Of a stretch of DNA of 64,000 bases, positions 1 to 64,000 are shown in pieces. Position numbers and translations under genes: made by a program. The DNA comes from Patescibacteria group bacterium. Lineage in GTDB: Bacteria > Patescibacteriota > Microgenomatia > UBA1406. The stretch is taken from the NCBI GenBank assembly GCA_041665145.1, contig JBAYJK010000002.1:232339-296338 (forward strand), in the 5' to 3' direction. Below the pieces are notes generated by a model. The model was not told the origin of the DNA. It did not search any database and was given only the letters and a program-made list of their open reading frames with translations. Numbering within the stretch: the first letter of the stretch is position 1; the number at the start of each line of letters is the position of its first letter.

Positions 1-99
1 AACCAGTTTAATTCCGACACGCTCAAGCCTGCTAATAATTTCGCCGACAAGCCCGCGTGCCACGGTGTCAGGTTTGAGAACAATCAACGTTTGCTCCAT
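1..99 (-). CDS. ndk: nucleoside diphosphate kinase, N-terminal 33 codons (gene runs off the window start)
   Basis: Reverse-strand translation from the ATG at 99-97 reads [33 protein letters not shown]. This matches the conserved Ndk N-terminus (hhhKPDxVxRxLhGxIhxRhE). It is absent from the ORF track because it is truncated. Confidence 0.75.
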
Positions 100-126
100 T
101 TATAAATATTTAATTAATAATTACTA

Positions 127-151
127 CTTTAGACTTTAGACTTTAGACTTT
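127..151. repeat. heptamer tandem repeat AGACTTT x3 upstream of ndk
   Basis: Perfect copies at 131-137, 138-144 and 145-151. Related TACTTT words occur at 160-185 and 4130-4172. Confidence 0.9.
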
Positions 152-190
152 CCTTTATACCTTCTACTTTTTACTTTAGACTTAACTATG

Positions 191-1477
191 TTACCCAAGT
201 ATATCCCCGAGTTCAAGTTCGTTTTTCTTCAACGGTCCAAGCACGGTAATGTTCAGATTCTTCTCAATAAACAAGTCTTTTGCAAGTGAGACTATCTCGT
301 CACGTGTTACTGTATCAATTGAGGAAATTACTTCTTCCGGGGTTTTGTAGGCTCCGAAAAGTAATTGTTCGCCAGCAAAAAAGTTAGCTACGCTATATGA
401 ATCTTCAAGTGATAGTAGCACGTGCCCTTTTATCATTTCCTTCGTTCGGGTTATCTCTTCTTCGGTCACCTTTCCCTGGGCGATACTCTTATGCTCAGCG
501 ACAATTACCGACAATGCCTGCTTGATTTTATGAATATCTGTACTCACGCCTGCCTGGGTGGAAATGTGCCCCACATCGTCATATTGATCTTTTGACGTGT
601 ATATATAGTAGCATAGACCTCTTTTTTCCCGAACTTCGTTAAATAATCGGGAAGACATACCTCCTCCCAAGAGACGAGAAAGAACGGATAGTATATACCG
701 TCGCTTATCAAAAAACGAGAACGCCCGATAACCGATTACAAAATGAGTTTGTTGCGTTTTTTTATAAACCACGTTAAGAACTGGTTTCTTTTGGTTTTCC
801 GACACCGGTTCGTGTCCCGAAACTTTTCCGCCTGTCCAGTGCGAGAAAATGTCGTGGACCGAATTTACATGCTTCACTTGCTCTACGTCTTTCCCCAGGT
901 TTCCCGCAAGAGCCACAATAGCGTTGTGACTGTGGTAGTATTTTTGAAGCCACCCGACAAAATCGCTTCTTTGCATCGAATTGACAGTTTGAGGCTTACC
1001 AGCAATGTCAAAACCAAGCGGGTTTTTCGGGTATAGTTGCTTCTCGTAGAGCTCGCCCACCTTGCGCTGAGGCTCATCTTCATACATATGTATCTCTTCT
1101 ACAATAACGCCCTTCTCGCGCTGTATTTCATCTTCCTTTAATAGCGGTTGAGTAACAGTCTCATACAATATTTTCCCTGCTTTTAATAAATGTGCTGTGG
1201 GCAGCTTTATCCAAAAACCCGTATATTCACGACTAGTGAATGCATTAGAGACTCCTCCAACACCTTCTATTGCCGAAGCGAGGCTAAAAGGTGTGGGGAA
1301 ACTCGGAATTGATTTTGATGTTGCGTGCTCTAAAAAATGAGATATACCATTGTTCTTTTCATCTTCGTATCGTGAACCAACTTTCACCATCACTAACATC
1401 GTAATTGAGCCGAATGTTTCCGTATTTATACTTATGACAGGTAGACCATTCGTCAGTTTATTGAGCGTGATGTTCAT
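191..1477 (-). CDS. M16-family (insulinase/pitrilysin-like) zinc peptidase
   Basis: 428-aa ORF. The inverted zinc motif HxxEH is present as HFLEH near the N-terminus. The length fits a two-lobed M16 peptidase. The start ATG shares one nt with the leuS stop (TAATG). Confidence 0.88.
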   Translation of the reverse strand: MNITLNKLTNGLPVISINTETFGSITMLVMVKVGSRYEDEKNNGISHFLEHATSKSIPSFPTPFSLASAIEGVGGVSNAFTSREYTGFWIKLPTAHLLKAGKILYETVTQPLLKEDEIQREKGVIVEEIHMYEDEPQRKVGELYEKQLYPKNPLGFDIAGKPQTVNSMQRSDFVGWLQKYYHSHNAIVALAGNLGKDVEQVKHVNSVHDIFSHWTGGKVSGHEPVSENQKKPVLNVVYKKTQQTHFVIGYRAFSFFDKRRYILSVLSRLLGGGMSSRLFNEVREKRGLCYYIYTSKDQYDDVGHISTQAGVSTDIHKIKQALSVIVAEHKSIAQGKVTEEEITRTKEMIKGHVLLSLEDSYSVANFFAGEQLLFGAYKTPEEVISSIDTVTRDEIVSLAKDLFIEKNLNITVLGPLKKNELELGDILG

Positions 1478-4107
1478 TACGATCCCTTTACAATAAAATT
1501 AATAATTTTTCCGGGAACATAGATTGTTTTATAGTTACCTGCTACATGTTTTTGTATACTCTCTTGCGCTAAAGCCGCTTGTATTATTGATTTCTCAGTT
1601 ATATCCATAGACTTGGTAACAACCGTACCGCGAAACTTTCCATTAATCTGTACCGCAACTGTAACGTCTGACTTGTTTATCTGTTTAGCGTCAGGAACCG
1701 GGAAGGTTGATAGATGGACACTTCCTGCCATTTTAAGGGTATTGCGCCAGAGATCTTCAGCAATAAATGGGGCAAACGGTGCCAGCAGTTGGACAAAAAC
1801 TGTCGCATGCTGTTTCTGGATCTTTCCACCAAGCTCCCAGACATTCAAAAGTTTCATGAGCGTAGCAATTGCAGTATTAAATTTAACGTTCGTTATATCA
1901 CTCTCAATTTTCGATATCGACATTTGAAGCTCTGAAACAACCTTTACATCCTCATCATCAACAGCATTTGCTATCTTAGCAGGATTATTGAATATCTGAT
2001 AAATTCGCCTCAGAAATCGCGCTGACCCTTGAAGAGCTTGGGTTGACCAGGCAATCTCCATATTGAATGGAGCCATGAACATCTCATAGACCCTGAGTGT
2101 GTCAGCACCATACTCTTTAACAACATCATCAGGGTTAATTACGTTGCCAAGCGATTTGCTCATCTTGCGGTGGTCTGTTGCAAGAACCATACCTACATTG
2201 CGCAGTCTCAAAAAGGGCTCCCTGAAGCCTAAAATACCCAAGTCATTGAGAACATGCACCCAAAACCGCGCATAAAGTAAATGAAGCACAGCATGCTCGG
2301 CACCACCCAGATACCAGTCGACCGGCAACATTTCTGCACCCTTCAATTCGGCTTTCCACTTCTCAACAAGATCACCGGGCGAGGCAACCTCGCCCCTACG
2401 TACTTGCCCGTTTTGTGCAAATTTCAAAAAATACCAACACGACCCTGCCCAGTTGGGCATCGTATCAGTTTCACGACGAGCAGTTGAACCGCATGCCGGG
2501 CATGGGGTCTCGAGCCATTTTTCACCCGCTTGCACGAGGGGCGACTCTCCATTTTCTGTCGGCTCATAGTGACTCATGTATGGCAGCTCCAGTGGCAGTG
2601 TCCCTTCATTGATCGGGTACCAGCCATAGCTCTTCTCTAGAGTACTTTGATCTAGTTTGGTAGTATTTTGATACTTTTTTTGAAAGCTTTTTCCCTCAGC
2701 TGTTGTGAACCACGAATTCTTTTCCGTGGCACACTTTTCGCAATAAACGAGTGGAATCGGTTCTCCCCAATAACGTTGTCGGGAAAAAATCCAATCGCGC
2801 AAATGAAAACTGACCACCCGTTTACCCCAACCCCTTGCTTCCAAGTGATCCATCATTTTGTCTTTAGCTTTCATGATGTCAAGACCGTCGAGAAAATCGG
2901 AATTAATCATAATTCCGGATTCTTCCTGAACTTGTCTGATATCAGTTATTGGAGACGTGTCGGCATCTGACCCCTTAACCACACGCATCACCTCTATCCC
3001 GAATTCTTGCGCAAACTCAAAATCTCGTCGGTCGTGCCCGGGAACACCAACAACTGCTCCCGTTCCGAAATCTCCGAGCACGAAATCTGAAATCCATATG
3101 GGAAGCGGTTTTCCGTTAAGATTATTAACCGCGTAGAAACCCGAAAAAACACCTGTTTTCTTACGACCTTCGGCAATTCTGTCAAGGTCGGTTTTTGATA
3201 GGGCTTTCTGAATATATAAGCTCACTTTTTTATGGATTGCTTCCGTTGTTACCAGTTTTTTTTCAACCACCTTTTTAGCAAAGGGATGTTCGGGTGCTAA
3301 TACGATAAAAGTAGCACCGAAGTTGGTGTCTGGCCTTGTGGTGAAGCACGTGATCTTATCGTCGCTTCCGCGCACCTCATATGCAATATTAATTCCTTCT
3401 TTCTTACCTATCCAATTGCGCTGCATTTCCACTATTCCGTTGGGCCATTGCAGATCTTTAAGGCTATCTAACAAGCTGTTTGCATATGTGGTTATTTTGA
3501 ATATCCATTGCGGAAGATCTCGCTTTGAGATAGTTGAACCGCAACGCTCATGAGTACCATTCGGAAGCACTTCCTCTTCCGCGAGTCCGGTTTTGCAAGT
3601 TGGGCAGAAGTAAACCGAGATCTCTTTTTTAAACAGAAGTCCCAGCTTAAAGAATAATAAGAATAACTCTTGAGTTTTGCCATAGTAGGCCGGATCGGTC
3701 GTTGCAAATTCCTTCTCCCAATCGTAAGACAAACCGAGCATTTGCATTTGACGCTTGAAATTGGCAATATTTGCCGGAACCATATCCATCGGATTCTTTT
3801 TAGCCTTAATTGCTGCGTTTTCTGCCGGCAAGCCAAAGGCATCCCATCCCATCGGATGTAATACAGAGAAACCTTTCATGCGAAAATAGCGTGCCAACAC
3901 ATCTGTGCCCGTATAAATCCGAACGTGGCCTACATGCAGACCAGCGCCAGACGGATAGGGAAACATGGATAAACAGTACATCTTATTCTTATTATTCTTC
4001 AAGTCTAAAGCAGAAGGTCTAAGGTCTGAGGTTTTGTATACACCGTCTTTTTCCCACTGTTCTATCAGCTTCGACTCAAACTCTTGGGGAATATATTTAT
4101 GTTCCAT
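1477..4107 (-). CDS. leuS: leucyl-tRNA synthetase
   Basis: 876-aa ORF with the class I signatures HVGH (HIGH motif) and KMSKS. It has a long CP1/editing insertion and the typical LeuRS N-terminus (PYPSGxLHVGH). Confidence 0.97.
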   Translation of the reverse strand: MEHKYIPQEFESKLIEQWEKDGVYKTSDLRPSALDLKNNKNKMYCLSMFPYPSGAGLHVGHVRIYTGTDVLARYFRMKGFSVLHPMGWDAFGLPAENAAIKAKKNPMDMVPANIANFKRQMQMLGLSYDWEKEFATTDPAYYGKTQELFLLFFKLGLLFKKEISVYFCPTCKTGLAEEEVLPNGTHERCGSTISKRDLPQWIFKITTYANSLLDSLKDLQWPNGIVEMQRNWIGKKEGINIAYEVRGSDDKITCFTTRPDTNFGATFIVLAPEHPFAKKVVEKKLVTTEAIHKKVSLYIQKALSKTDLDRIAEGRKKTGVFSGFYAVNNLNGKPLPIWISDFVLGDFGTGAVVGVPGHDRRDFEFAQEFGIEVMRVVKGSDADTSPITDIRQVQEESGIMINSDFLDGLDIMKAKDKMMDHLEARGWGKRVVSFHLRDWIFSRQRYWGEPIPLVYCEKCATEKNSWFTTAEGKSFQKKYQNTTKLDQSTLEKSYGWYPINEGTLPLELPYMSHYEPTENGESPLVQAGEKWLETPCPACGSTARRETDTMPNWAGSCWYFLKFAQNGQVRRGEVASPGDLVEKWKAELKGAEMLPVDWYLGGAEHAVLHLLYARFWVHVLNDLGILGFREPFLRLRNVGMVLATDHRKMSKSLGNVINPDDVVKEYGADTLRVYEMFMAPFNMEIAWSTQALQGSARFLRRIYQIFNNPAKIANAVDDEDVKVVSELQMSISKIESDITNVKFNTAIATLMKLLNVWELGGKIQKQHATVFVQLLAPFAPFIAEDLWRNTLKMAGSVHLSTFPVPDAKQINKSDVTVAVQINGKFRGTVVTKSMDITEKSIIQAALAQESIQKHVAGNYKTIYVPGKIINFIVKGS

Positions 4108-4115
4108 AAAAAATA

Positions 4116-4124
4116 ATTATAGCA
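4116..4124 (-). promoter_or_regulatory. extended -10 box TGCTATAAT 8 nt upstream of the leuS ATG
   Basis: The minus strand reads aaaaTGCTATAATtattttttATG, with no SD-like purine run. Confidence 0.5.
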
Positions 4125-4171
4125 TTTTACCTTATACTTTCTACTTTCAGTTCTACTTTGTGCTTTTTACT

Positions 4172-4450
4172 TTAAGCTTTCTGCTTCTCTTCTCTCGGTT
4201 TCGCTTCAGTGACCAAAATATTGCGCTCAGTTTCGCCTATTTTCATCGGCTTTCCATTCAGAACTGCAATAGCCTGCTCCGCGAGCTCGGGGGTACTCAT
4301 AGTCACAAAAGCAAACCCTCTCGATTTACCCGAATCACGATACCGAACCAAATTTATCTCGTCAACTTCACCCACCGTCATAAAGACTGTTTTAATATCA
4401 TCTTCTACAGCCCCATACGGAAGATTCCCGACAAATAATCTATTTCCCAT
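4172..4450 (-). CDS. RRM-type RNA-binding protein
   Basis: RNP-2 (LFVGNLPY) and RNP-1 (SRGFAFVTM) motifs are present. I prefer the start at MGNRLFVGNL (4450); the ORF track start is 4459. The 5' end overlaps the stop of the upstream gene. Confidence 0.88.
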   Translation of the reverse strand: MGNRLFVGNLPYGAVEDDIKTVFMTVGEVDEINLVRYRDSGKSRGFAFVTMSTPELAEQAIAVLNGKPMKIGETERNILVTEAKPREEKQKA

Positions 4451-5474
4451 GCATATCACCCCCTTTCTTTGTATGTTTTTTATGTCTCATAAGTCTTATA
4501 AGACTTATGAGACTAACAAGACTAATAAGTCCCATAAGACCCATGAGTCTTATGGGAAAAGCCCAGAATTCAGTAGTTGCGTAAATCTTCTTATCGGCAA
4601 ATTCGAATGTCATGGCAGCTGAGACTGTATACTTACCGAAAAACCAGCCTTTGAATACAGTGCTTACCGGAATCTTGCACCGCTTGCATTCCGGAAATTC
4701 CTCTTGAACCATTAACCTTTGTGAGTTTTTGAGCACATTTGCAGGAAACAGTTTTTTCGTTTCACTTTTGCCTAATGACGAAACGAGTTTAAGAGTTACT
4801 TGTGGTGTTACCATAAATTGTCCGGTGTTGGCAATTTTAACAACCACCGGGACTTCATCATTGCTCTCGACGATGGTGAATGTTTTTCCAAATAGCGATA
4901 ACGAATATCTCGGTATAACTTGCAATTGAGCTATTTTACCTTCGATCGGCATATTTCCTGAGTTAGTAACGCTCACTAAAATATTTGCCCCGATATATGA
5001 CCTCCCCAACCCCGCTGTAGTTTGAGTAACCGGCGGATCTGCCACAAAAAACAACGTATAGTAATAGTCGCCCTCGGGAGCATTTTCCACCGCCCTGATT
5101 TTAAGCAGCGCTTGTGTTTTCTCACGGGATTTGAGTACAAATTTATCTCCCAACCCCATTTGGCTGTTCTCCAAAGAGAATCTGAGCGGTCCTTCCGCTT
5201 TATCCTTAAAAACTCTTCCTCCCTGGTCGTCTGATGGTTCAAAAGAAAGAATGCTTGTGGAAAACACCATAGTATCACCGTTGTTTTTCAAATCAATAGC
5301 CTGCAGCAACGATTTACCCGGCTTAATAACTATCTCTACCTGTGGTGGATAGACGGATACATGGAGTTTTTCGGCATTGGCAGTGGTAGATAGTTGATGG
5401 TAGATAGTTAATAGTAAAATACCCACACAAACGAGCCTCATAACTCTGATTTGTGCGGATCTATTCAATAACAT
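4440..5474 (-). CDS. secreted surface protein with C-terminal membrane anchor, DUF916/DUF3324-like architecture
   Basis: 344 aa. It has an N-terminal signal peptide (…LSTTANA), beta-rich domains and a C-terminal TM followed by a basic tail (RLMRHKKHTKK). Length and layout match ORF 11877..12905. The family call rests on pattern resemblance only. Confidence 0.5.
   Translation of the reverse strand: MLLNRSAQIRVMRLVCVGILLLTIYHQLSTTANAEKLHVSVYPPQVEIVIKPGKSLLQAIDLKNNGDTMVFSTSILSFEPSDDQGGRVFKDKAEGPLRFSLENSQMGLGDKFVLKSREKTQALLKIRAVENAPEGDYYYTLFFVADPPVTQTTAGLGRSYIGANILVSVTNSGNMPIEGKIAQLQVIPRYSLSLFGKTFTIVESNDEVPVVVKIANTGQFMVTPQVTLKLVSSLGKSETKKLFPANVLKNSQRLMVQEEFPECKRCKIPVSTVFKGWFFGKYTVSAAMTFEFADKKIYATTEFWAFPIRLMGLMGLISLVSLISLIRLMRHKKHTKKGGDMHGK
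4484..4513. repeat. 30-nt perfect palindrome inside the C-terminal anchor codons of ORF 4440..5474
   Basis: gtctcataagtcttataagacttatgagac equals its own reverse complement. A second hairpin, cccataagac-ccatga-gtcttatggg, lies about 20 nt further on. Confidence 0.9.
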
Positions 5475-5533
5475 GTCAGTTTGACTATTAACTCTAAACT
5501 ATCAACTCTCAACCCTCAACTATTAACTATCAA

Positions 5534-6295
5534 CTAATACTTAGGTACTGCAATAAAATTAATAACTGTCTGGTAAGTGCCGGTTGCTTGAGCCCCGTCG
5601 ATATTCGCTAGAAATGTAACAGTTGAAATACGGTTTTTCGCGGCTATAGTAGAGGACATGAAGGTAACCGGACTATGTCCGGCTTCACGCGAAGCAAAAG
5701 GACGGTAGTATGTGTTATTTAAAAAATCTGCAGTTACGTCATGTCCTGATGCGTTGTACCCGAATCCCGTCGCAGCAGTTGACGTCCAGACATTCGCACT
5801 GGTTCGAGAACATGCTTGGATCCCTCCGTTACAAGTTGTGTCAGGAATAAAATGTAAGGAAAGCGTCCGGAGAGGATGGTCTTCTATGACTTGGACGTCA
5901 TAGCCACGACTCGGATTAGTAATTGTTACATCTAACGTCGGCAAAGGAGTCGGAAAAGTGTTCGGAATTAATGTCCCGAAATTTATAAGAGTTGATGAAA
6001 TTTCGAATTCAAAAGGCATGGTGGTAAAAATATATTGGAAACCCACTTTTACCACAAATCCCGATGAGGTAAACCGGTCGGCAAATGTTTGTCCGAGTGA
6101 AGTGGTCATGCTGTAATTCGGGGAATCATGCCGACCGCTTCCTATATTAAGGTTGCCGAAAATTATATTATAGTTTGTTGAGTTCATGTTCACCGCATAC
6201 ACTTCAGTTGATAGTTGAGAGTTGAGAGTTAAGAGTAATACGAAGACAATACTTACTCGTATGAGCATGGAGACTAAGTTATTGATTAAATTCAT
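5534..6295 (-). CDS. secreted WxL-domain-like surface protein
   Basis: 253 aa with a signal peptide (…STEVYA). The C-terminal region carries W-containing and terminal motifs (ANVWTSTAATGFGY … GTYQTVINFIAVPKY). These resemble the two WxL-type motifs and parallel the C-terminus of ORF 10409..11854. Confidence 0.45.
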   Translation of the reverse strand: MNLINNLVSMLIRVSIVFVLLLTLNSQLSTEVYAVNMNSTNYNIIFGNLNIGSGRHDSPNYSMTTSLGQTFADRFTSSGFVVKVGFQYIFTTMPFEFEISSTLINFGTLIPNTFPTPLPTLDVTITNPSRGYDVQVIEDHPLRTLSLHFIPDTTCNGGIQACSRTSANVWTSTAATGFGYNASGHDVTADFLNNTYYRPFASREAGHSPVTFMSSTIAAKNRISTVTFLANIDGAQATGTYQTVINFIAVPKY

Positions 6296-6391
6296 GAATT
6301 AAGTATCCGCCCTGCCAACTACTATCTACCATCTACTAACCACTATCAACCATTTACTATCTACTCTAAACTAGAGACTATCAACCCTTAA

Positions 6392-7078
6392 CTAAATCTT
6401 CTCAACATAATCACGAAAATTCTTGACCAAGTCTGCCATATTTTTTATTTTCCGACGAATATACTGCAAATCCAAGTCACCCATAAAATTATCTGCACGT
6501 TCCTTCAAGTCGTCTATTTGGCGGTAAAGTGCTGTTGTCAAAAAAAGTAACGTCTGTTCTTCTTGGTAACCCTTTTGACCTTGCAATTTCTTTTTTGCTT
6601 CCACAAGACGGCTCAGTTCTTCCTTCTGTTGATAGTACTTGCGTTGAATATCACCTAAATACTTTGCAAACGGGGCAATGAACGGTAATGAAAAAACAGG
6701 CAGTAAATCTTTAAGAGATTGGACAGTGCCCATAGTCCCTAGAAAAGCTATGACCAAAAGCAGTGTCAAAACAAAACTGGTACTCGAGTCCAATAAAAGC
6801 GACGTCGCAAATAGTAGAAAATAAAAGAGAAAAAAGAATGGTGATTGAGCTCCTCCGGTTGAGAACACGGTCGAGACTATTATAAAAACAAATACGAGTG
6901 TTTCGATAACATAGAAGTTCTTGATACGGTTGAATATGCCCCGAAATATAAAATAAACAATGAAAATTGCCGCAAGAAACTGAACATCGTAGTTGGCAAG
7001 CGGTGAAAGCGAAAAAAGAACAGCACCTATTGTAACAACAGCAACACCGACCATTTCCCACAAAAGCAATTTCGACAT
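6392..7078 (-). CDS. polytopic membrane protein with C-terminal coiled coil, function unknown
   Basis: 228 aa with about 5 hydrophobic helices followed by a charged, heptad-like tail. I recognise no catalytic motif. Confidence 0.6.
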   Translation of the reverse strand: MSKLLLWEMVGVAVVTIGAVLFSLSPLANYDVQFLAAIFIVYFIFRGIFNRIKNFYVIETLVFVFIIVSTVFSTGGAQSPFFFLFYFLLFATSLLLDSSTSFVLTLLLVIAFLGTMGTVQSLKDLLPVFSLPFIAPFAKYLGDIQRKYYQQKEELSRLVEAKKKLQGQKGYQEEQTLLFLTTALYRQIDDLKERADNFMGDLDLQYIRRKIKNMADLVKNFRDYVEKI

Positions 7079-7188
7079 ATGAATTCAGTATACACAAAAT
7101 TAAGTTACAAGTTAAAAGCCTAAAGTTCTAAGTAATGTGATGCATATAGACCGTGGTATTTGTTTTTTCCGCATGTCATATTCAATAC

Positions 7189-7803
7189 ATGGCGAAAAAA
7201 CAACAAACAGTATTCCACGAGTATTTATCGGAGATACGAAAGCTTCCGAAGAGCATTGTGATACTTTTTACCACTTCCCTCCTGCTCGGGGGAATCGCCA
7301 TCATCGGTTTATTGGTCATACACTCAATAAACCAGAAATTACAAGTTTCCGTAAGCACGAACGATTTTGTCATAACAAAGCCCACAACATCTCCCGTGCG
7401 TTTGTTCGTCGACATCGAAGGTGCAGTTGAAACCCCCGGGGTATACGAAGTTACCGAATCATCACGTTTAGTCGATGCGCTAAAATTGGCCCACGGGCTT
7501 TCTTCCCAGGCTGATCGTAACTATGTTGCTCACACATTTAATCTGGCCAAGAAATTGCAGGATGAAGACAAACTATATATCCCGTTTATCGGAGAAACTC
7601 AAGACAGTGACCAAACTCAGCAAACCACAGTCAACATCAATACAGCAAGCAGAACAGAACTTGAATTATTGCCCGGCATCGGATCGGTTACCACAGAGAA
7701 CATTATTGATCATCGACCCTACGCCGACGTATACGAGCTTGTTACCAAAAAAGTTGTCGGTCAGAAAATTTTTGACCGCATCAAGAACCTCGTAGGCATA
7801 TAA
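7189..7803 (+). CDS. comEA: competence protein ComEA (SLBB + helix-hairpin-helix DNA receptor)
   Basis: N-terminal TM, an SLBB-like segment (VDIEGAVETPGVYEV) and a C-terminal HhH pair (INTASRTELELLPGIGSVTTENIIDHRPY). I prefer the start at MAKKQQ (7189) over the track start at 7153. Confidence 0.9.
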   Translation: MAKKQQTVFHEYLSEIRKLPKSIVILFTTSLLLGGIAIIGLLVIHSINQKLQVSVSTNDFVITKPTTSPVRLFVDIEGAVETPGVYEVTESSRLVDALKLAHGLSSQADRNYVAHTFNLAKKLQDEDKLYIPFIGETQDSDQTQQTTVNINTASRTELELLPGIGSVTTENIIDHRPYADVYELVTKKVVGQKIFDRIKNLVGI

Positions 7804-7806
7804 ACT

Positions 7807-8589
7807 ATGCCGTTTCTTAACTGGGTTACTGAACCGTATTTTAAGTATCTTCCTCAAGAAGAGGCAGCGCTACTTGCCGGCATTGTGTGGGGTCAAAAGA
7901 CCTACCTGACAACAGGAAGTCTTGATTTATTCCGTCAGACTGGTTTATTACATCTCCTTGTTCTATCAGGACAGAATATCACACTCCTCCTCGCATTCTT
8001 TGATCCGCTAACACAATGGGTAAATTTCAGACTTAAACTGATAATTGTCGTCATGGTTGCTGGCTTCTATTGCATAGGTTTTTCTTCTGAGCCATCAATT
8101 GTACGTGCATCGGTAATGGCTATTGTTTCCTCGGGAGTGATCATGTTTGAGCGGCAGACACCGAGTATGTATGTTTTTCTTCTATCTGAGATAGTGCTTC
8201 TTATTTACCAGCCGATGTGGCTCTGGAACATTTCATTCTGGTTATCAACCGCAGCGACGTTTGGCATTATACTTTTATATCCGTCGTTGAGAAGTAAAAA
8301 CTACATACGTAATCAAATCGGACTTACGTTTGCTGCTCAGGTCTTTACAACACCCATAATTCTATTAAACTTCCGACAGTACCCATTACTATCTATATTG
8401 TCTAACCTTTTTGTAACCTGGCTGATCGAGCCCATTATGTTTTTTGGGGTCATATTAAGCTTTGCCGGACATATCGATTCATTCCTGGCAACAGTAATGA
8501 GCTACATCACTCTCGGCGTTGTGCGTATTTTTATTTTAATCGTCCAAGTGAGTTATTTCATAAGTAGTCTACCTATCCTCCGAATATAG
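7807..8589 (+). CDS. comEC: ComEC/Rec2 membrane channel domain (separate ORF)
   Basis: 260-aa polytopic protein carrying the Competence-domain signature region (LLAGIVWGQKTYL…FRQTGLLHLLVLSGQNITLL). It ends at the TAG at 8587-8589. Confidence 0.8.
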   Translation: MPFLNWVTEPYFKYLPQEEAALLAGIVWGQKTYLTTGSLDLFRQTGLLHLLVLSGQNITLLLAFFDPLTQWVNFRLKLIIVVMVAGFYCIGFSSEPSIVRASVMAIVSSGVIMFERQTPSMYVFLLSEIVLLIYQPMWLWNISFWLSTAATFGIILLYPSLRSKNYIRNQIGLTFAAQVFTTPIILLNFRQYPLLSILSNLFVTWLIEPIMFFGVILSFAGHIDSFLATVMSYITLGVVRIFILIVQVSYFISSLPILRI

Positions 8590-8591
8590 GA

Positions 8592-9410
8592 ATGAGAAAA
8601 ACTTTTTTGATCGCATGTGTTATCGGTATATTCACTTCGACTTTTTTGTGTATCGACAACGTCCGTCGATATCAGCCACGAGCCGTGTTTTGCGACATCG
8701 GTCAAGGCGATGGAACCTATATCCGCACATCGGACGGAATAGACGTCCTTGTTGACACAGGGCCAAACGATCGGATAATTACCTGTCTTGAGCATGAACT
8801 ACCCTACTTTGATCGGACAATTGAGGTTATGTTTCTTACTCACGCACAAAAAGATCATTCCGGTGGATTGGCTTCACTTGTAAGAAGCTTCTCCATTAAA
8901 CATATATTTACCGCTCCCGACTTCATCACCATTCCAAGCAATCAATATCAGACACTTATACAAACAATTCCTATTGAATGGCAGACGATCACTCAAGGAG
9001 ACGTACTTAATTTTCCCCGAAATATTATCACCGTTATTTGGCCGCCGGCTTTAACAGATAAAGATGCAGTGAACGCGAAGGAAGTAAATAATAGAGCGTT
9101 GGGACTTTCAATACGGTCCGAAAGCAAACATATTCTTCTGCTCGCTGATTTGGACGCTACTGAAGGCGAACGTGCACTTTCTAACATTTCATCTCCCAAT
9201 ACCATACTGAAAATAAGTCATCACGGCTCACAATACGGCACAAGCAAGAAACTATTATTGTTAGCAGAACCGATGCTTGCAGTGATAAGTGTCGGAAAAA
9301 ACAATTTTTATCATCATCCCCATAAATTAGTAATTGACTTACTGAAAGCCTTAAATATACCGTACAAACGAACAGATAGGGATGGAAGCATAACTATACC
9401 GTTGGAATAA
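8592..9410 (+). CDS. comEC: ComEC-type metallo-beta-lactamase-fold domain protein (separate ORF)
   Basis: 272 aa with an N-terminal TM and MBL-like motifs (DIGQGDGTYI, LTHAQKDHSGG, ISHHGS) typical of the ComEC C-terminal nuclease domain. It starts 2 nt after the previous ORF, in another frame. Confidence 0.8.
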   Translation: MRKTFLIACVIGIFTSTFLCIDNVRRYQPRAVFCDIGQGDGTYIRTSDGIDVLVDTGPNDRIITCLEHELPYFDRTIEVMFLTHAQKDHSGGLASLVRSFSIKHIFTAPDFITIPSNQYQTLIQTIPIEWQTITQGDVLNFPRNIITVIWPPALTDKDAVNAKEVNNRALGLSIRSESKHILLLADLDATEGERALSNISSPNTILKISHHGSQYGTSKKLLLLAEPMLAVISVGKNNFYHHPHKLVIDLLKALNIPYKRTDRDGSITIPLE

Positions 9411-9524
9411 ACTTCCAGTTTTCAATTTACAATTTTCAATCAATTTTTAAGGTTCAGTTTTTAACTGTAACTTCCCGGTATTGAAAACTGAATGAAAATT
9501 GAGAACTATAAATTGAAAATTGAG
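9411..9524. terminator. composite palindrome between convergent comEC-MBL and PaaX-like genes
   Basis: cagttttcaat (9415) and caattttcaat (9431) can pair in nested fashion with attgaaaactg (9479) and attgaaaattg (9512). Confidence 0.45.
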
Positions 9525-10265
9525 TTAAAGGAGTATTTTTCGCATTTCGTCGAATATATCGAACGCCTCGAATCCGATCCATGTTTTACCGACAAGCTCC
9601 TTGGGTAAACCAGGGTCTGTTTTGAGAATATCAAGGTACAGTTCAACCACTTGTTTCATCTTATCTTCTTTTTTGGTTGTGTCTGTTGAAAGCACCTCGT
9701 GCCATTTTTTGAAGATCTTTTTATACTGCTCTTCAAGCTTGCTAATACCCCATACTTTTTCCAGCAAAATTTTCGGGTCACCCAGTACCGGTGTACCCTC
9801 AAACGCTTGCACATATTCTGCTCCCTGCTCATTGTCCGTGATTCTTTTCAACTCCTCGGTGATGGGATGCGGCGTCAGCCAGAACGATCTGTGCCATGGG
9901 CCAAGACCCCAACCGCTTACTTCTCGCCGAAGGCTATCGCGTAACGAGCGTTTACGCTCGGGAATTTCGTATGAAACAATGCGCATTTTTTGATCCCACG
10001 GAAATACAAGAAAACGTACAAACGGAAAAGCAAGTGACAACTCTTTGACACCGTCTTCCGTTATACGAAACACACCCGTGTCTTCTTTTGTGATTACCTT
10101 GTCTGTCAACATAAGCCTGATTGTTCCTCGAGATCTGGGAGAATCTGCCGGCAACGAAAATACATGTTTTACCTCGCTACTGAATATATTGTGACCAGAA
10201 TCTCTCCCCAACAAAAATAGCGTGAGAAGAATTCTTTTTCGCCGTTCTTTTATTGCAGCTTGCAT
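9525..10265 (-). CDS. PaaX-like transcriptional regulator (C-terminal PaaX domain pattern)
   Basis: The motif WDQKMRIVSYEIPERKRSLRDSLRREVSGWGLGPWHRSFWLTP fits the PaaX_C pattern W..W.hV.Y.IPE..R..R..L...L...G. I prefer the start at MQAAIKERRK (10265) over the track start at 10346. Confidence 0.55.
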   Translation of the reverse strand: MQAAIKERRKRILLTLFLLGRDSGHNIFSSEVKHVFSLPADSPRSRGTIRLMLTDKVITKEDTGVFRITEDGVKELSLAFPFVRFLVFPWDQKMRIVSYEIPERKRSLRDSLRREVSGWGLGPWHRSFWLTPHPITEELKRITDNEQGAEYVQAFEGTPVLGDPKILLEKVWGISKLEEQYKKIFKKWHEVLSTDTTKKEDKMKQVVELYLDILKTDPGLPKELVGKTWIGFEAFDIFDEMRKILL

Positions 10266-10408
10266 AATCGCACTTATAATAGCAGACGTGAAAAAAATGT
10301 CAACACCAGTAGTGATTGAGCAATGTACTTGACAAATAAAAAGCATTGTACATAATGAATTAAGCGCAGTATTTTTATATTAGAAATCATTAATTAACAT
10401 TACATTAA

Positions 10409-11854
10409 ATGAAATCTGTTAAAGGGTTCTCTTCTTATTTTGTTGCAATCGTCTTTTTATTTGTTACGGTCGCGTTTCAACTAGTAAAGCCGGCACAGGC
10501 AGCTGTCCCATTCACCCAGGCATATAGTACGTTGACAAACTCAAGATTCTCATTTAAAGGATCTCTGGCAAGTGGAATTTCAACGGGCAATGCGGTTGCA
10601 ACTATTGCAGGGTCGGGTTTTTCTGACAACAACACACAAAACCTGTTTAATGGAGATGTGATCTGTCTAAATGGTAATACCGGCAAAGGTTGTATCGGAG
10701 GAACGACTTTCACTGTTAATAACGTGTTGAATGCAACCTCACTTGCCTTTACCCCTACTCTGACTGGGTCAGCAATGGCCGGAGATTCTGTCGTTTCCAC
10801 TCAGAGCGGCCAGATGACCATTTCGTTCAGACCGACTACAAATATTGCTTCGGGTTCAAAAGTCATTCTTTTGATTCCGGCAACATCAGTGGCAGCGCAT
10901 CATAATGATGGTATTCCAGACAGTAGCGGATTTGATTCTGCAGAGCTACCTGCCGACTTGCTTGCAGGAACGTGTGCAGCAAATGTTTGTTTCAGCCCCA
11001 GCGGGTTCACTGTCTCTGCGGTTGCTCTTGCCGCTGCAATAACGAATCACACCATTACTATTACAACAAGCGCAGCATTGAATAACTCTACAACCTATTC
11101 GTTCACCCTCGGTCATGCATCTAATGCCAAATTACGGTTTCTCAACCCATCACCCGCTGGCACTACTCACACCCGCGGCGTCTCCGATACGTACTCGTTT
11201 AATCTTACAACCAAGGATTCGGGAGAAACAATAACGTATGATGAGACGAATATGAAGGTAGCTCCTATTGACGGCGTGTTCGTTTCGGCAAATGTAGAAC
11301 TCAGTATTTCATATAGTATTAATGACGGTTCGAACGGGTATTCCGGCAACATTAACTCAGCCGTTACCATAACACAGTGTCCCGGAACATGGACAACAAC
11401 CTCAGCAACCACCGCAACAGCCGTACCGTTCGGTTCCATCTTGAACTTTGATTCTTTTTATCGGGCTGCGCAATCACACTACGTGGTAACCAACGCGACA
11501 AATGGTTTTGATCTGACGGTAAAATATGATAATCCGCTTACCAGCGGTGCAAATCAAATTGCAGACGGTGGGTGTGATACTTCGCCTTCATGTACGACCA
11601 CCAGTCAACAGGCATGGAGCACATCAACATTCAACGGTTTCGGATATACCCTCGGAAACATTACCGGTTCTGAAGCGGCGTGGACAGGTGATACTTACAG
11701 AATTTTCGGCTCAACGCCGGTTACCATTATGAGCAAAGCGACTCCATCAACCGGATCACGCATCGCTATGTGTTACCAACTTTCGGTAGATGCGACACAA
11801 CCAAACGGATTGTACTATAACAAGTTGACGTACGTCGCTACGCCGAAGTTTTAA
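10409..11854 (+). CDS. secreted WxL-domain-like surface protein (long paralogue)
   Basis: 481 aa with a signal peptide ending AQA and a Thr/Ser/Ala-rich beta region. The C-terminal motifs QQAWSTSTFNGFGY and GLYYNKLTYVATPKF parallel those of ORF 5534..6295. Confidence 0.45.
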   Translation: MKSVKGFSSYFVAIVFLFVTVAFQLVKPAQAAVPFTQAYSTLTNSRFSFKGSLASGISTGNAVATIAGSGFSDNNTQNLFNGDVICLNGNTGKGCIGGTTFTVNNVLNATSLAFTPTLTGSAMAGDSVVSTQSGQMTISFRPTTNIASGSKVILLIPATSVAAHHNDGIPDSSGFDSAELPADLLAGTCAANVCFSPSGFTVSAVALAAAITNHTITITTSAALNNSTTYSFTLGHASNAKLRFLNPSPAGTTHTRGVSDTYSFNLTTKDSGETITYDETNMKVAPIDGVFVSANVELSISYSINDGSNGYSGNINSAVTITQCPGTWTTTSATTATAVPFGSILNFDSFYRAAQSHYVVTNATNGFDLTVKYDNPLTSGANQIADGGCDTSPSCTTTSQQAWSTSTFNGFGYTLGNITGSEAAWTGDTYRIFGSTPVTIMSKATPSTGSRIAMCYQLSVDATQPNGLYYNKLTYVATPKF

Positions 11855-11876
11855 TAATTTAAAAACAAATAAGAAT

Positions 11877-12905
11877 ATGAGAATATTAGGTAGCATAGCA
11901 AAAAATGTAGCTAAATTAGCCCTATATTCCTATATTCCTATATTCCTATATTCTTTTGTATCTACTGTACATGCTCAAGCAAATTTTTCCATAACCGCGT
12001 TTCCGGCAATAATCGATCAGAGAGTCGAGCCCAATCAACAAACACGGCTACTTGTTCAATTCAAGAATAATTCTGATAAAACAATTATCGGATCAGTAAA
12101 GGTGGCGAACTACACTATCAAGAACAAAGAAGGCGATATTATGTTGGTCGATGATCCGAACGTTAAGCTGAAATATGCAGCCGCATCATGGATAACTCCC
12201 GATGTTGATCAGATTGCAATACCAGCCAATAACTATGTAGCGGTCAATCTCACGGTGAAAACACCCGCAGAACTTAATACCTGTGGGAACTATGCAATCG
12301 CCTATTTCGAATACGATCAAGGACTCCAACCCGGCGCATCGGCTATTACACAATCATCTTCAACACTTGCCGCAAAGATTGGATCGCTTATAAACTTAAG
12401 CACAGTAAGTAAGAGTTGCGTTGAGAAAGTTACTGTTTCGAGCTTTAAGTATCCGGGTTTTCTTGAATTCGGTCCGGTAAAAGTTGACTTTGATCTTTTG
12501 AATTCGGGAAATGTACACGCACAGCCTATGGGAAAACTTGTATTGAGAGATATGCTGAATAATGTTGTTGAAGAAGTGAAACTAAAGGATCAACGCATAT
12601 TCCCGGAGACAGCCAAAGCATATTCAGGCAAGATCGGACCCCAATGGCTATTGGGTCGTTTTGCCATCGAATTGAAAGCCGTATACGGAGAGAATAACAC
12701 CCCACTTACACATACCGCTTACTTATGGATAATCCCATGGCGGCTTGTTGTCGTAGTGCTTCTCGCGCTCTTGATAGTTGCAATAATACTGAGGAGTATA
12801 TTCGGCAAAGTTGTACATCGTGAAGAAGAGCTGGAAACTAAGCTCAAAGAGGAAGAAAAAGAGATTGATGAGCTCAAGAAAATACTTCGTGGAAAAAAAG
12901 AGTAA
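11877..12905 (+). CDS. secreted surface protein with C-terminal membrane anchor, DUF916/DUF3324-like architecture
   Basis: 342 aa. It has a signal peptide (…VSTVHA), a DUF916-like N-domain (FSITAFPAIIDQRVEPNQ…FKNNSDK…AASWITPD), a C-terminal TM (LVVVVLLALLIVAIIL) and a charged coiled tail. Confidence 0.5.
   Translation: MRILGSIAKNVAKLALYSYIPIFLYSFVSTVHAQANFSITAFPAIIDQRVEPNQQTRLLVQFKNNSDKTIIGSVKVANYTIKNKEGDIMLVDDPNVKLKYAAASWITPDVDQIAIPANNYVAVNLTVKTPAELNTCGNYAIAYFEYDQGLQPGASAITQSSSTLAAKIGSLINLSTVSKSCVEKVTVSSFKYPGFLEFGPVKVDFDLLNSGNVHAQPMGKLVLRDMLNNVVEEVKLKDQRIFPETAKAYSGKIGPQWLLGRFAIELKAVYGENNTPLTHTAYLWIIPWRLVVVVLLALLIVAIILRSIFGKVVHREEELETKLKEEEKEIDELKKILRGKKE
11921..11952 (+). repeat. octamer tandem repeat CCTATATT x4 in signal-peptide codons
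   Basis: Four perfect copies at 11921-11952 encode LYSYIPIFLYS within the signal peptide of ORF 11877..12905. Confidence 0.95.
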
Positions 12906-13821
12906 ATTCTTTATATTTCTTATAGGAATTGCCGGCAGTCTCGGTGGCATCTATACAGCGAAGTTCCCCATTACTCAACACAGGTCCCCTGAAGCTCGTC
13001 AAGTGCTCGCTGAAGTAGATGTATCAGCTTCAGTAGGTTATGCCCCAGTTGCGTATACATTGTTCGGGTACACCTCTTCACTTGCCCTCGTTAAGCTTGA
13101 GGGTGTAGGTGTTTCTGAGGAAACTCACGCACGATCAGATGGTTATTTTGAATTCACAAACTTTTATGCCCCGCGAAACAGCAATGAATTCTGTTTGACA
13201 CCGATTGACACTGACCAGCTTGTCGGCACACCTTTGTGCATTGTCGCCCCCGTAGACGTGCAAGGTAAGCGATTTGGGCCCTATTTGCTCTCACCGACGA
13301 TCTCAGTAGCCACTGGCAATCCCCAAACCGGGCAATCCGATGCAGTATCAGGCAAAACGATACCCGGAACACTTGTTACCATCAATACCTTTGATGATCC
13401 GGATCGTCAAACACTCGCACTTGTTCCACATGCCTACGCAGCACGAAGCAAAAAAATTACAGCAACATCAAATGCAGACGGAAGTTTTAGTACACAGATA
13501 ACAGCTGAACAATCCGGAAAGATACGGGTTTTCGCGCAGTCTGTTTTTGAATCTCAAAAAACACCAAAAAGTAACACACTAACACTCACTATTTTTAGCG
13601 CATGGTTCACCGCTTTCATGCTTATGCTGGGATTATTGAGGAACCTGATCAATTGGAACATAATTATATTATTGCAGGTTAGTGTTCTGTTGTTCATTCT
13701 CTATAAACGGATCCATATGCATCATGTCTACCGACATAAGCAACGCGCATTGTTGTTACGCAGACAAAATCTTCCAATGATCGAGCCCGAACGGGAATTG
13801 GTGAAGATTAATAGAACTTAA
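12868..13821 (+). CDS. membrane protein with carboxypeptidase-regulatory-like (Ig-like) domains
   Basis: N-terminal TM (FFIFLIGIAGSLGG). SDGYFEFTNF and ADGSFSTQI motifs are typical of CarboxypepD_reg-like beta-sandwiches. C-terminal TMs are present. The ATG at 12868 (or the GTG at 12889) is preferred to the track start at 12811. Confidence 0.55.
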   Translation: MSSRKYFVEKKSKFFIFLIGIAGSLGGIYTAKFPITQHRSPEARQVLAEVDVSASVGYAPVAYTLFGYTSSLALVKLEGVGVSEETHARSDGYFEFTNFYAPRNSNEFCLTPIDTDQLVGTPLCIVAPVDVQGKRFGPYLLSPTISVATGNPQTGQSDAVSGKTIPGTLVTINTFDDPDRQTLALVPHAYAARSKKITATSNADGSFSTQITAEQSGKIRVFAQSVFESQKTPKSNTLTLTIFSAWFTAFMLMLGLLRNLINWNIIILLQVSVLLFILYKRIHMHHVYRHKQRALLLRRQNLPMIEPERELVKINRT

Positions 13822-14230
13822 GTCGCACACCTTCTGTTGCTTTAGTTCCGTTTACCAGTGCTTCTACGAAATAATCCCCTTTTAGGCTTGTGTAAGCGTC
13901 AAACACAGCTCTACCATACGTATCAGTGGTGGATTGGACTGACTCCATGGTGAGTTCTTTGGTATAGTCGAGTACTACTTGTTTGCCCGGAACTCCCCTT
14001 CCCTGATTGTTCAGTAGAAAAACTGTGATACGTATTCGGTCATTGTTGTTGGCAAGCGCTTGCAATGGGCTAAGAAAGATATACGAATTATCTACTGAAA
14101 ATGAAGCCTCAGTTCCTACACCGCTTGCACGGCTTTGGAACAAGAAACGTACATTCAGCGAGAAGCTTAAGAGTAAAAGTAGTAGCAGCAATCCAAGCAA
14201 CATCACACTCGACTTACGAAGTAGTTCCAT
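13808..14230 (-). CDS. small secreted/anchored protein with bacterial Ig-like (Big_1/invasin-like) domain
   Basis: 140 aa with an N-terminal hydrophobic leader (LLGLLLLLLLL). The motif GRGVPGKQVVL…TDTYGRAVFDAYTS is typical of Big-type Ig folds. Confidence 0.5.
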   Translation of the reverse strand: MELLRKSSVMLLGLLLLLLLLSFSLNVRFLFQSRASGVGTEASFSVDNSYIFLSPLQALANNNDRIRITVFLLNNQGRGVPGKQVVLDYTKELTMESVQSTTDTYGRAVFDAYTSLKGDYFVEALVNGTKATEGVRLKFY

Positions 14231-14653
14231 ACATCCATTATATACGGTGGAAATCGGTTAGCAACAGACACTTAATACCGCAGGGTAACAGCAAATTTCA
14301 ATCAGCAAAAAGGCTTAGCAGCACAGATGCCCAAATGCTATTCGTTGCATAAATGCTTTCACCTACCCTAAGACCTTTCTTAAAAAGCGCGAAAATACAG
14401 AGAGTGTATTTCACAAAAACAGGTAGATGTTCTCAATCTATTGCAAGAAATTGCCCGAATTATGATCAGAATAGATGCAGTTCGTTATTACTATTATATA
14501 TATGCTATAGGATTGTAGTACAGTTTGATGCATTTGTAGAAGGCAGAAAAGTTTACGGGAATATGTAGAAATTCGTGAAAATACTACTACAGGATGTTAT
14601 ATGATGTTTTGAGCTACTATAACTAAGTATATCAATATAGTCACAAATGCCTC

Positions 14654-14682
14654 TTGACAATTAATCTCTCTCTATTAATAAT
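14654..14682 (+). promoter_or_regulatory. sigma70-type promoter of the giant-protein locus
   Basis: TTGACA at 14654-14659, a 17-nt spacer, then AATAAT at 14677-14682. The ATG at 14692 is only 9 nt downstream, so the leader is very short or absent. Confidence 0.5.
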
Positions 14683-14691
14683 GTACTTAAT

Positions 14692-15189
14692 ATGGATAAC
14701 CAGTATAATTTGTATAATTTCGAGTTCAAATTTGCAGACTATCTCCAAGCCAAGAAATATGGTCAGGTTACTGTCAAAAGCTACATCAGTGACTTGCATT
14801 TATTTCTTGAGTGGCTAGCTCAAGTGATAGACATGCAGTCAATAAGGCTTTCTGTCAGCCCCGAGCTTGCAGTGGTACAGTTAATGACTGTTCCAACGCT
14901 CCATGGATATTTTTCAGATCTGATTGCACGAAAAGCGCCAAATAAAACAGTTCTGAGACGGTTGAGTGGCTTACAGTTATTTTGCACGTTCTGTATCGAT
15001 CAACAATGGATAACCGTGAATCCTATCAAAGAACTCCGAAAAGCGCTTTACCCGGCCCGTCAAAACAATCCGTTTTCTGTCATGTCTGAGTTCAAAACCT
15101 TTCTACAATCTGAGCACACTTCAACCTCAACAATAAAAAATTATCTGGCCGATATCAGAGAGCTTATTAAAATTACAAGTTCAATCTAA
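14692..15189 (+). CDS. tyrosine-recombinase core-binding (phage-integrase SAM-like N-terminal) domain protein, no catalytic domain
   Basis: 165 aa. Residues 10-115 follow the XerC/D CB-domain pattern (F..YL…TVKSYISDLHLFLEWL … LRRLSGLQLFCTFCIDQQWITVNP). The last 35 aa start a second CB domain (FKTFLQSEHTSTSTIKNYLADIRELI) and then hit a TAA. Confidence 0.7.
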   Translation: MDNQYNLYNFEFKFADYLQAKKYGQVTVKSYISDLHLFLEWLAQVIDMQSIRLSVSPELAVVQLMTVPTLHGYFSDLIARKAPNKTVLRRLSGLQLFCTFCIDQQWITVNPIKELRKALYPARQNNPFSVMSEFKTFLQSEHTSTSTIKNYLADIRELIKITSSI

Positions 15190-15195
15190 CCAAAC

Positions 15196-15360
15196 ATGAT
15201 TGCACGTTTTCATCGCGTACTTAAGTCGGTAGTTTCCTATTTGGAGCTTCTTGATCCTGCAAAGGAAGGATCAGCATATTTAAAAAGAGAATTGGCCAGA
15301 CGAGGGCAAACCAATACAATGTCCATAGGTCTCAGAGGCAAAATGCTATTTTTGAAGTAA
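15196..15360 (+). CDS. 54-codon ORF between two in-frame TAA stops (doubtful as an independent gene)
   Basis: An ATG at 15196 and a TAA at 15358-15360, in the same frame as both flanking ORFs. I recognise no motif. Confidence 0.15.
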   Translation: MIARFHRVLKSVVSYLELLDPAKEGSAYLKRELARRGQTNTMSIGLRGKMLFLK

Positions 15361-15372
15361 CGACAGTTTTTC

Positions 15373-18300
15373 ATGACAGAGAACCTCTTTTCGCCAGAGA
15401 AAGTAAGCAACTATATCGCTGCATTGCGACAAAGTGGTAATTCTGAGGCTACAATTAAACGAAAACTGTCGTCCGTATCTAAATTTGCTCAATGGGCGCT
15501 ACAAAAAGGTATAATTACAAGCGAAGAACTTAAGCATTTGGAGTCTGAATCTGCTAAACTCCGTTCCGAGTTCGCACCTCAGCAAACCCATGTTCAGCCT
15601 CAACACGAACCAAAGCCTTTTGAGAAAGCCCAAAACCTGAAAAAGTTTTTATCGCCTCAACAGTATTTTCTTGTTACACGGCGCCATTTGCTCGCAACTG
15701 TCGGAACAATTGTGCTTTTGTTCGGTTTTGCTGTTGGATTGTATAATCAATTTTTCAGCAAGGCATCAATTAATCTTGCTTACCCATCGAGCCCGACCAG
15801 AGCGGGAAGAATTTTGAACTTTCAAGGTTTTCTTACCGACAGTTCCGCGACCCCGATTACCGCTCCCATCAATATGCGCTTCAGATTGTATGACGACCCT
15901 TCTGCTGGAACAATGCTCTATGATTCAGGAACCTGCTCGATTACACCTGACATAGCCGGAGGAGTTGTGAACGTTATGGTAGGTACGAATACGCCTGCTG
16001 GGTACAGCTGTGGCGCTGAAATTGACACTGATACATTTACTAGAAACACGAACGTATATTTAGGTGTGACTGTTGGAGGTGATCCAGAGATGGGTCCGCG
16101 TCAACAAGTAGCAAATGTAGGTTACGCAATAAACTCAGAAACACTACAAGGCTTGCCACCAGGGACAGATAAATCCACCATTCCCTTTATCAATCAATTT
16201 GGTAACTTGCTAATTGCCACGTCTACCCCCGGTATACGTTCAACACTGTCAAGTGAGACCTTCCAGATCTCAAGCGCCAACTCACTCACTCTCATGTCAG
16301 CCGGTGCTGGTGACATAACACTGAATGCAACTCAGAGCGGTGCCATTAAGTTCATAACAGCCAACTCTTCAGGTAATCAGATACAAGCGTCAGACGTTAA
16401 CCTTACTTCAGGTAGCTTGTATTATGGTTACGTTGGTAATGACCTTGGTGGATACAACTTACTGCAATTGCAAAGCGGTTCTGTGCCTGAAGACCAATTC
16501 ACCGTAAGTTCTTCTGGTCAAGGGTACTTTGCCGGAAATGTTGGAGTAGGAACTACCAATCCCTCAGCCCGTTTACATGTTGCAGGTAACCTTAAGGTGG
16601 ACAGCTATGCTACTGTTTCAGCAGGACTTAACGTAGGATATTCCACAATGTTACCGGGCGGAGGAAATGGTGTATTCTCAGGACGTGTCGGCATCGGCAT
16701 CTCGAATCCGACATACCTGTTGGATGTCCAGGGAGGTGCGGGTGTTGTTGGACAATTCAGCGGACGGGTAATTGGTGCGGGAGGACTTAATTCTAACGAG
16801 TTCGTAACCGTATCTCAATTAACCGCAGCTTCTCTCTGGCAGGAAAATTCAGGAGCACTCTCCCCTGTTCACATAACCAATGATTTGCTTATTGGCCGTA
16901 TTGCCACGCCTTCAGCCGCAACACACGATTACTTCCAAGTATTCGGAACCGGAGCAACTGCCGGGGATGCGTCTTCTTCTGGTATTTTAACACTTGGTAC
17001 AAACCGATCATCTGGACTTATTCATACCGAACGCATGCTTCCTCTTGTTCTAGGCAATGCAACCACCGGGTCAGTCCAGTTATCACCTAAAGGCACGACG
17101 GGATTGTTTGTTGCAGGAAATGGTAATGTCGGAGTGGGAACGATTGATCCGGCAGCTTCACTTGACGTAAACGGATTGATAAAAGTGCTCGGGACTGCGG
17201 CAGGAGGAATACAATTCGGAACCACAGGACAAGGTCAAATTTACCGAAACGGGTCATCCGGAGATCTGTACTTTACACCCCAAGCGGGGCACAACTTTTT
17301 AGTAGATAGCGGCAATGTAGGAATAGGAACAACCACACCAGGTAGTCCATTACAAGTTAATGGCTCAGCCGCCCTCGGGTACTCTGCTGCAACCGTCGGA
17401 CCGGCAAACGGACTTGCTGTTTCGGGAAATGTAGGAATAGGAACAACAAGTCCCGCTCAAAAATTGAACGTCGTGGGAAACATACAAGTCGAGGATGCAA
17501 ATAACAGGTATATTGGCTTTGCAAATGGTACCGGAACCTTTTACAGAGGGATGTATTCCAGTACTCTCACTTCGGGATTCGCGCTTCGCCTCATTACATC
17601 CGCTTCAGGCAATACTGACCCATTTATAATTCTTGGTTCCAGTGCCGGAGGTGTGACAAACGCGATGACGGTTAACGTGTTGACGGGAAACGTAGGTATC
17701 GGAACAACTGCTCCCACAGCTAAATTACAAGTTGTGGGTGATTTAAAAGTCGACTCGTATGCAACTGTTTCAGCAGGTCTTGCTGTTGGGTATTCATCTG
17801 TGGTTGCGGGCGGAGGAAATGGTGTATTCTCGGGAAGAATCGGCATCGGTACCTCTACCCCAGCCTATCTTCTCGACGTTTCAGGAGGGACAGGAATTGT
17901 CGGGCAATTTAGCGGCAGGGTAATTGGAGCGAACGGAATCAACTCAAATGAATTTGTAACCGTATCCCAATTGACCGCTAATTCATTGTGGCAAGAGAAT
18001 TTGGGTGCGCTCTCCCCTGTCCACATAACCGATGATCTGCTGATCGGCCGCATCGCCACACCTTCAGCTGCAACACAGGATTACTTCCAAGTATTCGGAA
18101 CGGGTACAACTGCAGGAGACGCATCTTCTTCCGGAATTTTGACTCTTGGGACCAATAGAGCTTCTGGAGTTATTGGTACCGCACGCATGCTTCCTCTGGT
18201 ACTTGGAAGTTCAACTACCGGCTCAGTTCAATTGTCACCAAAGGGTACGACGGGATTGTTTGTAGATGGTACGGGAAATGTGGGAGCGGGAACAAGCGCA

Positions 18301-21300
18301 CCACAAGACAAACTTGATGTTGCCGGCGCCATCAGAGTAACAACCAACACTGCTTTTTCAGCAAATGCCGGAGCAAGGTTTTATCGCCAATCTGATCTCG
18401 GGACGACGATTCAGGGTGTTACGGGCTCGACTAACGATTTTTCTCTTGTTACACCAGCGGGCCAGAGACTCATAGATAATCCAACAGGAACGAATAATTT
18501 AATACTTATACCCGTTGCAGCAGGCAATGTCGGCGTCGGCACCACTAGTCCAGTTGCACAACTAGATTTATACTCGAACGGCGCACGATACATCAGAGCG
18601 AAAAGCACCGTTGCCGACCTTGAAGTTGTCAGCGACAATAGCACAAACCCCTTACTGTATGTAAAAGGAACCGGCACCGCCGATCTCGTGAATATATATG
18701 ATAACACCACAAATGTTTTCACTATTCGTGACGGCGGGAATGTGGGAATTGGAGTAAGCAACCCAAGTTCTTTTAAATTGGAAGTTGCCGGAAATATCGG
18801 ACCTGAGGCACATAACACCCGCAGCCTCGGCTCATCTGCCCGATATTTCTTAAACGGGTACATTTCGAACATCTTCGCCGGTGCAACAGGCGTACAAGGC
18901 TTCTGGCAACGGTATGGACAAGCAGTTTCTCCGGCAAACATAACCGACGATCTGCTTATCGGAAACATCGCTACTCCATCTGCGGCAACAACAAATTACT
19001 TCCAAATATTTGGAACAGGTGCAAATGAAGGTGACGCATCTTCTTCCGGTATCTTGACTCTTGGAACCAATAGAACTTCAGGGATTATTCATACGGAGCG
19101 CATGCTTCCATTGGTGTTGGGAAGTTCAACTACCGGCTCAGTTCAATTGTCACCAAAAGGTACGACGGGATTGTTTGTAGATGGTACGGGAAATGTGGGA
19201 GTGGGAACTGTCTCGCCGATTGGAAAATTACAAATTGTAGGCGATGAAGTCAGAGTCGGAACAGCCGGAACAGTCGATTATGCAGCAGGCGACGGCGACT
19301 TGTACATTCAAGATGTATTAGAAGTTGACGGGACTCTTTTTGGGACAGAAATCAACCGAGGGTTATCAATAACAACGAACTTCGGTCGAGATACAACCGG
19401 ATTAGCCGAAGTACAAGCAGGAGTTACTAATAGTGTCACAGGATATGGGATGTTCACCGTTTATGGAAACGGTACAGGAGCAGCACCGGGACCATACGCA
19501 GACTTCAGCTTTCCTGGAACTACGTACGCCAAAATCGCTACATCAGGAACCACAAGTCTTGCCTTAATGTCAGGCGGCAATGTTGGTATAGGAACAACGA
19601 GTCCGATAACAGCTCTTCATTTTGGTGTCGCAGCAGGAACATTCGCAGCAAGCGGTTTGTCTTTTGGCGACGGTGACACGGGTTTCTATGAAAGTTCGGA
19701 TGATAATTTCATTTTCCGCGCAGCAGGAACTGACAGAATGACGTTCAATGGCGGTTCCGGATTCTGGAATATTCTTGGAACAACGACAGGTGGAGTTGGT
19801 ATACAAGCTGCGGCAGGAAGTGCCACAGTCCCGGTATATGCATTCGGCGATGACAGTAATACCGGTATAGGTCACGCGGGAGCTGACATTCTATCTCTAA
19901 TAGCAGGTGGCACGAATGTATTGAATGTGACTGCAGGAAATGTGGGTATCGGAACTACAAATCCAGCAAGCAACTTACATGTTGCAGTAGCCGGATCTTC
20001 TATTTTAACTCTTGAACGGGTTGATGCATCTGTTTCAGCTAATGATCCTGTCGGAAAACTTCAGTTTTATGCACATGACAGCTCTACGACAACCAATTTC
20101 ATTGTTGCAGACATTGAAGCACAAGCGACAAACACTATTGGCACCGATATCAATCCGGGAAGACTTATTTTCAGAACAACTCCAACAACAATTACAGCAA
20201 CACCAATCGAAAGAATGCGAATAAATGAAGATGGAAATGTGGGTATCGGAATCACAACCCCCGCGGCAAAACTTGACATTAACGGCAATCTTCAGGTTGG
20301 ATCATATGCCTCTGTTTCTGCCGGTCTCGCTGTTGGGTATTCATCTATGGTAACGGGCGGAGGAAATGGTGTGTTCTCAGGTAGGATCGGTATTGGTACC
20401 ACTACCCCAGCCTATCTTCTCGACGTTTCAGGAGGGACAGGAATTGTCGGACGGTTCAGTGGCCGTGTCGTTGGAGGTGAAGCAATAAGCGCAAATGAGT
20501 TTACTACGCTCGGGCAGATAGCCGCCGGTGCGGGCCAATATTGGCAGAGGTTATCCGGAGTTCTCTCCCCAACTTTTATTACCGATGATATGATTGTTGG
20601 ACGGGTTTCTACACCGTCAGCCGCAACGGATAATTACTACCAAATCATTGGATCTGGCACAAACGCGGGAGATGCATCATCTTCCGGAATTTTGACTCTT
20701 GGGACCAATAGGACATCTGGGATTATCCATACCGAACGTATGCTTCCTCTAATTTTAGGAAGCACAACTACCGGATCAATCCAATTGTCACCGAAAGGAC
20801 TTGCCGGATTATTTGTTGATCAGTTTGGAAACGTGGGAATCGGAACAACAAGTCCCGGTGCAACTTTAGATGTTGTAGGTAATCTCCGTGTTACCAATGC
20901 CTCTGTAACACCCTTACAATTCGGACCCGCTACAAATCTGGCAACCGACAATAGCTATATTCTCGTAAACAACCGTGCCCGATTTGGATACAATGGAACT
21001 TCCCAAGCGATTGCTATAGATGATAATGGTTCAAACAAGCACTTTATGATCTCCAATGGAGGAGCAGAAAGAATGCGAATTGACAGCCTTAACGGTAATG
21101 TAGGAATCGGAATAACCAATCCGACAGCCAAACTTCACGTCGCCGGAAACTTGAAAGTTGATTCTTACGCCACTGTCTCCGCTTCTCTTTCAGTTGGAAC
21201 ATTTAACGCTCCTGTAGGACCGGGAAACGCTGTGTTTTCGGGAAACGTGGGAATCGGAACAAGTGCGCCCGCTGCACTTCTCGCCATAGTACCCCCTTCC

Positions 21301-24300
21301 GGAGCAGCAGATGGATTCGGATTACGACTGCACAACGGAGGCGGTGGGAATACCTGGGAACTGAAAGCAGGAAGTCCGGGTATCAATAATAGCTTTTTCA
21401 CTTTGAAGGATATCACCAGTGGTAATACCCGGCTCACGGTTGATAACTCCGGTTATCTCGGTGTTGGAACTACCAGCCCCGGAGCTCTTCTTGATGTTGC
21501 CGGAAACATGAGATCAACTACGGGAACACTGCAGGTCGGCAACACCACAAATGCAGCATACAATAGAATGGGTACGGCCGCTACTGCACAGGGACTAAAT
21601 GCATCAGACGATCTGGTTATCGGGGATGACTTGGAAGTTCAAGGAACAATTTATGGAACTGTTGTCGGAGTTCCTATGGTTGGATTCACCCCAGGATCTA
21701 TCATTTATACCGGTCCAACCGGAGCGCTTGCACAAGATAATCTTAATTTCTTTTGGGACAGCACTAACCAGCGAATGGGACTGGGAACATCAACACCTTC
21801 TGCCCAATTACATCTCAGCAAAAATATCGAATCGCTTGGTGCTTACAATAATCCGCATGGTGGAATCGGTCTGTATCAAAACAGAATCACTCAATCCGAA
21901 GCTATTAATACATGGTCTGCAAACAATGTAACTTTCACCGCAAATTCAGTAGCTGCCCCCAATGGAGAAACGACCGCAGATACCATAACCAGCACTGTCG
22001 CAAACGGTTATGCTTATAACGGCACCACCGGGGGTACGGTCAGCGGTAACACGTATACATTCTCCTTTTGGGCACGAACCGCATCGGGTAATCAAACAAT
22101 GAGGTACAGTATCGCGGAATGCGGATATGATGGCGGCAATCTTACTACCAGCACCGTCACTCCGACGTGGCAGAGATATTCAGTAACCAGAAGCAGTTGG
22201 ACAAACGGAGCCGGAAGCCCGTGCCCGATTATCTATCCCGTCTCGGGCGGGACCGGTTCTATATATGTATGGGGTGCACAAAACGAAACAGGCGTAACTG
22301 TAGCCGGACCGTACGCAAAAACGTCAGGCACAGCAATAACAGGATCCAATGGCATCGTTGCATCAGCTTCAACCGGGAATTCGCTGTTTTATGGAAATGT
22401 TAACATTGCCGGTTATGCAACAGCTTCCGCGTCTCTCGCGGTCGGATACAATGGTGTACTTGGAGGGGTGGGAAATGGCGTATTCAGTGGTAACGTCGGA
22501 ATAGGAACTTCGGCACCTACATCAAAATTACATGTGTACCGGGCGGAAGCAACTGGAACAAACCTCGTGCTTTCAAATATACAAAGTGTACCGGCAAATG
22601 GTGGGGCAAGTGTAATTTCTCGGATATCTGCAGGCGCATACACCAGTGATTTTGAACAAAACAACGGAAGCACGGGTCCATTCAGATATGGCACATATCT
22701 TGATACAAACGTCGTAAATAACTACGTAACAGCAAGTGGTGCATATGGGAATATGAACTTTGTTACTAATGGTGCAATAGCCATGCGCGTCACCGGGGGC
22801 AATGCGGCGGGAAATGTGGGAATCGGAACAACAACCATCGGAAGCAGGTTGCAAGTGAATGGCACAACCGCCCTCGGGTACTCCGCTTCAACCACCGGAC
22901 CGGCAAACGGGCTTGCAGTTTCGGGAAATGTGGGGATCGGAACAACTGCACCCGGACAACTTCTTACTGTTGGTGCTCCGGTAGGAACATACGGAGGTGC
23001 CGGAACAGCATATACCATGGTCAACGGAGCAAATAACACAACTATTAACGGCGGTATGATGAGAATTTTTAGTACCGATACTGCAACTACCGATTTTGGT
23101 GGATCAGTTGCGTTCGGAGGAAATTATTCAGGCACTTCGAATAGCATTGATTTTGCAAGCATTGCCGGAAGGAAACAGGCAAGCATGACCAGCGGTGGTT
23201 ATTTGCAATTTGCCACTCGCGTTGATACCGGAAATATGACTGAAAAGATGCGGATTGCAAGCAATGGTAATGTCGGCATTGGGACAACAAACCCTGCAGC
23301 TAAGCTACAGATAGCAGGCGATTTGAAAGTAGATACGTATGCGACAATATCCGCTTCCCTTTCGGTGGGTACATACAATGCCTATGCCGGACCCGGAAAT
23401 GGTGTTTTCTCAGGAATGGTCGGAATCGGGACATCTGCTCCAACATCAAAATTACACGTAGTCGGAAGTTTGAATGGCAACATTTTTACTGTTAATGATG
23501 GAACATCCGACCTTGTTACCGTCGCCAGTGCGCAAACAACAATCAATAATCCGACTTCATTCACCTCGTCCGGTGATGTGTCTATCGCGTATGACATTAA
23601 TTTCACTAACCCGACTTCTTCATTTATTAAGTCCGCAGCGCCTTTGACTATTGCGTCAGGCGAAACATTTAATTCTTCAGATTTGACATTGAAATCATAT
23701 ATGAACGGCGACATCGTAATGGACGCCGGAACAAGTGGAAGCACCGGTACTATAACTTTTTATGATGCATATGTTAAAGCCGCAACAGTCACCACACCGA
23801 TAGATTTTTCACAGGCCAGTGCTGACATCAATGCATTCCGCACCAATTTTATCTCCAACCAGACGATCATCGGAGCACTTAACTCGTTGGCTGGAGGAAG
23901 CAGTGGTTCGTGGATTTATACTGGCGCATCCAATTACTATTTGTATCCGAATGATTACGCAAACGCCAAGGTGGGAATCGGTAACAGTAACCCGGTAAAC
24001 CGTTTGTCTGTTACCGGTGCTGCTTCCATCGGTTCGGCAGCGTACAATGTTGCTGCGCCGGCAAATGGACTGATTGTCGAAGGTAATGTGGGCATCGGCA
24101 CAACAAATCCAGCGAGTAAGTTGGATATCGATCCCAATTCCAATTCGCTTGGGATTCGTCTACGAGGACTGGCAGAGACTACCGAAATTGCAGATATGTT
24201 TGTCGGAGCAAATGGAAACCTTATTCTAACCACCCGCAACACAGGTGCATCTGCAGCATATGTTGAAATAGATCCTGAGGACGACGGATATGGCTTAGTT

Positions 24301-27300
24301 CTCCGTGATTCAAATATCGGCTCAAGTGTCTACGCTAACATGTTCATGAACGACAGCGCAGGGGTTGACTATTTGAATATTATTACCAATACAACGAATA
24401 GTACGACCGGATTAGTTATACAAGACGGAGGAAATGTCGGCATCGGGACAACAATTCCAACTGAAAAACTCCATGTTGCAGGTACGGTACGAAGTAATTA
24501 TGAGTACACCACATCAGTAACTTTCACGGACGGCTGGGCTATTAATGATTACCAAAATGTCGTGCAGGTAACTCCAGGATCCGCTGGTGCTTCTGGTCTC
24601 TATGAAATTACGATTGATTCTACAAGAAATGGCTTAGCAGAATCATCAACATACCTTTCAGCTATCGATCACGCAAACGGAAACACATGGAGAGAAACAG
24701 GTGTTGTCAATGATAACTCGTATGTTGCGGGTAGTCGTTGTTTCACTGTTGACACTAATGGTAACTCTGGAGCAGCACAACTGAGAGTTCGTGCCTTACG
24801 GGCAAGCGCATCGTGTGGTACTACGGGAAACCTTGTTGTTAACGTAAAAATTCGTTCCATTGGCAGAAATACCGCATGGACTGCGCTAGCCGGCGGAGGA
24901 TCCGGAGCATCGGTTACCGGTTTCCAATCTATGGCGGGTCAATCTTGGAATTTGTACACCGGAAACCCGTATAGCGGTGCAGGAAATCCGGCAATAAGCG
25001 CTAACGCTTCAGGAAACGTCGGCATTGGAACAACCGCTCCTGTTGCAGCGCTGTCTTTAGGTGGCGGCGCAAACACTCTTCCCACCAACACAAAACTCTG
25101 GGTCTCGGGAGCAGCTACCGGACCAGGTTCGGCCATTCAATCACGTATTAGCATCGGCGCCGATACAAATCTTGATTATGGCGCATATATGGCAGAGATA
25201 AATGCTGACGGAGGCGCGGGTCAAATAGCACAATTTGGCACGCGGTCTGGTGGAACAGATTTTGCAACTCTGAATTTGAGACAAGGAAATGTGGGTATCG
25301 GAACAACAAGTCCCGGATCATTGTTGGAATTAAGCAATGCCGTTGCCGATGGTCCTCAATTAATAATTAGAAACACCGGGACAAACGCCACACACGCAGG
25401 ATTGAGAATAAACACCGACAGCACCACAAGCGCCGACTCAAGAACCTGGTTGATGGGAACAAACAATACAGCATACGGCGATCTTGCATTTATTCAAAGT
25501 AACGCAAAAGGTGGCGACCCGATAGCCGCAGGAACAACAAGATTGTATATCGAAAATACGGGCGACATCGGTATCGGAAACACGGCTCCCGCATATAAAT
25601 TAGATGTTACCGGCGACATTCATACGGTAGGTGGAACAACGGGAGTCTTTGTTGCGGGCGGATGTACCGGCGGGTCATGTGGTTACACTCAGGGAGCAGA
25701 ATTATGGAATCATTTTGGTGCTGACGCTTTAAGTTTCGGCCCGGGAATTACCGGCGTTCTTACCAATGCAAGCGATGTATTTATCGGAGATTCTCTCGTA
25801 GTTGGTGGAAGTATGTACGGAAATGCGACAGAAGCAAACTACATTAATATAGCGTCAGCTGGCGTGGGAATGGTGCTCAGAGGCTCTGCTGCAATTGGAG
25901 CAACCGGAGACCCAAGTTCCATGTTTAACGTGGTAACCGGTGCATCAAAGGGTGTGACCATCGGAAATGCAGCCGCTTATACCAGTGTTGCCGGCCCGGC
26001 AAAAGGTATGATTATCGAAGGAAATGTCGGTATCGGTTCCACCAACCCTGCCTCCAAACTCTCTATGAATTACATTACCAACGGCGCAGGCGCTCCGGCA
26101 GGAACCCCCTCTGCTTCAGGAGGAAGTATGGCTACGGGGACATATTATTATGTTGTCACCGTTGTCGGAGCCGACGGGGAAACACAACAATCCGCACAGT
26201 CCGCCGCAAAAGCCGTAACCGGCCCGACCGGTTCGGTTGCATTAAGTTGGACTAACGTTACCGGAGCTGCATATTACAAAGTGTATAGAACTACAACATC
26301 TGGATCGTATGGTGCTACAAGCCTGATTGCCACCGGAACCTGTGCATTTGTTAAAGCAACAAGTTGTACTGACACTGCAGCGAGCACTTCAACCGGCGCA
26401 CCTCCAGCTGCTGCAAATGAGAATGCAAATATGTTTGCGGTTGACAACCTGGGTAATGCCACCACAACCGGAACGTTAACAATAGCTGGCAAGAGTCAAA
26501 CGGGAGGAACTGCACAAATACTCGGATTCGACCAAAAGAATTGGACTCCGATTGAACTCATGGGTGCGTCCGGCTCACGTACAAACACTTCTGTCTGTGT
26601 CAGCTGGTTCGGACAAGGTGGTACTAGCTGCGACGGAAAAATCGACGCCGGAACTGTCGACCCTCCATACACAATCGACGGTGAGAAATTTGCTACATAT
26701 TTGACGGCAATGACCGGCATAAAAGAAGAGACCACCGGAACTGTTGAAGTATCAAGCTACGTGCCGAATGTCGGATATCGCGCGATTGTTGATTTTAAAA
26801 CTGCCGAAAAGGGTTCTGATATATGGTTATTCTCTCAGGTCACGAATTTGGGAGCTAATATGGAAAAAATGATTGTGCTTCTTACTCCATCAAACAACGC
26901 ACGAACATGGTATAGCGTCGACATGAGTAATTACACGCTTACATTCTTCAGTTCCCGACCGACCACCATTTCATATCGCTTGAGCGCTCCACGGTTTGAC
27001 TCGGAAGAATGGGCAAATACCCGAGCTCCAGGTGCAATCGGTACCGGATTTATTATCGACTCGACAAAATATGCGTTGAATTTGAATAACTCAGGCGATC
27101 TCATGGAAGTGAGCACGCGTATTCAACAGACAACAGACGACAATCAACAAACAACGTTTAACCTCGTTGACACTGCAGGAAATATACTCACAGAGGTTGC
27201 AAGCTATGCACAAGCGACCATCGCTAAAATCGAGGTAGGGATAGTTACGACACAACAACTTGTCGTCAAGCAAGGTGCGACATTTCTTTCAGACGTAAAT

Positions 27301-28221
27301 GTATCTGGAACAATCACTGCTAAGAATATTCAATCAGACAACATACTGCAACTGGCATCAGACACTGCAACCCTCACTACCAACTATCAACTACTAACTT
27401 CCAAAGTAAATGATCTTCAAGGAACAATGGATGCAATCGTTTCAAAAGATGTAGCAAGCAGCGAGTATTATATGAGCGTTGATGGATTAACCACTATGAA
27501 TCTGACTGTCCAAGATACCGCAAATCTCAGTAGAGTTATTGCAACAAGTGCTCAAATCGGTTCAATTCAGATAAATGGGAATACCTTGAGCTCAGCTCTT
27601 TCCGATCTTCACTTTAACGCACTCGCTCAAATCACCTTCTTTGATAATGCAGTTACTATAGCCAAAGATGGGACAATAACAACCACAGGAACACTTATTG
27701 CAAAAGGCGGAGTCAAGACAGATACCATAACAACCACAAAGCCAGGAAACGATTTGGTAGTAACGCTCGCGAATGATCAGTCTGCAAGTGACTCGAGCCA
27801 ACTGGTAACCGATAACGGACAACCTAAATTCAAAATACAAAACACTGATGGAACAGACGTCGCCTCTATCGATGCGTCGGGTTCGGCATACTTTGCCGAC
27901 GGCGTCACATTCGATAAAAACATCGCGAGTTCTTCTGCGATAATTGATGCAAATACCGCATGGCAACAGTACGGTGTAGCAACTGCGGCAATCAGAACAA
28001 ATGGTGAATCATCAGGCCAGGCTGTTATACCGGCTGGAACAACGGAATTAACCATTCTTAATACCAAAGTAAAAGGAAATTCGTTAGTATATGTAACAGC
28101 ACTTTCTTCTACGAATAACCAAACCATCTATGTGGAAGCGAAGAAAGAAGGAGCGTGGTTCAAAATCAAGATCGATCAGCCGATCAGTACAGAAGTAACG
28201 TTTAATTGGTGGATATTATAA
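15373..28221 (+). CDS. giant (4282 aa) N-terminally membrane-anchored fibrous surface protein built from tail-fibre-like repeats
   Basis: The N-terminus looks like the second half of a CB/SAM-like domain (VSNYIAALRQSGNSEATIKRKLSSVSKFAQWALQKG). One TM follows (LLATVGTIVLLFGFAVGLY, about nt 15685-15750). I count 24 GNVG(I/V/A)G motifs plus about 9 degenerate ones, each followed by xxP…KL(H/D/Q)V. There are four large internal modules, a CBM-like module (…YVWGAQNE), an FN3-like module (YYYVVT…YYKVYR) and a coiled C-terminal region. Confidence 0.9.
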   Translation: MTENLFSPEKVSNYIAALRQSGNSEATIKRKLSSVSKFAQWALQKGIITSEELKHLESESAKLRSEFAPQQTHVQPQHEPKPFEKAQNLKKFLSPQQYFLVTRRHLLATVGTIVLLFGFAVGLYNQFFSKASINLAYPSSPTRAGRILNFQGFLTDSSATPITAPINMRFRLYDDPSAGTMLYDSGTCSITPDIAGGVVNVMVGTNTPAGYSCGAEIDTDTFTRNTNVYLGVTVGGDPEMGPRQQVANVGYAINSETLQGLPPGTDKSTIPFINQFGNLLIATSTPGIRSTLSSETFQISSANSLTLMSAGAGDITLNATQSGAIKFITANSSGNQIQASDVNLTSGSLYYGYVGNDLGGYNLLQLQSGSVPEDQFTVSSSGQGYFAGNVGVGTTNPSARLHVAGNLKVDSYATVSAGLNVGYSTMLPGGGNGVFSGRVGIGISNPTYLLDVQGGAGVVGQFSGRVIGAGGLNSNEFVTVSQLTAASLWQENSGALSPVHITNDLLIGRIATPSAATHDYFQVFGTGATAGDASSSGILTLGTNRSSGLIHTERMLPLVLGNATTGSVQLSPKGTTGLFVAGNGNVGVGTIDPAASLDVNGLIKVLGTAAGGIQFGTTGQGQIYRNGSSGDLYFTPQAGHNFLVDSGNVGIGTTTPGSPLQVNGSAALGYSAATVGPANGLAVSGNVGIGTTSPAQKLNVVGNIQVEDANNRYIGFANGTGTFYRGMYSSTLTSGFALRLITSASGNTDPFIILGSSAGGVTNAMTVNVLTGNVGIGTTAPTAKLQVVGDLKVDSYATVSAGLAVGYSSVVAGGGNGVFSGRIGIGTSTPAYLLDVSGGTGIVGQFSGRVIGANGINSNEFVTVSQLTANSLWQENLGALSPVHITDDLLIGRIATPSAATQDYFQVFGTGTTAGDASSSGILTLGTNRASGVIGTARMLPLVLGSSTTGSVQLSPKGTTGLFVDGTGNVGAGTSAPQDKLDVAGAIRVTTNTAFSANAGARFYRQSDLGTTIQGVTGSTNDFSLVTPAGQRLIDNPTGTNNLILIPVAAGNVGVGTTSPVAQLDLYSNGARYIRAKSTVADLEVVSDNSTNPLLYVKGTGTADLVNIYDNTTNVFTIRDGGNVGIGVSNPSSFKLEVAGNIGPEAHNTRSLGSSARYFLNGYISNIFAGATGVQGFWQRYGQAVSPANITDDLLIGNIATPSAATTNYFQIFGTGANEGDASSSGILTLGTNRTSGIIHTERMLPLVLGSSTTGSVQLSPKGTTGLFVDGTGNVGVGTVSPIGKLQIVGDEVRVGTAGTVDYAAGDGDLYIQDVLEVDGTLFGTEINRGLSITTNFGRDTTGLAEVQAGVTNSVTGYGMFTVYGNGTGAAPGPYADFSFPGTTYAKIATSGTTSLALMSGGNVGIGTTSPITALHFGVAAGTFAASGLSFGDGDTGFYESSDDNFIFRAAGTDRMTFNGGSGFWNILGTTTGGVGIQAAAGSATVPVYAFGDDSNTGIGHAGADILSLIAGGTNVLNVTAGNVGIGTTNPASNLHVAVAGSSILTLERVDASVSANDPVGKLQFYAHDSSTTTNFIVADIEAQATNTIGTDINPGRLIFRTTPTTITATPIERMRINEDGNVGIGITTPAAKLDINGNLQVGSYASVSAGLAVGYSSMVTGGGNGVFSGRIGIGTTTPAYLLDVSGGTGIVGRFSGRVVGGEAISANEFTTLGQIAAGAGQYWQRLSGVLSPTFITDDMIVGRVSTPSAATDNYYQIIGSGTNAGDASSSGILTLGTNRTSGIIHTERMLPLILGSTTTGSIQLSPKGLAGLFVDQFGNVGIGTTSPGATLDVVGNLRVTNASVTPLQFGPATNLATDNSYILVNNRARFGYNGTSQAIAIDDNGSNKHFMISNGGAERMRIDSLNGNVGIGITNPTAKLHVAGNLKVDSYATVSASLSVGTFNAPVGPGNAVFSGNVGIGTSAPAALLAIVPPSGAADGFGLRLHNGGGGNTWELKAGSPGINNSFFTLKDITSGNTRLTVDNSGYLGVGTTSPGALLDVAGNMRSTTGTLQVGNTTNAAYNRMGTAATAQGLNASDDLVIGDDLEVQGTIYGTVVGVPMVGFTPGSIIYTGPTGALAQDNLNFFWDSTNQRMGLGTSTPSAQLHLSKNIESLGAYNNPHGGIGLYQNRITQSEAINTWSANNVTFTANSVAAPNGETTADTITSTVANGYAYNGTTGGTVSGNTYTFSFWARTASGNQTMRYSIAECGYDGGNLTTSTVTPTWQRYSVTRSSWTNGAGSPCPIIYPVSGGTGSIYVWGAQNETGVTVAGPYAKTSGTAITGSNGIVASASTGNSLFYGNVNIAGYATASASLAVGYNGVLGGVGNGVFSGNVGIGTSAPTSKLHVYRAEATGTNLVLSNIQSVPANGGASVISRISAGAYTSDFEQNNGSTGPFRYGTYLDTNVVNNYVTASGAYGNMNFVTNGAIAMRVTGGNAAGNVGIGTTTIGSRLQVNGTTALGYSASTTGPANGLAVSGNVGIGTTAPGQLLTVGAPVGTYGGAGTAYTMVNGANNTTINGGMMRIFSTDTATTDFGGSVAFGGNYSGTSNSIDFASIAGRKQASMTSGGYLQFATRVDTGNMTEKMRIASNGNVGIGTTNPAAKLQIAGDLKVDTYATISASLSVGTYNAYAGPGNGVFSGMVGIGTSAPTSKLHVVGSLNGNIFTVNDGTSDLVTVASAQTTINNPTSFTSSGDVSIAYDINFTNPTSSFIKSAAPLTIASGETFNSSDLTLKSYMNGDIVMDAGTSGSTGTITFYDAYVKAATVTTPIDFSQASADINAFRTNFISNQTIIGALNSLAGGSSGSWIYTGASNYYLYPNDYANAKVGIGNSNPVNRLSVTGAASIGSAAYNVAAPANGLIVEGNVGIGTTNPASKLDIDPNSNSLGIRLRGLAETTEIADMFVGANGNLILTTRNTGASAAYVEIDPEDDGYGLVLRDSNIGSSVYANMFMNDSAGVDYLNIITNTTNSTTGLVIQDGGNVGIGTTIPTEKLHVAGTVRSNYEYTTSVTFTDGWAINDYQNVVQVTPGSAGASGLYEITIDSTRNGLAESSTYLSAIDHANGNTWRETGVVNDNSYVAGSRCFTVDTNGNSGAAQLRVRALRASASCGTTGNLVVNVKIRSIGRNTAWTALAGGGSGASVTGFQSMAGQSWNLYTGNPYSGAGNPAISANASGNVGIGTTAPVAALSLGGGANTLPTNTKLWVSGAATGPGSAIQSRISIGADTNLDYGAYMAEINADGGAGQIAQFGTRSGGTDFATLNLRQGNVGIGTTSPGSLLELSNAVADGPQLIIRNTGTNATHAGLRINTDSTTSADSRTWLMGTNNTAYGDLAFIQSNAKGGDPIAAGTTRLYIENTGDIGIGNTAPAYKLDVTGDIHTVGGTTGVFVAGGCTGGSCGYTQGAELWNHFGADALSFGPGITGVLTNASDVFIGDSLVVGGSMYGNATEANYINIASAGVGMVLRGSAAIGATGDPSSMFNVVTGASKGVTIGNAAAYTSVAGPAKGMIIEGNVGIGSTNPASKLSMNYITNGAGAPAGTPSASGGSMATGTYYYVVTVVGADGETQQSAQSAAKAVTGPTGSVALSWTNVTGAAYYKVYRTTTSGSYGATSLIATGTCAFVKATSCTDTAASTSTGAPPAAANENANMFAVDNLGNATTTGTLTIAGKSQTGGTAQILGFDQKNWTPIELMGASGSRTNTSVCVSWFGQGGTSCDGKIDAGTVDPPYTIDGEKFATYLTAMTGIKEETTGTVEVSSYVPNVGYRAIVDFKTAEKGSDIWLFSQVTNLGANMEKMIVLLTPSNNARTWYSVDMSNYTLTFFSSRPTTISYRLSAPRFDSEEWANTRAPGAIGTGFIIDSTKYALNLNNSGDLMEVSTRIQQTTDDNQQTTFNLVDTAGNILTEVASYAQATIAKIEVGIVTTQQLVVKQGATFLSDVNVSGTITAKNIQSDNILQLASDTATLTTNYQLLTSKVNDLQGTMDAIVSKDVASSEYYMSVDGLTTMNLTVQDTANLSRVIATSAQIGSIQINGNTLSSALSDLHFNALAQITFFDNAVTIAKDGTITTTGTLIAKGGVKTDTITTTKPGNDLVVTLANDQSASDSSQLVTDNGQPKFKIQNTDGTDVASIDASGSAYFADGVTFDKNIASSSAIIDANTAWQQYGVATAAIRTNGESSGQAVIPAGTTELTILNTKVKGNSLVYVTALSSTNNQTIYVEAKKEGAWFKIKIDQPISTEVTFNWWIL
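16570..17142 (+). repeat. giant-gene internal module, copy 1 (~190 aa)
   Basis: RLHVAGNLKVDSYATVSAGL…SSSGILTLGTNRSSGLIHTERMLPLVLG…LSPKGTTGLFVAGNGNVGVGT. Copy 2 starts 1152 nt downstream. Confidence 0.9.
17722..18294 (+). repeat. giant-gene internal module, copy 2
   Basis: KLQVVGDLKVDSYATVSAGL…LSPKGTTGLFVDGTGNVGAGT. Positions 18205-18293 match 19120-19208 at 87/89 nt by manual alignment. Confidence 0.9.
18901..19209 (+). repeat. giant-gene internal module, copy 3 (C-terminal half only)
   Basis: FWQRYGQAVSPANITDDLLIGNIATPSAAT…SSSGILTLGTNRTSGIIHTERMLPLVLGSSTTGSVQLSPKGTTGLFVDGTGNVGVGT. Confidence 0.9.
20269..20847 (+). repeat. giant-gene internal module, copy 4
   Basis: KLDINGNLQVGSYASVSAGL…SSSGILTLGTNRTSGIIHTERMLPLILGSTTTGSIQLSPKGLAGLFVDQFGNVGIGT. 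Confidence 0.9.
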
Positions 28222-28225
28222 TTCG

Positions 28226-31200
28226 ATGAAAGCATTAAAAAAAGCTCGCGTACAGTTTCTGCTTGTACTCATTCTTTTTATTGCTACTACATTAATATAT
28301 GTAAAGCTTCAGCCGAAAAAATCAGCTGAAGCCGCCTGGTACAACGACAGTTGGCAGTATCGCCAAACATTTACTGCAACAAACGGAAGCGCCTACTCTG
28401 CAACAAATGTCCCTTATCGATTAATTTTTGACACCGCTTCCCCCATCGCTGCCAACAAAATGCTTGCATCAGGTAATGATATCCGCATCGTCAATTCAAA
28501 GGGTGCGGTCGTACGTTTTCAGGTCGAGCAAAGTACACTCAACACAACCCAAACCGGAATATGGTTTGAAGCAACCATACCGGCAAATACTTCTGCGGTT
28601 TACTACATTTATTATGGCAATAACCAAGCAAGCGCACCTTCGTTCACTTCCGATGTCAGTACTGTTTCCGGAAGCGGAACCACTGTCGAAATGAAAGACG
28701 GCTCGGGATACACCACAAGTACGAACGGCGGCCAAGTCTCGGACATACGTAAAAATGGAACCAACCTGGGAGTGAACGGAAACGCTCATCACACAACCAG
28801 TTATCCCGGAAACTGGTGGGATGACCGGCCCTTTACCCAGACACTTCTCGCTTCCGGTCCTTTGTTTGTCGAGGTTAAATACACCGATTCGACATATGGT
28901 AGCTACTCTGATTTCGGAACGAATATTAAAATGTTCAAAAACAATTTCGCAGAGGTTCGGGTGTATATGACCTACAACACGGCCGGTTCGGAACAACTGT
29001 ATTACTATCTCAATTTTGATAATGGAACCCGCAATTCAGTATGGGTAAACGGAAGCGAAGTAGTTGTTGACCAAGCACCAGATTCTGGTGGACTTACCCA
29101 AGCCAGTCTTGGAGATAGTTGGTTTGGACAACGCTGGACAGGTACAGGTGTATACGGAGGCACGATAATACGAAAGAATAACTCCGATTGGACCTCCGGT
29201 TTCACCAGTGCACAGAGTTCATACTACCAAACAAATTATTCCAACAATTCTGCCTATACCAACGGCTCGAGTCGTGAAATTCGCTACGGGATATTTGCAG
29301 GCGACGGAGGTTTGAGTGAAATGACACAAAAAGGAAGCAGTTACGGTGATCAGACCACCACTATAAACGGATCCGAAGAAAAGTCTGTTGCCCCAGTTGC
29401 CTATTGGAAATTTGACGAAGGAACGGGAGGAAACGCTCACGACTCGACAGCTAATAAAAATGACGGCACGACCGGCGGAACGTGGACCAACGAAGACCAG
29501 TGTATTAACGGAAAATGTCTATACTTTAACGGCACTGATGTCTCCGTACCCGATACAAACAGCACACTGGATTTAACTTCAAAGATGAGTTTCAGCTTTT
29601 GGTGGCGTCCCATGTCCCAACACACGGGATACGCATATCAACTTTTGAGCAAGTGGTCAACTACAACCGATGCCAATCTTGCGTTCTATTTTTTCGGAGA
29701 TTATAACGGTACCCTTCCCGCAAACAAGGGATTGATGCGCATTTACGCAACCGCCGGAGGAACATGGAAAGTAATCTCAGGTTCATACTTCGTAACAGAT
29801 GCCGATCTGGGTAAATGGATGCATGTATCGTTCAACTACGATACTGCAACTGGTGGGCAACTATACATTAACGGCTCTCCGGTGGGAGTCAGAACCGGTT
29901 CGGGTGACTTGACCACAAACAATTTGCCGTTCAGAATCGGTGGCTATATTCCTAAGGCGTATTTTGATGAAGTTAAGATTTATGGATACGAACGAACTGC
30001 TACACAAATCAAAACAGATTACCAACTTCGTGGTTCTTCCAAGAGCACCTCGGTAGCCATGGGTTCGAGCAAAAGTAACAACGATGCATTTTCAAACGGA
30101 TTGGTGGGATATTGGAAGATGGATGAAAACACCGGAACAACAGTAGCTGATACGTCAGGAAACGGCGGTACCATGACTTTCACTGGAAATGCCCCCTCGT
30201 GGGTTGTCGGAAAATATGGTTCAGCAATTCGATACAACGGAACTAACAGCCTCGCAACCGTACCAAATTCCACTCCTCTTAATATTACCGGTAACGCCAT
30301 TACACTTTCTGCCTGGGTATACTTGACCGCATATCCTGCTTCGTATGGCGTTATTTATCAAAAAGACGGATACGCTGACGGATATCGGATGATGATCGCG
30401 TCAACCGGACAAATATATTCGGACATGAAAGCGTCCGAAAGAAGTATGTCGTCAACAGGAACGGTACCACTCAATACATGGACACTCGTAAACGTTACAT
30501 ATGATGGGGCTAAAATGTATACGTACATCAATGGAGCTTCTGCAGGATCGCTGTCCGTTACGCCCGGCAACCTCACCGGAACCACGGCAAGCATAAGTTT
30601 TGGACTTACGGAATACCCTCCTATTACCGGATCGATTGATGAGGCGCGTGTTTATAATCGTGCACTCTCTGCATCGGAAGTATCGTCCCTCTACAATTTC
30701 GCTCCCGGTCCGGTCGGTTACTGGAATTTTGATGCAAAAACAGGGGCGACTGTTGCCGATCTGTCAGGAAACAATAACGTCGGTGCTTTCATCGACTCCC
30801 CTTCGTGGACTGTCGGAAAGTACGGCGGAGGGCTCAAACTTGATGGTTCAAATGACGGAATACAAATAGCTCAATCTAATTCGATGAAACCCGCCAAGAA
30901 GTTCACGGTGTCCGCATGGATAAACATTCCTTCCTATCGTGCAGCCGGAGAATACGGACCTATCATAGAAGGCGCCGGCAATCTTAATTCATGGACTGGC
31001 TACTATCTCGGATTTGATACAAGCGCCAATCTATGGTTTTACGCGGGAAATGGAACAGCGTGGACAAATACATCTACCCCACAAGCGAGCATACCATTAA
31101 ACTCGTGGCACTATGTAACCGGTGTTGTCGATGATAGCACTATTTCCATCTATGTTGACGGGATACTCAAGTCTACCTCTGCACATACTTTGACGGCGAT

Positions 31201-33469
31201 CAGTTATTCCGCCGACCCTATTCGAATCGGCAGGCTTGCGTATTGCTGCACAACTAATCATGATTTGACCGGCTCTGTCGACGAAGTCAAAATCTATGAT
31301 TATGCGCGTTCGTCGAAACAGATAATCGAAGATATGAATGCTGGCCATCCCGCCGGCGGGTCCCCTGTCGGGAGTCAAGCCCTATATTGGAAGCTCGATG
31401 AAGGGATAGATGATACTGCCCATAGCTCCGGTGCGACAACGGTTGATGGTACGCTTACTTGTACGGGAGGAACGTGTACAAATCCCACATGGACCAATAA
31501 CGGAAAATTCGGCAAAGCCGTGACTTTTTCTTCTTCAGGAACTGATCGGGCATACATTACTGCAGCCACAGTCAGCCCAGTGAATTTACCTGTCGCAGTA
31601 GGATCAAAAATAACTATTTCGACGTGGATGAATCCTCTCGCAACACAATCAGGTGGGGGTTGGTATGTACGTAATGGGACCGGTGTAGATGAAAACTATG
31701 CGCTACACCTATCTAATTCACCCACAAACGGGAATTACCCTGTCAGTATGGAATACTATGACGGAACATGGAGAAGTATCAGCACAACCGGTCAACATGT
31801 TCCCCAGGCAGTTTGGTCGCACGTTACGGTAGTATTGTCTCAGGGACAGTGGATGAAAGTATATGTGAATGGTGTGTTCAAAGAACAGGTTACCTGGGTT
31901 GGCTCACCTTCCGTACTTTCAACGTCGTCATTCAACATCGGTGGTCATGCAGGAACAACCGGTCAGTATTTTAACGGATCGCTCGACGAATTTAAGGTGT
32001 ATGGAACAGAGTTGACTGCCGACGAAATTAAACTGGATTATAACCGCGGGCAGACTATGGTTTTAGGCTCTGCATCAGTTAATTCTTCTGGTGTTGTCGA
32101 CAATTCTTCAGCCGGACAATACTGTGTGCCAGGAGACGCAACTTCCTGCCTTGGTCCTGTTGGTGAGTGGAATTTTGAGGAAGGTTCGGGAACAACGGCG
32201 AATGATTCCAGCGAAAATGACAATGTCGGCAATTTCACCAGTTCGCCGGTTCCTTCGTGGACAATTGGAAAAATAGGTAAATCTTTGCGATACAATACGG
32301 GGGGATACCTCTCGGTCACCGATGCCGCTCCCCTCCAGACAACTGCGGCAGTTACCCTTGAGGCCTGGGTGAATTTTGCCAACATTACGAGTTTTATGGG
32401 AATTACGGGTAAAGAGAAAACAGGAACGCCGGGAGCGCTGGCATATGGGATGCGAATGAATAATGTCGGAACCGTATTTGGCGACTTTTACATAAGTGGC
32501 GTACGCAAGACTTTCGGCACATTTACCGCTGCACCAAATACATGGTATCACGTGACCGTAACGTTTGACGGGACTAACTTGGCGCTTTACAAAAACGGCC
32601 AACTCTCCGGCAGTGTAATGAATGCTCCCGGAACAATTGATTCTACGGTTGGCGTACCGTTACTCATCGGAAGAGACGGCGGGTATGGTTCATTTACCGG
32701 CCATATTGATCAAGTTCGCATATTTAACTACGCCCGTACTCCTGCACAAATTGCTTGGGATTACAATCAGGGTAAACCAGCCGTTCAATGGAAATTCGAC
32801 GAATGCCAAGGTACTACGGCAAATGATTCGAGCGGAAACGGAAATACAGGAACCATCACGATCGGTGCAACAGTCCCTCAGTCTTCTGCCGGAACATGCA
32901 CGGATGGATTGGGAACTTCTGCGTGGAATAACGGTGCAACAGGAAAATATAATTCAAGTTTGCGGTTTGACGGCGTGGATGATTATATGTCAAAACCTAT
33001 GACCGTCTCTGCTTCAAATGGAACCATTTCATTCTGGATTAAAGATTTTGCGATCGGGGTGGGCACGTATCTCTTCAGATCAGATGCAAATGTCCGTACC
33101 TATATCGGAGCAAACAGCAGTACGATTTACTTTTTCAAAGGCAATCCGGCAGTCGTAGTTCCCACTACCCCTGCCCTCACGGTAGGCAGTTGGAACCATA
33201 TCGTATTACGGTGGTGGACAACGGGAGGGGTGCAGTATGCAGAAGCTTATGCGAACGGAAAATCTACAGGGGCTCCCGTAACGTTTCTCGACTCAACCGT
33301 CGGCACATATGTTACCGTCGGCGGATTCGGACCGACAGGTACGCAAAATGCCGCAGGACAGTTTGATGATATACAAGTGTTTAACTACGCGCTGACCACG
33401 CAACAAATAAAGAATCTGTATAACCAAAATTCCGCAATACGTTTTGGTCCAGCAAGTGGAATGCCGTAG
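28226..33469 (+). CDS. 1747-aa membrane-anchored DUF2341 + 6x LamG (concanavalin A-like lectin) repeat protein
   Basis: N-terminal TM (FLLVLILFIATTLIYV) followed by a DUF2341-like start (WQYRQTFTATN…GNDIRIV…IWFEATIPANTSAVYYIYYGN). Six modules follow. Each opens with (V/G)YWKFDEGTG-type motifs and closes with IDE(V/A)(K/R)(I/V)Y…A..(Q/E)I motifs. Confidence 0.85.
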   Translation: MKALKKARVQFLLVLILFIATTLIYVKLQPKKSAEAAWYNDSWQYRQTFTATNGSAYSATNVPYRLIFDTASPIAANKMLASGNDIRIVNSKGAVVRFQVEQSTLNTTQTGIWFEATIPANTSAVYYIYYGNNQASAPSFTSDVSTVSGSGTTVEMKDGSGYTTSTNGGQVSDIRKNGTNLGVNGNAHHTTSYPGNWWDDRPFTQTLLASGPLFVEVKYTDSTYGSYSDFGTNIKMFKNNFAEVRVYMTYNTAGSEQLYYYLNFDNGTRNSVWVNGSEVVVDQAPDSGGLTQASLGDSWFGQRWTGTGVYGGTIIRKNNSDWTSGFTSAQSSYYQTNYSNNSAYTNGSSREIRYGIFAGDGGLSEMTQKGSSYGDQTTTINGSEEKSVAPVAYWKFDEGTGGNAHDSTANKNDGTTGGTWTNEDQCINGKCLYFNGTDVSVPDTNSTLDLTSKMSFSFWWRPMSQHTGYAYQLLSKWSTTTDANLAFYFFGDYNGTLPANKGLMRIYATAGGTWKVISGSYFVTDADLGKWMHVSFNYDTATGGQLYINGSPVGVRTGSGDLTTNNLPFRIGGYIPKAYFDEVKIYGYERTATQIKTDYQLRGSSKSTSVAMGSSKSNNDAFSNGLVGYWKMDENTGTTVADTSGNGGTMTFTGNAPSWVVGKYGSAIRYNGTNSLATVPNSTPLNITGNAITLSAWVYLTAYPASYGVIYQKDGYADGYRMMIASTGQIYSDMKASERSMSSTGTVPLNTWTLVNVTYDGAKMYTYINGASAGSLSVTPGNLTGTTASISFGLTEYPPITGSIDEARVYNRALSASEVSSLYNFAPGPVGYWNFDAKTGATVADLSGNNNVGAFIDSPSWTVGKYGGGLKLDGSNDGIQIAQSNSMKPAKKFTVSAWINIPSYRAAGEYGPIIEGAGNLNSWTGYYLGFDTSANLWFYAGNGTAWTNTSTPQASIPLNSWHYVTGVVDDSTISIYVDGILKSTSAHTLTAISYSADPIRIGRLAYCCTTNHDLTGSVDEVKIYDYARSSKQIIEDMNAGHPAGGSPVGSQALYWKLDEGIDDTAHSSGATTVDGTLTCTGGTCTNPTWTNNGKFGKAVTFSSSGTDRAYITAATVSPVNLPVAVGSKITISTWMNPLATQSGGGWYVRNGTGVDENYALHLSNSPTNGNYPVSMEYYDGTWRSISTTGQHVPQAVWSHVTVVLSQGQWMKVYVNGVFKEQVTWVGSPSVLSTSSFNIGGHAGTTGQYFNGSLDEFKVYGTELTADEIKLDYNRGQTMVLGSASVNSSGVVDNSSAGQYCVPGDATSCLGPVGEWNFEEGSGTTANDSSENDNVGNFTSSPVPSWTIGKIGKSLRYNTGGYLSVTDAAPLQTTAAVTLEAWVNFANITSFMGITGKEKTGTPGALAYGMRMNNVGTVFGDFYISGVRKTFGTFTAAPNTWYHVTVTFDGTNLALYKNGQLSGSVMNAPGTIDSTVGVPLLIGRDGGYGSFTGHIDQVRIFNYARTPAQIAWDYNQGKPAVQWKFDECQGTTANDSSGNGNTGTITIGATVPQSSAGTCTDGLGTSAWNNGATGKYNSSLRFDGVDDYMSKPMTVSASNGTISFWIKDFAIGVGTYLFRSDANVRTYIGANSSTIYFFKGNPAVVVPTTPALTVGSWNHIVLRWWTTGGVQYAEAYANGKSTGAPVTFLDSTVGTYVTVGGFGPTGTQNAAGQFDDIQVFNYALTTQQIKNLYNQNSAIRFGPASGMP

Positions 33470-33472
33470 TTT

Positions 33473-33500
33473 GTAAGGGCGCGGCGTGACGCGCCCGTCT
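33473..33500. repeat. REP-like hairpin R1 just after the LamG stop
   Basis: GTAA-GGGCGCG-gcgtga-CGCGCCC-GTCT, a 7-bp GC stem with a 6-nt loop. It lies 4 nt after the stop at 33469 and upstream of the rayT-like ATG at 33510. Confidence 0.6.
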
Positions 33501-33509
33501 TGCACAAAT

Positions 33510-34163
33510 ATGCATAACCGTCAATCAATCAGATTGAAAAATTACGATTATTCGCAATCAGGTTTGTATTTTATAACCATATGCACACAAAACAGAGAAA
33601 ATATATTTGGCAACATTGTAGGGGCGGACCCACGTGTCCGCCCGATATCAAACCCATGTGTCCGCCCAATATTAAAACCTGTCCGCCCAACATCAAATGC
33701 ACACATCGACACAATACGTATGACATTAAATAAATACGGGAATATTGTTGAAAAATGGTTAAATAAAATTCCTCATAAATTCCATGTTGTTATGGATAAA
33801 TGCCAAATTATGCCCAATCATATTCATATGATAATCAATATTATTTCTGACGATGGTTTGATCCAGAATTTATATTCAGGGCAGACACAAGGGTCTGCCC
33901 CTACATCAACGCCACCCACAACAATCGGCACAATAATCCAATGGTTCAAAACCATGGTAACGAATGAATATATCCAAAATGTACATAATAAGAATTGGAA
34001 ACCATTTGAAGGACGGTTGTTTCAACGCAATTATTATGAACACATTATCCGTTCTGATAATGATTTATGCAAAACACGCGAATACATCATGAATAATCCT
34101 GCCTTATGGTACCGTGATCGAAATAATCCAGAAAAAACAAACAACAATATTCTGTTACAATAA
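33510..34163 (+). CDS. IS200/IS605-family Y1 HUH transposase-like protein, RayT (REP-associated tyrosine transposase) type
   Basis: N-terminus RLKNYDYSQSGLYFITICTQNRENIFG, the HUH motif as HIHMI, and a catalytic-Tyr region QRNYYEHIIRSDNDL…YIMNNPALW. I prefer the ATG at 33510 to the track's GTG at 33486. No terminal inverted repeats or tnpB partner were seen. Confidence 0.8.
   Translation: MHNRQSIRLKNYDYSQSGLYFITICTQNRENIFGNIVGADPRVRPISNPCVRPILKPVRPTSNAHIDTIRMTLNKYGNIVEKWLNKIPHKFHVVMDKCQIMPNHIHMIINIISDDGLIQNLYSGQTQGSAPTSTPPTTIGTIIQWFKTMVTNEYIQNVHNKNWKPFEGRLFQRNYYEHIIRSDNDLCKTREYIMNNPALWYRDRNNPEKTNNNILLQ
33618..33690 (+). repeat. REP-like hairpin R2 plus two extra tandem half-sites, translated inside rayT
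   Basis: GTAG-GGGCGGAC-ccacgt-GTCCGCCC (33618-33643). GTGTCCGCCC recurs at 33658-33667 and GTCCGCCC at 33681-33688, about 23 nt apart. The region encodes VGADPRVRPISNPCVRPILKPVRP. Confidence 0.7.
33879..33904 (-). repeat. REP-like hairpin R3 translated inside rayT
   Basis: GGGCAGAC-acaagg-GTCTGCCC-CTAC, which puts GTAG on the minus strand. It encodes GQTQGSAPT. Confidence 0.65.
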
Positions 34164-34167
34164 AAAT

Positions 34168-34518
34168 ATGCAGAATATAAAAGTCATGCTCCTTTCAGCA
34201 GTAACTGTTTTTTTCCTGCTTTTTGCCATATCTGCAAAACCTGTAACTCTTGCCGTCCCCGGTCAGCTTATTTACGATGTCAATACACCCGCTATTGATA
34301 ACTCGCTCTGCAACGAGACAATCGCAAACTGCAAAAAAGAAACTGAAGCAACGTATTCACTTTATAACACCTGCGTGAGCCAAAAAGCCCAAACTGAAAA
34401 AATCAATACATTACTTGGGTTGCTTCTCGGCGCTGTTATACTAGCCTTGCTACTTATCACCGGAATAGCCCTGTTTGTTCTGAGAAAAAGACCTGCACCT
34501 CAACAAACTACGTCTTGA
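34168..34518 (+). CDS. small type-I membrane protein (signal peptide, Cys-containing ectodomain, C-terminal TM)
   Basis: MQNIKVMLLSAVTVFFLLFAISA leader, 3 Cys in the ectodomain, then the TM LLGLLLGAVILALLLITGIALFVL followed by RKR. I prefer the start at 34168 to the track start at 34114, which overlaps rayT. Confidence 0.55.
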   Translation: MQNIKVMLLSAVTVFFLLFAISAKPVTLAVPGQLIYDVNTPAIDNSLCNETIANCKKETEATYSLYNTCVSQKAQTEKINTLLGLLLGAVILALLLITGIALFVLRKRPAPQQTTS

Positions 34519-34548
34519 CAATTTCTTCAGATCTACTATTCTTAATAT

Positions 34549-36762
34549 ATGAGTCCAAAAAAAACTCTCAAAAATTATGGTCATGCAATTCCACGGTTTC
34601 TGGTAGCTTCATTTACGTTTCTCGGTTTAGCCCTTGCAGCAACGTTTTCGTATCAGATCATTCGTCAGGGAATTAAAGAGGCAACAGCCGTTCCCGGTGC
34701 CATTCAATTCGGAACAACGGGCGCAAACCCCACTCCGGCATTTCTCCGCTCGGGAAATGTGACGACTTTTTATGACACCACCTATTATTCTGCTCCTATT
34801 ATTGCTGGTGGCGGATCAAGTTCAAATTGGGCAGCAATTAATGCACCAGGAATACAGACAAGCAGCTATGTCTATTCATATGGGCCATTATGTACGAACA
34901 ATGCATCCGCAAGTTGTAATATGAGCGGAGGAGTCGGTATGTATCCGGGAGCCTTTCAGGGGACTCCAGGAGTAGCCATTGCCGGAACCGGCACAAGTTA
35001 TTTCAATGCCGGTAACGTGGGAATCGGAACAACGAACCCCTCTGGAAAGCTTGAGATATATAATGCCAGCGGGTGGTCTCCGGAAAACTCTAATCCCACT
35101 CCATTGGGTGGTTTGATCATAAAAAATTCAGCAAGTACGGCTCTGGTTATGGGTATCCAGCAGGGAACACCATACAACGGGTGGATACAGGTACGGCACG
35201 GTACCGTCGCAGGCAATTCATATCCATTATCGCTGCAACCGATCGGTGGCAATGTAGGAATTGGAATATCAGACCCCAAGGCAGTATTACATACCAGTCT
35301 CAGTGCATCAGGTCTTGTTCCCATGCTCTATTCACACAACACACTTCCGCAGTTTCCCCGGACCTTGCAAAACGTATCTGCTTCGATCACCACGAATGAT
35401 ACGACTGTCGCAACCGGACCTGTTATAGGGTTAAATCTTGAGAATTCTTCCATCACAAACGGGACATACTCTCCCCTCATAACTTTTTCAAGACGATCAG
35501 CTTCAAATAGTTACAACACTATATATGCATCGATCGGAGGTTATGCTGTCGGCAGTGGCGGAGATACGAATTGGACTTCTGGCGATCTGACTTTCGGAAC
35601 TGCACAGAGCAACGGTTACGGTCCGCTTGAAAGAATGAGAATTTCAGCGAGCGGCAATGTGGGTATCAATACAGCCAGTCCTCTTGCAAAACTTGATGTT
35701 GTAGGTATGACGTGGGTTCGGGATTCTGTAAGCACGGGAGCAACAGCTATCGTACAAGGTTATAATAGTGGAGCACTTTTCGCGAGTATGACTTCTGGTT
35801 ACCCCGTATTCATCGGAGGATCGAATAATTTCTATGCATTAACGGTCATGAATAGTGTCGGAAACAGCAATGTGGGAATCGGTACAACTGGCCCTACTCA
35901 AAAACTTGATGTAGCCGGAAATGTGCAGGTAACTGGTAATATAGTATCCATACCAACCAATGCATCTTTAGTTACGGACGCGCATGTAACTGTGCCCCGT
36001 ACAACTGCGGGATTTAATCAAATTTTTAACAAATATAACGCAGCGGGCGCATTTATTTTCAGAAGAGTACCTAACGCAGGAAGCACATCAGGTTATAATG
36101 ATTTGTTAAACATCGATAATGCAGGAACTGTTGTGTTCAACGGAGCATATTCAGCCGTCGGTTCTGGTACAAGCCAAATTTATTGGACACCAGGCGAGGG
36201 TCTCACGTTCAGAATGAATGCAAATAATGGAACCAACGTGCATATGGAAAATTTGAACGGAGTATGGAGACTTATAAATAGCCCATGGAACTTAGAAATG
36301 GCCAAAGTGAGTCAGACAGGAGATTTGACCATCGGTTCTCAAGGATACAAGCCAGGTGGTGGTAGTTGGGCTGCTTCATCTGATAGAAGAGTTAAAAGAG
36401 ACATAAATTCGTTTACTGACGGATTAAGTGTATTAGAAAAAATTAACCCAGTAAACTATACGTACAATGGACTTGCGGGTAACCCTGCAGGTTACAAAAG
36501 CATTGGTGTTATTGCCCAAGACATTCAACCGGTAGCTCCCTACACTGTTTCCAGTAAAATGGTTAAGCTCAATCCAACAGACAAAGATCTTACAAAAGTT
36601 CTCTATTTTGACCCAAGCGCACTGACATACATTAACATTAACGCAACAAAAGAATTAAACAAGAAGGTTGAAGATCTTACTATCAAACTTGATGCGCAAC
36701 AGAAAGAAATCGATGAACTCAAAAAGATTGTTAAAGACCTCCAGGAAAAGATTGGCAAGTAA
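34549..36762 (+). CDS. tail-fibre-like protein with C-terminal Peptidase_S74 intramolecular chaperone domain, N-terminal TM anchor
   Basis: 737 aa with an N-terminal TM (FLVASFTFLGLALAATF). Four GNVGIGT…KL(E/D)(I/V) motifs are like those in the giant protein. The S74 signature is SSDRRVKRDINSF…INPVNYTYN…IGVIAQDIQPVAPYTV, followed by a coiled coil (KELNKKVEDLTIKLDAQQKEIDELKK). Confidence 0.85.
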   Translation: MSPKKTLKNYGHAIPRFLVASFTFLGLALAATFSYQIIRQGIKEATAVPGAIQFGTTGANPTPAFLRSGNVTTFYDTTYYSAPIIAGGGSSSNWAAINAPGIQTSSYVYSYGPLCTNNASASCNMSGGVGMYPGAFQGTPGVAIAGTGTSYFNAGNVGIGTTNPSGKLEIYNASGWSPENSNPTPLGGLIIKNSASTALVMGIQQGTPYNGWIQVRHGTVAGNSYPLSLQPIGGNVGIGISDPKAVLHTSLSASGLVPMLYSHNTLPQFPRTLQNVSASITTNDTTVATGPVIGLNLENSSITNGTYSPLITFSRRSASNSYNTIYASIGGYAVGSGGDTNWTSGDLTFGTAQSNGYGPLERMRISASGNVGINTASPLAKLDVVGMTWVRDSVSTGATAIVQGYNSGALFASMTSGYPVFIGGSNNFYALTVMNSVGNSNVGIGTTGPTQKLDVAGNVQVTGNIVSIPTNASLVTDAHVTVPRTTAGFNQIFNKYNAAGAFIFRRVPNAGSTSGYNDLLNIDNAGTVVFNGAYSAVGSGTSQIYWTPGEGLTFRMNANNGTNVHMENLNGVWRLINSPWNLEMAKVSQTGDLTIGSQGYKPGGGSWAASSDRRVKRDINSFTDGLSVLEKINPVNYTYNGLAGNPAGYKSIGVIAQDIQPVAPYTVSSKMVKLNPTDKDLTKVLYFDPSALTYININATKELNKKVEDLTIKLDAQQKEIDELKKIVKDLQEKIGK

Positions 36763-36778
36763 AACTCTTGAGGCTATA

Positions 36779-37627
36779 ATGATAAATACTCGCAAATATT
36801 TCGTAGTTGATGTGGCGTTACTTGCTCTTGGAGCGTGCGTCACACTTGGGTGGCTATATTGGAAACGCAACCTTCCTCCCCCGACCCTGCCGAAAGACAC
36901 TCTTCCCCCCTTTGTTAAAAAACTTCCCAATACGGTATCTTCGATTTCCGGAAAAATAGCGAAGATTGAAAATAACTCCATAGATGTAGTTGTCAGCATT
37001 CCTCGCGTAAGCCCTACTTCAATCACTACCACCCCGGTACTTGAAGCCTCCTTTAAGATTATGGTGTCGAAGTCTACCCAAATATTATTACAGATTCCAC
37101 CTATTCCCTATCTTTACAAGGAGCCTGTCAATACCAAAAAGAGCGTAAACCTGAAAGATTTGCATGTCGGTCAATATGTCTCCATACAAACAACCGGTGA
37201 TGTGCGTTCACTCAAATCCGATAAGGTAGACGCAATATCTATACAGGTAACTATTTCAAACGCTATTGAAGGAACGGTTTTAGAAGTTACCAATGGATCT
37301 GTGATCAAACTGAGCGCTCTGCCGCCAGCACCGTTATATACATTTAACACTATGAATCAACAGCAAGCCAAAGTCGAATACCTCCTTACCATCACCAAAG
37401 ATACTGAAATTTCGTATTACGGTGAGAAGGACGGGATGGTGAAAAATAAGATGCGACTGACCCCCAGTCAGCTGAAAACCGGCATGCAGATTAAAGTTTA
37501 CACCGACGCTGATCTGCAATTTGCAAAGACAGGTAACACGTTACGGATAGAGCCGATGAATGTAATGCCTACCGGCGGTACAACTGACAATCCCACGTTC
37601 ATACTCCCCACGCTCGGAGCACAATAA
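36779..37627 (+). CDS. putative lipoprotein, function unknown
   Basis: Start at MINTRKYFVVDVALLALGAC, where the lipobox-like L-G-A-C follows a hydrophobic leader. I prefer 36779 to the track start at 36668, which overlaps the upstream gene. Confidence 0.5.
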   Translation: MINTRKYFVVDVALLALGACVTLGWLYWKRNLPPPTLPKDTLPPFVKKLPNTVSSISGKIAKIENNSIDVVVSIPRVSPTSITTTPVLEASFKIMVSKSTQILLQIPPIPYLYKEPVNTKKSVNLKDLHVGQYVSIQTTGDVRSLKSDKVDAISIQVTISNAIEGTVLEVTNGSVIKLSALPPAPLYTFNTMNQQQAKVEYLLTITKDTEISYYGEKDGMVKNKMRLTPSQLKTGMQIKVYTDADLQFAKTGNTLRIEPMNVMPTGGTTDNPTFILPTLGAQ

Positions 37628-37630
37628 AAT

Positions 37631-37753
37631 ACAGTTCTTATTTCTTAGTTCACAGTTCTCAAAGATTTCTCAAGTGACAGTTCTTAAGCAATTTGTTTGA
37701 TAATTAAGAATTGAGAACTCTTTAAGAACTGAAAAGTGTGAACTAAAAACTGT
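37631..37753. terminator. long imperfect palindrome between convergent genes
   Basis: The left arm acagttcttatttcttagttcacagttctcaaag pairs (with bulges) with ctttaagaactgaaaagtgtgaactaaaaactgt. It is built from GTTCT/AGAAC words and lies between the stops at 37627 (+) and 37757 (-). Confidence 0.45.
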
Positions 37754-37756
37754 ATG

Positions 37757-39739
37757 TTACGGTGTTGGAGTGACTGTGGCTGTCGGGATTGCCGGAGGAG
37801 CGCTGTCAGCAGGCAATTTAATAGGTGTTCCGCTGATGGTAGGAATTGGTGATGGTGAAGTTAACGTCTGTTCCCCAGTACCTTCTGTAGTAGTGTCTGT
37901 GGATGTTTCTTCTTCCTTCGGTAACATCGCCTTAAACTCCTCTAATTCCTTTTGGGCCTTTGTATAGTCTGCTGACTTTGCCTGGATGTACTGCAATGCG
38001 TTTTGCATCGCGTTTACTGCTTTGGAATAATCCTTTATTTGGTACGCAGCCCACGCAAGGTTATAAAAATAATTCGCGACATCCGGTTTCAGTGTGGCTG
38101 CCTGTTCAAAGAGAGTTGCTGCAGCACTGTAATTTTTCAAGCTATAGTACACGGCACCGAGATTAAAGTAATAACCGGGATTCTTCGGGTCGAGCGCAAT
38201 CGCCCGTTGGTAAGAAGATACTGTCCACACATCCGCTTGTTGCGCGAAAGACAAAACCAGTCGATAAACCTCGGCTAAATTCGCCCAATACACTGCCTTT
38301 TGAGGATTGAGGGCAACAACAGACTTTGCTTCACTTATCCCCTGTTGAATAAGTGTGGTGATGGTTTGTTTATCGGCATCAGTCAAATCTTTTTTTTGGG
38401 CGACGTTCTGCGCCAATAACATATTCGTTTGGCTGAACGTCAATCGGACTTTCTCATTATATGGGTTGACCGTACTTGCCTGACGTTGCAGGTCATACAC
38501 GTCTTGCGCTTTATTTTGTGATGCAGCATAAACCGATGATGCAAGTAAGTATTCAGAAGCAAAGACCTGATATGTAAGAAACCCCATGCCTCCCACAAAC
38601 AGCACAATTATTCCGGCAAGTCCGTATCCGATAAGCTCTACTTCTTTGAAATCAAGTTCTCGAACTTTGTGAGATTCTCGAACAAAGTAAATCATGAGAA
38701 ATAGCAGGAAGAAATACGTCGGAGACAGCGGGAAAAACACAGTCCAGACAAATATAACGAGCAATGGCAACCACATTTTTGATTTTCGTGCCGCATTCAG
38801 AAGAGGCAAGAACACCAGTGCGAGTGCCCCTGCTCCCAGAACGCCGACTTCGGTAATAAGCTGCAATAGTGAGCTGTGCGAGTATTCAACATTGACACTC
38901 CACAACGTTTGCAATGTGTTGTACGCATACGGTTTTGCAATAGTGAATAAAGACAGATAATTAGCAGGTCCAACGCCGAACAATGCGTTCTTGACATCCT
39001 TCAATCCCTCAACCGCAACCTGCCATGAAAACGTGTATGGTAAGAAAACGGGCTTAACGGTACGCACGACTATAAAGAGAGCAAGTAATATCGTCGGCAA
39101 AGCCAGAACAAACATTACGTTTACCAGTACTTTTTGAGTTTTATCTTGAACCGATTTTAAGTGTCTGAGCGTTTCCAATGCAACTGCCAAAAAGTAGCCC
39201 GCAAAGAATGCGAGGTCAAGCATACTCCCTATCGGGGTAAACATCGAATTATTCACGAATGAAAGTGACTGGGGAAGGAATTTAAATACTCCGAAAAATG
39301 AACCAAACGCCGTAACGGCAAGTACAAAAAGCGCACTCAAACTTCCATACAGCGCCAACATCTTATTACTCGGCAATAGCAGTTGTAATAGGATGAACAC
39401 AACAACCATCAGCGCACCGCGAGTAGGATCCAGTAGTCCTTCTATCTTGTTAGGTGATGATATGATCACCGAGACAAGATATGCAACGCCCAACAAAAAC
39501 AACGGACTGTCGAATGATGAGCTAAAAAGTTCGATCTTCCTGTTGATGACTATCTTAGCTGCTTTGACTGCTAGAAGAACAAGGAGTACGACTATCAACA
39601 ATAATAATTTTGTTGATGCAAAGATATTCGAAAATGCTGTCGAAAAAATGAGCGGGTAAAGAAAAAAAGTTGCGAATAACAGGACTTTTTCGATCACCTC
39701 CAAAAACCCATGAATTGCTTTTCTATCCATACGACTCAT
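37757..39739 (-). CDS. polytopic membrane protein with C-terminal TPR repeats (O-antigen ligase/polymerase-like)
   Basis: 660 aa with more than 10 predicted TM helices. TPR-like repeats follow (YWANLAEVY…YQRAIALDPKNPGYYFNLGAVYYSLKNYSAAATLFEQAATLKPD…), then a Thr/Pro-rich tail. Confidence 0.55.
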   Translation of the reverse strand: MSRMDRKAIHGFLEVIEKVLLFATFFLYPLIFSTAFSNIFASTKLLLLIVVLLVLLAVKAAKIVINRKIELFSSSFDSPLFLLGVAYLVSVIISSPNKIEGLLDPTRGALMVVVFILLQLLLPSNKMLALYGSLSALFVLAVTAFGSFFGVFKFLPQSLSFVNNSMFTPIGSMLDLAFFAGYFLAVALETLRHLKSVQDKTQKVLVNVMFVLALPTILLALFIVVRTVKPVFLPYTFSWQVAVEGLKDVKNALFGVGPANYLSLFTIAKPYAYNTLQTLWSVNVEYSHSSLLQLITEVGVLGAGALALVFLPLLNAARKSKMWLPLLVIFVWTVFFPLSPTYFFLLFLMIYFVRESHKVRELDFKEVELIGYGLAGIIVLFVGGMGFLTYQVFASEYLLASSVYAASQNKAQDVYDLQRQASTVNPYNEKVRLTFSQTNMLLAQNVAQKKDLTDADKQTITTLIQQGISEAKSVVALNPQKAVYWANLAEVYRLVLSFAQQADVWTVSSYQRAIALDPKNPGYYFNLGAVYYSLKNYSAAATLFEQAATLKPDVANYFYNLAWAAYQIKDYSKAVNAMQNALQYIQAKSADYTKAQKELEEFKAMLPKEEETSTDTTTEGTGEQTLTSPSPIPTISGTPIKLPADSAPPAIPTATVTPTP

Positions 39740-39775
39740 TCTATGATCTCAGGGAAAAAAGTCAAGGGCAGATTT

Positions 39776-39784
39776 TGTTATAAT
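39776..39784 (+). promoter_or_regulatory. extended -10 box (TGtTATAAT) 8 nt upstream of the ATG at 39793
   Basis: tgttataat at 39776-39784. No purine-rich SD lies between it and the ATG, which implies a leaderless or near-leaderless transcript. Confidence 0.45.
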
Positions 39785-39792
39785 AGAGAAAT

Positions 39793-40875
39793 ATGTTGAA
39801 GGAAGAGTCGTTACAAGAAGATATTCGATCTTTTATAACGTTCATCGGAACTTACACCAGAAAGAAAACCGTGAGAGCGGCTGTACTTTTCGAGAAAGCA
39901 AAAGATGCGTTAGTAACTCTTCTCGTGGCCAAGCGAGGAAAATATCAGCATTCATTCTTGAATACGTCATTTTTTCTGCTCGTCATAGCAATTTGGTTTG
40001 CCGGACCGATTATTGCTGAAAATAACCCTCTCCTCGGGCAGAATACCACATCAACCGCTACCTCAAGTTCCGTTGTCTCCGTGTACTCCCTGGGATCAGG
40101 AGACATGGTCACTACAAAGGTTTCACAAAAACCACGAGACAGCATTGTATATTATAAAATTCAATCAGGAGATACGCTCGCCGGGATAGCCCAGAAATTC
40201 GATATTTCCGTAAACACCATAAAATGGGCAAATGATCTGAAGTCCGAAACCATTAACGTGAACGATACATTAAAAATTCTTCCTGTCTCCGGAATTGCAC
40301 ACAAAGTAACAAGTGGTGACACTATTTATTCAATCGCGAAGAAATACAACACTGACGCTCAAAAGGTAGTAAACTTTCCGTTCAATGAATTTGCTGATCT
40401 TGATACTTTTGCAATAACTCCGGGTCAGATTCTGTTTGTCCCGGATGGAACACCTCAACAAGCACAACCTCTTGTTCAACCAAGCTATGCTCAATATTTC
40501 GCCGGCCAGGGCGGGACCGGTTCTTTTATCTGGCCGACAACCGGAATGATTACTCAGTATCCCATTTGGTACCATATGGCGCTGGATATCGCGAATCCCA
40601 GTTCACCCCCAGTTCTTGCTGCAGATAGCGGCACCGTCAGTTTTGCCGGCTGTATAAATTGGGGATACGGTTGTCATGTCATTATCAATCATCAATCAGG
40701 GTATCAAAGTTTATACGGCCATCTGTCTCAAGTGGCAGTCAGTGACGGCCAAGCAGTAACAAAGGGTCAACAGATCGGCAATATGGGTTCCACCGGCCGG
40801 TCGACCGGGACCCATTTGCATTTTGAAATTCGACAAGGTGGGGCCCTGCTCAGCCCGTTAAGTTTCTTACAGTAA
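39793..40875 (+). CDS. LysM-domain M23 peptidoglycan endopeptidase
   Basis: N-terminal TM and two LysM motifs (YKIQSGDTLAGIAQKF…, HKVTSGDTIYSIAKKY…). The M23 metal motifs are HMALDI and GSTGRSTGTHLHFEIR. Confidence 0.92.
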   Translation: MLKEESLQEDIRSFITFIGTYTRKKTVRAAVLFEKAKDALVTLLVAKRGKYQHSFLNTSFFLLVIAIWFAGPIIAENNPLLGQNTTSTATSSSVVSVYSLGSGDMVTTKVSQKPRDSIVYYKIQSGDTLAGIAQKFDISVNTIKWANDLKSETINVNDTLKILPVSGIAHKVTSGDTIYSIAKKYNTDAQKVVNFPFNEFADLDTFAITPGQILFVPDGTPQQAQPLVQPSYAQYFAGQGGTGSFIWPTTGMITQYPIWYHMALDIANPSSPPVLAADSGTVSFAGCINWGYGCHVIINHQSGYQSLYGHLSQVAVSDGQAVTKGQQIGNMGSTGRSTGTHLHFEIRQGGALLSPLSFLQ

Positions 40876-40879
40876 TTGT

Positions 40880-41506
40880 ATGAATATAAAACCGCTTATT
40901 TTATTTGACCTGGACTGGACTCTGATTAATGTTTCAAAACTCAAACAAGCTTTGTACGTTCTCCTTGCCGCCGTTTGCAAAACCGAAGCAAGCAAGATAG
41001 AAAAAGAGTTCGAGCAGTACATCTCCACCTTGGTAAGCAGAACAGATTTTAGTGTCGAGGAGTTAACGGAACACTTAACCCGGAAATACCAAGTACCGCA
41101 GAGTGCAATTCTTACAGCAATCACCGGTACTAAACAAATTTATTCCTCATCACTTTATCCAGAAGTAGCTGCTACAGTTGAAAAACTATCATCAAAATAT
41201 ACGTTGGGAATTTTTTCTGAAGGGACATCTTTGTGGCAAAAAACAAAAGTCACCCTCTCAGAGTTGCTGCCATTTCTTAATAAAGACCGAATCTATATTT
41301 TCAGACGTAAATGCGATTCGGTTTCACTTCAACAAATACCTGACAATGCATTTGTCGTCGACGATAAGATAGCAGTCTGTGAGACGCTACAAAGCAAAAC
41401 CGCACTCACCCCCATCTGGCTCAATAGAAAATCAGAAGAAAGTTCTTCGACTATTAAGACCATTCACAACTTGTCTGAGCTTACTGTAATCCTGCAATCC
41501 GAGTAA
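40880..41506 (+). CDS. HAD-superfamily hydrolase
   Basis: Motif I DxDxT is present as FDLDWTLI, with a cap region and later GIFSEG/DD motifs. The 3' end overlaps convergent gdh by 26 nt. Confidence 0.7.
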   Translation: MNIKPLILFDLDWTLINVSKLKQALYVLLAAVCKTEASKIEKEFEQYISTLVSRTDFSVEELTEHLTRKYQVPQSAILTAITGTKQIYSSSLYPEVAATVEKLSSKYTLGIFSEGTSLWQKTKVTLSELLPFLNKDRIYIFRRKCDSVSLQQIPDNAFVVDDKIAVCETLQSKTALTPIWLNRKSEESSSTIKTIHNLSELTVILQSE

Positions 41507-42812
41507 GAGCAACAGCAAAAGCCCCTTCTTTCATGTTTATTTTGAGGGTTTTTGATTTGTTCCATACCGCCTCAAACGCCAGTTGGAGTTGTCTTTCGAG
41601 CTTATCATTCACTTCTTTCTCGCTCCACCAATAACCGGCAAGACCCTGCACCCATTCAAAGTATGAAACAGTCACTCCCCCGCTGTTTGCCAGAATATCG
41701 GGGACGACAATAATTCCCATTTTATCGAGAATCGGATATGCGTCTTCTGCAATAGGACCGTTTGCCATTTCGATAATAATTTTCGCTTTGATTTTTCCGG
41801 CGTTTTCAGCAGTTATGACGTTCTCAAGCGCGGCAGGCACCAATATGTCTACCGGAAGTTCCAAAAGTTCTTCCTGACTAACTGTCCTCCCGTATTTGAT
41901 GTCGCAGACGGTGCCCTTGCAATAACACCCGGCAACACTTCCTTTTTTCTTTTTACAATCAAGTGTTGAGGCAACGCTCAGACCTTCTTTAACATAGACA
42001 CCTCCCTTGGAGTCAGATACGGCAACTACGGAAAAACCTTCTTCTTCGGCAATTTTGGCAAAATAGTAGCCGACATTACCGAATCCCTGGACCGCAATCG
42101 ATGGCGATTGCGGAATCTCGAATCTCGAATCTCGAATCTCGAAATTTCCTTTTTTTTGGGATTTTGTATTTGTTTCGGATTTCGGATTTCGGATTTCGGA
42201 TTTTAACTTTGAAAGTAACGCTTTCAAGACCATTACGCCGCCGCGTCCGGTTGCTTCGGTTCTTCCCAAGGATCCACCAAGCGCCACCGGCTTACCGGTG
42301 AATGTAGCGGGACTTTTTGCTCCCACGGCTTTTTCGTATTCATCGAGCATCCACAGCATTATCTGACCGTTGGTATTTACATCCGGTGCCGGGACATCCG
42401 TCCACGGTCCTATATATGAAGCGATTGCCCGTCCATAGGTGCGGGACAGAGATTCCAATTCTTCAACCGTCAATTCTTTGGGGTCAACAATAATCCCGCC
42501 TTTAGCACCTCCATAGGGCAATCCAGCAACTGCGCATTTTAAGCTCATGAGTGTGGAAAGCGCCATCACCTCTTCACGGCTTACATTCTGATGAAATCGA
42601 ATTCCACCTTTGTACGGTCCGAGCGTATTGCTATGTTGGCTTCGAAATCCTTGAAACGTTTTGATTGTGCCGTTTTTCATCTTAACGGGAAGCTTTACCT
42701 CAATAACCCGGTCAGGCTGCACGAGTTTTTCGGTAAGATCTTCCGCAAGACCGATTTTTTTGGCAGTTTTTCTAATAAGACCCTGAGCCGTTTCAAGCAT
42801 TTGATTGGACAT
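41481..42812 (-). CDS. gdh: glutamate dehydrogenase with ~27-aa in-frame insertion
   Basis: Catalytic region PYGGAKGGIIVDP and the Rossmann motif QGFGNVG. The insertion KSEIRNPKSETNTKSQKKGNFEIRDSRFEIPQS lies immediately N-terminal to QGFGNVG. Confidence 0.93.
   Translation of the reverse strand: MSNQMLETAQGLIRKTAKKIGLAEDLTEKLVQPDRVIEVKLPVKMKNGTIKTFQGFRSQHSNTLGPYKGGIRFHQNVSREEVMALSTLMSLKCAVAGLPYGGAKGGIIVDPKELTVEELESLSRTYGRAIASYIGPWTDVPAPDVNTNGQIMLWMLDEYEKAVGAKSPATFTGKPVALGGSLGRTEATGRGGVMVLKALLSKLKSEIRNPKSETNTKSQKKGNFEIRDSRFEIPQSPSIAVQGFGNVGYYFAKIAEEEGFSVVAVSDSKGGVYVKEGLSVASTLDCKKKKGSVAGCYCKGTVCDIKYGRTVSQEELLELPVDILVPAALENVITAENAGKIKAKIIIEMANGPIAEDAYPILDKMGIIVVPDILANSGGVTVSYFEWVQGLAGYWWSEKEVNDKLERQLQLAFEAVWNKSKTLKINMKEGAFAVALTRIAGLQ
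42113..42210 (-). repeat. ~98-nt imperfect-palindromic element inserted in frame in gdh
   Basis: 4x GAATCTC (42113-42140), a 32-nt spacer, then 4x TTTCGGA (42173-42200) and ttttaacttt. It is homologous along its whole length to 43251-43352 in trxB. Confidence 0.85.
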
Positions 42813-42836
42813 AAACTAAATTAAACTACTAATAAT

Positions 42837-42960
42837 AAGTTGTAACTTGTAAGTTGCAAGTTGTATTAAAGTCGTAATGATTAAGTTGTAAGTTTTAACC
42901 AGTCGTTTCAACTTACAACTTCAAGCTTTATTACAACTTACACCTTACGACTTTCAACTT
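42837..42960. repeat. ~124-nt intercistronic palindromic repeat, copy A (trxB-gdh spacer)
   Basis: Words AAGTTGTAA/TTACAACTT form two imperfect arms. It is about 93% identical (9 differences by eye) to 43997-44119. Its last 23 nt supply the trxB C-terminal codons EVESRKV and the stop. Confidence 0.85.
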
Positions 42961-43990
42961 CATCTAAATATTTCTCAATTTCTAATTCTGCTGCAACTCC
43001 CATTCCTGCAGCTGTCGCTGCTTGCCGGTAGACATGATCAACGCAGTCTCCTGCAGCAAATATTCCATCTACCGAGGTCGCATACTGAAACTTTTTGTCA
43101 AATTTTTCCCGTGATACACCCTCCGGTAATTCAAATGCAACCCTGGCGCCTGTATATATGTATTGCTTCGGATCAAGAAGCACACCCGAGCCCTCAAGAA
43201 ATTTAGTTGCCGGCGTATGACCAATAGCCACAAATACTCCGTCCAAGGGTAAATCTCGAAGCTCGAAGCTCGAATTTCGAAGTTGTTTTAGATCTTCGGA
43301 TTTTAGTGCTTGTTTCGGATTTCGGTTTTCGGATTTCGGAATTTTTAACTTTATTCCCGTTACTTTCTCTTCTCCGACTATTTCCAAAACCTCAGCGTTA
43401 AGAATAACTTCTATCTTCGGATGTTTTAATACTCTCTCCTGCATAATTTTTGATGCCCGAAAACTGTCCCTTCGATGAATTACATAGACTTTTGTCGCAA
43501 AACGTGTGAGTACCAATGCATCCTCCATGGCGGAATCGCCACCACCCAGAACCGCGACCACTTTATTTCTGAAGAAAAATCCATCGCACGTCGCACATGC
43601 CGAGACTCCTTTGCCTCGAAGTTTCTGCTCGGACGGTAACCCGAGCCATCGGGCATCTGCACCTGTCGCAACCAAAATAACCCGTGCAGAATACATCGTA
43701 CCACTGCTTACTATAACATTTTTGGCTCTTTTGTCTGACTCAATCTTTTGTACAGAATCGGAAATAAACCGCGTTCCAAATCGCTCTGCCTGTAATTTCA
43801 TTTCCTGGACAAGCTCAGGTCCAAGTATCCCTTTCGAGAAACCCGGATAGTTTTCTACATCTGAAGTAAGTGTTAATTGCCCTCCAGGAACAGAGCCTTC
43901 AATAACTAACGGTTTTAAATTTGCGCGGGCTGCATATGTTGCTGCCGCAAGTCCTGCCGGTCCTCCGCCGATGATGATAAGGTTTTCCAT
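42938..43990 (-). CDS. trxB: thioredoxin-disulfide reductase with ~22-aa in-frame insertion
   Basis: GGGPAG FAD motif, redox-active CATC, the GGGDSA NADPH motif and GVFVAIGHTP. The insertion PKSENRNPKQALKSEDLKQLRNSSFE lies between VTGIKLK and LPLDGVFVAIGH. Confidence 0.95.
   Translation of the reverse strand: MENLIIIGGGPAGLAAATYAARANLKPLVIEGSVPGGQLTLTSDVENYPGFSKGILGPELVQEMKLQAERFGTRFISDSVQKIESDKRAKNVIVSSGTMYSARVILVATGADARWLGLPSEQKLRGKGVSACATCDGFFFRNKVVAVLGGGDSAMEDALVLTRFATKVYVIHRRDSFRASKIMQERVLKHPKIEVILNAEVLEIVGEEKVTGIKLKIPKSENRNPKQALKSEDLKQLRNSSFELRDLPLDGVFVAIGHTPATKFLEGSGVLLDPKQYIYTGARVAFELPEGVSREKFDKKFQYATSVDGIFAAGDCVDHVYRQAATAAGMGVAAELEIEKYLDEVESRKV
43251..43352 (-). repeat. ~100-nt imperfect-palindromic element inserted in frame in trxB
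   Basis: aatctcgaagctcgaagctcgaatttcgaag … TTTCGGA/TTTCGGT/TTTCGGA/TTTCGGA (43313-43340) … tttttaacttt. It has the same orientation and the same end sequences as the gdh element. Confidence 0.85.
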
Positions 43991-43996
43991 GCTTTA

Positions 43997-44119
43997 AAGT
44001 TATAACTTGTAAGTCGTAAGTTGTATTAAAGTCGTAATAATTAAGTTGTAGTTTTAATCAGCTGTTTCAACTTACAACTTCAAACTTTATTACAACTTAC
44101 ACCTTACGACTTTCAACTT
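43997..44119. repeat. ~123-nt intercistronic palindromic repeat, copy B (csoR-like-trxB spacer)
   Basis: Direct repeat of 42837-42960. It starts 7 nt after the trxB ATG position and ends at the stop of the CsoR-like gene. Confidence 0.85.
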
Positions 44120-44363
44120 ATATTCGTGATATTTCTTTTAACACTGCTTCCAATTTTTCCTTATGCTCAGGCATAAGATTACACACCTCGCCTTTTGCAA
44201 TTTCAAGTCCTAAATTATTGACCGCCGCTTTTATGGCACCTATCTGGAGCAATACAGCAGTACAATCACGCTTGCCTTCAAGCATTTTTTGAATACCTTT
44301 TAACTGTCCGATGATCTTATTTATCCGTTGAATATGTATAGTGCTCTCATTTAAATCTTTCAT
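44118..44363 (-). CDS. CsoR/RcnR/FrmR-family (DUF156) metal- or thiol-responsive repressor
   Basis: 81 aa with the family pattern IQRINKIIGQLKGIQKMLEGKRDCTAVLLQIGAIKAAV. There are only two Cys (C34, C61) and no His at the usual Cu(I) ligand spacing. Confidence 0.75.
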   Translation of the reverse strand: MKDLNESTIHIQRINKIIGQLKGIQKMLEGKRDCTAVLLQIGAIKAAVNNLGLEIAKGEVCNLMPEHKEKLEAVLKEISRI

Positions 44364-44418
44364 AATTGCTTGTTACTTTAAACTTTTAACTTTTTACTTA
44401 CCCCGACTTTGTCGGGAT

Positions 44419-44441
44419 ATACCCCTACCCCCTAAGGGTAT
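44419..44441. promoter_or_regulatory. candidate operator for the CsoR-like repressor
   Basis: ATACCC-N11-GGGTAT inverted repeat with a C5/G5 tract (minus strand ATACCCTTAGGGGGTAGGGGTAT). It lies 56-78 nt upstream of the repressor ATG. An adjacent small hairpin CCCGAC-ttt-GTCGGG sits at 44402-44416. Confidence 0.45.
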
Positions 44442-44771
44442 CAATGTACTCAAGAAATGTCAAGCCAATGCGGTTCTTGACAACTACTGTATAATGGGAT
44501 ATAGTAAGGATGCTACTGTAAGGTTAAGAAGCGCATTGAAATATTTTCCTACACAAGAACTTATTTAGGGTAACCTCCAGCCTGAGAAGGCTGAAGATTA
44601 TAAAGTGTAGTTCTTCGATCCCGACTACGTCGTGGATTGAGACGCACTCACCTTTTGCAAACCGTGGGAAAACAACAATGCGACATTGCTTTATAGTAGC
44701 AATTTTATTGTCGATACTTATACATCAGGTTCTCGTTTCCAATTAGATTATCAATTTATTATTCCTTATTC

Positions 44772-46190
44772 ATGGTCAGATCAAAAACTGCTCCTGCAGA
44801 GCCTGCTAAAGAAGAGATGCTCGACGTCTCTACCCTTATTAACACGCCCGAGGACAAACGTATTGTGGCAGAACCAGAAGTTAAGAGTCCAGAGTTAATG
44901 GTTAATAGTTCAAGAGTTAATGAGACACCGAGTGTAGCTGAGGGACAACAAACTCCCAGTTCCAAACTACCCGCTTCGCAGCGAGGCGAGCCAACTACTA
45001 ATTACCAATCACCAGCTGCTCGACCGACAGGACCGGATGAAGGTATGTTTGAACGGCGCATTCAAGACGATCTTCGAAGCGCTTTTGAAGTTAAAGGATT
45101 TTTGGATATCGTAAATACAACATATGGATTTTTGCGACCGGGCTTTGCCCCATCAAGTGACGATATCTACGTTTCCATGTCACAGATCCGCAAATTTCAG
45201 CTTCGCCAAGGTGATCAGGTAGTCGGGCTCGCTCGACCACCGAAGCAAAACGAGAAATATCATGGTCTTTTGAAAATTACAAAAATAAATGATCTTCCCC
45301 TGCAAGGCGATACTATTAAACGTCGTAAATATGAGGAACTTACTCCTATTTACCCAGACAGACAGATTACGCTTGAGTATGATACAAAAATCGTGTCTAC
45401 CCGTATTATTGACCTTCTCTCTCCTATTGGTTATGGTCAACGAGGCATGATCGTATCTCCTCCAAAAGCAGGAAAGACAACCTTTTTGAAAGAAATTGCA
45501 CAAGGTGTGATCACCAACAACCCGAACTCGCACCTTATTGCCATTCTTATCGGCGAGCGACCTGAGGAAGTAACCGATATGAAACGAAACATAAAAGGTG
45601 AAGTGGTTGCTTCGAATTTTGACGAGTCGCCTGAACATCAAATCGCTGTTGCTGAACTCGGTTTGGCACGAGCGAAACGGTTGGTTGAAATAGGAAAAGA
45701 TGTTGTTATTTTGCTTGACTCAATAACACGTCTTGCCCGAGCATACAATCTTTCCGTTGGTCCGTCTGGTAAGACCTTGTCCGGAGGATTTGACCCGGCA
45801 GCACTCTTCCCCGCCAAAAAGTTCTTAGGAGCAGCGAGAAACTGTGAAGAAGGCGGTAGTTTGACCATCATTGGTACTGCGCTTATCGAAACAGGTTCGC
45901 GCATGGATGATCTTATCTACGAAGAATTCAAGGGTACCGGCAACATGGAGGTACATCTTGAAAGAAAACTTGCCGAAAAACGCATTTATCCGGCAATCAA
46001 TATAGAAAGATCAGGCACACGACATGACGAGTTGTTGCAAAACGACGAATTGTTTAAGAAAATTACAACACTTCGACACATGTTGCTGCTTCTCGACGAA
46101 GAACAGCGTTTAGTATCACTTATCGACAAGCTCGGCAAGTCTAAGACTAACAAAGACTTCCTTGAGACGCTGAATATGGCGAAAAAGTAA
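44772..46190 (+). CDS. rho: transcription termination factor Rho with non-canonical N-terminal extension
   Basis: CSD-like RNA-binding region (GFLDIV…YGFLRP…DDIYVSMSQIRKFQLRQGD), Walker A PPKAGKT, and Q/R-loop regions. The first ~100 aa are Pro/Glu/Ser-rich rather than a Rho_N helix bundle. Confidence 0.96.
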   Translation: MVRSKTAPAEPAKEEMLDVSTLINTPEDKRIVAEPEVKSPELMVNSSRVNETPSVAEGQQTPSSKLPASQRGEPTTNYQSPAARPTGPDEGMFERRIQDDLRSAFEVKGFLDIVNTTYGFLRPGFAPSSDDIYVSMSQIRKFQLRQGDQVVGLARPPKQNEKYHGLLKITKINDLPLQGDTIKRRKYEELTPIYPDRQITLEYDTKIVSTRIIDLLSPIGYGQRGMIVSPPKAGKTTFLKEIAQGVITNNPNSHLIAILIGERPEEVTDMKRNIKGEVVASNFDESPEHQIAVAELGLARAKRLVEIGKDVVILLDSITRLARAYNLSVGPSGKTLSGGFDPAALFPAKKFLGAARNCEEGGSLTIIGTALIETGSRMDDLIYEEFKGTGNMEVHLERKLAEKRIYPAINIERSGTRHDELLQNDELFKKITTLRHMLLLLDEEQRLVSLIDKLGKSKTNKDFLETLNMAKK

Positions 46191-46266
46191 ATTTAAGCTT
46201 AAATATTAAAGCTTAAAGATTAATTGAAGCCTAAACCTTAAAGCTTGAAGTTTCCTTGTTGCTTTG
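46191..46266. terminator. AAGCTT-word palindromic spacer between convergent rho and the SpoU gene
   Basis: tttaagcttaaa (46193-46204) is a perfect 12-nt palindrome. Further TTAAAGCTT words follow, with AAGCTT cores at 46196, 46210 and 46242. Confidence 0.4.
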
Positions 46267-46839
46267 CTATTTGTCCTCTAAGCTTAGAGTTCTCCGTATT
46301 TCATAGAGTGCTATTCCCGTGGATACAACCACATTGAGGGATTTGTTGATACCGTACATCGGAAGTTCGACAACAATGTCCGCAAGCTCTATCACCTCTT
46401 GCTTGACACCAAAGGTTTCATTGCCGGATATCAATGCGATATTTTGTTGTACGGGCAAGGCATGCCTTGCCCCTACGTTCCCCATTCTCATCCCTAATTC
46501 ATCAATTGAAATCGATTTCTCGTTCTGTTCCAGCACAATAATCGTATAACCTTCGACTTTCAGACTTTTGACAAGTGCCAGAATGTCTTGTTTGTATTCC
46601 CACGGAATATAGTTCACCAGCCCGACCGAGGCACGGACTATTTTCGGATCAGGCGGTACGGGAGTTTGTCCGCAATGATAGACTTTGGTCACCCCCGCCG
46701 CATCGGAAACCCGATACATACCACCCACATTGAATGTGTCGTACACATCGTCAAGAATGAGTATAAAATTACCGTTTTCTTTTGGAGTGCTCGGACTTTT
46801 TTGTATGTCCCCTTTTCTGAGAGATCGTGCAAACGCCAT
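46267..46839 (-). CDS. SpoU/TrmH-family RNA 2'-O-methyltransferase carrying an in-frame REP hairpin
   Basis: Motifs LILDDVYDTFNVGGMYRVSDAAGV and LISGNETFGV…ELPMYGINKSLNVVVSTGIALYE. The insertion reads MGNVGARHALPVQQN. Confidence 0.88.
   Translation of the reverse strand: MAFARSLRKGDIQKSPSTPKENGNFILILDDVYDTFNVGGMYRVSDAAGVTKVYHCGQTPVPPDPKIVRASVGLVNYIPWEYKQDILALVKSLKVEGYTIIVLEQNEKSISIDELGMRMGNVGARHALPVQQNIALISGNETFGVKQEVIELADIVVELPMYGINKSLNVVVSTGIALYEIRRTLSLEDK
46449..46476 (-). repeat. REP-like hairpin R4 inside the SpoU methyltransferase gene
   Basis: GTAC-GGGCAAGGCATGCCTTGCCC-CTAC, with a perfect 20-nt palindrome at 46453-46472. The minus strand reads GTAGGGGCAAGGCATGCCTTGCCCGTAC and encodes VGARHALPV. 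Confidence 0.8.
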
Positions 46840-47383
46840 GATTTAATTGTAAACTGAAAACTGTAAACTGAAAATTACTTATCGCATAGGCGATAAGTAT
46901 CCCTATTATAGCACCCGCAAGCACATCCCCTGCATAATGTACCCCCAAATACAGGCGCGAGAATGATATCAGGCCGGCTAATGTATAAAATAGCGCTTTC
47001 TTCTTCCTATGGTAGAAAGTTAACAACGTAGCAGCAAAAAAGGATGTTGCCGCGTGGGTTGAAGGAAACGAATAATCCGCGGGTTTGGCAATCGCATTCG
47101 CAAAAGACGGACGGGAACGATGAACAACCGGTTTAATAACAAAACTGGTGAGTACCGCAGTGACAATCAAGCCACCCAGGAAAAACAGGACAAACTCATG
47201 ATGCTTTTTTTCTTCAATGACAATAAGTATTATTCCCAACACTATCCAGATAACAGAAAATGATCCTACGGCAGAAAAGAACATAAAAAAAAGATTAGTT
47301 ATATAGGCGTGAGGTAAAAGATTATAAAGAAATTGAGTAATTAACTGATCAAGAATAAGCATAATACAACCATTGACTATCAA
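46769..47383 (-). CDS. PAP2-family phosphatase (undecaprenyl-diphosphatase/lipid phosphatase-like)
   Basis: PAP2 motifs RSRPS, FPSTHAA and SRLYLGVHYAGDV. The last ~35 codons read through a word-repeat spacer and overlap the SpoU gene start by 71 nt. Confidence 0.85.
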   Translation of the reverse strand: MIVNGCIMLILDQLITQFLYNLLPHAYITNLFFMFFSAVGSFSVIWIVLGIILIVIEEKKHHEFVLFFLGGLIVTAVLTSFVIKPVVHRSRPSFANAIAKPADYSFPSTHAATSFFAATLLTFYHRKKKALFYTLAGLISFSRLYLGVHYAGDVLAGAIIGILIAYAISNFQFTVFSLQLNHGVCTISQKRGHTKKSEHSKRKR

Positions 47384-47401
47384 CTAGTGACTATTAACTA
47401 T

Positions 47402-50400
47402 TCACGACTGGTTCTTCGAATCATCCATCTTCATTTCCTGCACCGGGAGCTCTGCTGTTACCGCCGGTTCTTTAGCTGTCGCCGGCAATTCTACATACTC
47501 GATTGCTTTTTCTTCAAGCATTTTCTTGAGTTCTTCCTCTTTCAAGAGGGCTTCACTTACTTCCTGAGCAGCTGCAAGCTTGGCTTTCAAGTACATGGCA
47601 ATGTCCTGAATAGTCATATCGGTCAACATAAAGAACGGAATAATATCGGAGACGGCAGTAAGTCCTTGCGCTTTAATTTCTTCGTTTGCTGACACGAGCT
47701 TGTTCAAGACGTTGGTGAGTATTACCGCATCCCGTTGTACCCAGACAATGCGAGAAGTTATTTCTTTGGTAAATGGTACTTCTCCATTTGTATAGTGTTC
47801 TATCCACATGCGTTTGAGCTCTTCATATTCGTCAATACCCATAGTTTTGGGTGTCGCGATCATTTTTCCAGAATCAAGTATTTTTGACCTCAAATTCACT
47901 CCCTTATCGAGCGGTTTCTTTCCGCGATCGGCCAGCGCAGCCGGTCGAAGTGCTTGTTGCACGAGCTGTTGTGTTTCCTTAACAGTTGTTTTCTCATTAG
48001 TTTTCTCTGTAAGCTTCTCCAGCATTCTTTCAACAGTTTCTTTAGTGGTTTCTGTTGCTTTTACGAGCGTTGAGATTACGTTTGCCGGCTGCTGTGTTGT
48101 GACGACCTGTGGAATTTTTTGTATAACCGCCTGTATAACATCCGCTTTCATTCCCGATGCTTGTGCAATGCTTTCCACAGCCACCTGGTCCACGGCAACG
48201 GCGGCAAGAGCCGATTGTAATGTTTGCACCAGTCCTTCGGGCTTCTGGTGCGTTTCTGCAGCTATGGACTGCAAGGTGGTTACCCCCGCCGCTTCGGTGA
48301 GCGTTGAATTTACTTTTTCAATTACATCCTTCACTATATCTGTTGTTGTGTTTTGAGATGTCGCAATACCGGTAAGAACTTCTTTGGAAAGTGCGCTTTC
48401 CGTTATTTTTTTAACAACTTGGGTAACCGTTTCTTTTTCTATATTGGTCTTCTCGGAAAGCACAGTCAGCATGTCTCGGGGTGTTGTTGTCGCACTGACC
48501 TCTGATAATGTCGTAAGAATACGTGCAACATCCGGTGTCGAGACATGTGTGATCTCAGACACTCTGGACAACAGTTGTTGATCGTTAGAGACACCCGTTG
48601 TCCATAGGTCCAGAATTTTTTGCACGTTGGAAACGGTAGATTTGGTTTCGGTTGAAACTGCGTCTGTCGTATTCATCAGCGACAATTCCTGATGAGATAA
48701 CTGTTGGATTTTTTCCTGGACAGCCTCGGTTGACTTATTGACCAATTGCTTATATTCCTGTGCAGACTGAGTGTTGGATTGCTCAGCCTTAACGATTGTT
48801 GTTTGTGCGCGGGCAATATCTGAAAGCTTTTGAATTTGGATATCCATGCGTTTCAAAATACTTTCGAATTCCTGCCTGTTGATGCCTTGATTTATAACAA
48901 CGGTTTTTGCTGACATGCCTGCAAATGACGAAACGTCAGCGGGCGAAGTAACTTCGCCCCTACTTGTGTTTTCATTGAATTGCGATTCTTGACTCGCGAC
49001 TCGCGACTCGCGACTCTTGGTCTGGACGTCTTCGATTTCCTGTTCGAGTTGCATTGTTTGCTCTTTAACCCCCTCGGCTTGCTGTTCTACATCCACAAAC
49101 TGTTCCTCGACTTTGTTACCCATTGCCTGCTGAACTTCTTCAACCGCCCCCATCTTGTTCTGGATTTCTTGTGCAGCAGAAACCTTCGCCTTCAAATATG
49201 CTGCGATATCCTGCATACTCATATTACCGAGCATGAAGAATGGAATAACATCGGCAACTTCTTGCAATCCTTCGGCACGAACTTCTTCGTTATCGGAAAT
49301 GAGCTTGTTAAGCGTATTGTTTAACGAGACCACATCTTTCTCAACCCAATCTTTACGCGTTTTAATTGTGTCACTGAGTGGTATCTCTCCCTTTTCATAA
49401 TGGTCGGTCCACATCTTCTTAACTTCCTCGTATTCATCTATCGACATTGTCTGTGGCCGAGCGATAAGCTCTGCGGGAGCGCTTACTTTCTGTGTAGCCG
49501 GCTTAGACAGCACTTCTTGTGCCACTTTCTTGACCTGATCGATATTGGTTTTTGTTTGCGATGCAATTCGTTCTGCTACCGCTGTTGTCTGTACATGCTC
49601 GGCAGCTTTTGTAAGAATTGTTGTTGCTTTGTCTGTAGTGATTCCTGCCGTTTGTGCTACCGATTTGATAACCTCCGACTGCTTCGACTCCTCGACCGCT
49701 TTCGGTATTGATTGCAACACTTGTGACGTTTGAGAATCCGAAACATGTGCATTATTGGCAATGTTGTTAACAACCTTCTTGTCACCTACAACGTCGTTTA
49801 CCATGGATTGCGTGATGTTTTTGACCTCGTTCTGGGATATGTTCACGTGTTGTGAAATATTCTGAATATTCGTTACCGTTTGTGCCTTATTCTGGGCAAA
49901 TTGCTGAATCGCCTGACGCACGCTTGTTGCCGTACTTGTTGTCGCATTGAGGAATTGTTGTGCATTCACATCACCCTTAACTGCCCGTTCGGACATTTCG
50001 GTCTTCAGTTTAATAAATTGAGACCGTTCTTCCTTACTTTCAGCTGCCATCGGATTGCGCATCTTTTCCATAAACTCACGCACGTATTCTTTTCGGTCTG
50101 TCTTTGTTTCAAACCGGGCAATATCCGAAAGCTTTTCGATCTGGACATCCATACGCCGAGTAATCTCGGACACATCCATTTGTTTCATATTTTGCATGTT
50201 TTCGATTGCCGATGTGGCACGCATACCTTGTGAGACTGCCTGCTCGTGCGGTATCTGCATTTTCTGTGAGAAGGATTGTTTTGGAATATTCGCAGGTCCT
50301 ATCGGTCCCGGTGTTGGTCCGTGACTCTGTTGTTCCAACATGTTTAAGAGTATGTTTTTCATGGCGTAAATACCTTCGCAACAATAATCTCTGAATATTC

Positions 50401-51475
50401 TCAGAAGCCACCACGGAAGAATCATAACTACCCACAACATAACAAGGGAAATAACGTACTCTGCAAACGTGTCGACATAGTTCGAGGTATTGATCGATCC
50501 GTCAGTTGATGATAACGGAGCACCCTGCGCACCCGGAGCTTGCTGCGGACCACCGTAAAGGATATTGATACTTAATGGATATACGACTTTGTCAGTTGAA
50601 CTTGCCGTAGTGCCGTTCAAAATACGGTAGAAATTAAACCTGAACGGAATTCCTGCTGACCAGATTGCAGTCAATGAACCCAGAAAAAGTGCAAATAACG
50701 GTCCGTAAAAAGCCCATTGAAAGAAAACCCCGATCCAGATCCACCCGGTATTTCTGATAAGCCGAAACGGAATAAGAAGTGCCAAAAACGGAGCGACAAT
50801 AAGCAAAAACCACAGAACAATTTTACGCAGTACAACCACAATTCCCATGACGAAGTAGGTATAAGAAGATACATCGATCAGAAACCAGGATGTTTTCACC
50901 ATTTCTTGCTTCAACGGATCAAAATCCCGATAACCCACAAAGTTTCGATACCCGTCCTCGCTGGTTGCGGCAAAGAAGATGCGGAAGAGTTTATCCGCAT
51001 TCAGCAATTTGATAAAAAATTGCATAAGAATATCCGTTGCCTGCATAAGACCAAGCACAATCCAGTATGAAAATGCGGTGTACACCAGAAGCAGTACAAC
51101 CTTCCAGAGAATCGGTGCGATGTCGACTTTAATTGAAATATCACGCTTTCGGGCAACCAGAACTCCTACACCCATCAGTATGACCGTTAGAAGAATCAGA
51201 AAGAACGTAACACCTGACGAGATAAGCCACACCTGGCGAAAAACTGCATGATTGTCGATGGAGGGATGAGTTAATATCCAATTTACAAATTGACGCGCAC
51301 GCTCTGCTCGCTTCCCGACTTCGGTCGTCACCGGGTCAAAACGCCATGCAGAAACTCCCGGTGCATCGGTGGGCATGGGAGTGATTTGTGCATAGACGTT
51401 ACCGGCACAAGACAGGAGTAACAAAAAGAACAAAATACCACTAAAAATACGTTTCTTCACCATTACTAACATCAT
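47402..51475 (-). CDS. 1357-aa membrane protein: VirB6/TrbL-like polytopic N-domain plus long repetitive hydrophilic C-terminal extension
   Basis: Signal peptide (…GNVYAQ) and about 7 TM helices in the first ~390 aa, with Trp/Phe-rich loops (IRNTGWIWIGVFFQWAFYGPLF). About 950 aa of Gln/Glu/Thr-rich sequence follow, containing a duplicated ~110-aa module. The VirB6/TrbL call is pattern-based only. Confidence 0.45.
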   Translation of the reverse strand: MMLVMVKKRIFSGILFFLLLLSCAGNVYAQITPMPTDAPGVSAWRFDPVTTEVGKRAERARQFVNWILTHPSIDNHAVFRQVWLISSGVTFFLILLTVILMGVGVLVARKRDISIKVDIAPILWKVVLLLVYTAFSYWIVLGLMQATDILMQFFIKLLNADKLFRIFFAATSEDGYRNFVGYRDFDPLKQEMVKTSWFLIDVSSYTYFVMGIVVVLRKIVLWFLLIVAPFLALLIPFRLIRNTGWIWIGVFFQWAFYGPLFALFLGSLTAIWSAGIPFRFNFYRILNGTTASSTDKVVYPLSINILYGGPQQAPGAQGAPLSSTDGSINTSNYVDTFAEYVISLVMLWVVMILPWWLLRIFRDYCCEGIYAMKNILLNMLEQQSHGPTPGPIGPANIPKQSFSQKMQIPHEQAVSQGMRATSAIENMQNMKQMDVSEITRRMDVQIEKLSDIARFETKTDRKEYVREFMEKMRNPMAAESKEERSQFIKLKTEMSERAVKGDVNAQQFLNATTSTATSVRQAIQQFAQNKAQTVTNIQNISQHVNISQNEVKNITQSMVNDVVGDKKVVNNIANNAHVSDSQTSQVLQSIPKAVEESKQSEVIKSVAQTAGITTDKATTILTKAAEHVQTTAVAERIASQTKTNIDQVKKVAQEVLSKPATQKVSAPAELIARPQTMSIDEYEEVKKMWTDHYEKGEIPLSDTIKTRKDWVEKDVVSLNNTLNKLISDNEEVRAEGLQEVADVIPFFMLGNMSMQDIAAYLKAKVSAAQEIQNKMGAVEEVQQAMGNKVEEQFVDVEQQAEGVKEQTMQLEQEIEDVQTKSRESRVASQESQFNENTSRGEVTSPADVSSFAGMSAKTVVINQGINRQEFESILKRMDIQIQKLSDIARAQTTIVKAEQSNTQSAQEYKQLVNKSTEAVQEKIQQLSHQELSLMNTTDAVSTETKSTVSNVQKILDLWTTGVSNDQQLLSRVSEITHVSTPDVARILTTLSEVSATTTPRDMLTVLSEKTNIEKETVTQVVKKITESALSKEVLTGIATSQNTTTDIVKDVIEKVNSTLTEAAGVTTLQSIAAETHQKPEGLVQTLQSALAAVAVDQVAVESIAQASGMKADVIQAVIQKIPQVVTTQQPANVISTLVKATETTKETVERMLEKLTEKTNEKTTVKETQQLVQQALRPAALADRGKKPLDKGVNLRSKILDSGKMIATPKTMGIDEYEELKRMWIEHYTNGEVPFTKEITSRIVWVQRDAVILTNVLNKLVSANEEIKAQGLTAVSDIIPFFMLTDMTIQDIAMYLKAKLAAAQEVSEALLKEEELKKMLEEKAIEYVELPATAKEPAVTAELPVQEMKMDDSKNQS
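48991..49018 (-). repeat. heptamer array GACTCGC x3 + GACTCTT, translated (SRESRVASQES)
   Basis: Perfect tandem copies at 48991-48997, 48998-49004 and 49005-49011. The same word family occurs in argS, at 53418-53440 and at 58143-58199. Confidence 0.85.
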
Positions 51476-51502
51476 ACATAATTTTCAGTATGAAGTCATG
51501 AA

Positions 51503-51591
51503 GTCATTGCGAGCGCAGCGAAGCAATCCAGAATAAGTACAAGAATAATTACGAGATTGCTTCGGCCGGTTCTATCGAGCCTCGCAATGAC
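51503..51591. repeat. nested inverted repeat between argS and the VirB6-like gene
   Basis: GTCATTGCGAG (51503-51513) pairs with CTCGCAATGAC (51581-51591). The inner CGAAGCAATC (51519-51528) pairs with GATTGCTTCG (51555-51564). Confidence 0.75.
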
Positions 51592-51596
51592 AATTT

Positions 51597-53399
51597 TTAC
51601 ATTCTTTCGACAGTCCGGATTCCCAAAAGATACAAGCCATTTTTGAGAACTTGTGAGACTGCTTGAGTAAGATTTATACGAAGTTCCATTTGCTCCCCAC
51701 TTAATATGGAATGTTTGTTGTAAAACGTATTAAACGTCTGGGCAAGTTCGTTTAAATATACCGCAACAAAATGAGGGTCATAACTCTTTGTCGCTGTTTC
51801 AACAACTTCAGGAAATTTGGCAAGAGCTTTAAGGATAGCGAGTTCTTCGTTGTTGTATTCGTATGCATGTGTCGCGGGTCTCGCGTCTTGGGTCTCGCGT
51901 CTTGGTTCCTTAGACTCGTGACTCGTGACTCGTGACTCAGGACTCTTTCTTAACACACTCTTACATCGTGCGTAGGTATATTGCAAATACGGACCAGAAT
52001 CTCCGCTCATTGAAACGCTTGAGGTAATATCAAATGCTAAGTATTTAAATGCACTCATTTTAAGAAACGAATACTTGACTGCTGCTAATGCGATCGCATC
52101 AACATCACTTTCTGGTAAAACTGATTTATTCTCCACAATTACCTTGGCAATTGCTTTGTGTGCTTCATCGAGAATCAACTCTGCTGTAACCACCTGACCT
52201 TTTCGTGAAGACATTTTCCCGCTTTTCAAACCGACAAACTCATATGCGTTGTGGTATTGCTTTCCCTTGAACAATTCCGGGTTCAAAAGCTCTTCAACTT
52301 TGAAGGTTACCTCGAAAAAACTTTTTTGCTCTACCGCGACGTTATGAACACACAAATCTATGTGGCCAAAGTCTTTAAACTCCATTTGTGCAAGACCAAG
52401 TTCTTTACCCTCGTACGTCGGCAGCCCTTCACTGTTAAGAAAAACCCTCGTATCGAGTTTATACGGCTCGCCGTTAAAAATAATCGCTCCCTTACTTTTG
52501 ACAAGAATTCCTTTTTTAATAGCTTCTTCGTTTTGTACTTTGGCAACTTCCAATGTTTCGCTTTCAAGATATTCCCGCTCGAAATGACTATCAAGACGAT
52601 CATAAATTTGGTGAAACTTTTCCAAACTCCACTTTACTCCGAGCTTCCACAATTCATGAACCTCTCCTTCCTTTTCCGTATATATCTTCTTGTTAACTTC
52701 GATGATTTCTTTTTTATTTTCCTCACTTTCTTCAAAGGCTTTTGCCCCCTCAACATAACATTCGGATAATAATTTGACACGTGCATCGGGCGAATCAAGA
52801 TTCGCCCCTACAACGTCCCCGTTTCGAATTTCGAATTTCGAATTTCGAATTTTCTTTTGCAACGCCCACACACATTTGGCAACATGCATTCCAACGTCAC
52901 CCTGGTAGTTCGTCCGTATGACTGTGGCTCCCGATGCCTCTAGAAGTCTGGCAATGGACACTCCTAAACAAAAATTTCTCAAATGTCCAATATGCATGAC
53001 TTTAAACGGGTTCGGATGCCCGTATTCGACCATAATTTTCTTATTCTTCAGCTCGGAATTCTGCCCATAGTTATCATTCTGAGCAAGAACCTCCTGTACA
53101 ACCTTGCTGTACGCTTCAGGCTTCAGGAAGAAATTTATGTATCCCGGCTTTGCTACCTCCACTCGAGCTACATGAAGGGTTGAACCCTTCATGCCATTAG
53201 AAAAAGATAGGTTTAGCTTGTCAACAAGAGCTGCAGCGAGTTGCATTGGATTCGTCTTGACGTGACGGGCTAAAATCATGGCAATATTCGTCGAATAATC
53301 TCCGTGAGCAACTTCAGGAGACACAAAGACCTCTATTAAAGAATGAAATTCTGCATCAACAACCTGTTTTAATAGATCAATTATCTGCTGTTTGAACAT
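51597..53399 (-). CDS. argS: arginyl-tRNA synthetase with three in-frame repeat insertions
   Basis: 600 aa with the HIGH motif as MHIGH and the KMSKS-equivalent GKMSSRKG. The N-terminal Arg_tRNA_synt_N-like region and a C-terminal DALR-like anticodon-binding region ending in M are present. Confidence 0.94.
   Translation of the reverse strand: MFKQQIIDLLKQVVDAEFHSLIEVFVSPEVAHGDYSTNIAMILARHVKTNPMQLAAALVDKLNLSFSNGMKGSTLHVARVEVAKPGYINFFLKPEAYSKVVQEVLAQNDNYGQNSELKNKKIMVEYGHPNPFKVMHIGHLRNFCLGVSIARLLEASGATVIRTNYQGDVGMHVAKCVWALQKKIRNSKFEIRNGDVVGANLDSPDARVKLLSECYVEGAKAFEESEENKKEIIEVNKKIYTEKEGEVHELWKLGVKWSLEKFHQIYDRLDSHFEREYLESETLEVAKVQNEEAIKKGILVKSKGAIIFNGEPYKLDTRVFLNSEGLPTYEGKELGLAQMEFKDFGHIDLCVHNVAVEQKSFFEVTFKVEELLNPELFKGKQYHNAYEFVGLKSGKMSSRKGQVVTAELILDEAHKAIAKVIVENKSVLPESDVDAIALAAVKYSFLKMSAFKYLAFDITSSVSMSGDSGPYLQYTYARCKSVLRKSPESRVTSHESKEPRRETQDARPATHAYEYNNEELAILKALAKFPEVVETATKSYDPHFVAVYLNELAQTFNTFYNKHSILSGEQMELRINLTQAVSQVLKNGLYLLGIRTVERM
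51877..51946 (-). repeat. tandem arrays inside argS: 14-mer x2 + heptamer x5
   Basis: GTCTCGCGTCTTGG at 51877-51890 and 51891-51904. GACTCGT x3 (51912-51932) is followed by GACTCAG and GACTCTT. The region encodes KSPESRVTSHESKEPRRETQDARP. Confidence 0.85.
52788..52811 (-). repeat. REP-like hairpin R5 inside argS
   Basis: GGGCGAATC-aa-GATTCGCCC-CTAC. The minus strand reads GTAGGGGCGAATCTTGATTCGCCC and encodes VGANLDSP. Confidence 0.8.
52822..52849 (-). repeat. heptamer array TTTCGAA x4 inside argS
   Basis: Four perfect copies, one substitution away from the TTTCGGA arrays in gdh and trxB. It encodes IRNSKFEIRN and lies 10 nt from REP R5. Confidence 0.85.
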
Positions 53400-53405
53400 G
53401 TGACA

Positions 53406-53414
53406 ATTATAGCA
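53406..53414 (-). promoter_or_regulatory. extended -10 box TGCTATAAT 6 nt upstream of the argS ATG
   Basis: The minus strand reads ttttTGCTATAATtgtcacATG. The identical 9-mer precedes leuS at 4116-4124, 8 nt from that ATG. Confidence 0.5.
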
Positions 53415-53581
53415 AAAAGTCGCGAGTCACGAGTCTAAGAGTCTAAAGGTCTGAATGTCTGATTGTCTGAAAGTCTTGTAACAATAATAGCCAGGCTGCG
53501 AAGATACCAATTTTCGGCGACTTGGGGAAACTAAGGGGCCCCCACGGAGCGTAGAAAACTGGGTATCGAGCTGCCTACAAA

Positions 53582-54472
53582 CTATGATTGTTCTCTTTTA
53601 ATTACTTTTATATTCGGCAGCGCGGCTGAAGCAACGATCAAGACCCCACCGATAATCGTACCGATTCCGAGTGTTTCACCGAAGAACATAATTCCGAATG
53701 TTACACCGAAAAGTATTTCCGCAAGCCCGATAAGACTTCCGATGCTCGCATCAAGGTATTTAAATCCTTCAATAACAGCCCAATTGGCAAGAAGCATTGC
53801 AGTAGCATATCCCAGTTGTGCCAACCAGGGGATCGATATGGCAAGTGACGGAAGCGGGTCGTGAAGGACAATTCCCAGAAAACCGTTTACTACAATCATG
53901 ACAATAAAATACCCTGCCATAATCTGGAATTCCGGATACTCACCAGACAATTTCTTCGGCATAACCGCTGCAGTCGCTCCCAATAATCCGGCAATCATCG
54001 TGAGAGCTGCCGGAATAAATTGATCGGGAGTGAGGGAAAACCGGTATACCGCACCGATTCCGATAAGTGCTAGAGCAAGACTTATAAGTTTTATTCCTGT
54101 TATCTTTTCCCGAAAAACGAGTTTTCCGATCACATATCCCCCAACAACCAGCGCAGCATAAAAAAGCATGGTCGCCGTACCGATGCTGAGATATTTAAAA
54201 CCGATAAAATATGGAGCCTGATTCAGTCCTCCGGCAAGCGCTATCCCAATAAACCACGGCCAGTCTTTTTTTTGTATTTTCTTGAAAATTCTAAATCGAA
54301 AATTGAGAATTAAGATACATGCAAGCAACATCGCTCCTCTTGTCCATGCCTGAGAAAATTCTCCGAACGAACTACTCATCAGTCGGGACCAGATTCCGTA
54401 CGTTCCATAGAAGAACGCCGAAACGAGTATAAAAGTTGTCCCTTTGTTTTTCATACGCTTGATTATAATCAA
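53582..54472 (-). CDS. EamA/DMT-superfamily transporter
   Basis: 296 aa with 10 hydrophobic helices in two EamA-like halves. The alternative start MKNKGTTF is at 54454. Confidence 0.8.
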   Translation of the reverse strand: MIIIKRMKNKGTTFILVSAFFYGTYGIWSRLMSSSFGEFSQAWTRGAMLLACILILNFRFRIFKKIQKKDWPWFIGIALAGGLNQAPYFIGFKYLSIGTATMLFYAALVVGGYVIGKLVFREKITGIKLISLALALIGIGAVYRFSLTPDQFIPAALTMIAGLLGATAAVMPKKLSGEYPEFQIMAGYFIVMIVVNGFLGIVLHDPLPSLAISIPWLAQLGYATAMLLANWAVIEGFKYLDASIGSLIGLAEILFGVTFGIMFFGETLGIGTIIGGVLIVASAALPNIKVIKREQS

Positions 54473-54494
54473 GGTACCTGATAATGTATACTTG

Positions 54495-55313
54495 ATGTCC
54501 GATCAAACAGACAATGCCATTGCTCTACTCAAGCCGTTCGGTCTAAGTACCGAGGAGGCTCAAATTTACCTCGATTTACTGGAAAAAAAATCCGCGACAG
54601 CCCTGAGTATCAGCAGAAGCATTCATATTGGTAGAACCAAAGTGTACAGAATTTTGGACAAACTGATTGAAAAGCGTCTTGTTTTGCAGAAATTTGAAAC
54701 AGCAGGGTTTAAATTTATTGCCAATAGTCCGTCTCAGTTCGATTTACTACTTGCAGAAAAGGAGCGCGAGCTTGTTGCGTTGAAATCAAGTCTTCCGAAA
54801 ACGGTTCAGACATTAGAACAGTATGTCGGTTCGAATAAACCGGGTTCACAGATTTTGTTTTATCGTGGTGAGCGCGGCCTTTCACAAGTAAACTGGAACC
54901 TTCTCCATGCAAAGCACGAATTACTCAGTTATGAAGTTGCAACAGCTGATGCGTATATGCCTCAGAAAGAGGCGGAAGAACTGAGAAAAGGACTTGTTGA
55001 GAATAAAATTTTTATCCGCTCACTTACAAACTCAAAAATAGTCAAACCGTTCACTAATGTTCTTGAACTTATCGCCCATTGGTGTGAATTACGTCACCTC
55101 AGTCCGTCAGTGCTCACTATTACGCAGGATATTTTTATATATAACAACGTGTATGCGGTGTGCAATTACCTTGATGATGGGGATATTTTTTGTTTTGAAA
55201 TCTACAACAGTCATCTCGCGACAATGCAGAAGGAAATATTCGAAAATTTGTGGAACCAAGGAAAAAAGATGCTCCTTCTCGATAAACACGGTTCCTGTGC
55301 GCTTTCTAAATAG
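54495..55313 (+). CDS. TrmB-family transcriptional regulator
   Basis: N-terminal winged HTH LKPFGLSTEEAQIYLDLLEKKSATALSISRSIHIGRTKVYRILDKLIEKRLV. I prefer the start at MSDQTD (54495) to the track start at 54444. It is divergent from the EamA gene. Confidence 0.8.
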   Translation: MSDQTDNAIALLKPFGLSTEEAQIYLDLLEKKSATALSISRSIHIGRTKVYRILDKLIEKRLVLQKFETAGFKFIANSPSQFDLLLAEKERELVALKSSLPKTVQTLEQYVGSNKPGSQILFYRGERGLSQVNWNLLHAKHELLSYEVATADAYMPQKEAEELRKGLVENKIFIRSLTNSKIVKPFTNVLELIAHWCELRHLSPSVLTITQDIFIYNNVYAVCNYLDDGDIFCFEIYNSHLATMQKEIFENLWNQGKKMLLLDKHGSCALSK

Positions 55314-55316
55314 CAA

Positions 55317-55616
55317 TTACTGTTGAAAAGTTCCGGAGGGGGTTGTTACTTCTGGAGTCGGCACATCCGTCGGCACAACAAATGTCGTCGGTATGCGGAA
55401 TTGGGGTGTCGGAGGTAAATCAGATGCTCGAGAGTTGGTTTTTGGTCCCTGAAAAAGCAAGAATGTGAAACTCCCTAAAACAACAAACAATGTAAGAAGC
55501 ACTCCCACCATCGCTTTTGTTGCAATTCCTACTCCGTTATTTTGATGTCCGGGTTGCTGAGCGTGTTCAAGAGAGTTAATAAGATACTGCGGGAGCGGCG
55601 TGTAATTCATACACAC
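55317..55616 (-). CDS. small single-pass membrane protein with Pro/Thr-rich tail
   Basis: 99 aa with the TM MVGVLLTLFVVLGSFTFLLF. It lies downstream of the VirD4-like ATPase on the same strand. Confidence 0.5.
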   Translation of the reverse strand: MCMNYTPLPQYLINSLEHAQQPGHQNNGVGIATKAMVGVLLTLFVVLGSFTFLLFQGPKTNSRASDLPPTPQFRIPTTFVVPTDVPTPEVTTPSGTFQQ

Positions 55617-55657
55617 ACGATAACAAAATACAGAGAAAAGTCAACATCGGAAACATA

Positions 55658-55735
55658 AGTACAAAGCTAGAATATTGAAGACAGAATAAAGCTTAAAGAC
55701 TGAAAATTGAAGCTTTAAGCTTAAAACTTTGTACT
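55658..55735. repeat. intercistronic hairpin built from AAGCTT/TGAA words
   Basis: AGTACAAAG (55658-55666) pairs with CTTTGTACT (55727-55735). The interior is aaagcttaaagactgaaaattgaagctttaagcttaaaa. Confidence 0.6.
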
Positions 55736-55766
55736 TTATTTGGGCTTAATTATTCAGCATTTGTAC

Positions 55767-57941
55767 TTATATTTTCCGGTAGTATTTTTCGAGAGATAGA
55801 CGAATAATTTTGTCCTTATTGGCATTAATTACTTTCGGCAATGGCAGCGTATTTGCGAAAAACGGGTCGGATGTGAGTCCACCTATCGACATCTTAAGAA
55901 GCGTCTGGAACTTCCCCAATGCAACAAGATCGTTGGCTGTGAATTTTCCACCAAATTCATGTTGAATAAGCTCTGCGTCACTTGCTCCAATAACAAACGT
56001 AATCATGGTACCGATGTTTCCGAATATTGCTTTTTGAATATCTTCCTCTACCTGACCGATGTACTGATTGGCGAGAACGAGATTCAAACGGTATTTACGT
56101 GCTTCCGAAAGAATTTTTATAAATGAGCCGGTCGCAAAATTCTGAAACTCGTCGACGTACAAGTAAAAATCTTTGCGCTTGTCCTTATTCATCCCCACTC
56201 GACGCATGGCGGTAAGCTGCATTTTGGTGATAAACATAGCGCCCAGTAGGGCTGTCGTGTCTTCTCCGAGTTTCCCTTGAGACAAGTTTAGAATAAGAAT
56301 CTTGCCGTTATTCATAATGTCATCAAGTGAAAACGTCGAATGCTGACTGCTGACAATATGACGAATACGGAGTGATGAAAGAAATTGACCGACTTTATTC
56401 TGGATTGGTGAGATTGCTTCGATTCGCAGTTTTTCGGTCATTTTTTCGTATTCATTATTCCAGAATTCGGCAAGGATAGTATCCTTTAACGCTATCTTTG
56501 CAACAACCTGTGCACGGAATTTCGGTTGAGACAACAAGCGGGGAATATCCGCAAACGTCCCGTCGCCGTAATAAAGCATTGTCAGAATCGTATTGCGCAG
56601 AATATATTCGAGACGTGGACCCCACGAGTCATGATACAACTTGTAAAAGACAGAAACGATGCCTGAAGCGATCACGTCCGTATGTTCTGCTGCCTCTTTA
56701 TCAAACAGATTTAAGGCAAAAGCACGTCCGTCGTCAAGTGTCGGGTCGAGATACACCACGTCCTGCATTCGACGTTTGGGAATATATTCGAGAATCATTT
56801 CCGAAAGGTCTCCGTGAGGATCGATTACCGCAACCCCTTCACCGTTTCTAATATCATTAATCGCCATATTGGCAATGAGGGTAGATTTTCCGGCACCTGT
56901 TTTCCCGATGACATACACATGTTTGGTTCTGTCCTCACGGCTCAAGCCGAAGATCGCATCATGATTATGCCATTCGGTTTTCGCAAAGAAATTGACTTCT
57001 TTCTTTTCTTCGTCGGTTTTCATCTCCTCCGCAACAGGCAAATTGTCCGGAGCTTCGGAAAGATATGTTTTACCCCAATGAATCGCTTTGATTTTTTCGA
57101 ATTTTTTATCGGGCAAATGCCACAGCGAACTTACTTCGTCAAGATTAAGCAATGTTTTCGGCTCCATGAAATAAAATTTCCGTTCGGCAATTTTGTTAAA
57201 TAAAGGCCGTTTGGTCATTCCGTTTGCTACTTGAAACTTGAAACTATTACCCTCAGATAATGTGTAAATACCGAATGATCCCGCAAGTTCTGCAAGCCGC
57301 GAGCGCGTTTCTTCTTTTTGGGAAGTAGAAAATACTAAACGTAACTGGCATTGCACGAGGGGTGCGGTTAATTTTTCCTGAATCAGTTTACTGAAGGGGT
57401 TGGCTTCTTCTTTTCCTTCGCTACCTGCAACTTTCATGGCTGAACGAAGCTTTTGTTGCTCTGCTGTTTGGCTTCCGGGTACCCGCAAAAGAAACTGAAT
57501 AAATGCTGCTTCGTTGTCTTTCAGGCGCGACAGAAACCCGAGAAGCGCCGTAAGCGGAGGCATGTCCGTAAACTGTTTATATGTCTTGAACGGATAATGA
57601 TACGTATGCACGAGTTGCAACGACGCAACTGAGCTTGTTTTTCCTTTTACGACTGCGTAGAGCGGATCTGTTTTTTCGTCGGTAACGAGTGTTTTCGGGT
57701 AATGAGACAAAACCTGGCTTACGAAATACCCTTTCAATTCTTCCGGCGGATACAAATAAAACCGGGTCTTTTGTTCGAAGTTTGCTATCTCAAAACTTAA
57801 ATACTTGTGCGGCTTCAATAAAAGAGAATCAACGAGCGACCGTTTGCCGATGTTAAGAAACGAAGAAATAAGACCCACCTGCGCACTGGGCGATATTTCT
57901 TCGGTTTTTGCAGGCCTTAATAATAGAAACGTGGAGTTCAT
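55767..57941 (-). CDS. VirD4/TraG/TrwB-like P-loop ATPase (type IV secretion coupling-protein-like), no N-terminal TM
   Basis: Walker A VIGKTGAGKST, Walker B FYLYVDEFQNFAT, and a region IDPHGDLSEMILEYIP typical of T4SS DNA-transfer ATPases. I prefer the start at MNSTFLLLRP (57941); the track start at 58097 overlaps the upstream gene. Confidence 0.65.
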   Translation of the reverse strand: MNSTFLLLRPAKTEEISPSAQVGLISSFLNIGKRSLVDSLLLKPHKYLSFEIANFEQKTRFYLYPPEELKGYFVSQVLSHYPKTLVTDEKTDPLYAVVKGKTSSVASLQLVHTYHYPFKTYKQFTDMPPLTALLGFLSRLKDNEAAFIQFLLRVPGSQTAEQQKLRSAMKVAGSEGKEEANPFSKLIQEKLTAPLVQCQLRLVFSTSQKEETRSRLAELAGSFGIYTLSEGNSFKFQVANGMTKRPLFNKIAERKFYFMEPKTLLNLDEVSSLWHLPDKKFEKIKAIHWGKTYLSEAPDNLPVAEEMKTDEEKKEVNFFAKTEWHNHDAIFGLSREDRTKHVYVIGKTGAGKSTLIANMAINDIRNGEGVAVIDPHGDLSEMILEYIPKRRMQDVVYLDPTLDDGRAFALNLFDKEAAEHTDVIASGIVSVFYKLYHDSWGPRLEYILRNTILTMLYYGDGTFADIPRLLSQPKFRAQVVAKIALKDTILAEFWNNEYEKMTEKLRIEAISPIQNKVGQFLSSLRIRHIVSSQHSTFSLDDIMNNGKILILNLSQGKLGEDTTALLGAMFITKMQLTAMRRVGMNKDKRKDFYLYVDEFQNFATGSFIKILSEARKYRLNLVLANQYIGQVEEDIQKAIFGNIGTMITFVIGASDAELIQHEFGGKFTANDLVALGKFQTLLKMSIGGLTSDPFFANTLPLPKVINANKDKIIRLSLEKYYRKI

Positions 57942-58023
57942 GCTGGAATTTATTATATACTTCTTACCAACTTTCACACAATCGAAACTATGATTGCCAA
58001 AACAGACGTGGTGCGCGGCACGT

Positions 58024-61000
58024 TTATTCCCTCTCCACTCGCCGCTTCGGAAACAGCACCACAACGAGCAACGTAACGACAACGAGCCCAAACCCAATAT
58101 ATTCCAAATACTGCGGCCAGAAGACTATAACTATATTTTGTTGACCCGTGACTCGTGCTTGCCGGCCGTAGTCTTGACGAAGGCTGGACCCGTGACTCGC
58201 GACTTTCCATCCGTTCGCCCAGTTATTGACCAAAACGTGATCAATCAGTTTCTTTCCCGATATATACGGGAAGTACGTATCGACAAATCCCGTACCCGGA
58301 ACAACATACGCATCCCAACCTTTATCGAACGCCTGGGGGATTTGTACTATTCCTCCTACGACACCAGTGATCATATACACGGAAGGCAGCGGATGATCTG
58401 TTGCTGTTACATCCGACCCCGCTACCTGCGTTTCGTTAACCACGGGGACCAAACGAATCGTCTTCAACCAGCGATATGGAATATATCCTTGATATAACCC
58501 TTGAATTTGAGTTTCAGAGATAGTCTGATCGTAAGAAACCGCGCGAGCATGAAAACCATAGCCTTCATAATCAAACGTGGTTGTCGGTGGAACAAGCAGT
58601 ACGCCCAACAATGAGTGGGAGCTGAGTTTTGAGTCAATAACATTTGTACTTTGCTGTGGGTTATCAACCACTACACGCAAAGTTAAGCCTCTTTGATAAT
58701 TTGTAACAATTGCAATAACCACCCCACTCGATTGTTTTGCCTGAGAAAAATACTGATGAAAACAGGTAGAAGCTGTTTTTGCGAGTAATGAAACTGCGGT
58801 ATCAGAGAGAATAGCAGTACTGATACCATCATCAATAAAACGTTCCGTTTCACTGCAGGGAGACTCTAATTTATAATTACCACTGTCCAGTATATTTTCA
58901 CCAATATTAATTGTGATACGAGATGCAGCACCAGGCAGTAATTCTCCCGATCGTTTTAATTCGGGATCTTTAAAAAGGTATTCGGAGGTGAAGGTAAGCA
59001 CATGCTGCCGTTTGCCTATAACTATGTTGGGAAACTTTGTCAAAGCACTCACATGTTTAGTTACTCCAAAAGGAATTGGCTCACCGTTAAAACTTATCTC
59101 ATCTATCCCCTTGGGCAATGATAAAATTACTTTGTTACGTACAAACGATTCATCCAAACGCAAACCAAAAACTTCCAATCCCGAGAATGCCGGCTCGATA
59201 GTCATCTTGTCATTTTCAACACGTACCAATGTGTCAACATACTGCTCGTAATCACTGTATTTACCGACAACCAGCGCCTGTCCCGCGTTTCGGTCTAATG
59301 TATAATCGAGTGGTACCGTTAATGTTAATGTTCCGTTTGTCAAACTACTGGTAAAATCAAGACTGTCTTGCGTCAGATTGGTGAATAAATTAGGAAACGC
59401 ATAAACGATTCCAGCACCTGCAGTATTTGCTACGTAGTCTCCAGAGTCATAATATGCCTGGTCAATATATTCATGCGTACCTGAATAACTTACTTCTTTA
59501 AGGTTATTCATAAATCCAACAGTTCTTTTTGGAGACAGCGTATACACAGTTATGTTGCCCCATTTTTCCACCTGAACAACCGGTAATGATGCGCGAATAA
59601 ATTTATCAAGCTTTAGGGATTCTTGAACCTTACTGTCAGTTTTAACCCAACCGTCAAGAACAATATGGGAAATCGCATACTTACTTATCACATTCTGCAG
59701 GAGACTGGAATCCTGCAGCTGCAGCGCATAATGAAGTTCGTTAAAATACTGTTCATTCAATTTGCTCCACGGATCGAATGGCCGTTCAAGAACCGCCTGT
59801 TTGACACCGTACCACCAAAAACCGGAACCCCTACCTCCCCATGTATAAAACATCCAGTTGCTATACGAAGGTTGCGGGAGTGTCATAATCCGACCGTCTG
59901 CCTGTTGTTTTTGAAAGAAACTGATCAGTTGAAAATACTCAGCAGGAATCGTCAGTCGTAAAGAGTCATAGAAGAAATTACCCTTGAAAATTTGCTGTTG
60001 CGCAACAAATAATACGAAGATAAAAGCAAGAATAAGCATACGGGTAAACTTAACACTCTTAATGAACGAGAGCAATCTCTCAAGCCCCAAAGATATAAAT
60101 GTACTATAACAGAAAACAAAAAGTAGAGAAAATTTCGTAAACGGGAAGCGGAATGCCTCACCAAAAAGAGGTATTTTTCCTCGCAACCACCAATTGAACT
60201 CGCCAAGCAGCGGGATTTGAGTTCCTAGCATGAAAAACGCAACAGCAATCGCGGGCACCAGATACAACTCTTTCTTTTGAATTGCACTAATAACACCAAG
60301 AAAAGCAAGCGCTGCAAATACAAAACCAACTACCATATACCAAGATGAATTGGTAATTTCACGCCACGTACTCATAATGTAATTGAACTCTCCATTTTTA
60401 TCGGATTCTGTGGTATCGAGCATAAAGCCGCGCAAATTTACCACATCAGACACCGCTCCTCTGCGGTTATTCTTCTCAAGAATCTCCTCCGACGAGAGTA
60501 GATTGATCTTCGTGGTGCGGATATTGTCTCCCTGTGTCATTGCAGCATGTGCAAACGGCAACAACCAAAAGCTATTAACCAGCACAATGACACTTCCTAC
60601 CAACAGAACGTACTTAAATTTCTTGAACGTATCTTGGAAAAGAAACGCCACACAAACGGAAATAACCCCCACCATGTACGCTATAAATACTGTCGGTACA
60701 AAACCCTGCGGAGTGAATAGTATGTTCAGTAAAGCAAGAACGAATAACCTTTTCTTTGACGGTTTATGTAAGTAATGTATGAGAATCCCTATCAGTATCG
60801 GCAAAGCGGCAAAATGTACGGAGAATACTTCGAGCGGTGCATAAAACATTTGGACAGTTGCCAAATTGAGCTGGTAAAAGAGACCTCCTACCAATCCATA
60901 TTCGCGCGGACGTTTCAACGTGTGGGTCAGGAAAAAAAACATTCCGATTCCCCCGACGAGATGCATTAAAAATTGAAAGAAATAACGGATGATCGGCAAC

Positions 61001-61278
61001 GGAAGAATTTTGACGAGAAGAAAAATAAGTAGCGTATGCATAATGTTAGCTGCGTGTGCCAAGCCATCCTCAACCCCCAGCCCTCGGTATTCCTGCCACA
61101 CGGAGTTGAGATTCATGGTAAATGCGTGAGAGGGGTTAAGTTCTGAAAAAACATTATCCCAACCGACCAAAAAAGTTCCCGGTTTATAGTTAACCGCCAC
61201 AATGACTAATTCCAATAAAACAAATATCAATAACATCCAATACGAACGTATTATTTTCTTCATTGTGTTATGCTCCAA
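58024..61278 (-). CDS. 1084-aa polytopic membrane protein with large extracytoplasmic C-domain (GT-C-like glycosyltransferase candidate)
   Basis: About 13 TM helices in the first ~480 aa with an early acidic loop (WDNVFSELNP…EYRGLGVED). A beta-rich domain and a final TM follow. The alternative start at 61263 forms an ATGA overlap with the upstream stop. Function is inferred from architecture only. Confidence 0.4.
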   Translation of the reverse strand: MEHNTMKKIIRSYWMLLIFVLLELVIVAVNYKPGTFLVGWDNVFSELNPSHAFTMNLNSVWQEYRGLGVEDGLAHAANIMHTLLIFLLVKILPLPIIRYFFQFLMHLVGGIGMFFFLTHTLKRPREYGLVGGLFYQLNLATVQMFYAPLEVFSVHFAALPILIGILIHYLHKPSKKRLFVLALLNILFTPQGFVPTVFIAYMVGVISVCVAFLFQDTFKKFKYVLLVGSVIVLVNSFWLLPFAHAAMTQGDNIRTTKINLLSSEEILEKNNRRGAVSDVVNLRGFMLDTTESDKNGEFNYIMSTWREITNSSWYMVVGFVFAALAFLGVISAIQKKELYLVPAIAVAFFMLGTQIPLLGEFNWWLRGKIPLFGEAFRFPFTKFSLLFVFCYSTFISLGLERLLSFIKSVKFTRMLILAFIFVLFVAQQQIFKGNFFYDSLRLTIPAEYFQLISFFQKQQADGRIMTLPQPSYSNWMFYTWGGRGSGFWWYGVKQAVLERPFDPWSKLNEQYFNELHYALQLQDSSLLQNVISKYAISHIVLDGWVKTDSKVQESLKLDKFIRASLPVVQVEKWGNITVYTLSPKRTVGFMNNLKEVSYSGTHEYIDQAYYDSGDYVANTAGAGIVYAFPNLFTNLTQDSLDFTSSLTNGTLTLTVPLDYTLDRNAGQALVVGKYSDYEQYVDTLVRVENDKMTIEPAFSGLEVFGLRLDESFVRNKVILSLPKGIDEISFNGEPIPFGVTKHVSALTKFPNIVIGKRQHVLTFTSEYLFKDPELKRSGELLPGAASRITINIGENILDSGNYKLESPCSETERFIDDGISTAILSDTAVSLLAKTASTCFHQYFSQAKQSSGVVIAIVTNYQRGLTLRVVVDNPQQSTNVIDSKLSSHSLLGVLLVPPTTTFDYEGYGFHARAVSYDQTISETQIQGLYQGYIPYRWLKTIRLVPVVNETQVAGSDVTATDHPLPSVYMITGVVGGIVQIPQAFDKGWDAYVVPGTGFVDTYFPYISGKKLIDHVLVNNWANGWKVASHGSSLRQDYGRQARVTGQQNIVIVFWPQYLEYIGFGLVVVTLLVVVLFPKRRVERE

Positions 61279-63341
61279 ACTTCGCGTTCAGAATCCTGGT
61301 ATTCCAATTGTAAACCGTTCATTACCGGTATTTTTTTCTTTATATCAGAAGTCGGTGTGAACGCATAAGTGACCGTAAAAAAAGACGGTTGCATCACTGA
61401 ATACATACTTGAGAAATCCAGGAAATCGCCTGCCCGAAGCGCGAGACGATATGGATATGAGTCGTGCGGGGGCGCATGCCAAATATTCTTACCGGACGGA
61501 ATTATCTCATCTGTTACAATCCATTTATCCAGAGCCATGGGATTTCCATTGAGTGAAATAGTTATGAGTGGTGAGCCATTTACATATGTGTAGTGAAGAC
61601 TCCATAAGTCTAGATATCCGTCCTGCGGAAAATACCAACGTTCAGTTAACGCACCCATGTCCCAATGATATTCAAGAAGCGACTCTGGTGGAGCAGGGTC
61701 AATTTCCGTAACATGAGGAAACAGCTCTTTATAGCGGCGGACTACATCTACGCATTCCGGCCAATTCCACCGATCGTCTTTGTGCACAACAATGGTATCT
61801 ACACCGTTCCTCGATAAATTCCCAAGCAGTTGCGAGAACCACGCTTTTGTGTCAATAATGGCAGGAGCATTACTGTAACAGGTAAACCAAACCAATTGAT
61901 TCTGGTTCAAAAACAGTTGTGCATCTGACGTGTCCCCTGACCAGTGAATATATCCACCGATAATTGGCTTTTTGTAATACGAAGGCAGTACGTCGTATCG
62001 GGGAGAAGCAATGGGAATATCCAGAACCGCTCTGCTAGGTAGTGACTGTGCAACAGAAAGAAAATCTCCTTTAAACGTATCAGAAAGTGCGTACGTGAAA
62101 GTAAGTCGTTCAAGAATCAACAAACAAAAAACCGTCGCAACCACCATTTTCCCGATGACTGAGCGATGATACAGCCTCCCCAGTACCACACTGATGCCAA
62201 GGGTGATCCCCACATAAAAAAGAATGTAATAGCGCCCGGTTTCCACAATCGCTTTAAAAGGCAACACAGATATTAACAATACGTACGGCATCGGTAAACC
62301 GGTTTCGGGGTTTCTTACTCCCAACGAGAAAAGAAAAAAGATTCCGATTAATAACACCAACGGTCTTTTAAGTCTCATGCCACGGGTTTTTATCAAAAAC
62401 CAAACAAAGAGAATGAGCTCCACAAACCCGATAAATACACCCTCTTCCACATGCTTTGCCGCACCAGACAATAAGTTCACGTACCACATTGGGAAAAGCT
62501 TATTGGGAATAAAATAGTCGCGAATCCACGGATTGTACACCCATTTCTGAGCAAAAAGAAAATCCCCCTTTATAAGCGCGACTACTTGGCTCGTAAACAA
62601 AATACAAAAAACAGTAACGATCGCGACAACAAACCAGACCAGTGCCTGACGATGCGAAAGCAATTTTTTAACCAGTTCCATCACCACCTCCCGATGTGCC
62701 GCAAAAAATACCAATCCTCCAACAATAACAGCAATCGAAAGAAGTGCGGTGTATTGCAGAGAACTCATAAACACAACAACCAGAGCAACTGCTACAAAAA
62801 AGAGGTTTCGTTTAGTTGATTGATGATAATATTGCAGGAGACAAAATAAAAGAAACGGAAAACCTCCGGTTACAATAAGGTTCGGGTGTCCAAAACCCCG
62901 CAAGAGCGAATAGAATGACAATCCATATATCATTCCACCGATAAATCCGACAAAGCGGGATTTACTGATATAGCGAAAAAGAAAATAACTTAAGAAACCG
63001 TTTAATGCCAACAGAAACAAGACTGTCAGATTGTAGGAAAGCACGATGTTTTGAAACAATCCAAATAAGAGCGCCCCCGTCAGAGTACTTAAGACACCAT
63101 CGAATCCGCGACTGAAATCAAAACCGACCGGAAAGCGCCAGAGCGCAGTATGACTAAACGGCCAATGCCCTGCGCGCATACTCTCATACGCGACATGTTG
63201 AAAACCGGCATGCTGATAGTTATCTACTCCGTCACCGATAAATTTATCCGTAAGATGCAAAACAGAGGGAAAGGTAAACAATAGTGCCAGGAAAAAAAAC
63301 AGAGCAAAAAGAATTACATAACCAATGATACGCTTACGCAT
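61260..63341 (-). CDS. ~690-aa polytopic membrane protein with extracytoplasmic C-domain (GT-C/YfhO-like candidate)
   Basis: Start at MRKRIIGYVILF (63341) rather than the track start at 63395. There are about 12 TM helices and then a soluble domain. It lies in tandem with the preceding GT2 gene and the following GT-C-like gene. Confidence 0.4.
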   Translation of the reverse strand: MRKRIIGYVILFALFFFLALLFTFPSVLHLTDKFIGDGVDNYQHAGFQHVAYESMRAGHWPFSHTALWRFPVGFDFSRGFDGVLSTLTGALLFGLFQNIVLSYNLTVLFLLALNGFLSYFLFRYISKSRFVGFIGGMIYGLSFYSLLRGFGHPNLIVTGGFPFLLFCLLQYYHQSTKRNLFFVAVALVVVFMSSLQYTALLSIAVIVGGLVFFAAHREVVMELVKKLLSHRQALVWFVVAIVTVFCILFTSQVVALIKGDFLFAQKWVYNPWIRDYFIPNKLFPMWYVNLLSGAAKHVEEGVFIGFVELILFVWFLIKTRGMRLKRPLVLLIGIFFLFSLGVRNPETGLPMPYVLLISVLPFKAIVETGRYYILFYVGITLGISVVLGRLYHRSVIGKMVVATVFCLLILERLTFTYALSDTFKGDFLSVAQSLPSRAVLDIPIASPRYDVLPSYYKKPIIGGYIHWSGDTSDAQLFLNQNQLVWFTCYSNAPAIIDTKAWFSQLLGNLSRNGVDTIVVHKDDRWNWPECVDVVRRYKELFPHVTEIDPAPPESLLEYHWDMGALTERWYFPQDGYLDLWSLHYTYVNGSPLITISLNGNPMALDKWIVTDEIIPSGKNIWHAPPHDSYPYRLALRAGDFLDFSSMYSVMQPSFFTVTYAFTPTSDIKKKIPVMNGLQLEYQDSEREVWSITQ

Positions 63342-63348
63342 ATCATCA

Positions 63349-64000
63349 TTATGCCATGAACACGGAAGCAAATACACGGGCTTTTTGCAGCACAAGTGAC
63401 GGAAAACGCAGCTGTTCTTTTAGATAGGCTACTAGTAACTGACGATCGAGTATTTTGCGAGCAAACAGATAGATGAAGTAGGTTATACTTTCGGGCAATA
63501 AAAGCACCACTGCACATTGCGTGAGATTCTGTACCACCGTCCGCAGATCCAACGGATATCCATAGGTTTTATATATACTCCAACGAGCACGAAGAGTGTT
63601 AAGGAAACTCTTTTTGATGTGCCTCAAAGAATCGTTTTTTCCATAAATCCGATAATGTAAGAGATGCTCGGACATATTGGCAAATTTCAATCCTTTGCTG
63701 ATAAATTCAAAAAAAGTGTAGTAATCGTTATTGGTCGGAAGCACTGTTTTGTAAAACGGCTTTTGTTTTACGACACCATTTCTAAACATAATCGTCGGAT
63801 GAATCATAGGGTGGAACGTAAAATACTCACGGTAAATCGCCTCGTTTGTCGTCGGCATGTTCTTTTCACCCGTTCGTTTTCCGTCGCCGTTGATAACATA
63901 TGCAGAAGAACCAACCATAAAAATATCCTGGTGTTTTTGCAGATAAGCAACTTGTTTGGCTAAGCGTTCAGGGTGGGATATATCGTCAGCATCCATACGA
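63349..64000 (-). CDS. family 2 glycosyltransferase, C-terminal part (gene runs off the window end)
   Basis: DADD (DxD) motif followed by ISHPERLAKQVAYLQKH…FMVGS…HPTIMFR, typical of GT2 enzymes. The ORF is still open at 64000. Confidence 0.8.
   Translation of the reverse strand, partial: RMDADDISHPERLAKQVAYLQKHQDIFMVGSSAYVINGDGKRTGEKNMPTTNEAIYREYFTFHPMIHPTIMFRNGVVKQKPFYKTVLPTNNDYYTFFEFISKGLKFANMSEHLLHYRIYGKNDSLRHIKKSFLNTLRARWSIYKTYGYPLDLRTVVQNLTQCAVVLLLPESITYFIYLFARKILDRQLLVAYLKEQLRFPSLVLQKARVFASVFMA

Follow-up and report, generated by a model that had tools for sequence, protein, structure and literature searches.

A patescibacterial gene for a probable REP-associated tyrosine transposase holds candidate GTAG hairpin substrates within its own coding sequence

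In the TnpA_REP/REP-BIME system of Escherichia coli (RAYT group 2), reportedly described by Ton-Hoang and by Messing in 2012, a single-copy gene encodes an enzyme of monomer-type Y1/HUH fold (4ER8), and the REPs, which have a 5' GTAG beside the hairpin, are longer, bulged and extragenic, lying near the gene and outside it. TnpA enzymes of the IS200/IS605 family (IS608, ISDra2) use single-stranded DNA hairpins with a 5' guide tetranucleotide and are strand-specific, working on the lagging-strand template; there the hairpins form subterminal ends on either side of the gene and serve to mobilise it. Palindromes can also lie in frame inside functional genes, as do the Rickettsia palindromic elements (RPEs), which are roughly 100-150 bp. 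Di Nocera, De Gregorio and Rocco (2013, PMC3733652) described GTAG REPs inside open reading frames, tRNA synthetases included, and noted that RPE-1 insertions are longer. The E. coli system was treated by Corneloup (2021, PMC8266576), and the residue roles of its GTAG-contact block are given in PMC6006769, where the role of the Trp of the WQ motif is called unclear.

The closest described system is TnpA_REP subclass 2.4, for which REPs lying in frame inside the tnpA_REP gene are a unique feature (Quentin, Siguier, Chandler and Fichant, 2018, PMC6006769); the same group is named RAYT group 4 by Bertels et al. (2017, PMC5581495). Its key motifs are NH[IFV]H, WQ and YIxNNP (Table 1, PMC6006769). 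We analysed a 64-kb stretch (the window) from a Patescibacteria (Microgenomates-like) metagenome-assembled genome, a group unnamed in those two surveys, and consider it probable that one of its open reading frames is a single-copy REP-associated tyrosine transposase of this subclass and that the GTAG hairpins are its cognate REPs. The gene and its functional motifs are as follows.

33510-34163, forward strand: tnpA_REP (RAYT) gene, 217 aa, ATG at 33510
33816-33827, forward strand: HUH motif N103-H104-I105-H106 (NHIH), from alignment A1
34020-34052, forward strand: FQRNYYEHIIR block, from the profile alignment to 4ER8 residues 90-122
34083-34085, forward strand: codon of the predicted catalytic tyrosine Y192, in REYIMNNP (YIxNNP motif), from the profile alignment

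The mechanical reading frame opens ahead of this ATG, at GTG 33486, and the JGI call begins at Met71, losing the first beta-strand.

A reading made from the sequence alone had proposed a REP-associated Y1/HUH enzyme, and both profile and structure searches agree. The protein matches Pfam PF01797 (Y1_Tnp) with an E value of 1.7e-6 and 28.6 bits against a gathering score of 23, so that the expected similarity to a Y1-transposase profile is present. More than 7900 homologs were found, several of which carry the name 'REP element-mobilizing transposase RayT'. Similarity to E. coli TnpA_REP is detectable by family profile only: the profile matches 4ER8 (E 2e-5), and the PINK1 matches returned by a single-sequence search of PDB sequences were spurious. 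The AF2 model has an overall pLDDT of 80 with a core above 90, and the top 30 Foldseek matches in the PDB are all TnpA of IS608, ISDra2 or IS200, with which the protein shares its fold, or 4ER8, at probability 1.0. NCBIfam NF047646 (REP_Tyr_transpos) aligned with the C-terminal half only, at 59.1 bits (E 4e-16); the curated cut-off is 80 bits, and we therefore do not assign the protein to that equivalog.

The HUH motif, also named in the earlier reading, is NHIH at residues 103-106; M101, P102, N103 and H104 are invariant in alignment A1 and H106 is nearly so. The same reading had taken RNYYEH for the tyrosine motif, which proved incorrect. RNYYEH belongs to the FQRNYYEHIIR block, the counterpart of the E. 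coli GTAG contacts W94, Q95, E100, H101 and R104 (with W replaced by F), and the catalytic tyrosine aligns instead to Y192 in YIMNNP, which is invariant in A1 and aligned with Y115 of 4ER8. Equivalents of Q95, E100, H101, R104 and Y115 are all conserved, and the Y1/HUH fold and catalytic residues of the protein are intact. Two of the three subclass 2.4 motifs, NHIH and YIMNNP, are thus present, while WQ is replaced by FQ. The FQ form is shared by the closest relatives (P0002, P0005, P0011, P0013, P0019, P0043 and P0093), whereas WQ is found in most of A1. The gene upstream of the closest homolog (L084) is unrelated to the LamG protein encoded upstream here, and the 'adhesin locus' context noted in the sequence-only reading is therefore not conserved. 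Synteny was seen between two Daviesbacteria loci, which lie between a class-Ib aaRS gene and tRNA_bind/FtsH genes.

Three hairpins and one tandem array lie at or in the gene.

33473-33496, forward strand: R1, REP-like hairpin with a GTAA foot, 7-bp stem, 6-nt loop
33618-33643, forward strand: R2, sense GTAG REP, frame 0 (VGADPRVRP), 8-bp stem, 6-nt loop
33628-33697, forward strand: 24-nt tandem array of three diverged copies (TRF), repeating the R2 loop, 3' arm and spacer
33879-33904, reverse strand: R3, antisense GTAG REP, read as GQTQGSAPT, 8-bp stem, 6-nt loop

All three had been described as GTAG hairpins, a description that stands for R2 and R3 and fails for R1. The R1 stem-loop (33477-33496, GGGCGCG/GCGTGA/CGCGCCC; -10.2 kcal/mol, z -2.7) follows a GTAA foot at 33473-33476 within the 40-nt spacer from the LamG-protein stop to the RayT start. 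The nearest GTAG (33466-33469) is 7 nt from the stem and overlaps the TAG stop of the upstream gene. R1 is not a canonical terminator, since no T-run follows the hairpin. R2 (GTAGGGGCGGAC-CCACGT-GTCCGCCC) has the position, frame and peptide first assigned to it, and is followed by two additional GTCCGCCC half-sites (33660-33667 and 33681-33688, at spacings of 24 and 21 nt) that do give VRP three times. Equivalent 24-nt expansions occur in loci L084 and L085 and in proteins P0018, P0077 and P0118. The position and peptide of R3 were likewise as first read.

The earlier reading had proposed to check whether R2 and R3 map to insertions: in the profile alignment both loops are inserted relative to 4ER8, and in the AF2 model both are low-confidence coil. 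R2 lies at the tip of the beta-hairpin after beta1 (site A), a position also filled in L001, L003, L046, L077, L084, L085 and L086, in a region (residues 38-69) modelled as coil with a pLDDT of about 54-64. R3 encodes residues 124-132 between the HUH strand (beta3) and helix alphaC (139-161); this is site B, where in-gene REPs of the family usually lie, and residues 112-138 around it are modelled as coil with a pLDDT of about 49-64. Both segments are translated, as surface loops predicted to be disordered. The two hairpins form an inverted pair with feet outward, sense after beta1 and antisense after the HUH strand.

Such hairpins are far more frequent in the window than chance would predict. 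We found seven perfect hairpins of the form GTAG(or GTAA)-GGGC-N3/4-loop-N3/4'-GCCC with a stem of at least 7, against 0.04 expected from Markov-1 shuffles: two in the RayT gene, one directly upstream and four in genes for LeuRS, ArgRS, a SpoU methylase and a 1357-aa membrane protein. The foot GTAGGGGC occurs six times against 0.58 expected, a count reached in 0 of 100 shuffles, and all hairpins fold as single-stranded DNA at -8.7 to -10.8 kcal/mol (z -2.7 to -4.6). GTAG REPs are defined by GTAG or GTGG at 0-2 nt on the 5' side of a stem that is fully paired over at least 7 bp and G+C-rich at its base (PMC6006769, PMC3733652); they are also expected to form a many-copy, mainly extragenic family. 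Six of the seven window hairpins fit this definition, R1 with its GTAA being the one that does not, and at 6 nt the loops of R2 and R3 run slightly over the 2-5 nt given for short hairpins. A GTAG foot and a G+C-rich stem, the marks of a GTAG REP, accord with the earlier reading of the hairpins as REPs. Heptamer arrays were no closer to the hairpins than expected by chance, and nothing relevant was found in the literature on heptamer repeats.

The same arrangement recurs among homologs. Of 80 homologous loci, drawn from many phyla, 55 have such hairpins within the gene, at a density of 1.8/kb in RayT genes versus 0.15/kb in their flanks. These occupy the same loops, with feet outward; where both orientations are present, the sense copy is almost always ahead of the antisense. 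Homologs with identical architecture are found in Cyanobacteria, Bacteroidota and Chloroflexota, as reported for subclass 2.4. In-gene GTAGGG sites continue into a perfect 8-bp stem in 89 of 123 cases. In a covariation test on 26-mers mildly pre-selected for at least 5/8 pairs, 98.8% of cells were paired, compared with 26-58% in slid controls. Cells changed on both sides numbered 78 versus 18.8 in shuffles, with 78 reached in 0 of 500 shuffles, a comparison uncorrected for phylogeny. Sense in-gene hairpins read in frame 0 over frame 1 by 54:5, a bias easier to reconcile with inheritance or selection than with random insertion occurring repeatedly.

These regularities could mean that the in-gene pair is a selected cis-element, perhaps a protected 'master copy' moving with the gene and seeding new genomes, or an operator by which the enzyme senses or limits its own gene; in the operator version, the enzyme could bind or cleave its own single-stranded DNA, or transcription or translation could stall. 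The recurrence of loops, order and outward feet across phyla, the frame bias, the compensatory changes that maintain pairing and the 12-fold enrichment over flanks all favor such an element, as do G:T wobbles on the GTAG strand even in antisense copies, which point to a feature of the DNA strand. Yet about a quarter to a third of homologs have no perfect in-gene hairpin (25 of 80 loci, with 18 architectures empty). The number and spacing of copies vary freely, as do tandem half-site expansions, and stem types swap between sites in close relatives. In-gene copies also match those in the flanks, which is what turnover from a REP population would give even if the pair had no special function. Of 50 in-gene hairpins, 20 have a counterpart differing at no more than one position within a few hundred nucleotides of their own gene; other loci give an expectation of 3.0. 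We therefore regard selection on the pair as a tentative and rather unlikely alternative. A wider form of it, to which we give somewhat less credence still, is that selection maintains the subclass 2.4 inverted pair as a DNA element: as a built-in master copy or a site of self-recognition, it would hold the enzyme to its substrate and re-seed the REPs of a genome; in gene-dense Patescibacteria the REP population would then be almost wholly intragenic and would reshape the loops of essential enzymes.

Beyond the RayT gene, the window contains four dispersed copies.

2377-2399, reverse strand: GTAG REP inside LeuRS, sense, frame 1 (RRGEVASP)
46453-46476, reverse strand: GTAG REP inside a SpoU/TrmH methyltransferase gene, sense, frame 0 (VGARHALP)
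48941-48963, reverse strand: GTAG REP inside a 1357-aa membrane-protein ORF, sense, frame 1 (SRGEVTSP)
52788-52811, reverse strand: GTAG REP inside ArgRS, sense, frame 0 (VGANLDSP)

The SpoU and ArgRS copies had been recognised as sister hairpins, correctly; those in LeuRS and the membrane-protein ORF were missing from that account. An eighth copy lies just outside the window, 23 nt after ndk. Over the genome stretch scanned, the window plus 10 kb on its left or about 74 kb, this makes eight copies, six of them intragenic, and together with the homologous loci it upholds the idea of a hairpin family extending beyond this gene. The LeuRS copy sits in a hypervariable loop. In a relative with a 78% identical LeuRS (L083), the GTAG hairpin is absent from LeuRS and from the position after ndk across a syntenic 8-kb region. 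A clean insertion in LeuRS was considered and rejected: the loop of the 78% ortholog has equal length and a different sequence, so the event was either a replacement in the hypervariable loop or two independent events. The SpoU/TrmH copy falls in a region that is gapped relative to solved TrmH structures, and the ArgRS copy lies within a 14-residue excess relative to human ArgRS (4ZAJ). The copies in housekeeping genes are, judging from the sequence comparison, lineage-specific: in this genome, REPs that share the foot are recent arrivals in variable housekeeping-gene loops and at a terminator position. The housekeeping-gene hairpins have loops of 3-4 nt, versus 6 nt in the in-gene pair, and different inner stems; they could represent another REP class or belong to another, unseen enzyme.

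The hairpins might instead act mainly on RNA or transcription, as terminators, attenuators or mRNA-stabilising stem-loops, with the link to the Y1 enzyme incidental. The ndk-downstream copy, a G+C stem followed by ATTTTTT, does resemble an intrinsic terminator; all four housekeeping-gene copies are sense-oriented and hence present in mRNA, and REPs are known to terminate transcription and stabilise mRNA (PMC6006769, PMC3733652). However, the genic copies have no T-run, a terminator inside an essential gene would do harm, R3 is antisense, as are about half of all in-gene copies, no Rfam family was matched at gathering thresholds, and an RNA role leaves unexplained both the invariant GTAG foot and the enrichment inside RayT genes, which together make this explanation improbable. 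That VGADPRVRP and GQTQGSAPT are conserved protein motifs, with DNA palindromy a by-product, we reject on the frame evidence as highly implausible: similar peptides do occur at the same positions in many homologs, but one DNA element read in several frames and orientations gives unrelated peptides (GRTHGSAPT, GEHIGSPLH, GSTRGSTP, RRGEVASP), substitutions keep base pairing and not amino acids, the segments are predicted to be disordered, and the element is also found in non-coding DNA.

Assignment of the locus to subclass 2.4 with cognate REPs is further favored by what the two have in common: a protein length of about 194-217 aa, a variable beta3-alphaC insertion of short DNA repeats with in-frame GTAG REPs (here the frame-keeping, REP-built insertion is R3), 'double-foot' and inverted-pair REP types, and a scattered distribution over many phyla. 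This locus differs in its host, in having FQ for WQ, in its 24-nt half-site expansions and in dispersed REPs that are mostly intragenic. It differs also in that, in this lineage, the sense REP occupies a second site, the beta-hairpin after beta1, instead of lying beside the antisense copy, so that about 235 nt including the HUH codons separate R2 and R3. Like the E. coli enzyme, the RayT protein is encoded by a single-copy gene with REPs nearby, though here these also lie inside the gene. Unlike IS200/IS605 ends, the hairpins are inside the gene and dispersed, and there is no sign that the gene itself moves. With the intragenic GTAG/CGTC REPs of PMC3733652 and with RPEs, the window REPs share in-frame placement in functional genes, hosts such as tRNA synthetases and RNA-modification enzymes, and short extra peptides in tolerant regions. 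In the genomes of PMC3733652, however, intragenic copies are a minority of a mostly extragenic population. RPE-1 is longer than the 23-26 nt GTAG hairpins of the window and unrelated to them in sequence; membership of the RPEs was accordingly rejected, the likeness being a functional one between in-frame coding palindromes. The literature on CPR/Patescibacteria with RAYT or REP yielded nothing relevant.

By analogy with the biochemistry of E. coli TnpA_REP and IS608, we infer that the RayT protein cleaves the window hairpins. The enzyme would bind the hairpin once it has folded in single-stranded DNA, probably that of the lagging-strand template, and read the 5' GTAG through its Q/E/H/R block. 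The HUH-bound metal and Y192 would then cleave nearby, forming a 5'-phosphotyrosine link, and joining of the strand elsewhere would copy or replace REPs. The two loops of the RayT gene probably serve as permissive hot spots, where REPs would turn over in step with those nearby and an in-gene copy would persist only if it kept the reading frame and brought in no stop codon. In the sense orientation two frames are possible, frame 2 being barred by a TAG. Because most landing sites in a gene-dense Patescibacteria genome would be coding, the surviving REPs would be mostly intragenic.

The in-gene arrangement proposed by the sequence-only reading is thus real, but it is not unusual, being the published hallmark of subclass 2.4 (2018, PMC6006769). 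The incremental value of this locus is to extend a known phenomenon to Patescibacteria, and the 80 loci add quantitative support that in-gene hairpins are position-conserved, compensated in their pairing and evolving in concert with flanking REPs. The analysis also corrects gene calls such as the JGI start and accounts for a class of odd Pro/Gly/Cys/Arg-rich peptides in metagenomic proteins. The locus is a clear case of a mobile-element enzyme gene whose coding sequence holds its probable DNA substrates, substrates that also colonise the loops of essential proteins such as LeuRS and ArgRS in a gene-dense genome.

The RayT gene (ORF 33486/33510-34163, forward strand; translation MHNRQSIRLKNYDYSQSGLYFITICTQNRENIFGNIVGADPRVRP...) encodes an intact Y1/HUH enzyme of 217 aa. 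Its RayT-type identity, proposed in the sequence-only reading, is borne out by a Pfam Y1_Tnp score over threshold, by recovery of E. coli TnpA_REP (4ER8) with a 36-member family profile (E 2e-5), and by an AlphaFold2 model (pLDDT 80 overall, core >90) whose only matches among solved structures are the IS608, ISDra2 and IS200 transposases and 4ER8. The NCBIfam REP_Tyr_transpos score is 59 bits, under the 80-bit cut-off. The family is very large (>7900 homologs), and JGI names several members "REP element-mobilizing transposase RayT." The hairpins at the gene and elsewhere in the genome are as follows.

Hairpins of the RayT locus and dispersed copies
33473-33496: R1, 7-bp hairpin with a GTAA foot (the tetranucleotide 5' of the stem), in the 40-nt spacer 5' of the RayT gene
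33618-33643, sense, frame 0: R2, GTAGGGGCGGAC-CCACGT-GTCCGCCC, encoding VGADPRVRP
33660-33667 and 33681-33688: extra GTCCGCCC half-sites 3' of R2
33879-33904, GTAG on minus strand: R3, read as GQTQGSAPT
2377-2399, GTAG on minus strand: LeuRS, peptide RRGEVASP
46453-46476, GTAG on minus strand: SpoU/TrmH methylase, peptide VGARHALP
48941-48963, GTAG on minus strand: 1357-aa membrane protein, peptide SRGEVTSP
52788-52811, GTAG on minus strand: ArgRS, peptide VGANLDSP
L081:11980-12005 (same genome, extended leftward), ~0.7 kb past the window's left end: eighth GTAG hairpin, GTAGGGGCGAACCGAAAGGTTCGCCCC then ATTTTTT, 23 nt after the ndk stop

Re-reading the sequence recovered R2, its half-sites (a diverged 24-nt x3 array) and R3 as first described, together with the sister hairpins in argS and the SpoU gene. 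The proposed R1 hairpin is also present, but its foot is GTAA and not GTAG; the closest GTAG lies 7 nt off and overlaps the upstream gene's TAG stop. The real RayT gene is the 217-aa ORF, since alignment with homologs begins at residue 1; the JGI public call (P0001; 33720-34163) starts at Met71 and yields 147 aa, lacking beta1 and the R2 region. The RayT stop codon and the start of the following ORF, which encodes a small membrane protein, lie between the arms of an A+T-rich 8-bp inverted repeat (ATATTCTG at 34147-34154, CAGAATAT at 34171-34178).

In the 4ER8 alignment, the GTAG-contacting residues of E. coli TnpA_REP (W94, Q95, E100, H101 and R104; PMC6006769) pair with FQRNYYEHIIR of the window protein, and the equivalent of catalytic Y115 sits in REYIMNNP. 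This makes Y192 the catalytic Tyr and assigns RNYYEH, initially taken for the Tyr motif, to guide recognition. Residues 38-69 (R2 region) and 112-138 (R3 region) are coil in the model (pLDDT 49-64) and fall in gaps of 4ER8, so both map to surface-loop insertions; the hairpin-coded segments are tolerated as disordered loops.

This arrangement has precedent. TnpA_REP subclass 2.4, defined by Quentin et al. 2018 (PMC6006769) and equivalent to RAYT group 4 of Bertels et al. 2017, has the motifs NH[IFV]H, WQ and YIxNNP, a median length of 194 aa, a highly variable beta3-alphaC insertion and, as its unique feature, in-frame REPs within the tnpA_REP genes (PMC6006769). In the window protein the corresponding residues read NHIH, FQ (for WQ) and YIMNNP. 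Di Nocera et al. 2013 described GTAG REPs wholly inside ORFs, tRNA synthetases among them, and likened them to Rickettsia palindromic elements (PMC3733652). Since these two papers already report such REPs, the core of the finding is a re-discovery; the RayT/in-gene-REP arrangement is known, and what is new is a Patescibacteria member. Our literature search found no paper tying RAYTs or REPs to CPR/Patescibacteria. None of the group 4 enzymes has yet been assayed (PMC8266576).

The window hairpin pattern is far above chance: there are 6 occurrences of GTAGGGGC where 0.58 would be expected (0/100 shuffles reach 6), and 7 perfect GGGC...GCCC hairpins against 0.04 in Markov-1 shuffles. All fold stably as ssDNA (-8.7 to -10.8 kcal/mol), and inner stem base pairs vary among copies while complementarity is perfect in every stem. 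The four window copies outside the RayT locus are all intragenic, with GTAG on the coding strand.

Scanning with one genome per species gave 80 loci from Omnitrophota, Chloroflexota, Bacteroidota, Patescibacteria, Desulfobacterota, Planctomycetota, Cyanobacteria and others. GTAG hairpins are tied tightly and specifically to the RayT gene family: 55 of the 80 loci carry at least one perfect hairpin in the gene, and the 90 in-gene hairpins have a density of 1.8/kb versus 0.15/kb in the flanks. They are also conserved as structures. When GTAGGG sites in the gene were taken irrespective of any hairpin, a perfect 8-bp stem followed 89 of 123, and 108/123 had at least 7/8 pairs. Among 63 distinct in-gene 26-mers, pairing held in 98.8% of cells (slid controls, 26-58%), with both-side changes in 78 cells versus 18.8 in shuffles, a value reached by 0/500. 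For 20/50 in-gene hairpins, versus 3.0 expected from other loci, a copy differing at no more than one position lies within a few hundred nt of the same gene; such near-identical copies (e.g., L065, L080 and L045) place the in-gene hairpins in the same REP family as the flanking copies, one that evolves in concert. The hairpins of the window's housekeeping genes resemble a second class, short-loop "double-foot" hairpins (e.g., L047 and L002, with GTAGGGGCGAGGCATGCCTCGCCCCTAC). Long ORFs adjoining RayT genes in Patescibacteria, Saccharibacteria and Omnitrophota also hold in-frame GTAG hairpins (L084:545-570; L067:1816-1841 and 3253-3278; L080:9420-9445 and 12473-12498), the gene 5' of the L084 RayT thereby encoding VGVDPRVDP.

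The most frequent architecture is a sense copy directly after the HUH strand and an antisense copy 40-140 nt on, with feet outward. Sense copies favor frame 0 over frame 1 (54:5), and antisense copies use all three frames. One DNA element thus gives unrelated peptides (VGADLRVCP, GRTHGSAPT, GEHIGSPLH, GSTRGSTP) in several frames and orientations, which rules out a protein-motif explanation. Selection on the in-gene REP pair itself, which would make it a master copy or a site of self-recognition, gains slight weight from the bias to frame 0 and from the conserved positions; we regard it as rather unlikely, and it is compatible with action of the enzyme on the hairpins.

The genome is a Patescibacteria MAG whose LeuRS is closest to those of Candidatus Roizmanbacteria. 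The nearest RayT homologs, L084 and two Daviesbacteria loci (L085 and L086), share with the window a variant architecture: a sense REP with 24-nt half-site expansions at site A (tip of the beta-hairpin following beta1), and an antisense REP at site B (between beta3 and alphaC). Which of these sites carries the GGGCGGAC stem type and which the GGGTCGAC type differs among genomes, an exchange that favors replacement or turnover over gradual point mutation.

The hairpins have spread recently within the window genome, and on sequence comparison the housekeeping-gene copies are young. In the syntenic relative L083 (78% LeuRS identity), the LeuRS loop is of equal length and different sequence, and an unrelated, GTAG-less terminator hairpin follows ndk. 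Host-protein hairpin sites are gapped or hypervariable loops. Across Microgenomates LeuRS, the loop at 2330-2450 (CWYFLKF to PVDWYLGGAEH) is hypervariable, both in length (0 to >50 extra residues) and in sequence, and the 78% ortholog has a direct repeat spaced by 21 nt, AAGGATCACG, within it; this loop seems to take up small insertions generally. GTAG is on the minus strand in 5/5 dispersed copies; because that strand is G-rich, it is probably the sequence of the lagging-strand template. The bias is consistent with that known for IS200/IS605, confounded by 5/5 host genes also being minus and by small n.

RayT lies between a 1747-aa protein with six Laminin_G_3 domains and DUF2341 (upstream) and a 737-aa protein ending in a Peptidase_S74 domain (downstream). 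With large surface proteins on both sides, "adhesin locus" is fair as a loose label, but the context is not kept in relatives. The two Daviesbacteria genes (L085:888-1502, L086:10001-10561) are packed closely, in the same position in both genomes, with a class-Ib aminoacyl-tRNA synthetase gene on one side and tRNA_bind/FtsH genes on the other, which suggests vertical, housekeeping-like inheritance. In L086, FtsH contains an intein that has a LAGLIDADG domain.

Separately, period-7 tandem arrays are in striking excess across the window, in almost every intergenic spacer and also within ORFs, the unit differing from array to array.

Examples of period-7 arrays in the window
126-183, 5484-5536, 6319-6365, 42113-42143, 42173-42203, 42836-42898
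44068-44120, 46195-46250, 48991-49016, 51913-51938, 52822-52852
48982-49019: unit GACTCGC, 1357-aa ORF, peptide ESRVASQES
51871-51938: near-same unit GACTCGT, ArgRS (unrelated gene), similar peptide ESRVTSHES

In the window together with 86 retrieved loci (1.14 Mb in all, mainly RayT-2.4 neighborhoods), there were 121 period-7 arrays of at least 3 copies, versus 25 of period 8, 20 of period 9 and 16 of period 6. They lie no closer to GTAG hairpins than chance, and the hairpin-free relative L083 has none of period 7. We take them to recall cyanobacterial STRR heptamers.

The ndk-downstream copy looks like an intrinsic terminator made from a REP; an RNA-level role independent of the enzyme would suit that copy only and is improbable. 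Collectively, the original observation is confirmed and its interpretation supported, with the corrections noted. By analogy with E. coli TnpA_REP and IS608, the enzyme would bind the folded hairpin on ssDNA, recognize GTAG, and cleave and rejoin via Y192. We consider it likely that RayT acts on GTAG hairpins in this way and thereby disseminates or replaces REPs, with two loops of its own gene as hot spots.

What the first reader, a model, noticed from the sequence alone, without database searches (positions are those of the whole stretch)
42113..43352. The same ~100-nt palindromic element is inserted in frame in both gdh and trxB (analogous to Rickettsia palindromic elements)
42113-42210 (gdh) and 43251-43352 (trxB) align end to end: AATCTCGAA(T/G)CTCGAA… / central GGATTTT(G/A)T / TGTTTCGGATTTCGG(A/T)TTTCGGATTTCGGA…TTAACTTT. 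Each has a left array of CTCGAAx heptamers and a right array of 4x TTTCGGA, and the two arrays are imperfect reverse complements (about 5 of 7 positions pair). Both copies keep the reading frame and add 22-27 hydrophilic residues (KSEIRNPKSETNTKSQKKGNFEIRDSRFEI and KIPKSENRNPKQALKSEDLKQLRNSSFELRDL). The insertion positions look like surface loops: just before the QGFGNVG Rossmann motif of Gdh, and before the GVFVAIGH strand of TrxB. The only well-known precedent I can name for mobile palindromes inserted in frame into conserved enzymes is the RPE family of Rickettsia. A related TTTCGAA array sits in argS.
Basis: partly seen in the sequence, partly recalled or inferred. Interest (0 to 1): 0.75.

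Follow-up and report, generated by a model that had tools for sequence, protein, structure and literature searches.

The report
In-frame heptamer-repeat inserts in two enzymes
Two neighbouring housekeeping genes of an uncultured Patescibacteria bacterium carry copies of one ~100-base repeat built from 7-base units, read through as a floppy surface loop; related genomes show such cassettes being gained, lost and copied between genes very fast, which resembles the "selfish DNA inside genes" known from Rickettsia.

Summary
Window 42113-42210 (gdh) and 43251-43352 (trxB) are 81-83% identical over about 100 nt. Each has a 4.4-copy heptamer array, a roughly 30-nt centre and a 4.4-copy TTTCGGA array. 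Both are in frame and absent from solved homologues and most orthologues.

These copies are only weak palindromes; their folds are no better than shuffles. They belong to a genome-wide excess of 7-nt arrays (15 found, 0 expected) that fills the spacers and enters at least five genes.

Related Microgenomates genomes support copying rather than independent growth:
- One genome has its own variant in three genes (fmt, trxB, gdh).
- Four genomes 84-93% identical carry four different states at the same loops.
- In one of them a 120-nt non-heptamer element is 97.5% identical between trxB and gdh. Its gdh copy carries trxB flank, joined at an 8-nt microhomology.

Best explanation: a dispersed, rapidly turning-over family of coding-compatible repeat cassettes, translated as disordered loops. 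It probably spreads by homology-primed template switching or gene conversion, with slippage resizing the arrays. It behaves like Rickettsia palindromic elements but is not a member of that family. No description was found in the literature searched. Interest is moderately high.

The parts
42113..42210 (-). gdh copy of the repeat. On the + strand it reads GAATCTC x4.4 (42113-42143), a T-rich centre (42144-42172) and TTTCGGA x4.4 (42173-42203). On the gene's sense strand it reads (AAATCCG)4-AAACAAAT...-(TTCGAGA)4 and encodes KSEIRNPKSETNTKSQKKGNFEIRDSRFEI.
   Evidence: it is an insert relative to PDB homologues and to 71 of 120 orthologues; AF2 predicts a coil with pLDDT 53-54
43251..43352 (-). 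trxB copy of the repeat: a CTCGAAG-type array (43255-43281), a centre (43282-43312) and a TTTCGGA-type array (43313-43340). It encodes IPKSENRNPKQALKSEDLKQLRNSSFELRD.
   Evidence: it replaces the 8-residue turn of solved TrxR structures; it is absent in L001, L174, L175 and L536
41481..42812 (-). gdh (Glu/Leu/Phe/Val dehydrogenase, 443 aa), host gene
   Evidence: Pfam PF02812 and PF00208; PDB E = 1e-114; 100% identical to a protein of a Patescibacteria MAG
42938..43990 (-). trxB (thioredoxin reductase, 350 aa), host gene. It also has a second, non-repetitive lineage-specific segment near residues 285-305, at a site where relatives carry heptamer or module C inserts.
52822..52852 (-). One-armed TTTCGAA x4.4 array in argS, encoding KIRNSKFEIRN. 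It is related in unit only and gives no net insertion.
51871..51945 (-). Second heptamer hairpin in argS: (GGGTCTCGCGTCTT)2 followed by (GACTCGT)4, encoding ESRVTSHESKEPRRETQDARP. The + strand RNA fold has z = -3.15. The region has about the same length as in PDB 2zue.
48982..49019 (-). GACTCGC x3.7 array in frame in the 1357-aa ORF, encoding SRESRVASQ. It uses the same unit family as argS 51913-51945 and the spacer 53400-53480.
42813..42937 (.). 125-nt spacer between trxB and gdh made of inverted AAGTTGT/ACAACTT heptamer arrays. It belongs to the same structural class but contains stop codons, so it is confined to the spacer.
   Evidence: D12, D15; z = -2.9 and -5.1; the spacer is absent in L001, where trxB and gdh overlap
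43991..44117 (.). Second copy (90-94% identical) of the AAGTTGT palindromic spacer element, upstream of trxB

Best explanation
The two segments are copies of one short repeat cassette. It consists of two roughly complementary arrays of about four heptanucleotides around a degenerate heptamer centre.

It belongs to a dispersed, genome-specific and rapidly turning-over family of coding-compatible repeats in Microgenomates (Patescibacteria).

The cassette occupies, and partly replaces, permissive surface loops of Gdh and TrxB. Its units contain no stop codon on either strand and its net length is a multiple of three. The ribosome therefore reads through it and produces a hydrophilic, disordered loop with a 7-residue period.

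New copies probably arise by non-reciprocal copying from another locus. The likely mechanism is template switching or gene conversion primed by short homologies, for which the heptamer arrays themselves are ideal. Slipped-strand mispairing then resizes and homogenises the arrays.

No function of the cassette needs to be assumed. It behaves as selfish or neutral DNA, filtered by what the host protein tolerates.

Shown: copy identity, reading frame, loop position, patchy distribution, genome-specific variants in several genes, and one junction that carries donor flank.

Inferred: the copying mechanism for the heptamer cassette itself, translation, and neutrality.
For: - Copy identity: the two copies are 81-83% identical through both arms, the centre and the 10-nt 5' flank AAAGTTAAAA, in the same order and orientation.
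- Loop position and disorder.
- Genome-wide context: period-7 arrays number 15 against 0 in shuffles, while other periods are near zero. Arrays fill the spacers, often as inverted pairs.
- Rapid turnover: on a tree of 120 Gdh orthologues, insert presence needs at least 23 changes. Four genomes 84-93% identical show heptamer cassette / none / heptamer cassette plus module C / element B at the same Gdh loop, with matching states at the TrxB loop.
- Genome-specific variants: both window copies have arm 2 = TTCGAGN. L003 has arm 2 = TTGGAAT/TTGGTGC in gdh, in trxB and in fmt 7 kb away, where it is a roughly 20-aa insert against PDB 4iqf.
- Copying with flank: L538 trxB 1287-1406 and gdh 2506-2625 share 117 of 120 nt without gaps. 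The last 23 nt are native trxB sequence in the empty-site relative L536. The empty gdh site has only the 8-nt GGCGAAAA at the joint.
- Modules move between arrays: module C lies inside AAATCNC arrays at trxB site 2 (L003, L538) and in gdh (L537).
- The same two-arm architecture sits in frame inside ThiC, LepA, LeuRS, MetRS, TsaD and other genes on 48 metagenome contigs of 26-68% GC.
- It is not an assembly artefact: L001 and L002 come from independent assemblies and are identical over the trxB-gdh region.
Against: - Only two full copies occur in the 74 kb of the source genome that could be read.
- The flank-carrying junction was seen for element B in a related genome, not for the heptamer cassette in the window.
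- Calling the trxB flank 'native' rests on two relatives only (L536, L174).
- The nearest relative, L001, has one-armed arrays of ancestral loop length at both sites. argS arrays add no length. Both facts also fit growth in place.
- Composition-matched control heptamers are as common as TTTCGGN in viral contigs. Shared units across phyla therefore do not indicate common descent.
- The metagenome two-arm scan has no matched control.
- Translation of the insert is inferred from frame and the absence of stop codons, not observed.
Confidence: 0.55

Rival explanations
1. Independent growth in place. Each locus grew its own heptanucleotide microsatellite by replication slippage, from A-rich Lys/Ser/Asn codons. 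The second arm arose by local fold-back template switching. The similarity between gdh and trxB would then be convergence from the same mutational bias, with no transfer between loci.
For: - Heptamer SSRs are generically over-represented in bacteria (PMC4692102, citing Mrazek 2007).
- Control heptamers are as frequent as TTTCGGN.
- 91% of TTTCGGN arrays in genomes are one-armed.
- L001 has arm-1-only arrays at both sites with normal loop length.
- argS arrays do not lengthen the protein.
- The centre-only similarity of the two window copies is modest (p about 0.04).
Against: - The two copies share the same arm order, the same AAACAA junction and 81% identity over the full length.
- L003 shares the idiosyncratic TTGGAATTTGGTGCTTGG in three genes.
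- A non-repetitive 120-nt element is 97.5% identical at the same two sites in L538. Convergence cannot produce this.
- Array length is cut off sharply at about 4 copies (3: 53, 4: 53, 5: 5, 6: 1, 7: 2), unlike a slippage-only distribution.
Confidence: 0.15
2. A conventional non-autonomous transposable element (MITE- or REPIN-like), mobilised in trans by a transposase encoded elsewhere in the genome and inserting into genes by chance. Only in-frame, stop-free insertions in loops survive.
For: - Copies are dispersed in several genes and genomes.
- The arms are inverted.
- Several unrelated palindromic inserts occupy the same Gdh loop in other lineages (L174 insert, DNA fold z = -4.8).
- An IS200-like Y1 transposase gene lies two genes (about 1.1 kb) downstream of gdh in L173.
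Against: - No terminal repeats exist other than the arrays, and no target-site duplication is seen in the window.
- No Y1 transposase homologue is in the window.
- The Y1 gene in L173 is flanked by its own unrelated hairpins.
- The cassettes replace native loop residues rather than simply interrupting them.
- The one readable junction carries donor flank and a microhomology.
Confidence: 0.15
3. A selected cis-acting element. The hairpin, which is better on the strand antisense to these genes, or the 4 x 7-nt array would be a binding site or structure. It might be used for regulation, termination, antisense control or translational pausing. Alternatively the encoded loop itself might be functional.
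For: - The CTCGAA...TTTCGG strand folds much better than its complement (-26 to -33 against -14 to -20 kcal/mol).
- Arms co-vary between genomes.
- Relatives fold significantly (L003 z = -6.2).
- Array length is capped near four units. This recalls the 'four tandem heptanucleotide' putative regulatory elements of G. metallireducens (PMC2700814).
Against: - Presence or absence differs between near-identical orthologues.
- The window copies fold no better than shuffles.
- The L173 copy is decayed and unfolded.
- There is no Rfam match and no promoter or terminator signal above shuffles.
Confidence: 0.08
4. The segment is removed or skipped and never appears in the protein. Possible routes are an intron-like RNA, an intein-like peptide or translational bypassing.
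For: Hairpin-like sequence lies inside essential genes. Bypassed mobile elements are known in yeast mitochondria (own knowledge).
Against: - Every in-gene copy examined keeps the frame and has no stop codon.
- There is no match to an intron family or any other Rfam family. Intein motifs were not looked for.
- Stop-containing heptamer elements occur only in spacers.
Confidence: 0.02

Closest known systems
Rickettsia palindromic elements (RPE; Ogata et al. 2000 and 2002, as summarised in PMC10969869)
   Same: Both are short (about 100-150 bp) repeated elements found many times in frame inside unrelated housekeeping genes. Both add a peptide at positions compatible with the fold. No transposase is linked to either. 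Several families exist in each case.
   Different: The host is a Patescibacteria bacterium, not Rickettsia. The element is built from 7-nt tandem units, so it encodes a 7-residue periodic low-complexity peptide rather than a conserved RPE peptide. Its palindromy is weak. It partly replaces native loops. Turnover is very fast. Evidence points to homology-mediated copying. Sequence relatedness to RPE families was not testable here.
Heptanucleotide tandem repeats of bacteria (cyanobacterial STRR; GGGAATC/GGGGAYT repeats of Xanthomonas and Nostoc, PMC4692102; the 49 'four tandem GGACCGG' elements of Geobacter metallireducens found within and between genes, PMC2700814)
   Same: Both have period 7, about four units per array, an excess specific to heptamers, a location mainly in spacers with some in genes, and occasional inverted pairs.
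   Different: Here two different arrays plus a centre form a cassette that is copied between genes and read in frame in conserved enzymes. The earlier reports treat the arrays as intergenic SSRs or putative regulatory sites. They do not describe loop replacement or copying between loci.
REP/REPIN elements and prokaryotic MITEs (PMC3116915, PMC10969869)
   Same: All are about 100 nt, have two inverted arms, are non-autonomous, and evolve as families within a genome.
   Different: REPINs are extragenic and tied to RAYT transposases, and MITEs have terminal inverted repeats and target duplications. None of these features was found here.
[quoted passage not shown]
   Same: Both are coding sequences with dyad symmetry, a punctate distribution and shuffling within genomes.
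   Different: PARCELs are 25-residue tandem domains in ORFs of unknown function or in membrane proteins. They are not short inserts in loops of conserved enzymes, and they have no 7-nt unit.
Tandem repeats of Borg elements that create intrinsically disordered regions (PMC9879509)
   Same: Both are rapidly evolving in-frame repeats that add disordered segments to proteins and also occur between genes.
   Different: The Borg genic repeats are plain direct tandem arrays. Here the 7-nt unit is not a multiple of three, so the frame is kept only over 21 nt. The cassettes are also two-armed and are copied between loci.
Coding palindromes in Nematomorpha mitochondrial genes (PMC6649704)
   Same: Both are inverted repeats embedded in translated genes.
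   Different: The mitochondrial ones are long perfect repeats that encode conserved protein regions. The ones here are imperfect arms that encode dispensable loops.

Membership tests
Rickettsia palindromic elements (RPE) | Repeated family with several copies dispersed in one genome | tested here: met
   There are two full copies plus one partial in 74 kb of the source genome. The relative L003 has three copies of its own variant, in fmt, trxB and gdh.
Rickettsia palindromic elements (RPE) | In-frame insertion in ORFs of unrelated conserved genes, at sites compatible with the fold | tested here: met
Rickettsia palindromic elements (RPE) | Palindromic sequence able to form a stable hairpin | tested here: inconclusive
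   The window copies fold no better than shuffles (z = -0.9 to -1.05 as RNA, +0.3 and -1.0 as DNA). Some relatives are significant (L003 z = -6.2, L146 z = -2.6).
Rickettsia palindromic elements (RPE) | Occurrence in Rickettsia and sequence homology to the RPE families | tested here: not met
   The host is a Patescibacteria/Microgenomates MAG. No RPE sequence library was available, so homology was not tested. A heptamer-unit composition is not an RPE trait (own knowledge).
MITE | Terminal inverted repeats, target-site duplication and a related autonomous IS element | tested here: not met
   No duplication flanks either window copy and there are no termini distinct from the arrays. No Y1 transposase is in the window. 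The search for other transposases was not exhaustive.
REP/REPIN | Extragenic location and association with a RAYT (Y1) transposase | tested here: not met
   The copies are intragenic. tblastn with the Y1 protein of L173 finds nothing in the window.
Heptanucleotide simple-sequence repeats | Tandem units of 7 nt, specifically over-represented, with unit number or sequence varying between relatives | tested here: met
   Period 7 gives 15 arrays against 0 in shuffles, and other periods give 0-3. Orthologous arrays differ in unit and number in L001, L003 and L173.
Heptanucleotide simple-sequence repeats | Origin explained by local slippage alone | tested here: not met
   Copies in different genes share irregular variants and non-repeat parts. 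Copy number is cut off at about 4.
Intron, intein or bypass element | Removed from the RNA or protein; needs no frame conservation; has catalytic or structural motifs | tested here: not met
   All in-gene copies are in frame and free of stop codons. There is no Rfam hit. Removal itself cannot be tested without expression data.

The most novel reading that the evidence does not exclude
Heptamer arrays may act as landing pads for a homology-driven copy-and-paste process. This process would shuffle small coding-compatible cassettes among the surface loops of essential enzymes in Patescibacteria, and perhaps more widely. The cassettes seen here are heptamer hairpins, the 120-nt element B and the GATCACGC module C.

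The same TCCGAAA arrays sit in frame in aminoacyl-tRNA synthetases, UvrA, ThiC and LepA of Planctomycetota, Bacteroidota and Verrucomicrobiota.

This would be an undescribed and very fast route of protein-loop innovation. It might be driven by a dedicated enzyme, and it might explain why the arrays stop at about four units.
Probability: 0.3. Interest if true: 0.8.

Novelty: new variant of a known kind. Interest (0 to 1): 0.68.

Why it matters
In-frame selfish DNA in conserved enzymes has essentially one textbook case, the Rickettsia palindromic elements. How such elements move has never been settled.

Here the same behaviour appears in the Candidate Phyla Radiation, with a different building principle (7-nt units). 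The natural data set is unusually informative. Near-identical genomes carry empty, filled and differently filled versions of the same loops, and at least one junction preserves donor flank and a microhomology.

This makes the mechanism of spread, and the rate at which essential proteins acquire new disordered loops, directly testable with public metagenomes.

It also warns annotators that 7-residue periodic low-complexity loops in these proteins, and the many short 'hypothetical proteins' made of KSEIRNP-like peptides, are products of DNA repeats.

Tried and rejected
- Searching 1.84 billion representative proteins with the 41-aa insert peptide gave only 2 hits. The query is too short and too low in complexity to be informative.
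- The word-index search with a consensus peptide mostly returned short spurious ORFs. It is useful only as a sign of breadth.
- I first read the many TTTCGGN arrays across phyla as evidence for one horizontally spread element. Control heptamers of the same composition are equally common, so I dropped that inference.
- Two-arm and swapped-arm patterns in viral contigs gave 1, 0 and 0 hits, which is too few to test arm order.
- The idea that both arms are one in-phase array was rejected. Arm spacing modulo 7 is uniform across 50 elements.
- The Y1 transposase beside gdh in L173 was followed up. It has no homologue in the window, and its own flanking hairpins are unrelated.
- Extending the source contig by 10 kb to the left found no further arrays. 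Two look-ups for the right side failed because the proteins were not on record.
- Rfam and the promoter/terminator scans found nothing.
- The literature searches found no description of these arrays or peptides. The exact-string search gave one hit, a paper on Phaeobacter inhibens probiotic activity that matched a single 14-nt string and was not opened.
Full report
**What is in the window.**
The window comes from a Patescibacteria (Microgenomates-type) metagenome-assembled genome. The Gdh protein is 100% identical to an NCBI/JGI/ENA entry on a 479,716-bp contig. The window maps to about 410,698-474,697 of ENA ERZ27249449 contig k141_479163.
- gdh is 41481..42812 and trxB is 42938..43990, both on the minus strand and both with full Pfam domain sets.
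- The two flagged segments align end to end at 83% identity, and their flanks do not align.
- Each has a 4.4-unit heptamer array, a roughly 30-nt T-rich centre and a 4.4-unit TTTCGGA array.
- The similarity is far beyond chance. The pairwise local score is 59, against 8.8 +/- 1.7 for random genome windows. A two-sequence nhmmer model finds only these two copies plus a partial match in argS.

**The segments are additions in loops.**
- Against solved structures, Gdh residues 206-236 stand where the homologues have four residues. TrxB residues 217-245 stand where they have eight.
- Of 120 Microgenomates Gdh orthologues, 71 have a short loop here.
- The syntenic TrxB genes of L001, L174, L175 and L536 have short turns.
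- An AlphaFold2 model of the window Gdh has mean pLDDT 92.9. The only low-confidence stretch is residues 211-230 (pLDDT 53-54, coil). It lies between helix 184-208 and the strand that precedes the GFGNVG motif.
- The native turn is not kept beside the cassette. The cassette stands in its place.

**The element is made of heptamers, and the genome is full of them.**
- Period-7 arrays are specifically over-represented: 15 against 0 in shuffles, with other periods at 0-3.
- They occupy most of the short spacers between genes, often as inverted pairs. Examples are 9411-9524 and 37628-37756, and the two 125-nt AAGTTGT palindromes at 42813-42937 and 43991-44117, which are 90-94% identical to each other.
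- They also occur in frame in argS (two arrays), in the 1357-aa ORF and in ORF 5534..6295.
- In argS the arrays lie in regions of about the same length as in PDB 2zue. Arrays can therefore overwrite a loop without lengthening it.
- Three heptamers make 21 nt, so an array encodes a 7-residue periodic peptide (KSEIRNP, FEIRDSR) whatever frame it is entered in.
- The genic units have no stop codon on the sense strand. Several spacer units do contain stop codons.

**How palindromic it is.**
- Per unit, the arms form five Watson-Crick pairs plus one G.U on the + strand. This strand is antisense to the genes, and it folds better than the sense strand (-29 against -18.5 kcal/mol for the gdh copy).
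- Neither strand beats dinucleotide shuffles, as RNA or as DNA.
- Relatives vary: the L003 gdh cassette has z = -6.2, a ThiC copy has z = -2.6, and the L173 copy is decayed.
- There is no Rfam family match and no promoter or terminator signal above shuffles.

**Evidence from related genomes.**
- The gene order rho-csoR-trxB-gdh-lysM is conserved.
- The nearest relative, L001, has only the first arm at both sites ((AAATCCG)4 in gdh and (AAATCCA)4 in trxB). Its loops are of ancestral length, and it has no trxB-gdh spacer.
- L003 has two-armed cassettes at the same two sites, but with its own second arm. That arm is TTGGAAT/TTGGTGC, whereas the window has TTCGAGN in both genes.
- Identities: window gdh against window trxB 81%; window gdh against L003 gdh 69%; window trxB against L003 trxB 61%.
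- L003 carries a third copy of its variant, including the irregular TTGGTGC units, in fmt 7 kb away. It gives a roughly 20-residue insert relative to PDB 4iqf.
- On a neighbour-joining tree of the 120 Gdh sequences with the loop masked, insert presence needs at least 23 changes and the heptamer type at least 10.

**Four close genomes.**
- L003, L536, L537 and L538 are 84-93% identical over trxB-gdh.
- At the TrxB turn they carry: heptamer cassette / nothing / heptamer cassette / a different GC-rich element B.
- At the Gdh loop they carry: heptamer cassette / nothing / heptamer cassette with a nested module C / element B.
- In L538 the trxB and gdh copies of element B share 117 of 120 nt without gaps.
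- The last 23 nt of that tract, CAAACATCCAGTCGCGGCGAAAA, are ordinary trxB sequence in the empty-site relative L536. The empty gdh site of L536 has only GGCGAAAA at that point.
- The simplest reading is that the gdh copy was templated from the trxB locus, carried trxB flank with it, and was resolved in an 8-nt microhomology.
- Module C (CCTGATCACGCTYCGCGTGA) sits inside AAATCNC arrays both at a second TrxB site (L003, L538) and in the Gdh loop (L537).
- These facts favour copying between loci, with arrays and other short homologies as the joints. They count against independent slippage and against classical transposition.
- L001 and L002 come from independent assemblies and are identical over this region, so the arrays are not assembly errors.

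**Breadth, and a caution.**
- TTTCGGN x3 arrays occur in more than 120 stretches of species-representative genomes from many phyla. They usually have 3-4 full units, and the count drops sharply above four.
- Several lie in frame inside Pfam domains: an IleRS-type synthetase (Phycisphaeraceae), PheT (Saprospiraceae) and PpsA. In UvrA (Verrucomicrobiota) the array lies in frame inside the long ORF, but Pfam did not report a stretch spanning it.
- The two-arm pattern occurs on 48 metagenome contigs of 26-68% GC. About 18 are inside long ORFs, including ThiC, LepA, LeuRS (same site twice), MetRS, TsaD, MutM and FolC. A subset shares the three-part architecture of the window copies.
- Composition-matched control heptamers are as frequent as TTTCGGN in viral contigs, and only about 9% of TTTCGGN arrays have an inverted partner. 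A shared unit across phyla is therefore not evidence of common descent.
- The metagenome scan could not be repeated with controls.

**Conclusion.**
The comparison with Rickettsia palindromic elements is apt at the level of behaviour: repeated, in frame, in loops of housekeeping enzymes, with several families.
- The element is not a member of that family. It is a heptanucleotide-array cassette, only weakly palindromic, embedded in a genome-wide heptamer phenomenon. It probably spreads by homology-mediated copying rather than transposition.
- Heptamer repeats as such are known (PMC4692102, PMC2700814), as are in-frame MITE-like inserts (PMC10969869). I found no description of this combination, of its occurrence in Patescibacteria, or of these sequences.
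- I rate it a new variant of a known kind, with moderately high interest.

Noticed in passing
window 42813-42937 and 43991-44117: Two 125-nt spacer elements, 90-94% identical, made of inverted AAGTTGT/ACAACTT heptamer arrays. They fill the trxB-gdh spacer and the spacer upstream of trxB. The nearest relative L001 has no spacer at all, because trxB and gdh overlap.
   Followed up: partly
window 48982-49019, 51913-51945, 53400-53480: A second heptamer family (GACTCGY, encoding SRESRVAS / ESRVTSHES) is shared by the 1357-aa ORF, by argS and, in inverted form, by the spacer between argS and the adjacent ORF 53582..54472. This is again a case of neighbouring loci sharing a unit.
   Followed up: partly
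window 15373-28221 and 28226-33469 (also 34549-36762): Giant ORFs of 4282 and 1747 aa carry at least 25 copies of a 55-nt motif (GGAAATGTGGGAATCGGAACAAC..., a G-N-V-G-I-G-T-T-x-P peptide) at irregular spacing that is a multiple of 3.
   Followed up: no
window 44364-44771: A 408-nt non-coding region upstream of rho has a strong predicted structure (-110 kcal/mol) and a near-consensus promoter at 44477-44505. It has no Rfam match.
   Followed up: no
window 43075-43140 (TrxB residues about 285-305); L003 9667-9830; L538 about 1579: A second lineage-specific segment of TrxB is absent from solved structures. It is non-repetitive in the window, but in relatives it is occupied by heptamer arrays plus module C. 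It may be an older, decayed insert.
   Followed up: partly
Genome-contig loci L005-L124: TTTCGGN arrays almost always have 3-4 full units (53 with three, 53 with four, 5 with five, 1 with six, 2 with seven). This sharp cap is not expected from slippage alone. The window arrays are also about 31 nt long.
   Followed up: partly
L173 6502-7227: An IS200-like Y1 transposase gene lies two genes (about 1.1 kb) downstream of gdh, after the LysM-position gene, in a related genome. It is flanked by its own GGACAGAACCTGG hairpins, which are unrelated to the heptamer cassettes.
   Followed up: partly
L174 3585-3938; L173 9326-9347; L175 8525-9404: Small 23S_rRNA_IVP / bAvd-like genes occur in these loci, one of them between trxB and gdh in L174. 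Avd-like proteins accompany diversity-generating retroelements, but no reverse transcriptase was seen in the stretches read.
   Followed up: no
L536 about 1659-1765 (trxB N-terminal part): L536, which has empty sites at both loops, carries a private insertion in two adjacent blocks (39 + 42 = 81 nt), with a CCCCCTAAAGGGGGG palindrome, elsewhere in trxB. L174 TrxB has a long insert in the same region.
   Followed up: no
protein P0164: An 84-aa 'hypothetical protein' of the cultured Vibrio chagasii matches the KSEIRNP-type peptide at 100% over 24 residues. Such arrays therefore also exist in isolate genomes and generate spurious ORF calls.
   Followed up: no
window 55767-58097: A TrwB/TraG-type type IV secretion coupling protein lies beside large ORFs without Pfam matches. 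The arrangement is conserved in L001.
   Followed up: no

Follow-up and report, generated by a model that had tools for sequence, protein, structure and literature searches.

Why should a single gene be bracketed by two nearly identical palindromes in a bacterium of the Patescibacteria? The question is raised by the thioredoxin reductase gene trxB and the repeats on either side of it (copies A and B), which lie in a window of 64,000 nt, the whole stretch of DNA analyzed here. The explanation favored here, which is considered probable though far from certain, is that A and B are copies of one low-copy family within a class of small, non-autonomous heptamer-palindrome elements that resemble MITEs and RPEs and duplicate locally. 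In this best explanation, the members of the class, in the source genome (Patescibacteria, Microgenomates-like) and its relatives, are AT-rich elements of ~95–135 nt, the arms of which are built of degenerate tandem heptamers.

The csoR-trxB-gdh Locus and Its Two Repeats

Three genes of the reverse strand follow one another at this locus. The first encodes a metal-sensitive repressor of the CsoR/RcnR family (44118..44363, 81 aa; Pfam Trns_repr_metal, E 2.5e-16) and lies upstream of copy B. The second, between the two copies, is trxB, which encodes a thioredoxin-disulfide reductase (42938..43990, 350 aa), as identified by Pfam (Pyr_redox_2, E 3e-45), the alignment of homologues, and a structure model, and the third, downstream of copy A, is gdh, the gene of a Glu/Leu/Phe/Val dehydrogenase (41481..42812, 443 aa; Pfam ELFV_dehydrog and ELFV_dehydrog_N). 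Upstream of the csoR-like gene, a pseudo-palindrome resembling a CsoR operator, ATACCCCTACCCCCTAAGGGTAT (44419..44441), can be read from the sequence, and is kept in two relatives of the source genome (L004 and L005). Its conservation suggests that the three genes may form one regulated transcript, with ATACCCCTACCCCCTAAGGGTAT as a putative operator, by analogy with what is generally known of CsoR operators. Copies A and B probably sit within a csoR-trxB-gdh operon, and the preliminary description was right to place them between its cistrons, the operon itself being probable.

Copy A (42837..42960, reverse strand) lies in the spacer between trxB and gdh, and is an imperfect palindrome of 124 nt composed of degenerate AAGTTGT/ACAACTT heptamers. 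Copy B (43997..44119, reverse strand), an imperfect palindrome of 123 nt, fills the csoR-trxB spacer. The two, which are direct repeats at a distance of 1160 nt, are 92.7% identical, with eight mismatches and a single one-nt gap. The ~93% identity and the palindromic form given in the preliminary description therefore hold, while its length of 124 nt applies to A only, and its identical final ~50 nt were slightly generous, given that strict identity is limited to the last 35 nt, and the last 56 nt include one mismatch. The GC content is 0.31 in A and 0.28 in B. Copy B also has one internal GTAG, made by its 1-nt deletion. When up to two mismatches are allowed, the word AAGTTGTAAGTTG has 22 matches in the window, 16 of which fall within A or B, against 2.7 expected by chance. 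A single long imperfect hairpin with a stem of ~45–50 bp is predicted for each copy on either strand, with folding energies of −45.7 (A) and −40.9 kcal/mol (B) in the mRNA sense (z −7.2 and −6.9), and −41.1 and −35.0 kcal/mol in the antisense (z −7.1 and −6.4).

The repeats are fitted closely to the genes. In the mRNA sense, the first 23 nt of A overlap the end of trxB (20 coding nt and the stop), and form its last seven codons and stop, which gives TrxB the tail ...D-EVESRKV*, as had been noted previously. Copy B begins at the second nt of the stop codon of the csoR-like gene, a 2-nt overlap which bears out its reported contact with this stop, and finishes 6 nt short of the trxB ATG. The locus is identical in three independent assemblies (ENA, JGI, and Logan), so that the repeats are not an artefact of assembly.

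Empty and Occupied Sites in Related Genomes

The order csoR-trxB-gdh is kept in five relatives (L004, L005, L014, L016, and L020), whether the repeats are present or not. A comparison of synteny, proposed as a check in the preliminary description, gave spacers at the B and A sites of 14 and 25 nt in L005, which has a TrxB 76% identical, without the insert described below, and ending in EKYLEK*, and of 60 and −4 nt (a trxB/gdh overlap of 4 nt) in L020, which has a GDH 74% identical. Since both sites are empty in these two syntenic relatives, A and B are gains, and the idea that the repeats are the footprint of a DNA event is upheld in the form of a duplicative origin. The search for GDH homologues did not recover the closest lineage, L004, so the gain of A is dated against L005 and L020, and no more finely.

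Other relatives have families of their own, with 2–5 copies over the same locus, in the spacers as well as in frame. In L014, one family has at least four copies, including one in the rho-csoR spacer, two in trxB, and one in gdh, together with partial copies at distances of up to 9 kb. Of the two copies of one family in L016, the first, of 134 nt, lies upstream of csoR, and is 85.8% identical to the second, which is in frame in trxB; another family of L016 is found three times in gdh and once in a spacer (four copies). The gdh genes of L014 and L016 carry other elements at the site of the gdh element of the window. At this site, L020, with one heptamer array in 21 kb, has a single (AAATCCG)4 arm in place of the two arms found in the window.

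Copies within a genome are 0.69–0.93 identical, against 0.43–0.68 between genomes, orthologous sites included, and a shuffled background of 0.56 ± 0.04. Homology between B and the corresponding spacer of L004, for which RNAalifold listed eight "compensatory" pairs, was set aside; the two are positional equivalents that are not demonstrably homologous, because their global identity (0.62) is within the background. The orthologous insert sites of trxB and gdh could be ancient inserts that evolved in place, rather than the product of repeated copying, as the (AAATCCG)4 arm common to L020 would suggest.

Heptamer Palindromes Across the Window

The repeats of the preliminary description are real, but it missed the wider picture, in which A and B are one family among many elements built of heptamers, including some in frame in gdh, trxB, and argS. 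The window contains 17 period-7 arrays, against 0.05 in shuffled sequences, and 13 period-7 regions, against 0–2 for periods 4–12. The identity of the intergenic DNA with itself is raised at lags of 7, 14, and 21 nt (0.34, 0.33, and 0.32, respectively, versus ~0.27), whereas the coding DNA is flat. Five spacers of 114–129 nt fold at z ≤ −3.4, including hairpins of the same class at 9411..9524 (TTTTCAA/TTGAAAA heptamers, MFE −33.7, z −5.4) and 37628..37756 (AGTTCTT/AAGAACT heptamers, MFE −39.7, z −5.1), each of which fills the spacer between convergent genes. Nearly all loci have a heptamer unit of their own.

The class may be a mixture of arrays generated by slippage and true elements, given that several arrays are not hairpins (e.g., 5475–5533, 6296–6391, and 46191–46266) and the in-frame elements barely fold. 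Eight of the 12 genic arrays are free of stop codons on both strands, in comparison with none of the 14 intergenic arrays, a test that is partly circular, because the calling of ORFs determines what is intergenic.

The A/B family has two copies in ~74 kb of the source genome (the window and a 10-kb extension beyond it, where no further copy was found), so the case for the mobility of this family itself rests on one duplication. A 21-mer common to A and B had eight matches in the GTDB species genomes and JGI metagenomes, neither of which includes the source genome, and these were due to chance or unrelated heptamer arrays.

In-Frame Elements in trxB, gdh, and argS

In the mRNA sense, the trxB element (43248..43352, reverse strand) consists of (AAATCCG)n, a loop, and (TTCGAGC)n, and encodes IPKSENRNPKQALKSEDLKQLRNSSFELRD, while the gdh element (42106..42214, reverse strand) consists of (AAATCCG)4, a loop, and (AGATTCG)4, and encodes KSEIRNPKSETNTKSQKKGNFEIRDSRFEIPQS. 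The two are 82.5% identical, and hardly fold (z −1.1 and −0.2). At its right end (CCGCAATCG-CCAT-CGATTGCGG), the gdh element copies the neighboring native codons in inverted form. The elements are spaced by 1138 nt, similar to the 1160 nt between A and B, but this is not evidence of a duplication of 1.15 kb, since the similarity follows from conserved gene geometry, with an equivalent spacing of 1115 nt in L014.

In the AlphaFold2 model of TrxB (mean pLDDT 82.6 overall), residues 222–238 of the insert have a pLDDT below 50 and lie between two beta-strands, and the insert is thus predicted to be a disordered surface loop at a point where the fold tolerates it. In argS, an in-frame (AAATTCG)4 array (52816..52858, reverse strand) encodes KKIRNSKFEIRN, and is located 10 nt from a GTAG-tagged, GC-rich hairpin (52788–52811), which is also in frame. 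A second in-frame block in this gene (51871..51947, reverse strand) consists of GTCTCGC/GACTCGT units, with the sequence SPESRVTSHESKEPRRETQD. A search for the insert peptides in 5.8 billion proteins returned no candidates, and is uninformative on their spread to other protein families.

Copying of the Palindromes

The unit that was duplicated is the palindrome itself (AAGTT...AACTT), and its flanks are unrelated. No direct repeat of more than 2 nt, such as would mark a target-site duplication, flanks A, B, or any of 10 copies in the relatives. A preference for AAGT(T) target sites, which are found at all four junctions in the window but are absent in L014 and L016, was dropped, and at the in-frame junctions, this motif is due to conserved K-L-K codons. 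The copies of a family are local (~0.2–3 kb apart), and in direct orientation.

In the mechanism proposed here, the heptamer arms would arise and turn over through replication slippage. Short-range copying of whole palindromes, each as a hairpin unit, would follow, with replication-associated template switching and a hairpin-specific enzyme of the HUH/Y1 type as the two candidate mechanisms. Selection would filter the places in which the copies persist, so that stop-containing families, such as A/B, would be confined to gene boundaries, to which they may contribute a stop along with a few codons, and stop-free families would survive in surface loops. Copies A and B would be co-transcribed with csoR-trxB-gdh, and any effect on the processing or stability of the RNA would probably be a by-product, as for the Correia and ERIC elements.

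The sole candidate for a hairpin-mobilizing enzyme within the window is a Y1 (HUH) transposase ORF (33486..34163, forward strand), 9 kb from A/B, the best match of which is the family of REP-associated tyrosine transposases. It scores 28.4 bits against Pfam PF01797 (cut-off 23) and 58.9 bits against NCBIfam NF047646, under its 80-bit cut-off. The hairpins that flank and interrupt this RAYT-like ORF are GC-rich and carry GTAG, and are not heptamer palindromes, and no IS or transposase with ends matching those of A/B was found in the window.

It is possible, if doubtful, that the hairpins are not elements at all, and that replication and repair account for them without any dedicated mobility. 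The arrays would have formed in place through slippage, followed by inverted duplication through a strand switch, and pairs of the A/B type would be the product of ectopic gene conversion or template switching between neighboring hairpins. The specific heptamer unit of almost every locus fits this origin, as do the one arm at the gdh site of L020 against the two of the window, the inversion of native codons at the end of the gdh element, and the local and directly oriented copies. The closer similarity of paralogues than orthologues is consistent with concerted evolution, and polymerase slippage has been credited with the excess of heptameric SSRs in other genomes (PMC4692102). In contrast, the duplicated units end exactly at the edges of the palindromes, with unrelated flanks, whereas microhomology-mediated template switching would often carry some of the donor flank. 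In addition, there was no resident element to convert at A, the second and third gdh sites of L016, or the second trxB site of L014, and the partial copies of L014 are found at distances of up to 9 kb.

Possible RNA-Level Roles and the Proposed Excision of trxB

Beside the local duplication of a palindromic element, a second and less likely alternative is that A and B are selected intercistronic RNA elements (a hairpin protecting the 3' end, an RNase III processing site, or a partial terminator) which tune or uncouple csoR, trxB, and gdh, so that their duplication and the maintenance of their structure reflect this function. The hairpins are 4–6 kcal/mol better in the mRNA sense than in the antisense, and where convergent genes meet, hairpins of the same class fill exactly the interval between the two stop codons. 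In the pairing register of A, three of the five A/B differences located in the stem are wobble-compatible transitions, and the density of substitutions is 5% in paired positions and 14% in unpaired positions, a difference that is not significant with nine differences. A weak promoter-like sequence, TTGCAA-16-TATTAT, faces gdh at the 3' end of A, and Correia and ERIC elements are known to act on the mRNA through RNase III or RNase E (PMC10969869).

However, the syntenic relatives have spacers of no more than 60 nt or overlapping genes at both sites, and the sequence is not conserved between genomes. The structure is blurred by alternative pairing registers shifted by 7 nt, which leave the register ambiguous, and the counts of G:U pairs are equal on both strands. 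Neither A nor B has the GC-rich stem and U-tract of an intrinsic (Rho-independent) terminator, or any terminator-like signature, whereas canonical terminators, GC-rich and with T6, occur elsewhere in the genome, and no Rfam family matches. Based on the sequence, some role at the RNA level is plausible, but a required function is unlikely, because the relatives do with these short spacers or overlaps, and between genomes there is no conservation of sequence.

The attC sites of integrons, such as the Vibrio cholerae repeats, are imperfect palindromes of a size similar to A and B. On this analogy, and given that 124-nt direct repeats with an identical stretch of 35 nt bracket exactly one gene, and that a 1183-nt Logan contig consists of just trxB bounded by the repeat, the two copies might be the substrates or footprints of the excision, duplication, or mobilization of trxB, through deletion and a circle or as an integron-like cassette. 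This is highly improbable, given that the RYYYAAC and GTTRRRY core sites are missing from both strands of A and B, 10-nt flanks included, that the window has no integron integrase (IntI), but only a 165-aa Phage_int_SAM fragment 28 kb away, that the invariant gene order of the five relatives leaves no variable cassette content, and that the short Logan contigs stop where A and B share a k-mer, in the identical stretch of 35 nt, which is the behavior of a k=31 de Bruijn graph, while ENA, JGI, and two Logan samples all have the same arrangement; membership of the attC/gene-cassette systems was thus rejected, and the recombination able to excise or duplicate trxB, as envisaged in the preliminary description, finds no backing in these four assemblies or samples or in the relatives.

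Significance for Streamlined Genomes

The Patescibacteria have tiny genomes that are thought to be strongly streamlined, and yet repeats of ~100–130 nt are found here at many gene boundaries, and in loops of TrxB, GDH, and ArgS, that are missing in close relatives. We tentatively suggest that this lineage may host an undescribed self-propagating element, that is, tandem-heptamer palindromes copied as precise hairpin units, with no target duplication, into gene boundaries and permissive loops, and homogenized in each genome. A large share of the lineage-specific insertions in the housekeeping proteins of the CPR might stem from such an element, which could be driven either by a hairpin-specific HUH/Y1 (RAYT-like) enzyme or by a replication template switch peculiar to these genomes. 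If this propagation is true, it would explain part of the puzzling insertions in CPR proteins, and would provide a natural system for the study of the origin and spread of palindromes without a classical transposase. The heptamer palindromes would also be of practical use as markers, given that short-read assemblies break at them and that they differ among close lineages. At the locus itself, A and B alter the C-terminus of TrxB and loosen the tight coupling of a conserved operon, and an effect on expression is predicted.

Comparison with Known Systems

In the literature that could be searched, there is no report of heptamer palindromes of this form from Patescibacteria. The preliminary description likened the repeats to REP/BIME elements, and they are indeed intercistronic palindromes of the broad REP/MITE kind, but do not belong to REP/BIME. 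They are 3–5 times longer than these short (about 20–40 nt), GC-rich palindromes, have 28–31% GC, and lack, at the ends of either strand, the GTAG or CGTC tetranucleotide that is conserved at one end of REP elements (PMC3733652). The similarities to the REP/BIME and RAYT system are the extragenic palindromes in operons, the lack of target-site duplications, and, as proposed here, a hairpin-based mechanism. The window also has a RAYT-like Y1 gene and GTAG-tagged, GC-rich hairpins, although the latter are a population of repeats separate from A/B.

The tandem heptanucleotide arrays enriched in the intergenic DNA of the window recall the heptameric SSRs, which also consist of tandem 7-nt units, enriched between genes and sometimes arranged in inverted pairs able to form stem-loops. 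The consensus units of the cyanobacterial STRRs are CCCCAGT, TTGGTCA, and CAACAGT, and no TRF consensus unit in the window corresponds to these. The arrays of the window also differ in forming discrete palindromes of ~120 nt that are copied as units, in being found in frame in essential genes, and in having many AT-rich units, rather than one G-rich unit. Slippage has been proposed as the origin of such SSRs, including the cyanobacterial STRR, GGGAATC in Xanthomonas, and GGGGA(C/T)T in Nostoc (PMC4692102).

The ERIC and Correia (NEMIS) elements are imperfect palindromes of ~125–155 nt found in transcribed intergenic regions and operons, where they alter the stability of the mRNA (RNase III/RNase E) or supply promoters (PMC10969869). 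Copies A and B are similarly imperfect palindromes that are predicted to fold in the mRNA, in intergenic or operon DNA that is probably transcribed, but differ in their lack of target-site duplications, their heptamer substructure, and the presence of two copies in ~74 kb. In a distant blastn search, A had no match in 5,426 E. coli genomes, so it is not ERIC, and there was none in plasmids. As in MITEs, there are terminal inverted repeats (the whole of each copy being an imperfect palindrome, with AAGTT...AACTT ends) and filled and empty sites (L005 and L020), in this case without target-site duplications.

The RPEs of Rickettsia are palindromic repeats of ~100–150 bp, forming several families in a small genome, which are inserted in frame in unrelated housekeeping genes at tolerated positions (PMC10969869). 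Compared on architecture as described, rather than on sequence, the elements of the window differ from RPEs in their phylum, their tandem-heptamer arms, their genome-specific, low-copy families, which are clustered in stretches of a few kb, and the intergenic position of A and B themselves. The likeness is partial in copy A, through the seven codons and stop fused onto TrxB, and is most evident in the sister families. Like RPEs, the class consists of multicopy palindromes of ~100–150 bp, the sister families of which lie in frame in the housekeeping genes of TrxB, GDH, and ArgS, at a site tolerated by the fold in the case of TrxB, where the insert is modeled as a disordered loop.

Structure of the Repeats Flanking trxB

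The direct repeats on either side of trxB (42938-43990, minus strand) are imperfect palindromes built from the degenerate unit AAGTTGT/ACAACTT, with copy A (42837-42960, 124 nt) overlapping the end of trxB, and copy B (43997-44119, 123 nt) separating it from the gene of a CsoR-family repressor (44118-44363, minus); gdh (41481-42812) also lies on the minus strand. The copies are 1160 nt apart, and their identity, estimated at ~93% in the preliminary description, is confirmed at 92.7% (eight mismatches and one 1-nt gap); of the final ~50 nt described there as identical, the last 35 nt are so, and one difference falls within the last 56 nt. The sequence AAGTTGTAAGTTG, at two mismatches or fewer, has 22 matches in the window, 16 of them inside A or B, against 2.7 expected.

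The proposed junctions are also upheld, given that copy A contributes 20 coding nt and the stop of trxB (…D-EVESRKV*), and the first base of copy B is the second base of the repressor TAA, its far end being 6 nt short of the trxB ATG. With respect to their upstream ORFs, the two copies are in one frame (T|AA at csoR, G|AA at trxB). Each forms a single long imperfect hairpin on either strand, with folding energies of -45.7 (A) and -40.9 (B) kcal/mol in the mRNA sense (z -7.2 and -6.9), and -41.1 and -35.0 kcal/mol in the antisense. The bias of the A/B differences toward positions that are unpaired or wobble-compatible is only weak, and pairing of the arms can also occur in 7-nt-shifted registers.

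The ENA, JGI, and Logan assemblies agree across 21 kb (0-1 mismatch), which shows that the repeats are no assembly artefact. Logan contigs of 1183, 2160, and 1855 nt terminate in the 35-nt stretch common to A and B, because a k=31 graph must break there. The suggested excision of trxB, or a circle, finds no support in the single arrangement of four assemblies or samples, and could occur only at low frequency. The A/B family has two copies in the ~74 kb of the source genome examined.

Heptamer Arrays and the Coding Filter

Copies A and B belong to a window-wide heptamer pattern that the preliminary description does not mention. Strong periodicity at 7 nt marks 13 regions, while each of the other periods between 4 and 12 has 0-2; a looser threshold gives 17 arrays, and shuffled sequence 0.05. 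The identity at lags of 7, 14, and 21 is 0.34, 0.33, and 0.32 in all intergenic DNA (baseline ~0.27) and flat in coding DNA, the intergenic set being slightly too large, since a called gene for a 92-aa RRM_1 RNA-binding protein (4170-4450, minus; annotation of L022) lies inside the 332-nt “spacer” 4108-4439. Folding well beyond that of shuffled sequence was seen in five spacers (114-129 nt), namely A, B, 9411-9524, 37628-37756, and 51476-51596; except for the last, they consist of inverted heptamer arrays with differing units.

A second family, missed in the preliminary description, is inserted in-frame in gdh (42106-42214) and trxB (43248-43352), with 82.5% identity across 103 nt and the layout (AAATCCG)n, loop, (TTCGAGN)n in the mRNA sense. 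Neither of these copies folds appreciably (z -1.1 and -0.2), and the heptamer class may be heterogeneous. Other in-frame heptamer blocks are found in ArgS (two) and in a 1357-aa ORF (one). The spacing of this pair (1138 nt) is close to that of A and B (1160 nt), but segmental duplication is rejected as the source, given that conserved gene geometry explains it (1115 nt between the trxB and gdh insert sites of a relative, L014).

As seven is not a multiple of three, the translation of an array reads the unit in all three frames. Arrays stop-free on both strands account for 8/12 of the genic and 0/14 of the intergenic set (random expectation 0.42; Fisher p = 3e-4), a test that is partly circular, as “intergenic” is defined by ORFs. 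The TAA within the AAGTTGT family confines it to gene ends, and the placement of copy A, which supplies the trxB stop, fits this filter. The AlphaFold2 model of TrxB has high overall confidence (mean pLDDT 82.6) and predicts the insert, at residues 222-238, to be a disordered loop between two strands.

Elsewhere in the window, a 253-aa ORF with no Pfam hit (5534-6295) lies between inverted CTCAACT/ACTATCA arrays (5497-5536 and 6205-6238), ~700 nt apart, and more units of this family are found at 6319-6365 and 47368-47402. A scan of GTDB species genomes and JGI metagenomes, two sets that both lack the source genome, with a 21-mer from the stretch identical in A and B recovered CTTACAA/CTTACGA-type arrays at four loci (L006, L009, L012, and L013) in unrelated bacteria, such as a Lewinellaceae MAG (54% GC), some of them beside complementary ones; arrays with similar heptamer units thus extend far beyond Patescibacteria.

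Empty Sites and Duplication in Related Genomes

The source is a Patescibacteria MAG, whose closest named TrxB homologs are from Roizmanbacteria. The comparison of synteny showed the order rho/csoR-trxB-gdh/LysM-peptidase to be kept in five relatives. In L005 (TrxB 76% identity), csoR, trxB, and gdh are separated by 14 and 25 nt, trxB has no insert, and TrxB ends in EKYLEK*; in L020 (GDH 74% identity), the csoR-trxB spacer is 60 nt, trxB and gdh overlap by 4 nt, and 21 kb hold one heptamer array. On this comparison of sequences, with short spacers or overlap at both sites, A and B are gains in the lineage of the window. Aligned to L005, copy A has …AAGT on one side and AATTAGTA… on the other, and takes the place of the last 1-2 trxB codons.

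The closest relative, L004 (TrxB 87% identity), carries at the position of B a heptamer palindrome of 133 nt, but their similarity (0.62) is within background (0.56 +/- 0.04), and homology is not claimed, despite the “compensatory” pairs given by RNAalifold. At the trxB insert site of L004 (1320-1400) there is an (AATATCG)n array with a GC-rich loop, beyond which the contig runs into the C-terminal end of a Peptidase_M24 gene; this is probably a short-read chimera, joined via a heptamer array repeated elsewhere in that genome. Some in-frame inserts are old, judging by the L020 GDH, where KLKSKIRNPKSET, from an (AAATCCG)4 array, occupies the window site of KLKSEIRNPKSET plus loop and second arm, and by the motif NPKS…IPQxP(S/T)IAVQG, common to the window and L014.

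Families are also duplicated within genomes. In L014, one family (~110-130 nt) is found in the rho-csoR spacer, twice in trxB, and once in gdh, with partial copies as far as 9 kb away. In L016, csoR is directly preceded by a 134-nt heptamer palindrome with 85.8% identity to an in-frame trxB copy, and a second palindromic family has three in-frame gdh copies and one spacer copy. Members within one genome are 69-93% identical, and between genomes identity is at background (43-68%), orthologous protein sites included. The duplicated unit is the palindrome, with unrelated flanks, and no target-site duplication (TSD) of more than 2 nt was found at any of 14 copies. The picture is one of slippage-driven unit turnover, together with short-range copying or conversion of entire elements.

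Proposed Mechanisms of Spread

The ends of the repeats are those of the palindrome, which favours an element-like unit, and the diversity of the families favours an origin in place. A replication-based route would begin with heptamer slippage, followed by strand-switch inverted duplication, and then short-range template switching or gene conversion. It is supported by the many locus-specific units, the one-armed gdh element of L020, the direct orientation of local copies, the greater closeness of paralogues than of orthologues, and the right junction of the gdh element, where native codons are copied in inverted orientation. Here (42100-42125; minus-strand codons PQSPSIAV), the end of the element and the native codons beside it form a 9-bp inverted repeat without mismatch, CCGCAATCG-CCAT-CGATTGCGG, which looks like a strand-switch (template-switch) signature; L014 has CCGCA...TGCGG at this position.

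Alternatively, a HUH/Y1-type enzyme might act on the hairpin ends, without a TSD. The candidate, an ORF at 33486-34163 (plus), passes Pfam Y1_Tnp (28.4 bits), and among NCBIfam models the REP-associated tyrosine transposase fits it best, though its 58.9 bits stay under the 80-bit cut-off. The ORF is, however, associated with different repeats, namely GC-rich, GTAG-tagged hairpins. These (GTAG-GGGCGGAC...GTCCGCCC) and a 24-nt x3 tandem repeat interrupt it in-frame, with repeats in or at the ORF at 33473-33500, 33618-33645, 33628-33697, and 33881-33904, a similar hairpin (GTAAGGGCGCG...CGCGCCC) at its 5' edge, and Pfam and NCBIfam matches each in two separate stretches.

GC-rich hairpins of the GTAGGGGCG type form a separate repeat population (2391-2399, 46468-46476, 48955-48963, and 52788-52811, and L022 11975-12010), with four exact 9-mers, against ~0.5 expected. 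They are in-frame in LeuRS, a SpoU methylase, the 1357-aa ORF, and ArgS, encoding peptides such as VVGANLDSPDA; a T6 run follows one intergenic copy, which resembles a canonical terminator. Two giant ORFs, of 4282 aa (15373-28221; internal repeats of ~270-610 nt at 67-85% identity) and 1747 aa (28226-33469; DUF2341 and Laminin_G_3 domains), are probably surface proteins.

Probable Operon Structure and a Possible RNA Role

Upstream of the CsoR-like gene (44419-44441), a CsoR-operator-like pseudo-palindrome, ATACCC...GGGTAT, is conserved in L004 (about 205-235) and L005 (about 730-755), and is replaced by TATACTGGTATATAGTAT in L014 and L016. Together with the very short spacers of the relatives, this putative operator argues for a single csoR-trxB-gdh transcript and suggests an autoregulated unit. 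Copies A and B are thus probably transcribed, folding into predicted stems of ~45-50 bp, which could be RNase III/RNase E targets or 3'-end protectors, by analogy with the Correia and ERIC elements (PMC10969869). Neither copy has a U-tract, while a canonical terminator, GGGGCGAACC-GAAA-GGTTCGCCCC followed by T6, is located nearby, and no Rfam family matches A or B. The neighboring rho (44772-46190) has an N-terminal extension of ~100 aa with a 22-nt x2 tandem repeat (44880-44922); Rho is 436-472 aa long among the relatives.

Comparison with Known Repeat Systems

The attC/gene cassette identity is rejected by the lack of core sites on either strand of A and B, the absence of an integron integrase nearby, and the conserved synteny, and ERIC by the lack of similarity of A to E. 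coli genomes or plasmids. The REP/BIME likeness proposed in the preliminary description fails as membership, given that size and GC content are wrong and the tag is absent. No description of heptamer-built palindromes or in-frame copies in Patescibacteria was found in the literature, within an incomplete coverage.

Xanthomonas, Nostoc, and the cyanobacterial STRR have an excess of heptameric SSRs, which are intergenic, occasionally form inverted pairs, and diverge rapidly among relatives, with slippage being held responsible (PMC4692102); the arrays of the window are likewise heptameric and enriched in intergenic DNA. The RPEs are known in-frame palindromic elements, and ERIC and Correia are known imperfect palindromes embedded in operons (PMC10969869). 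The sister family of the window resembles the former, with palindromic-type elements in-frame in gdh and trxB, and copies A and B, as imperfect palindromes within a probable operon, resemble the latter.
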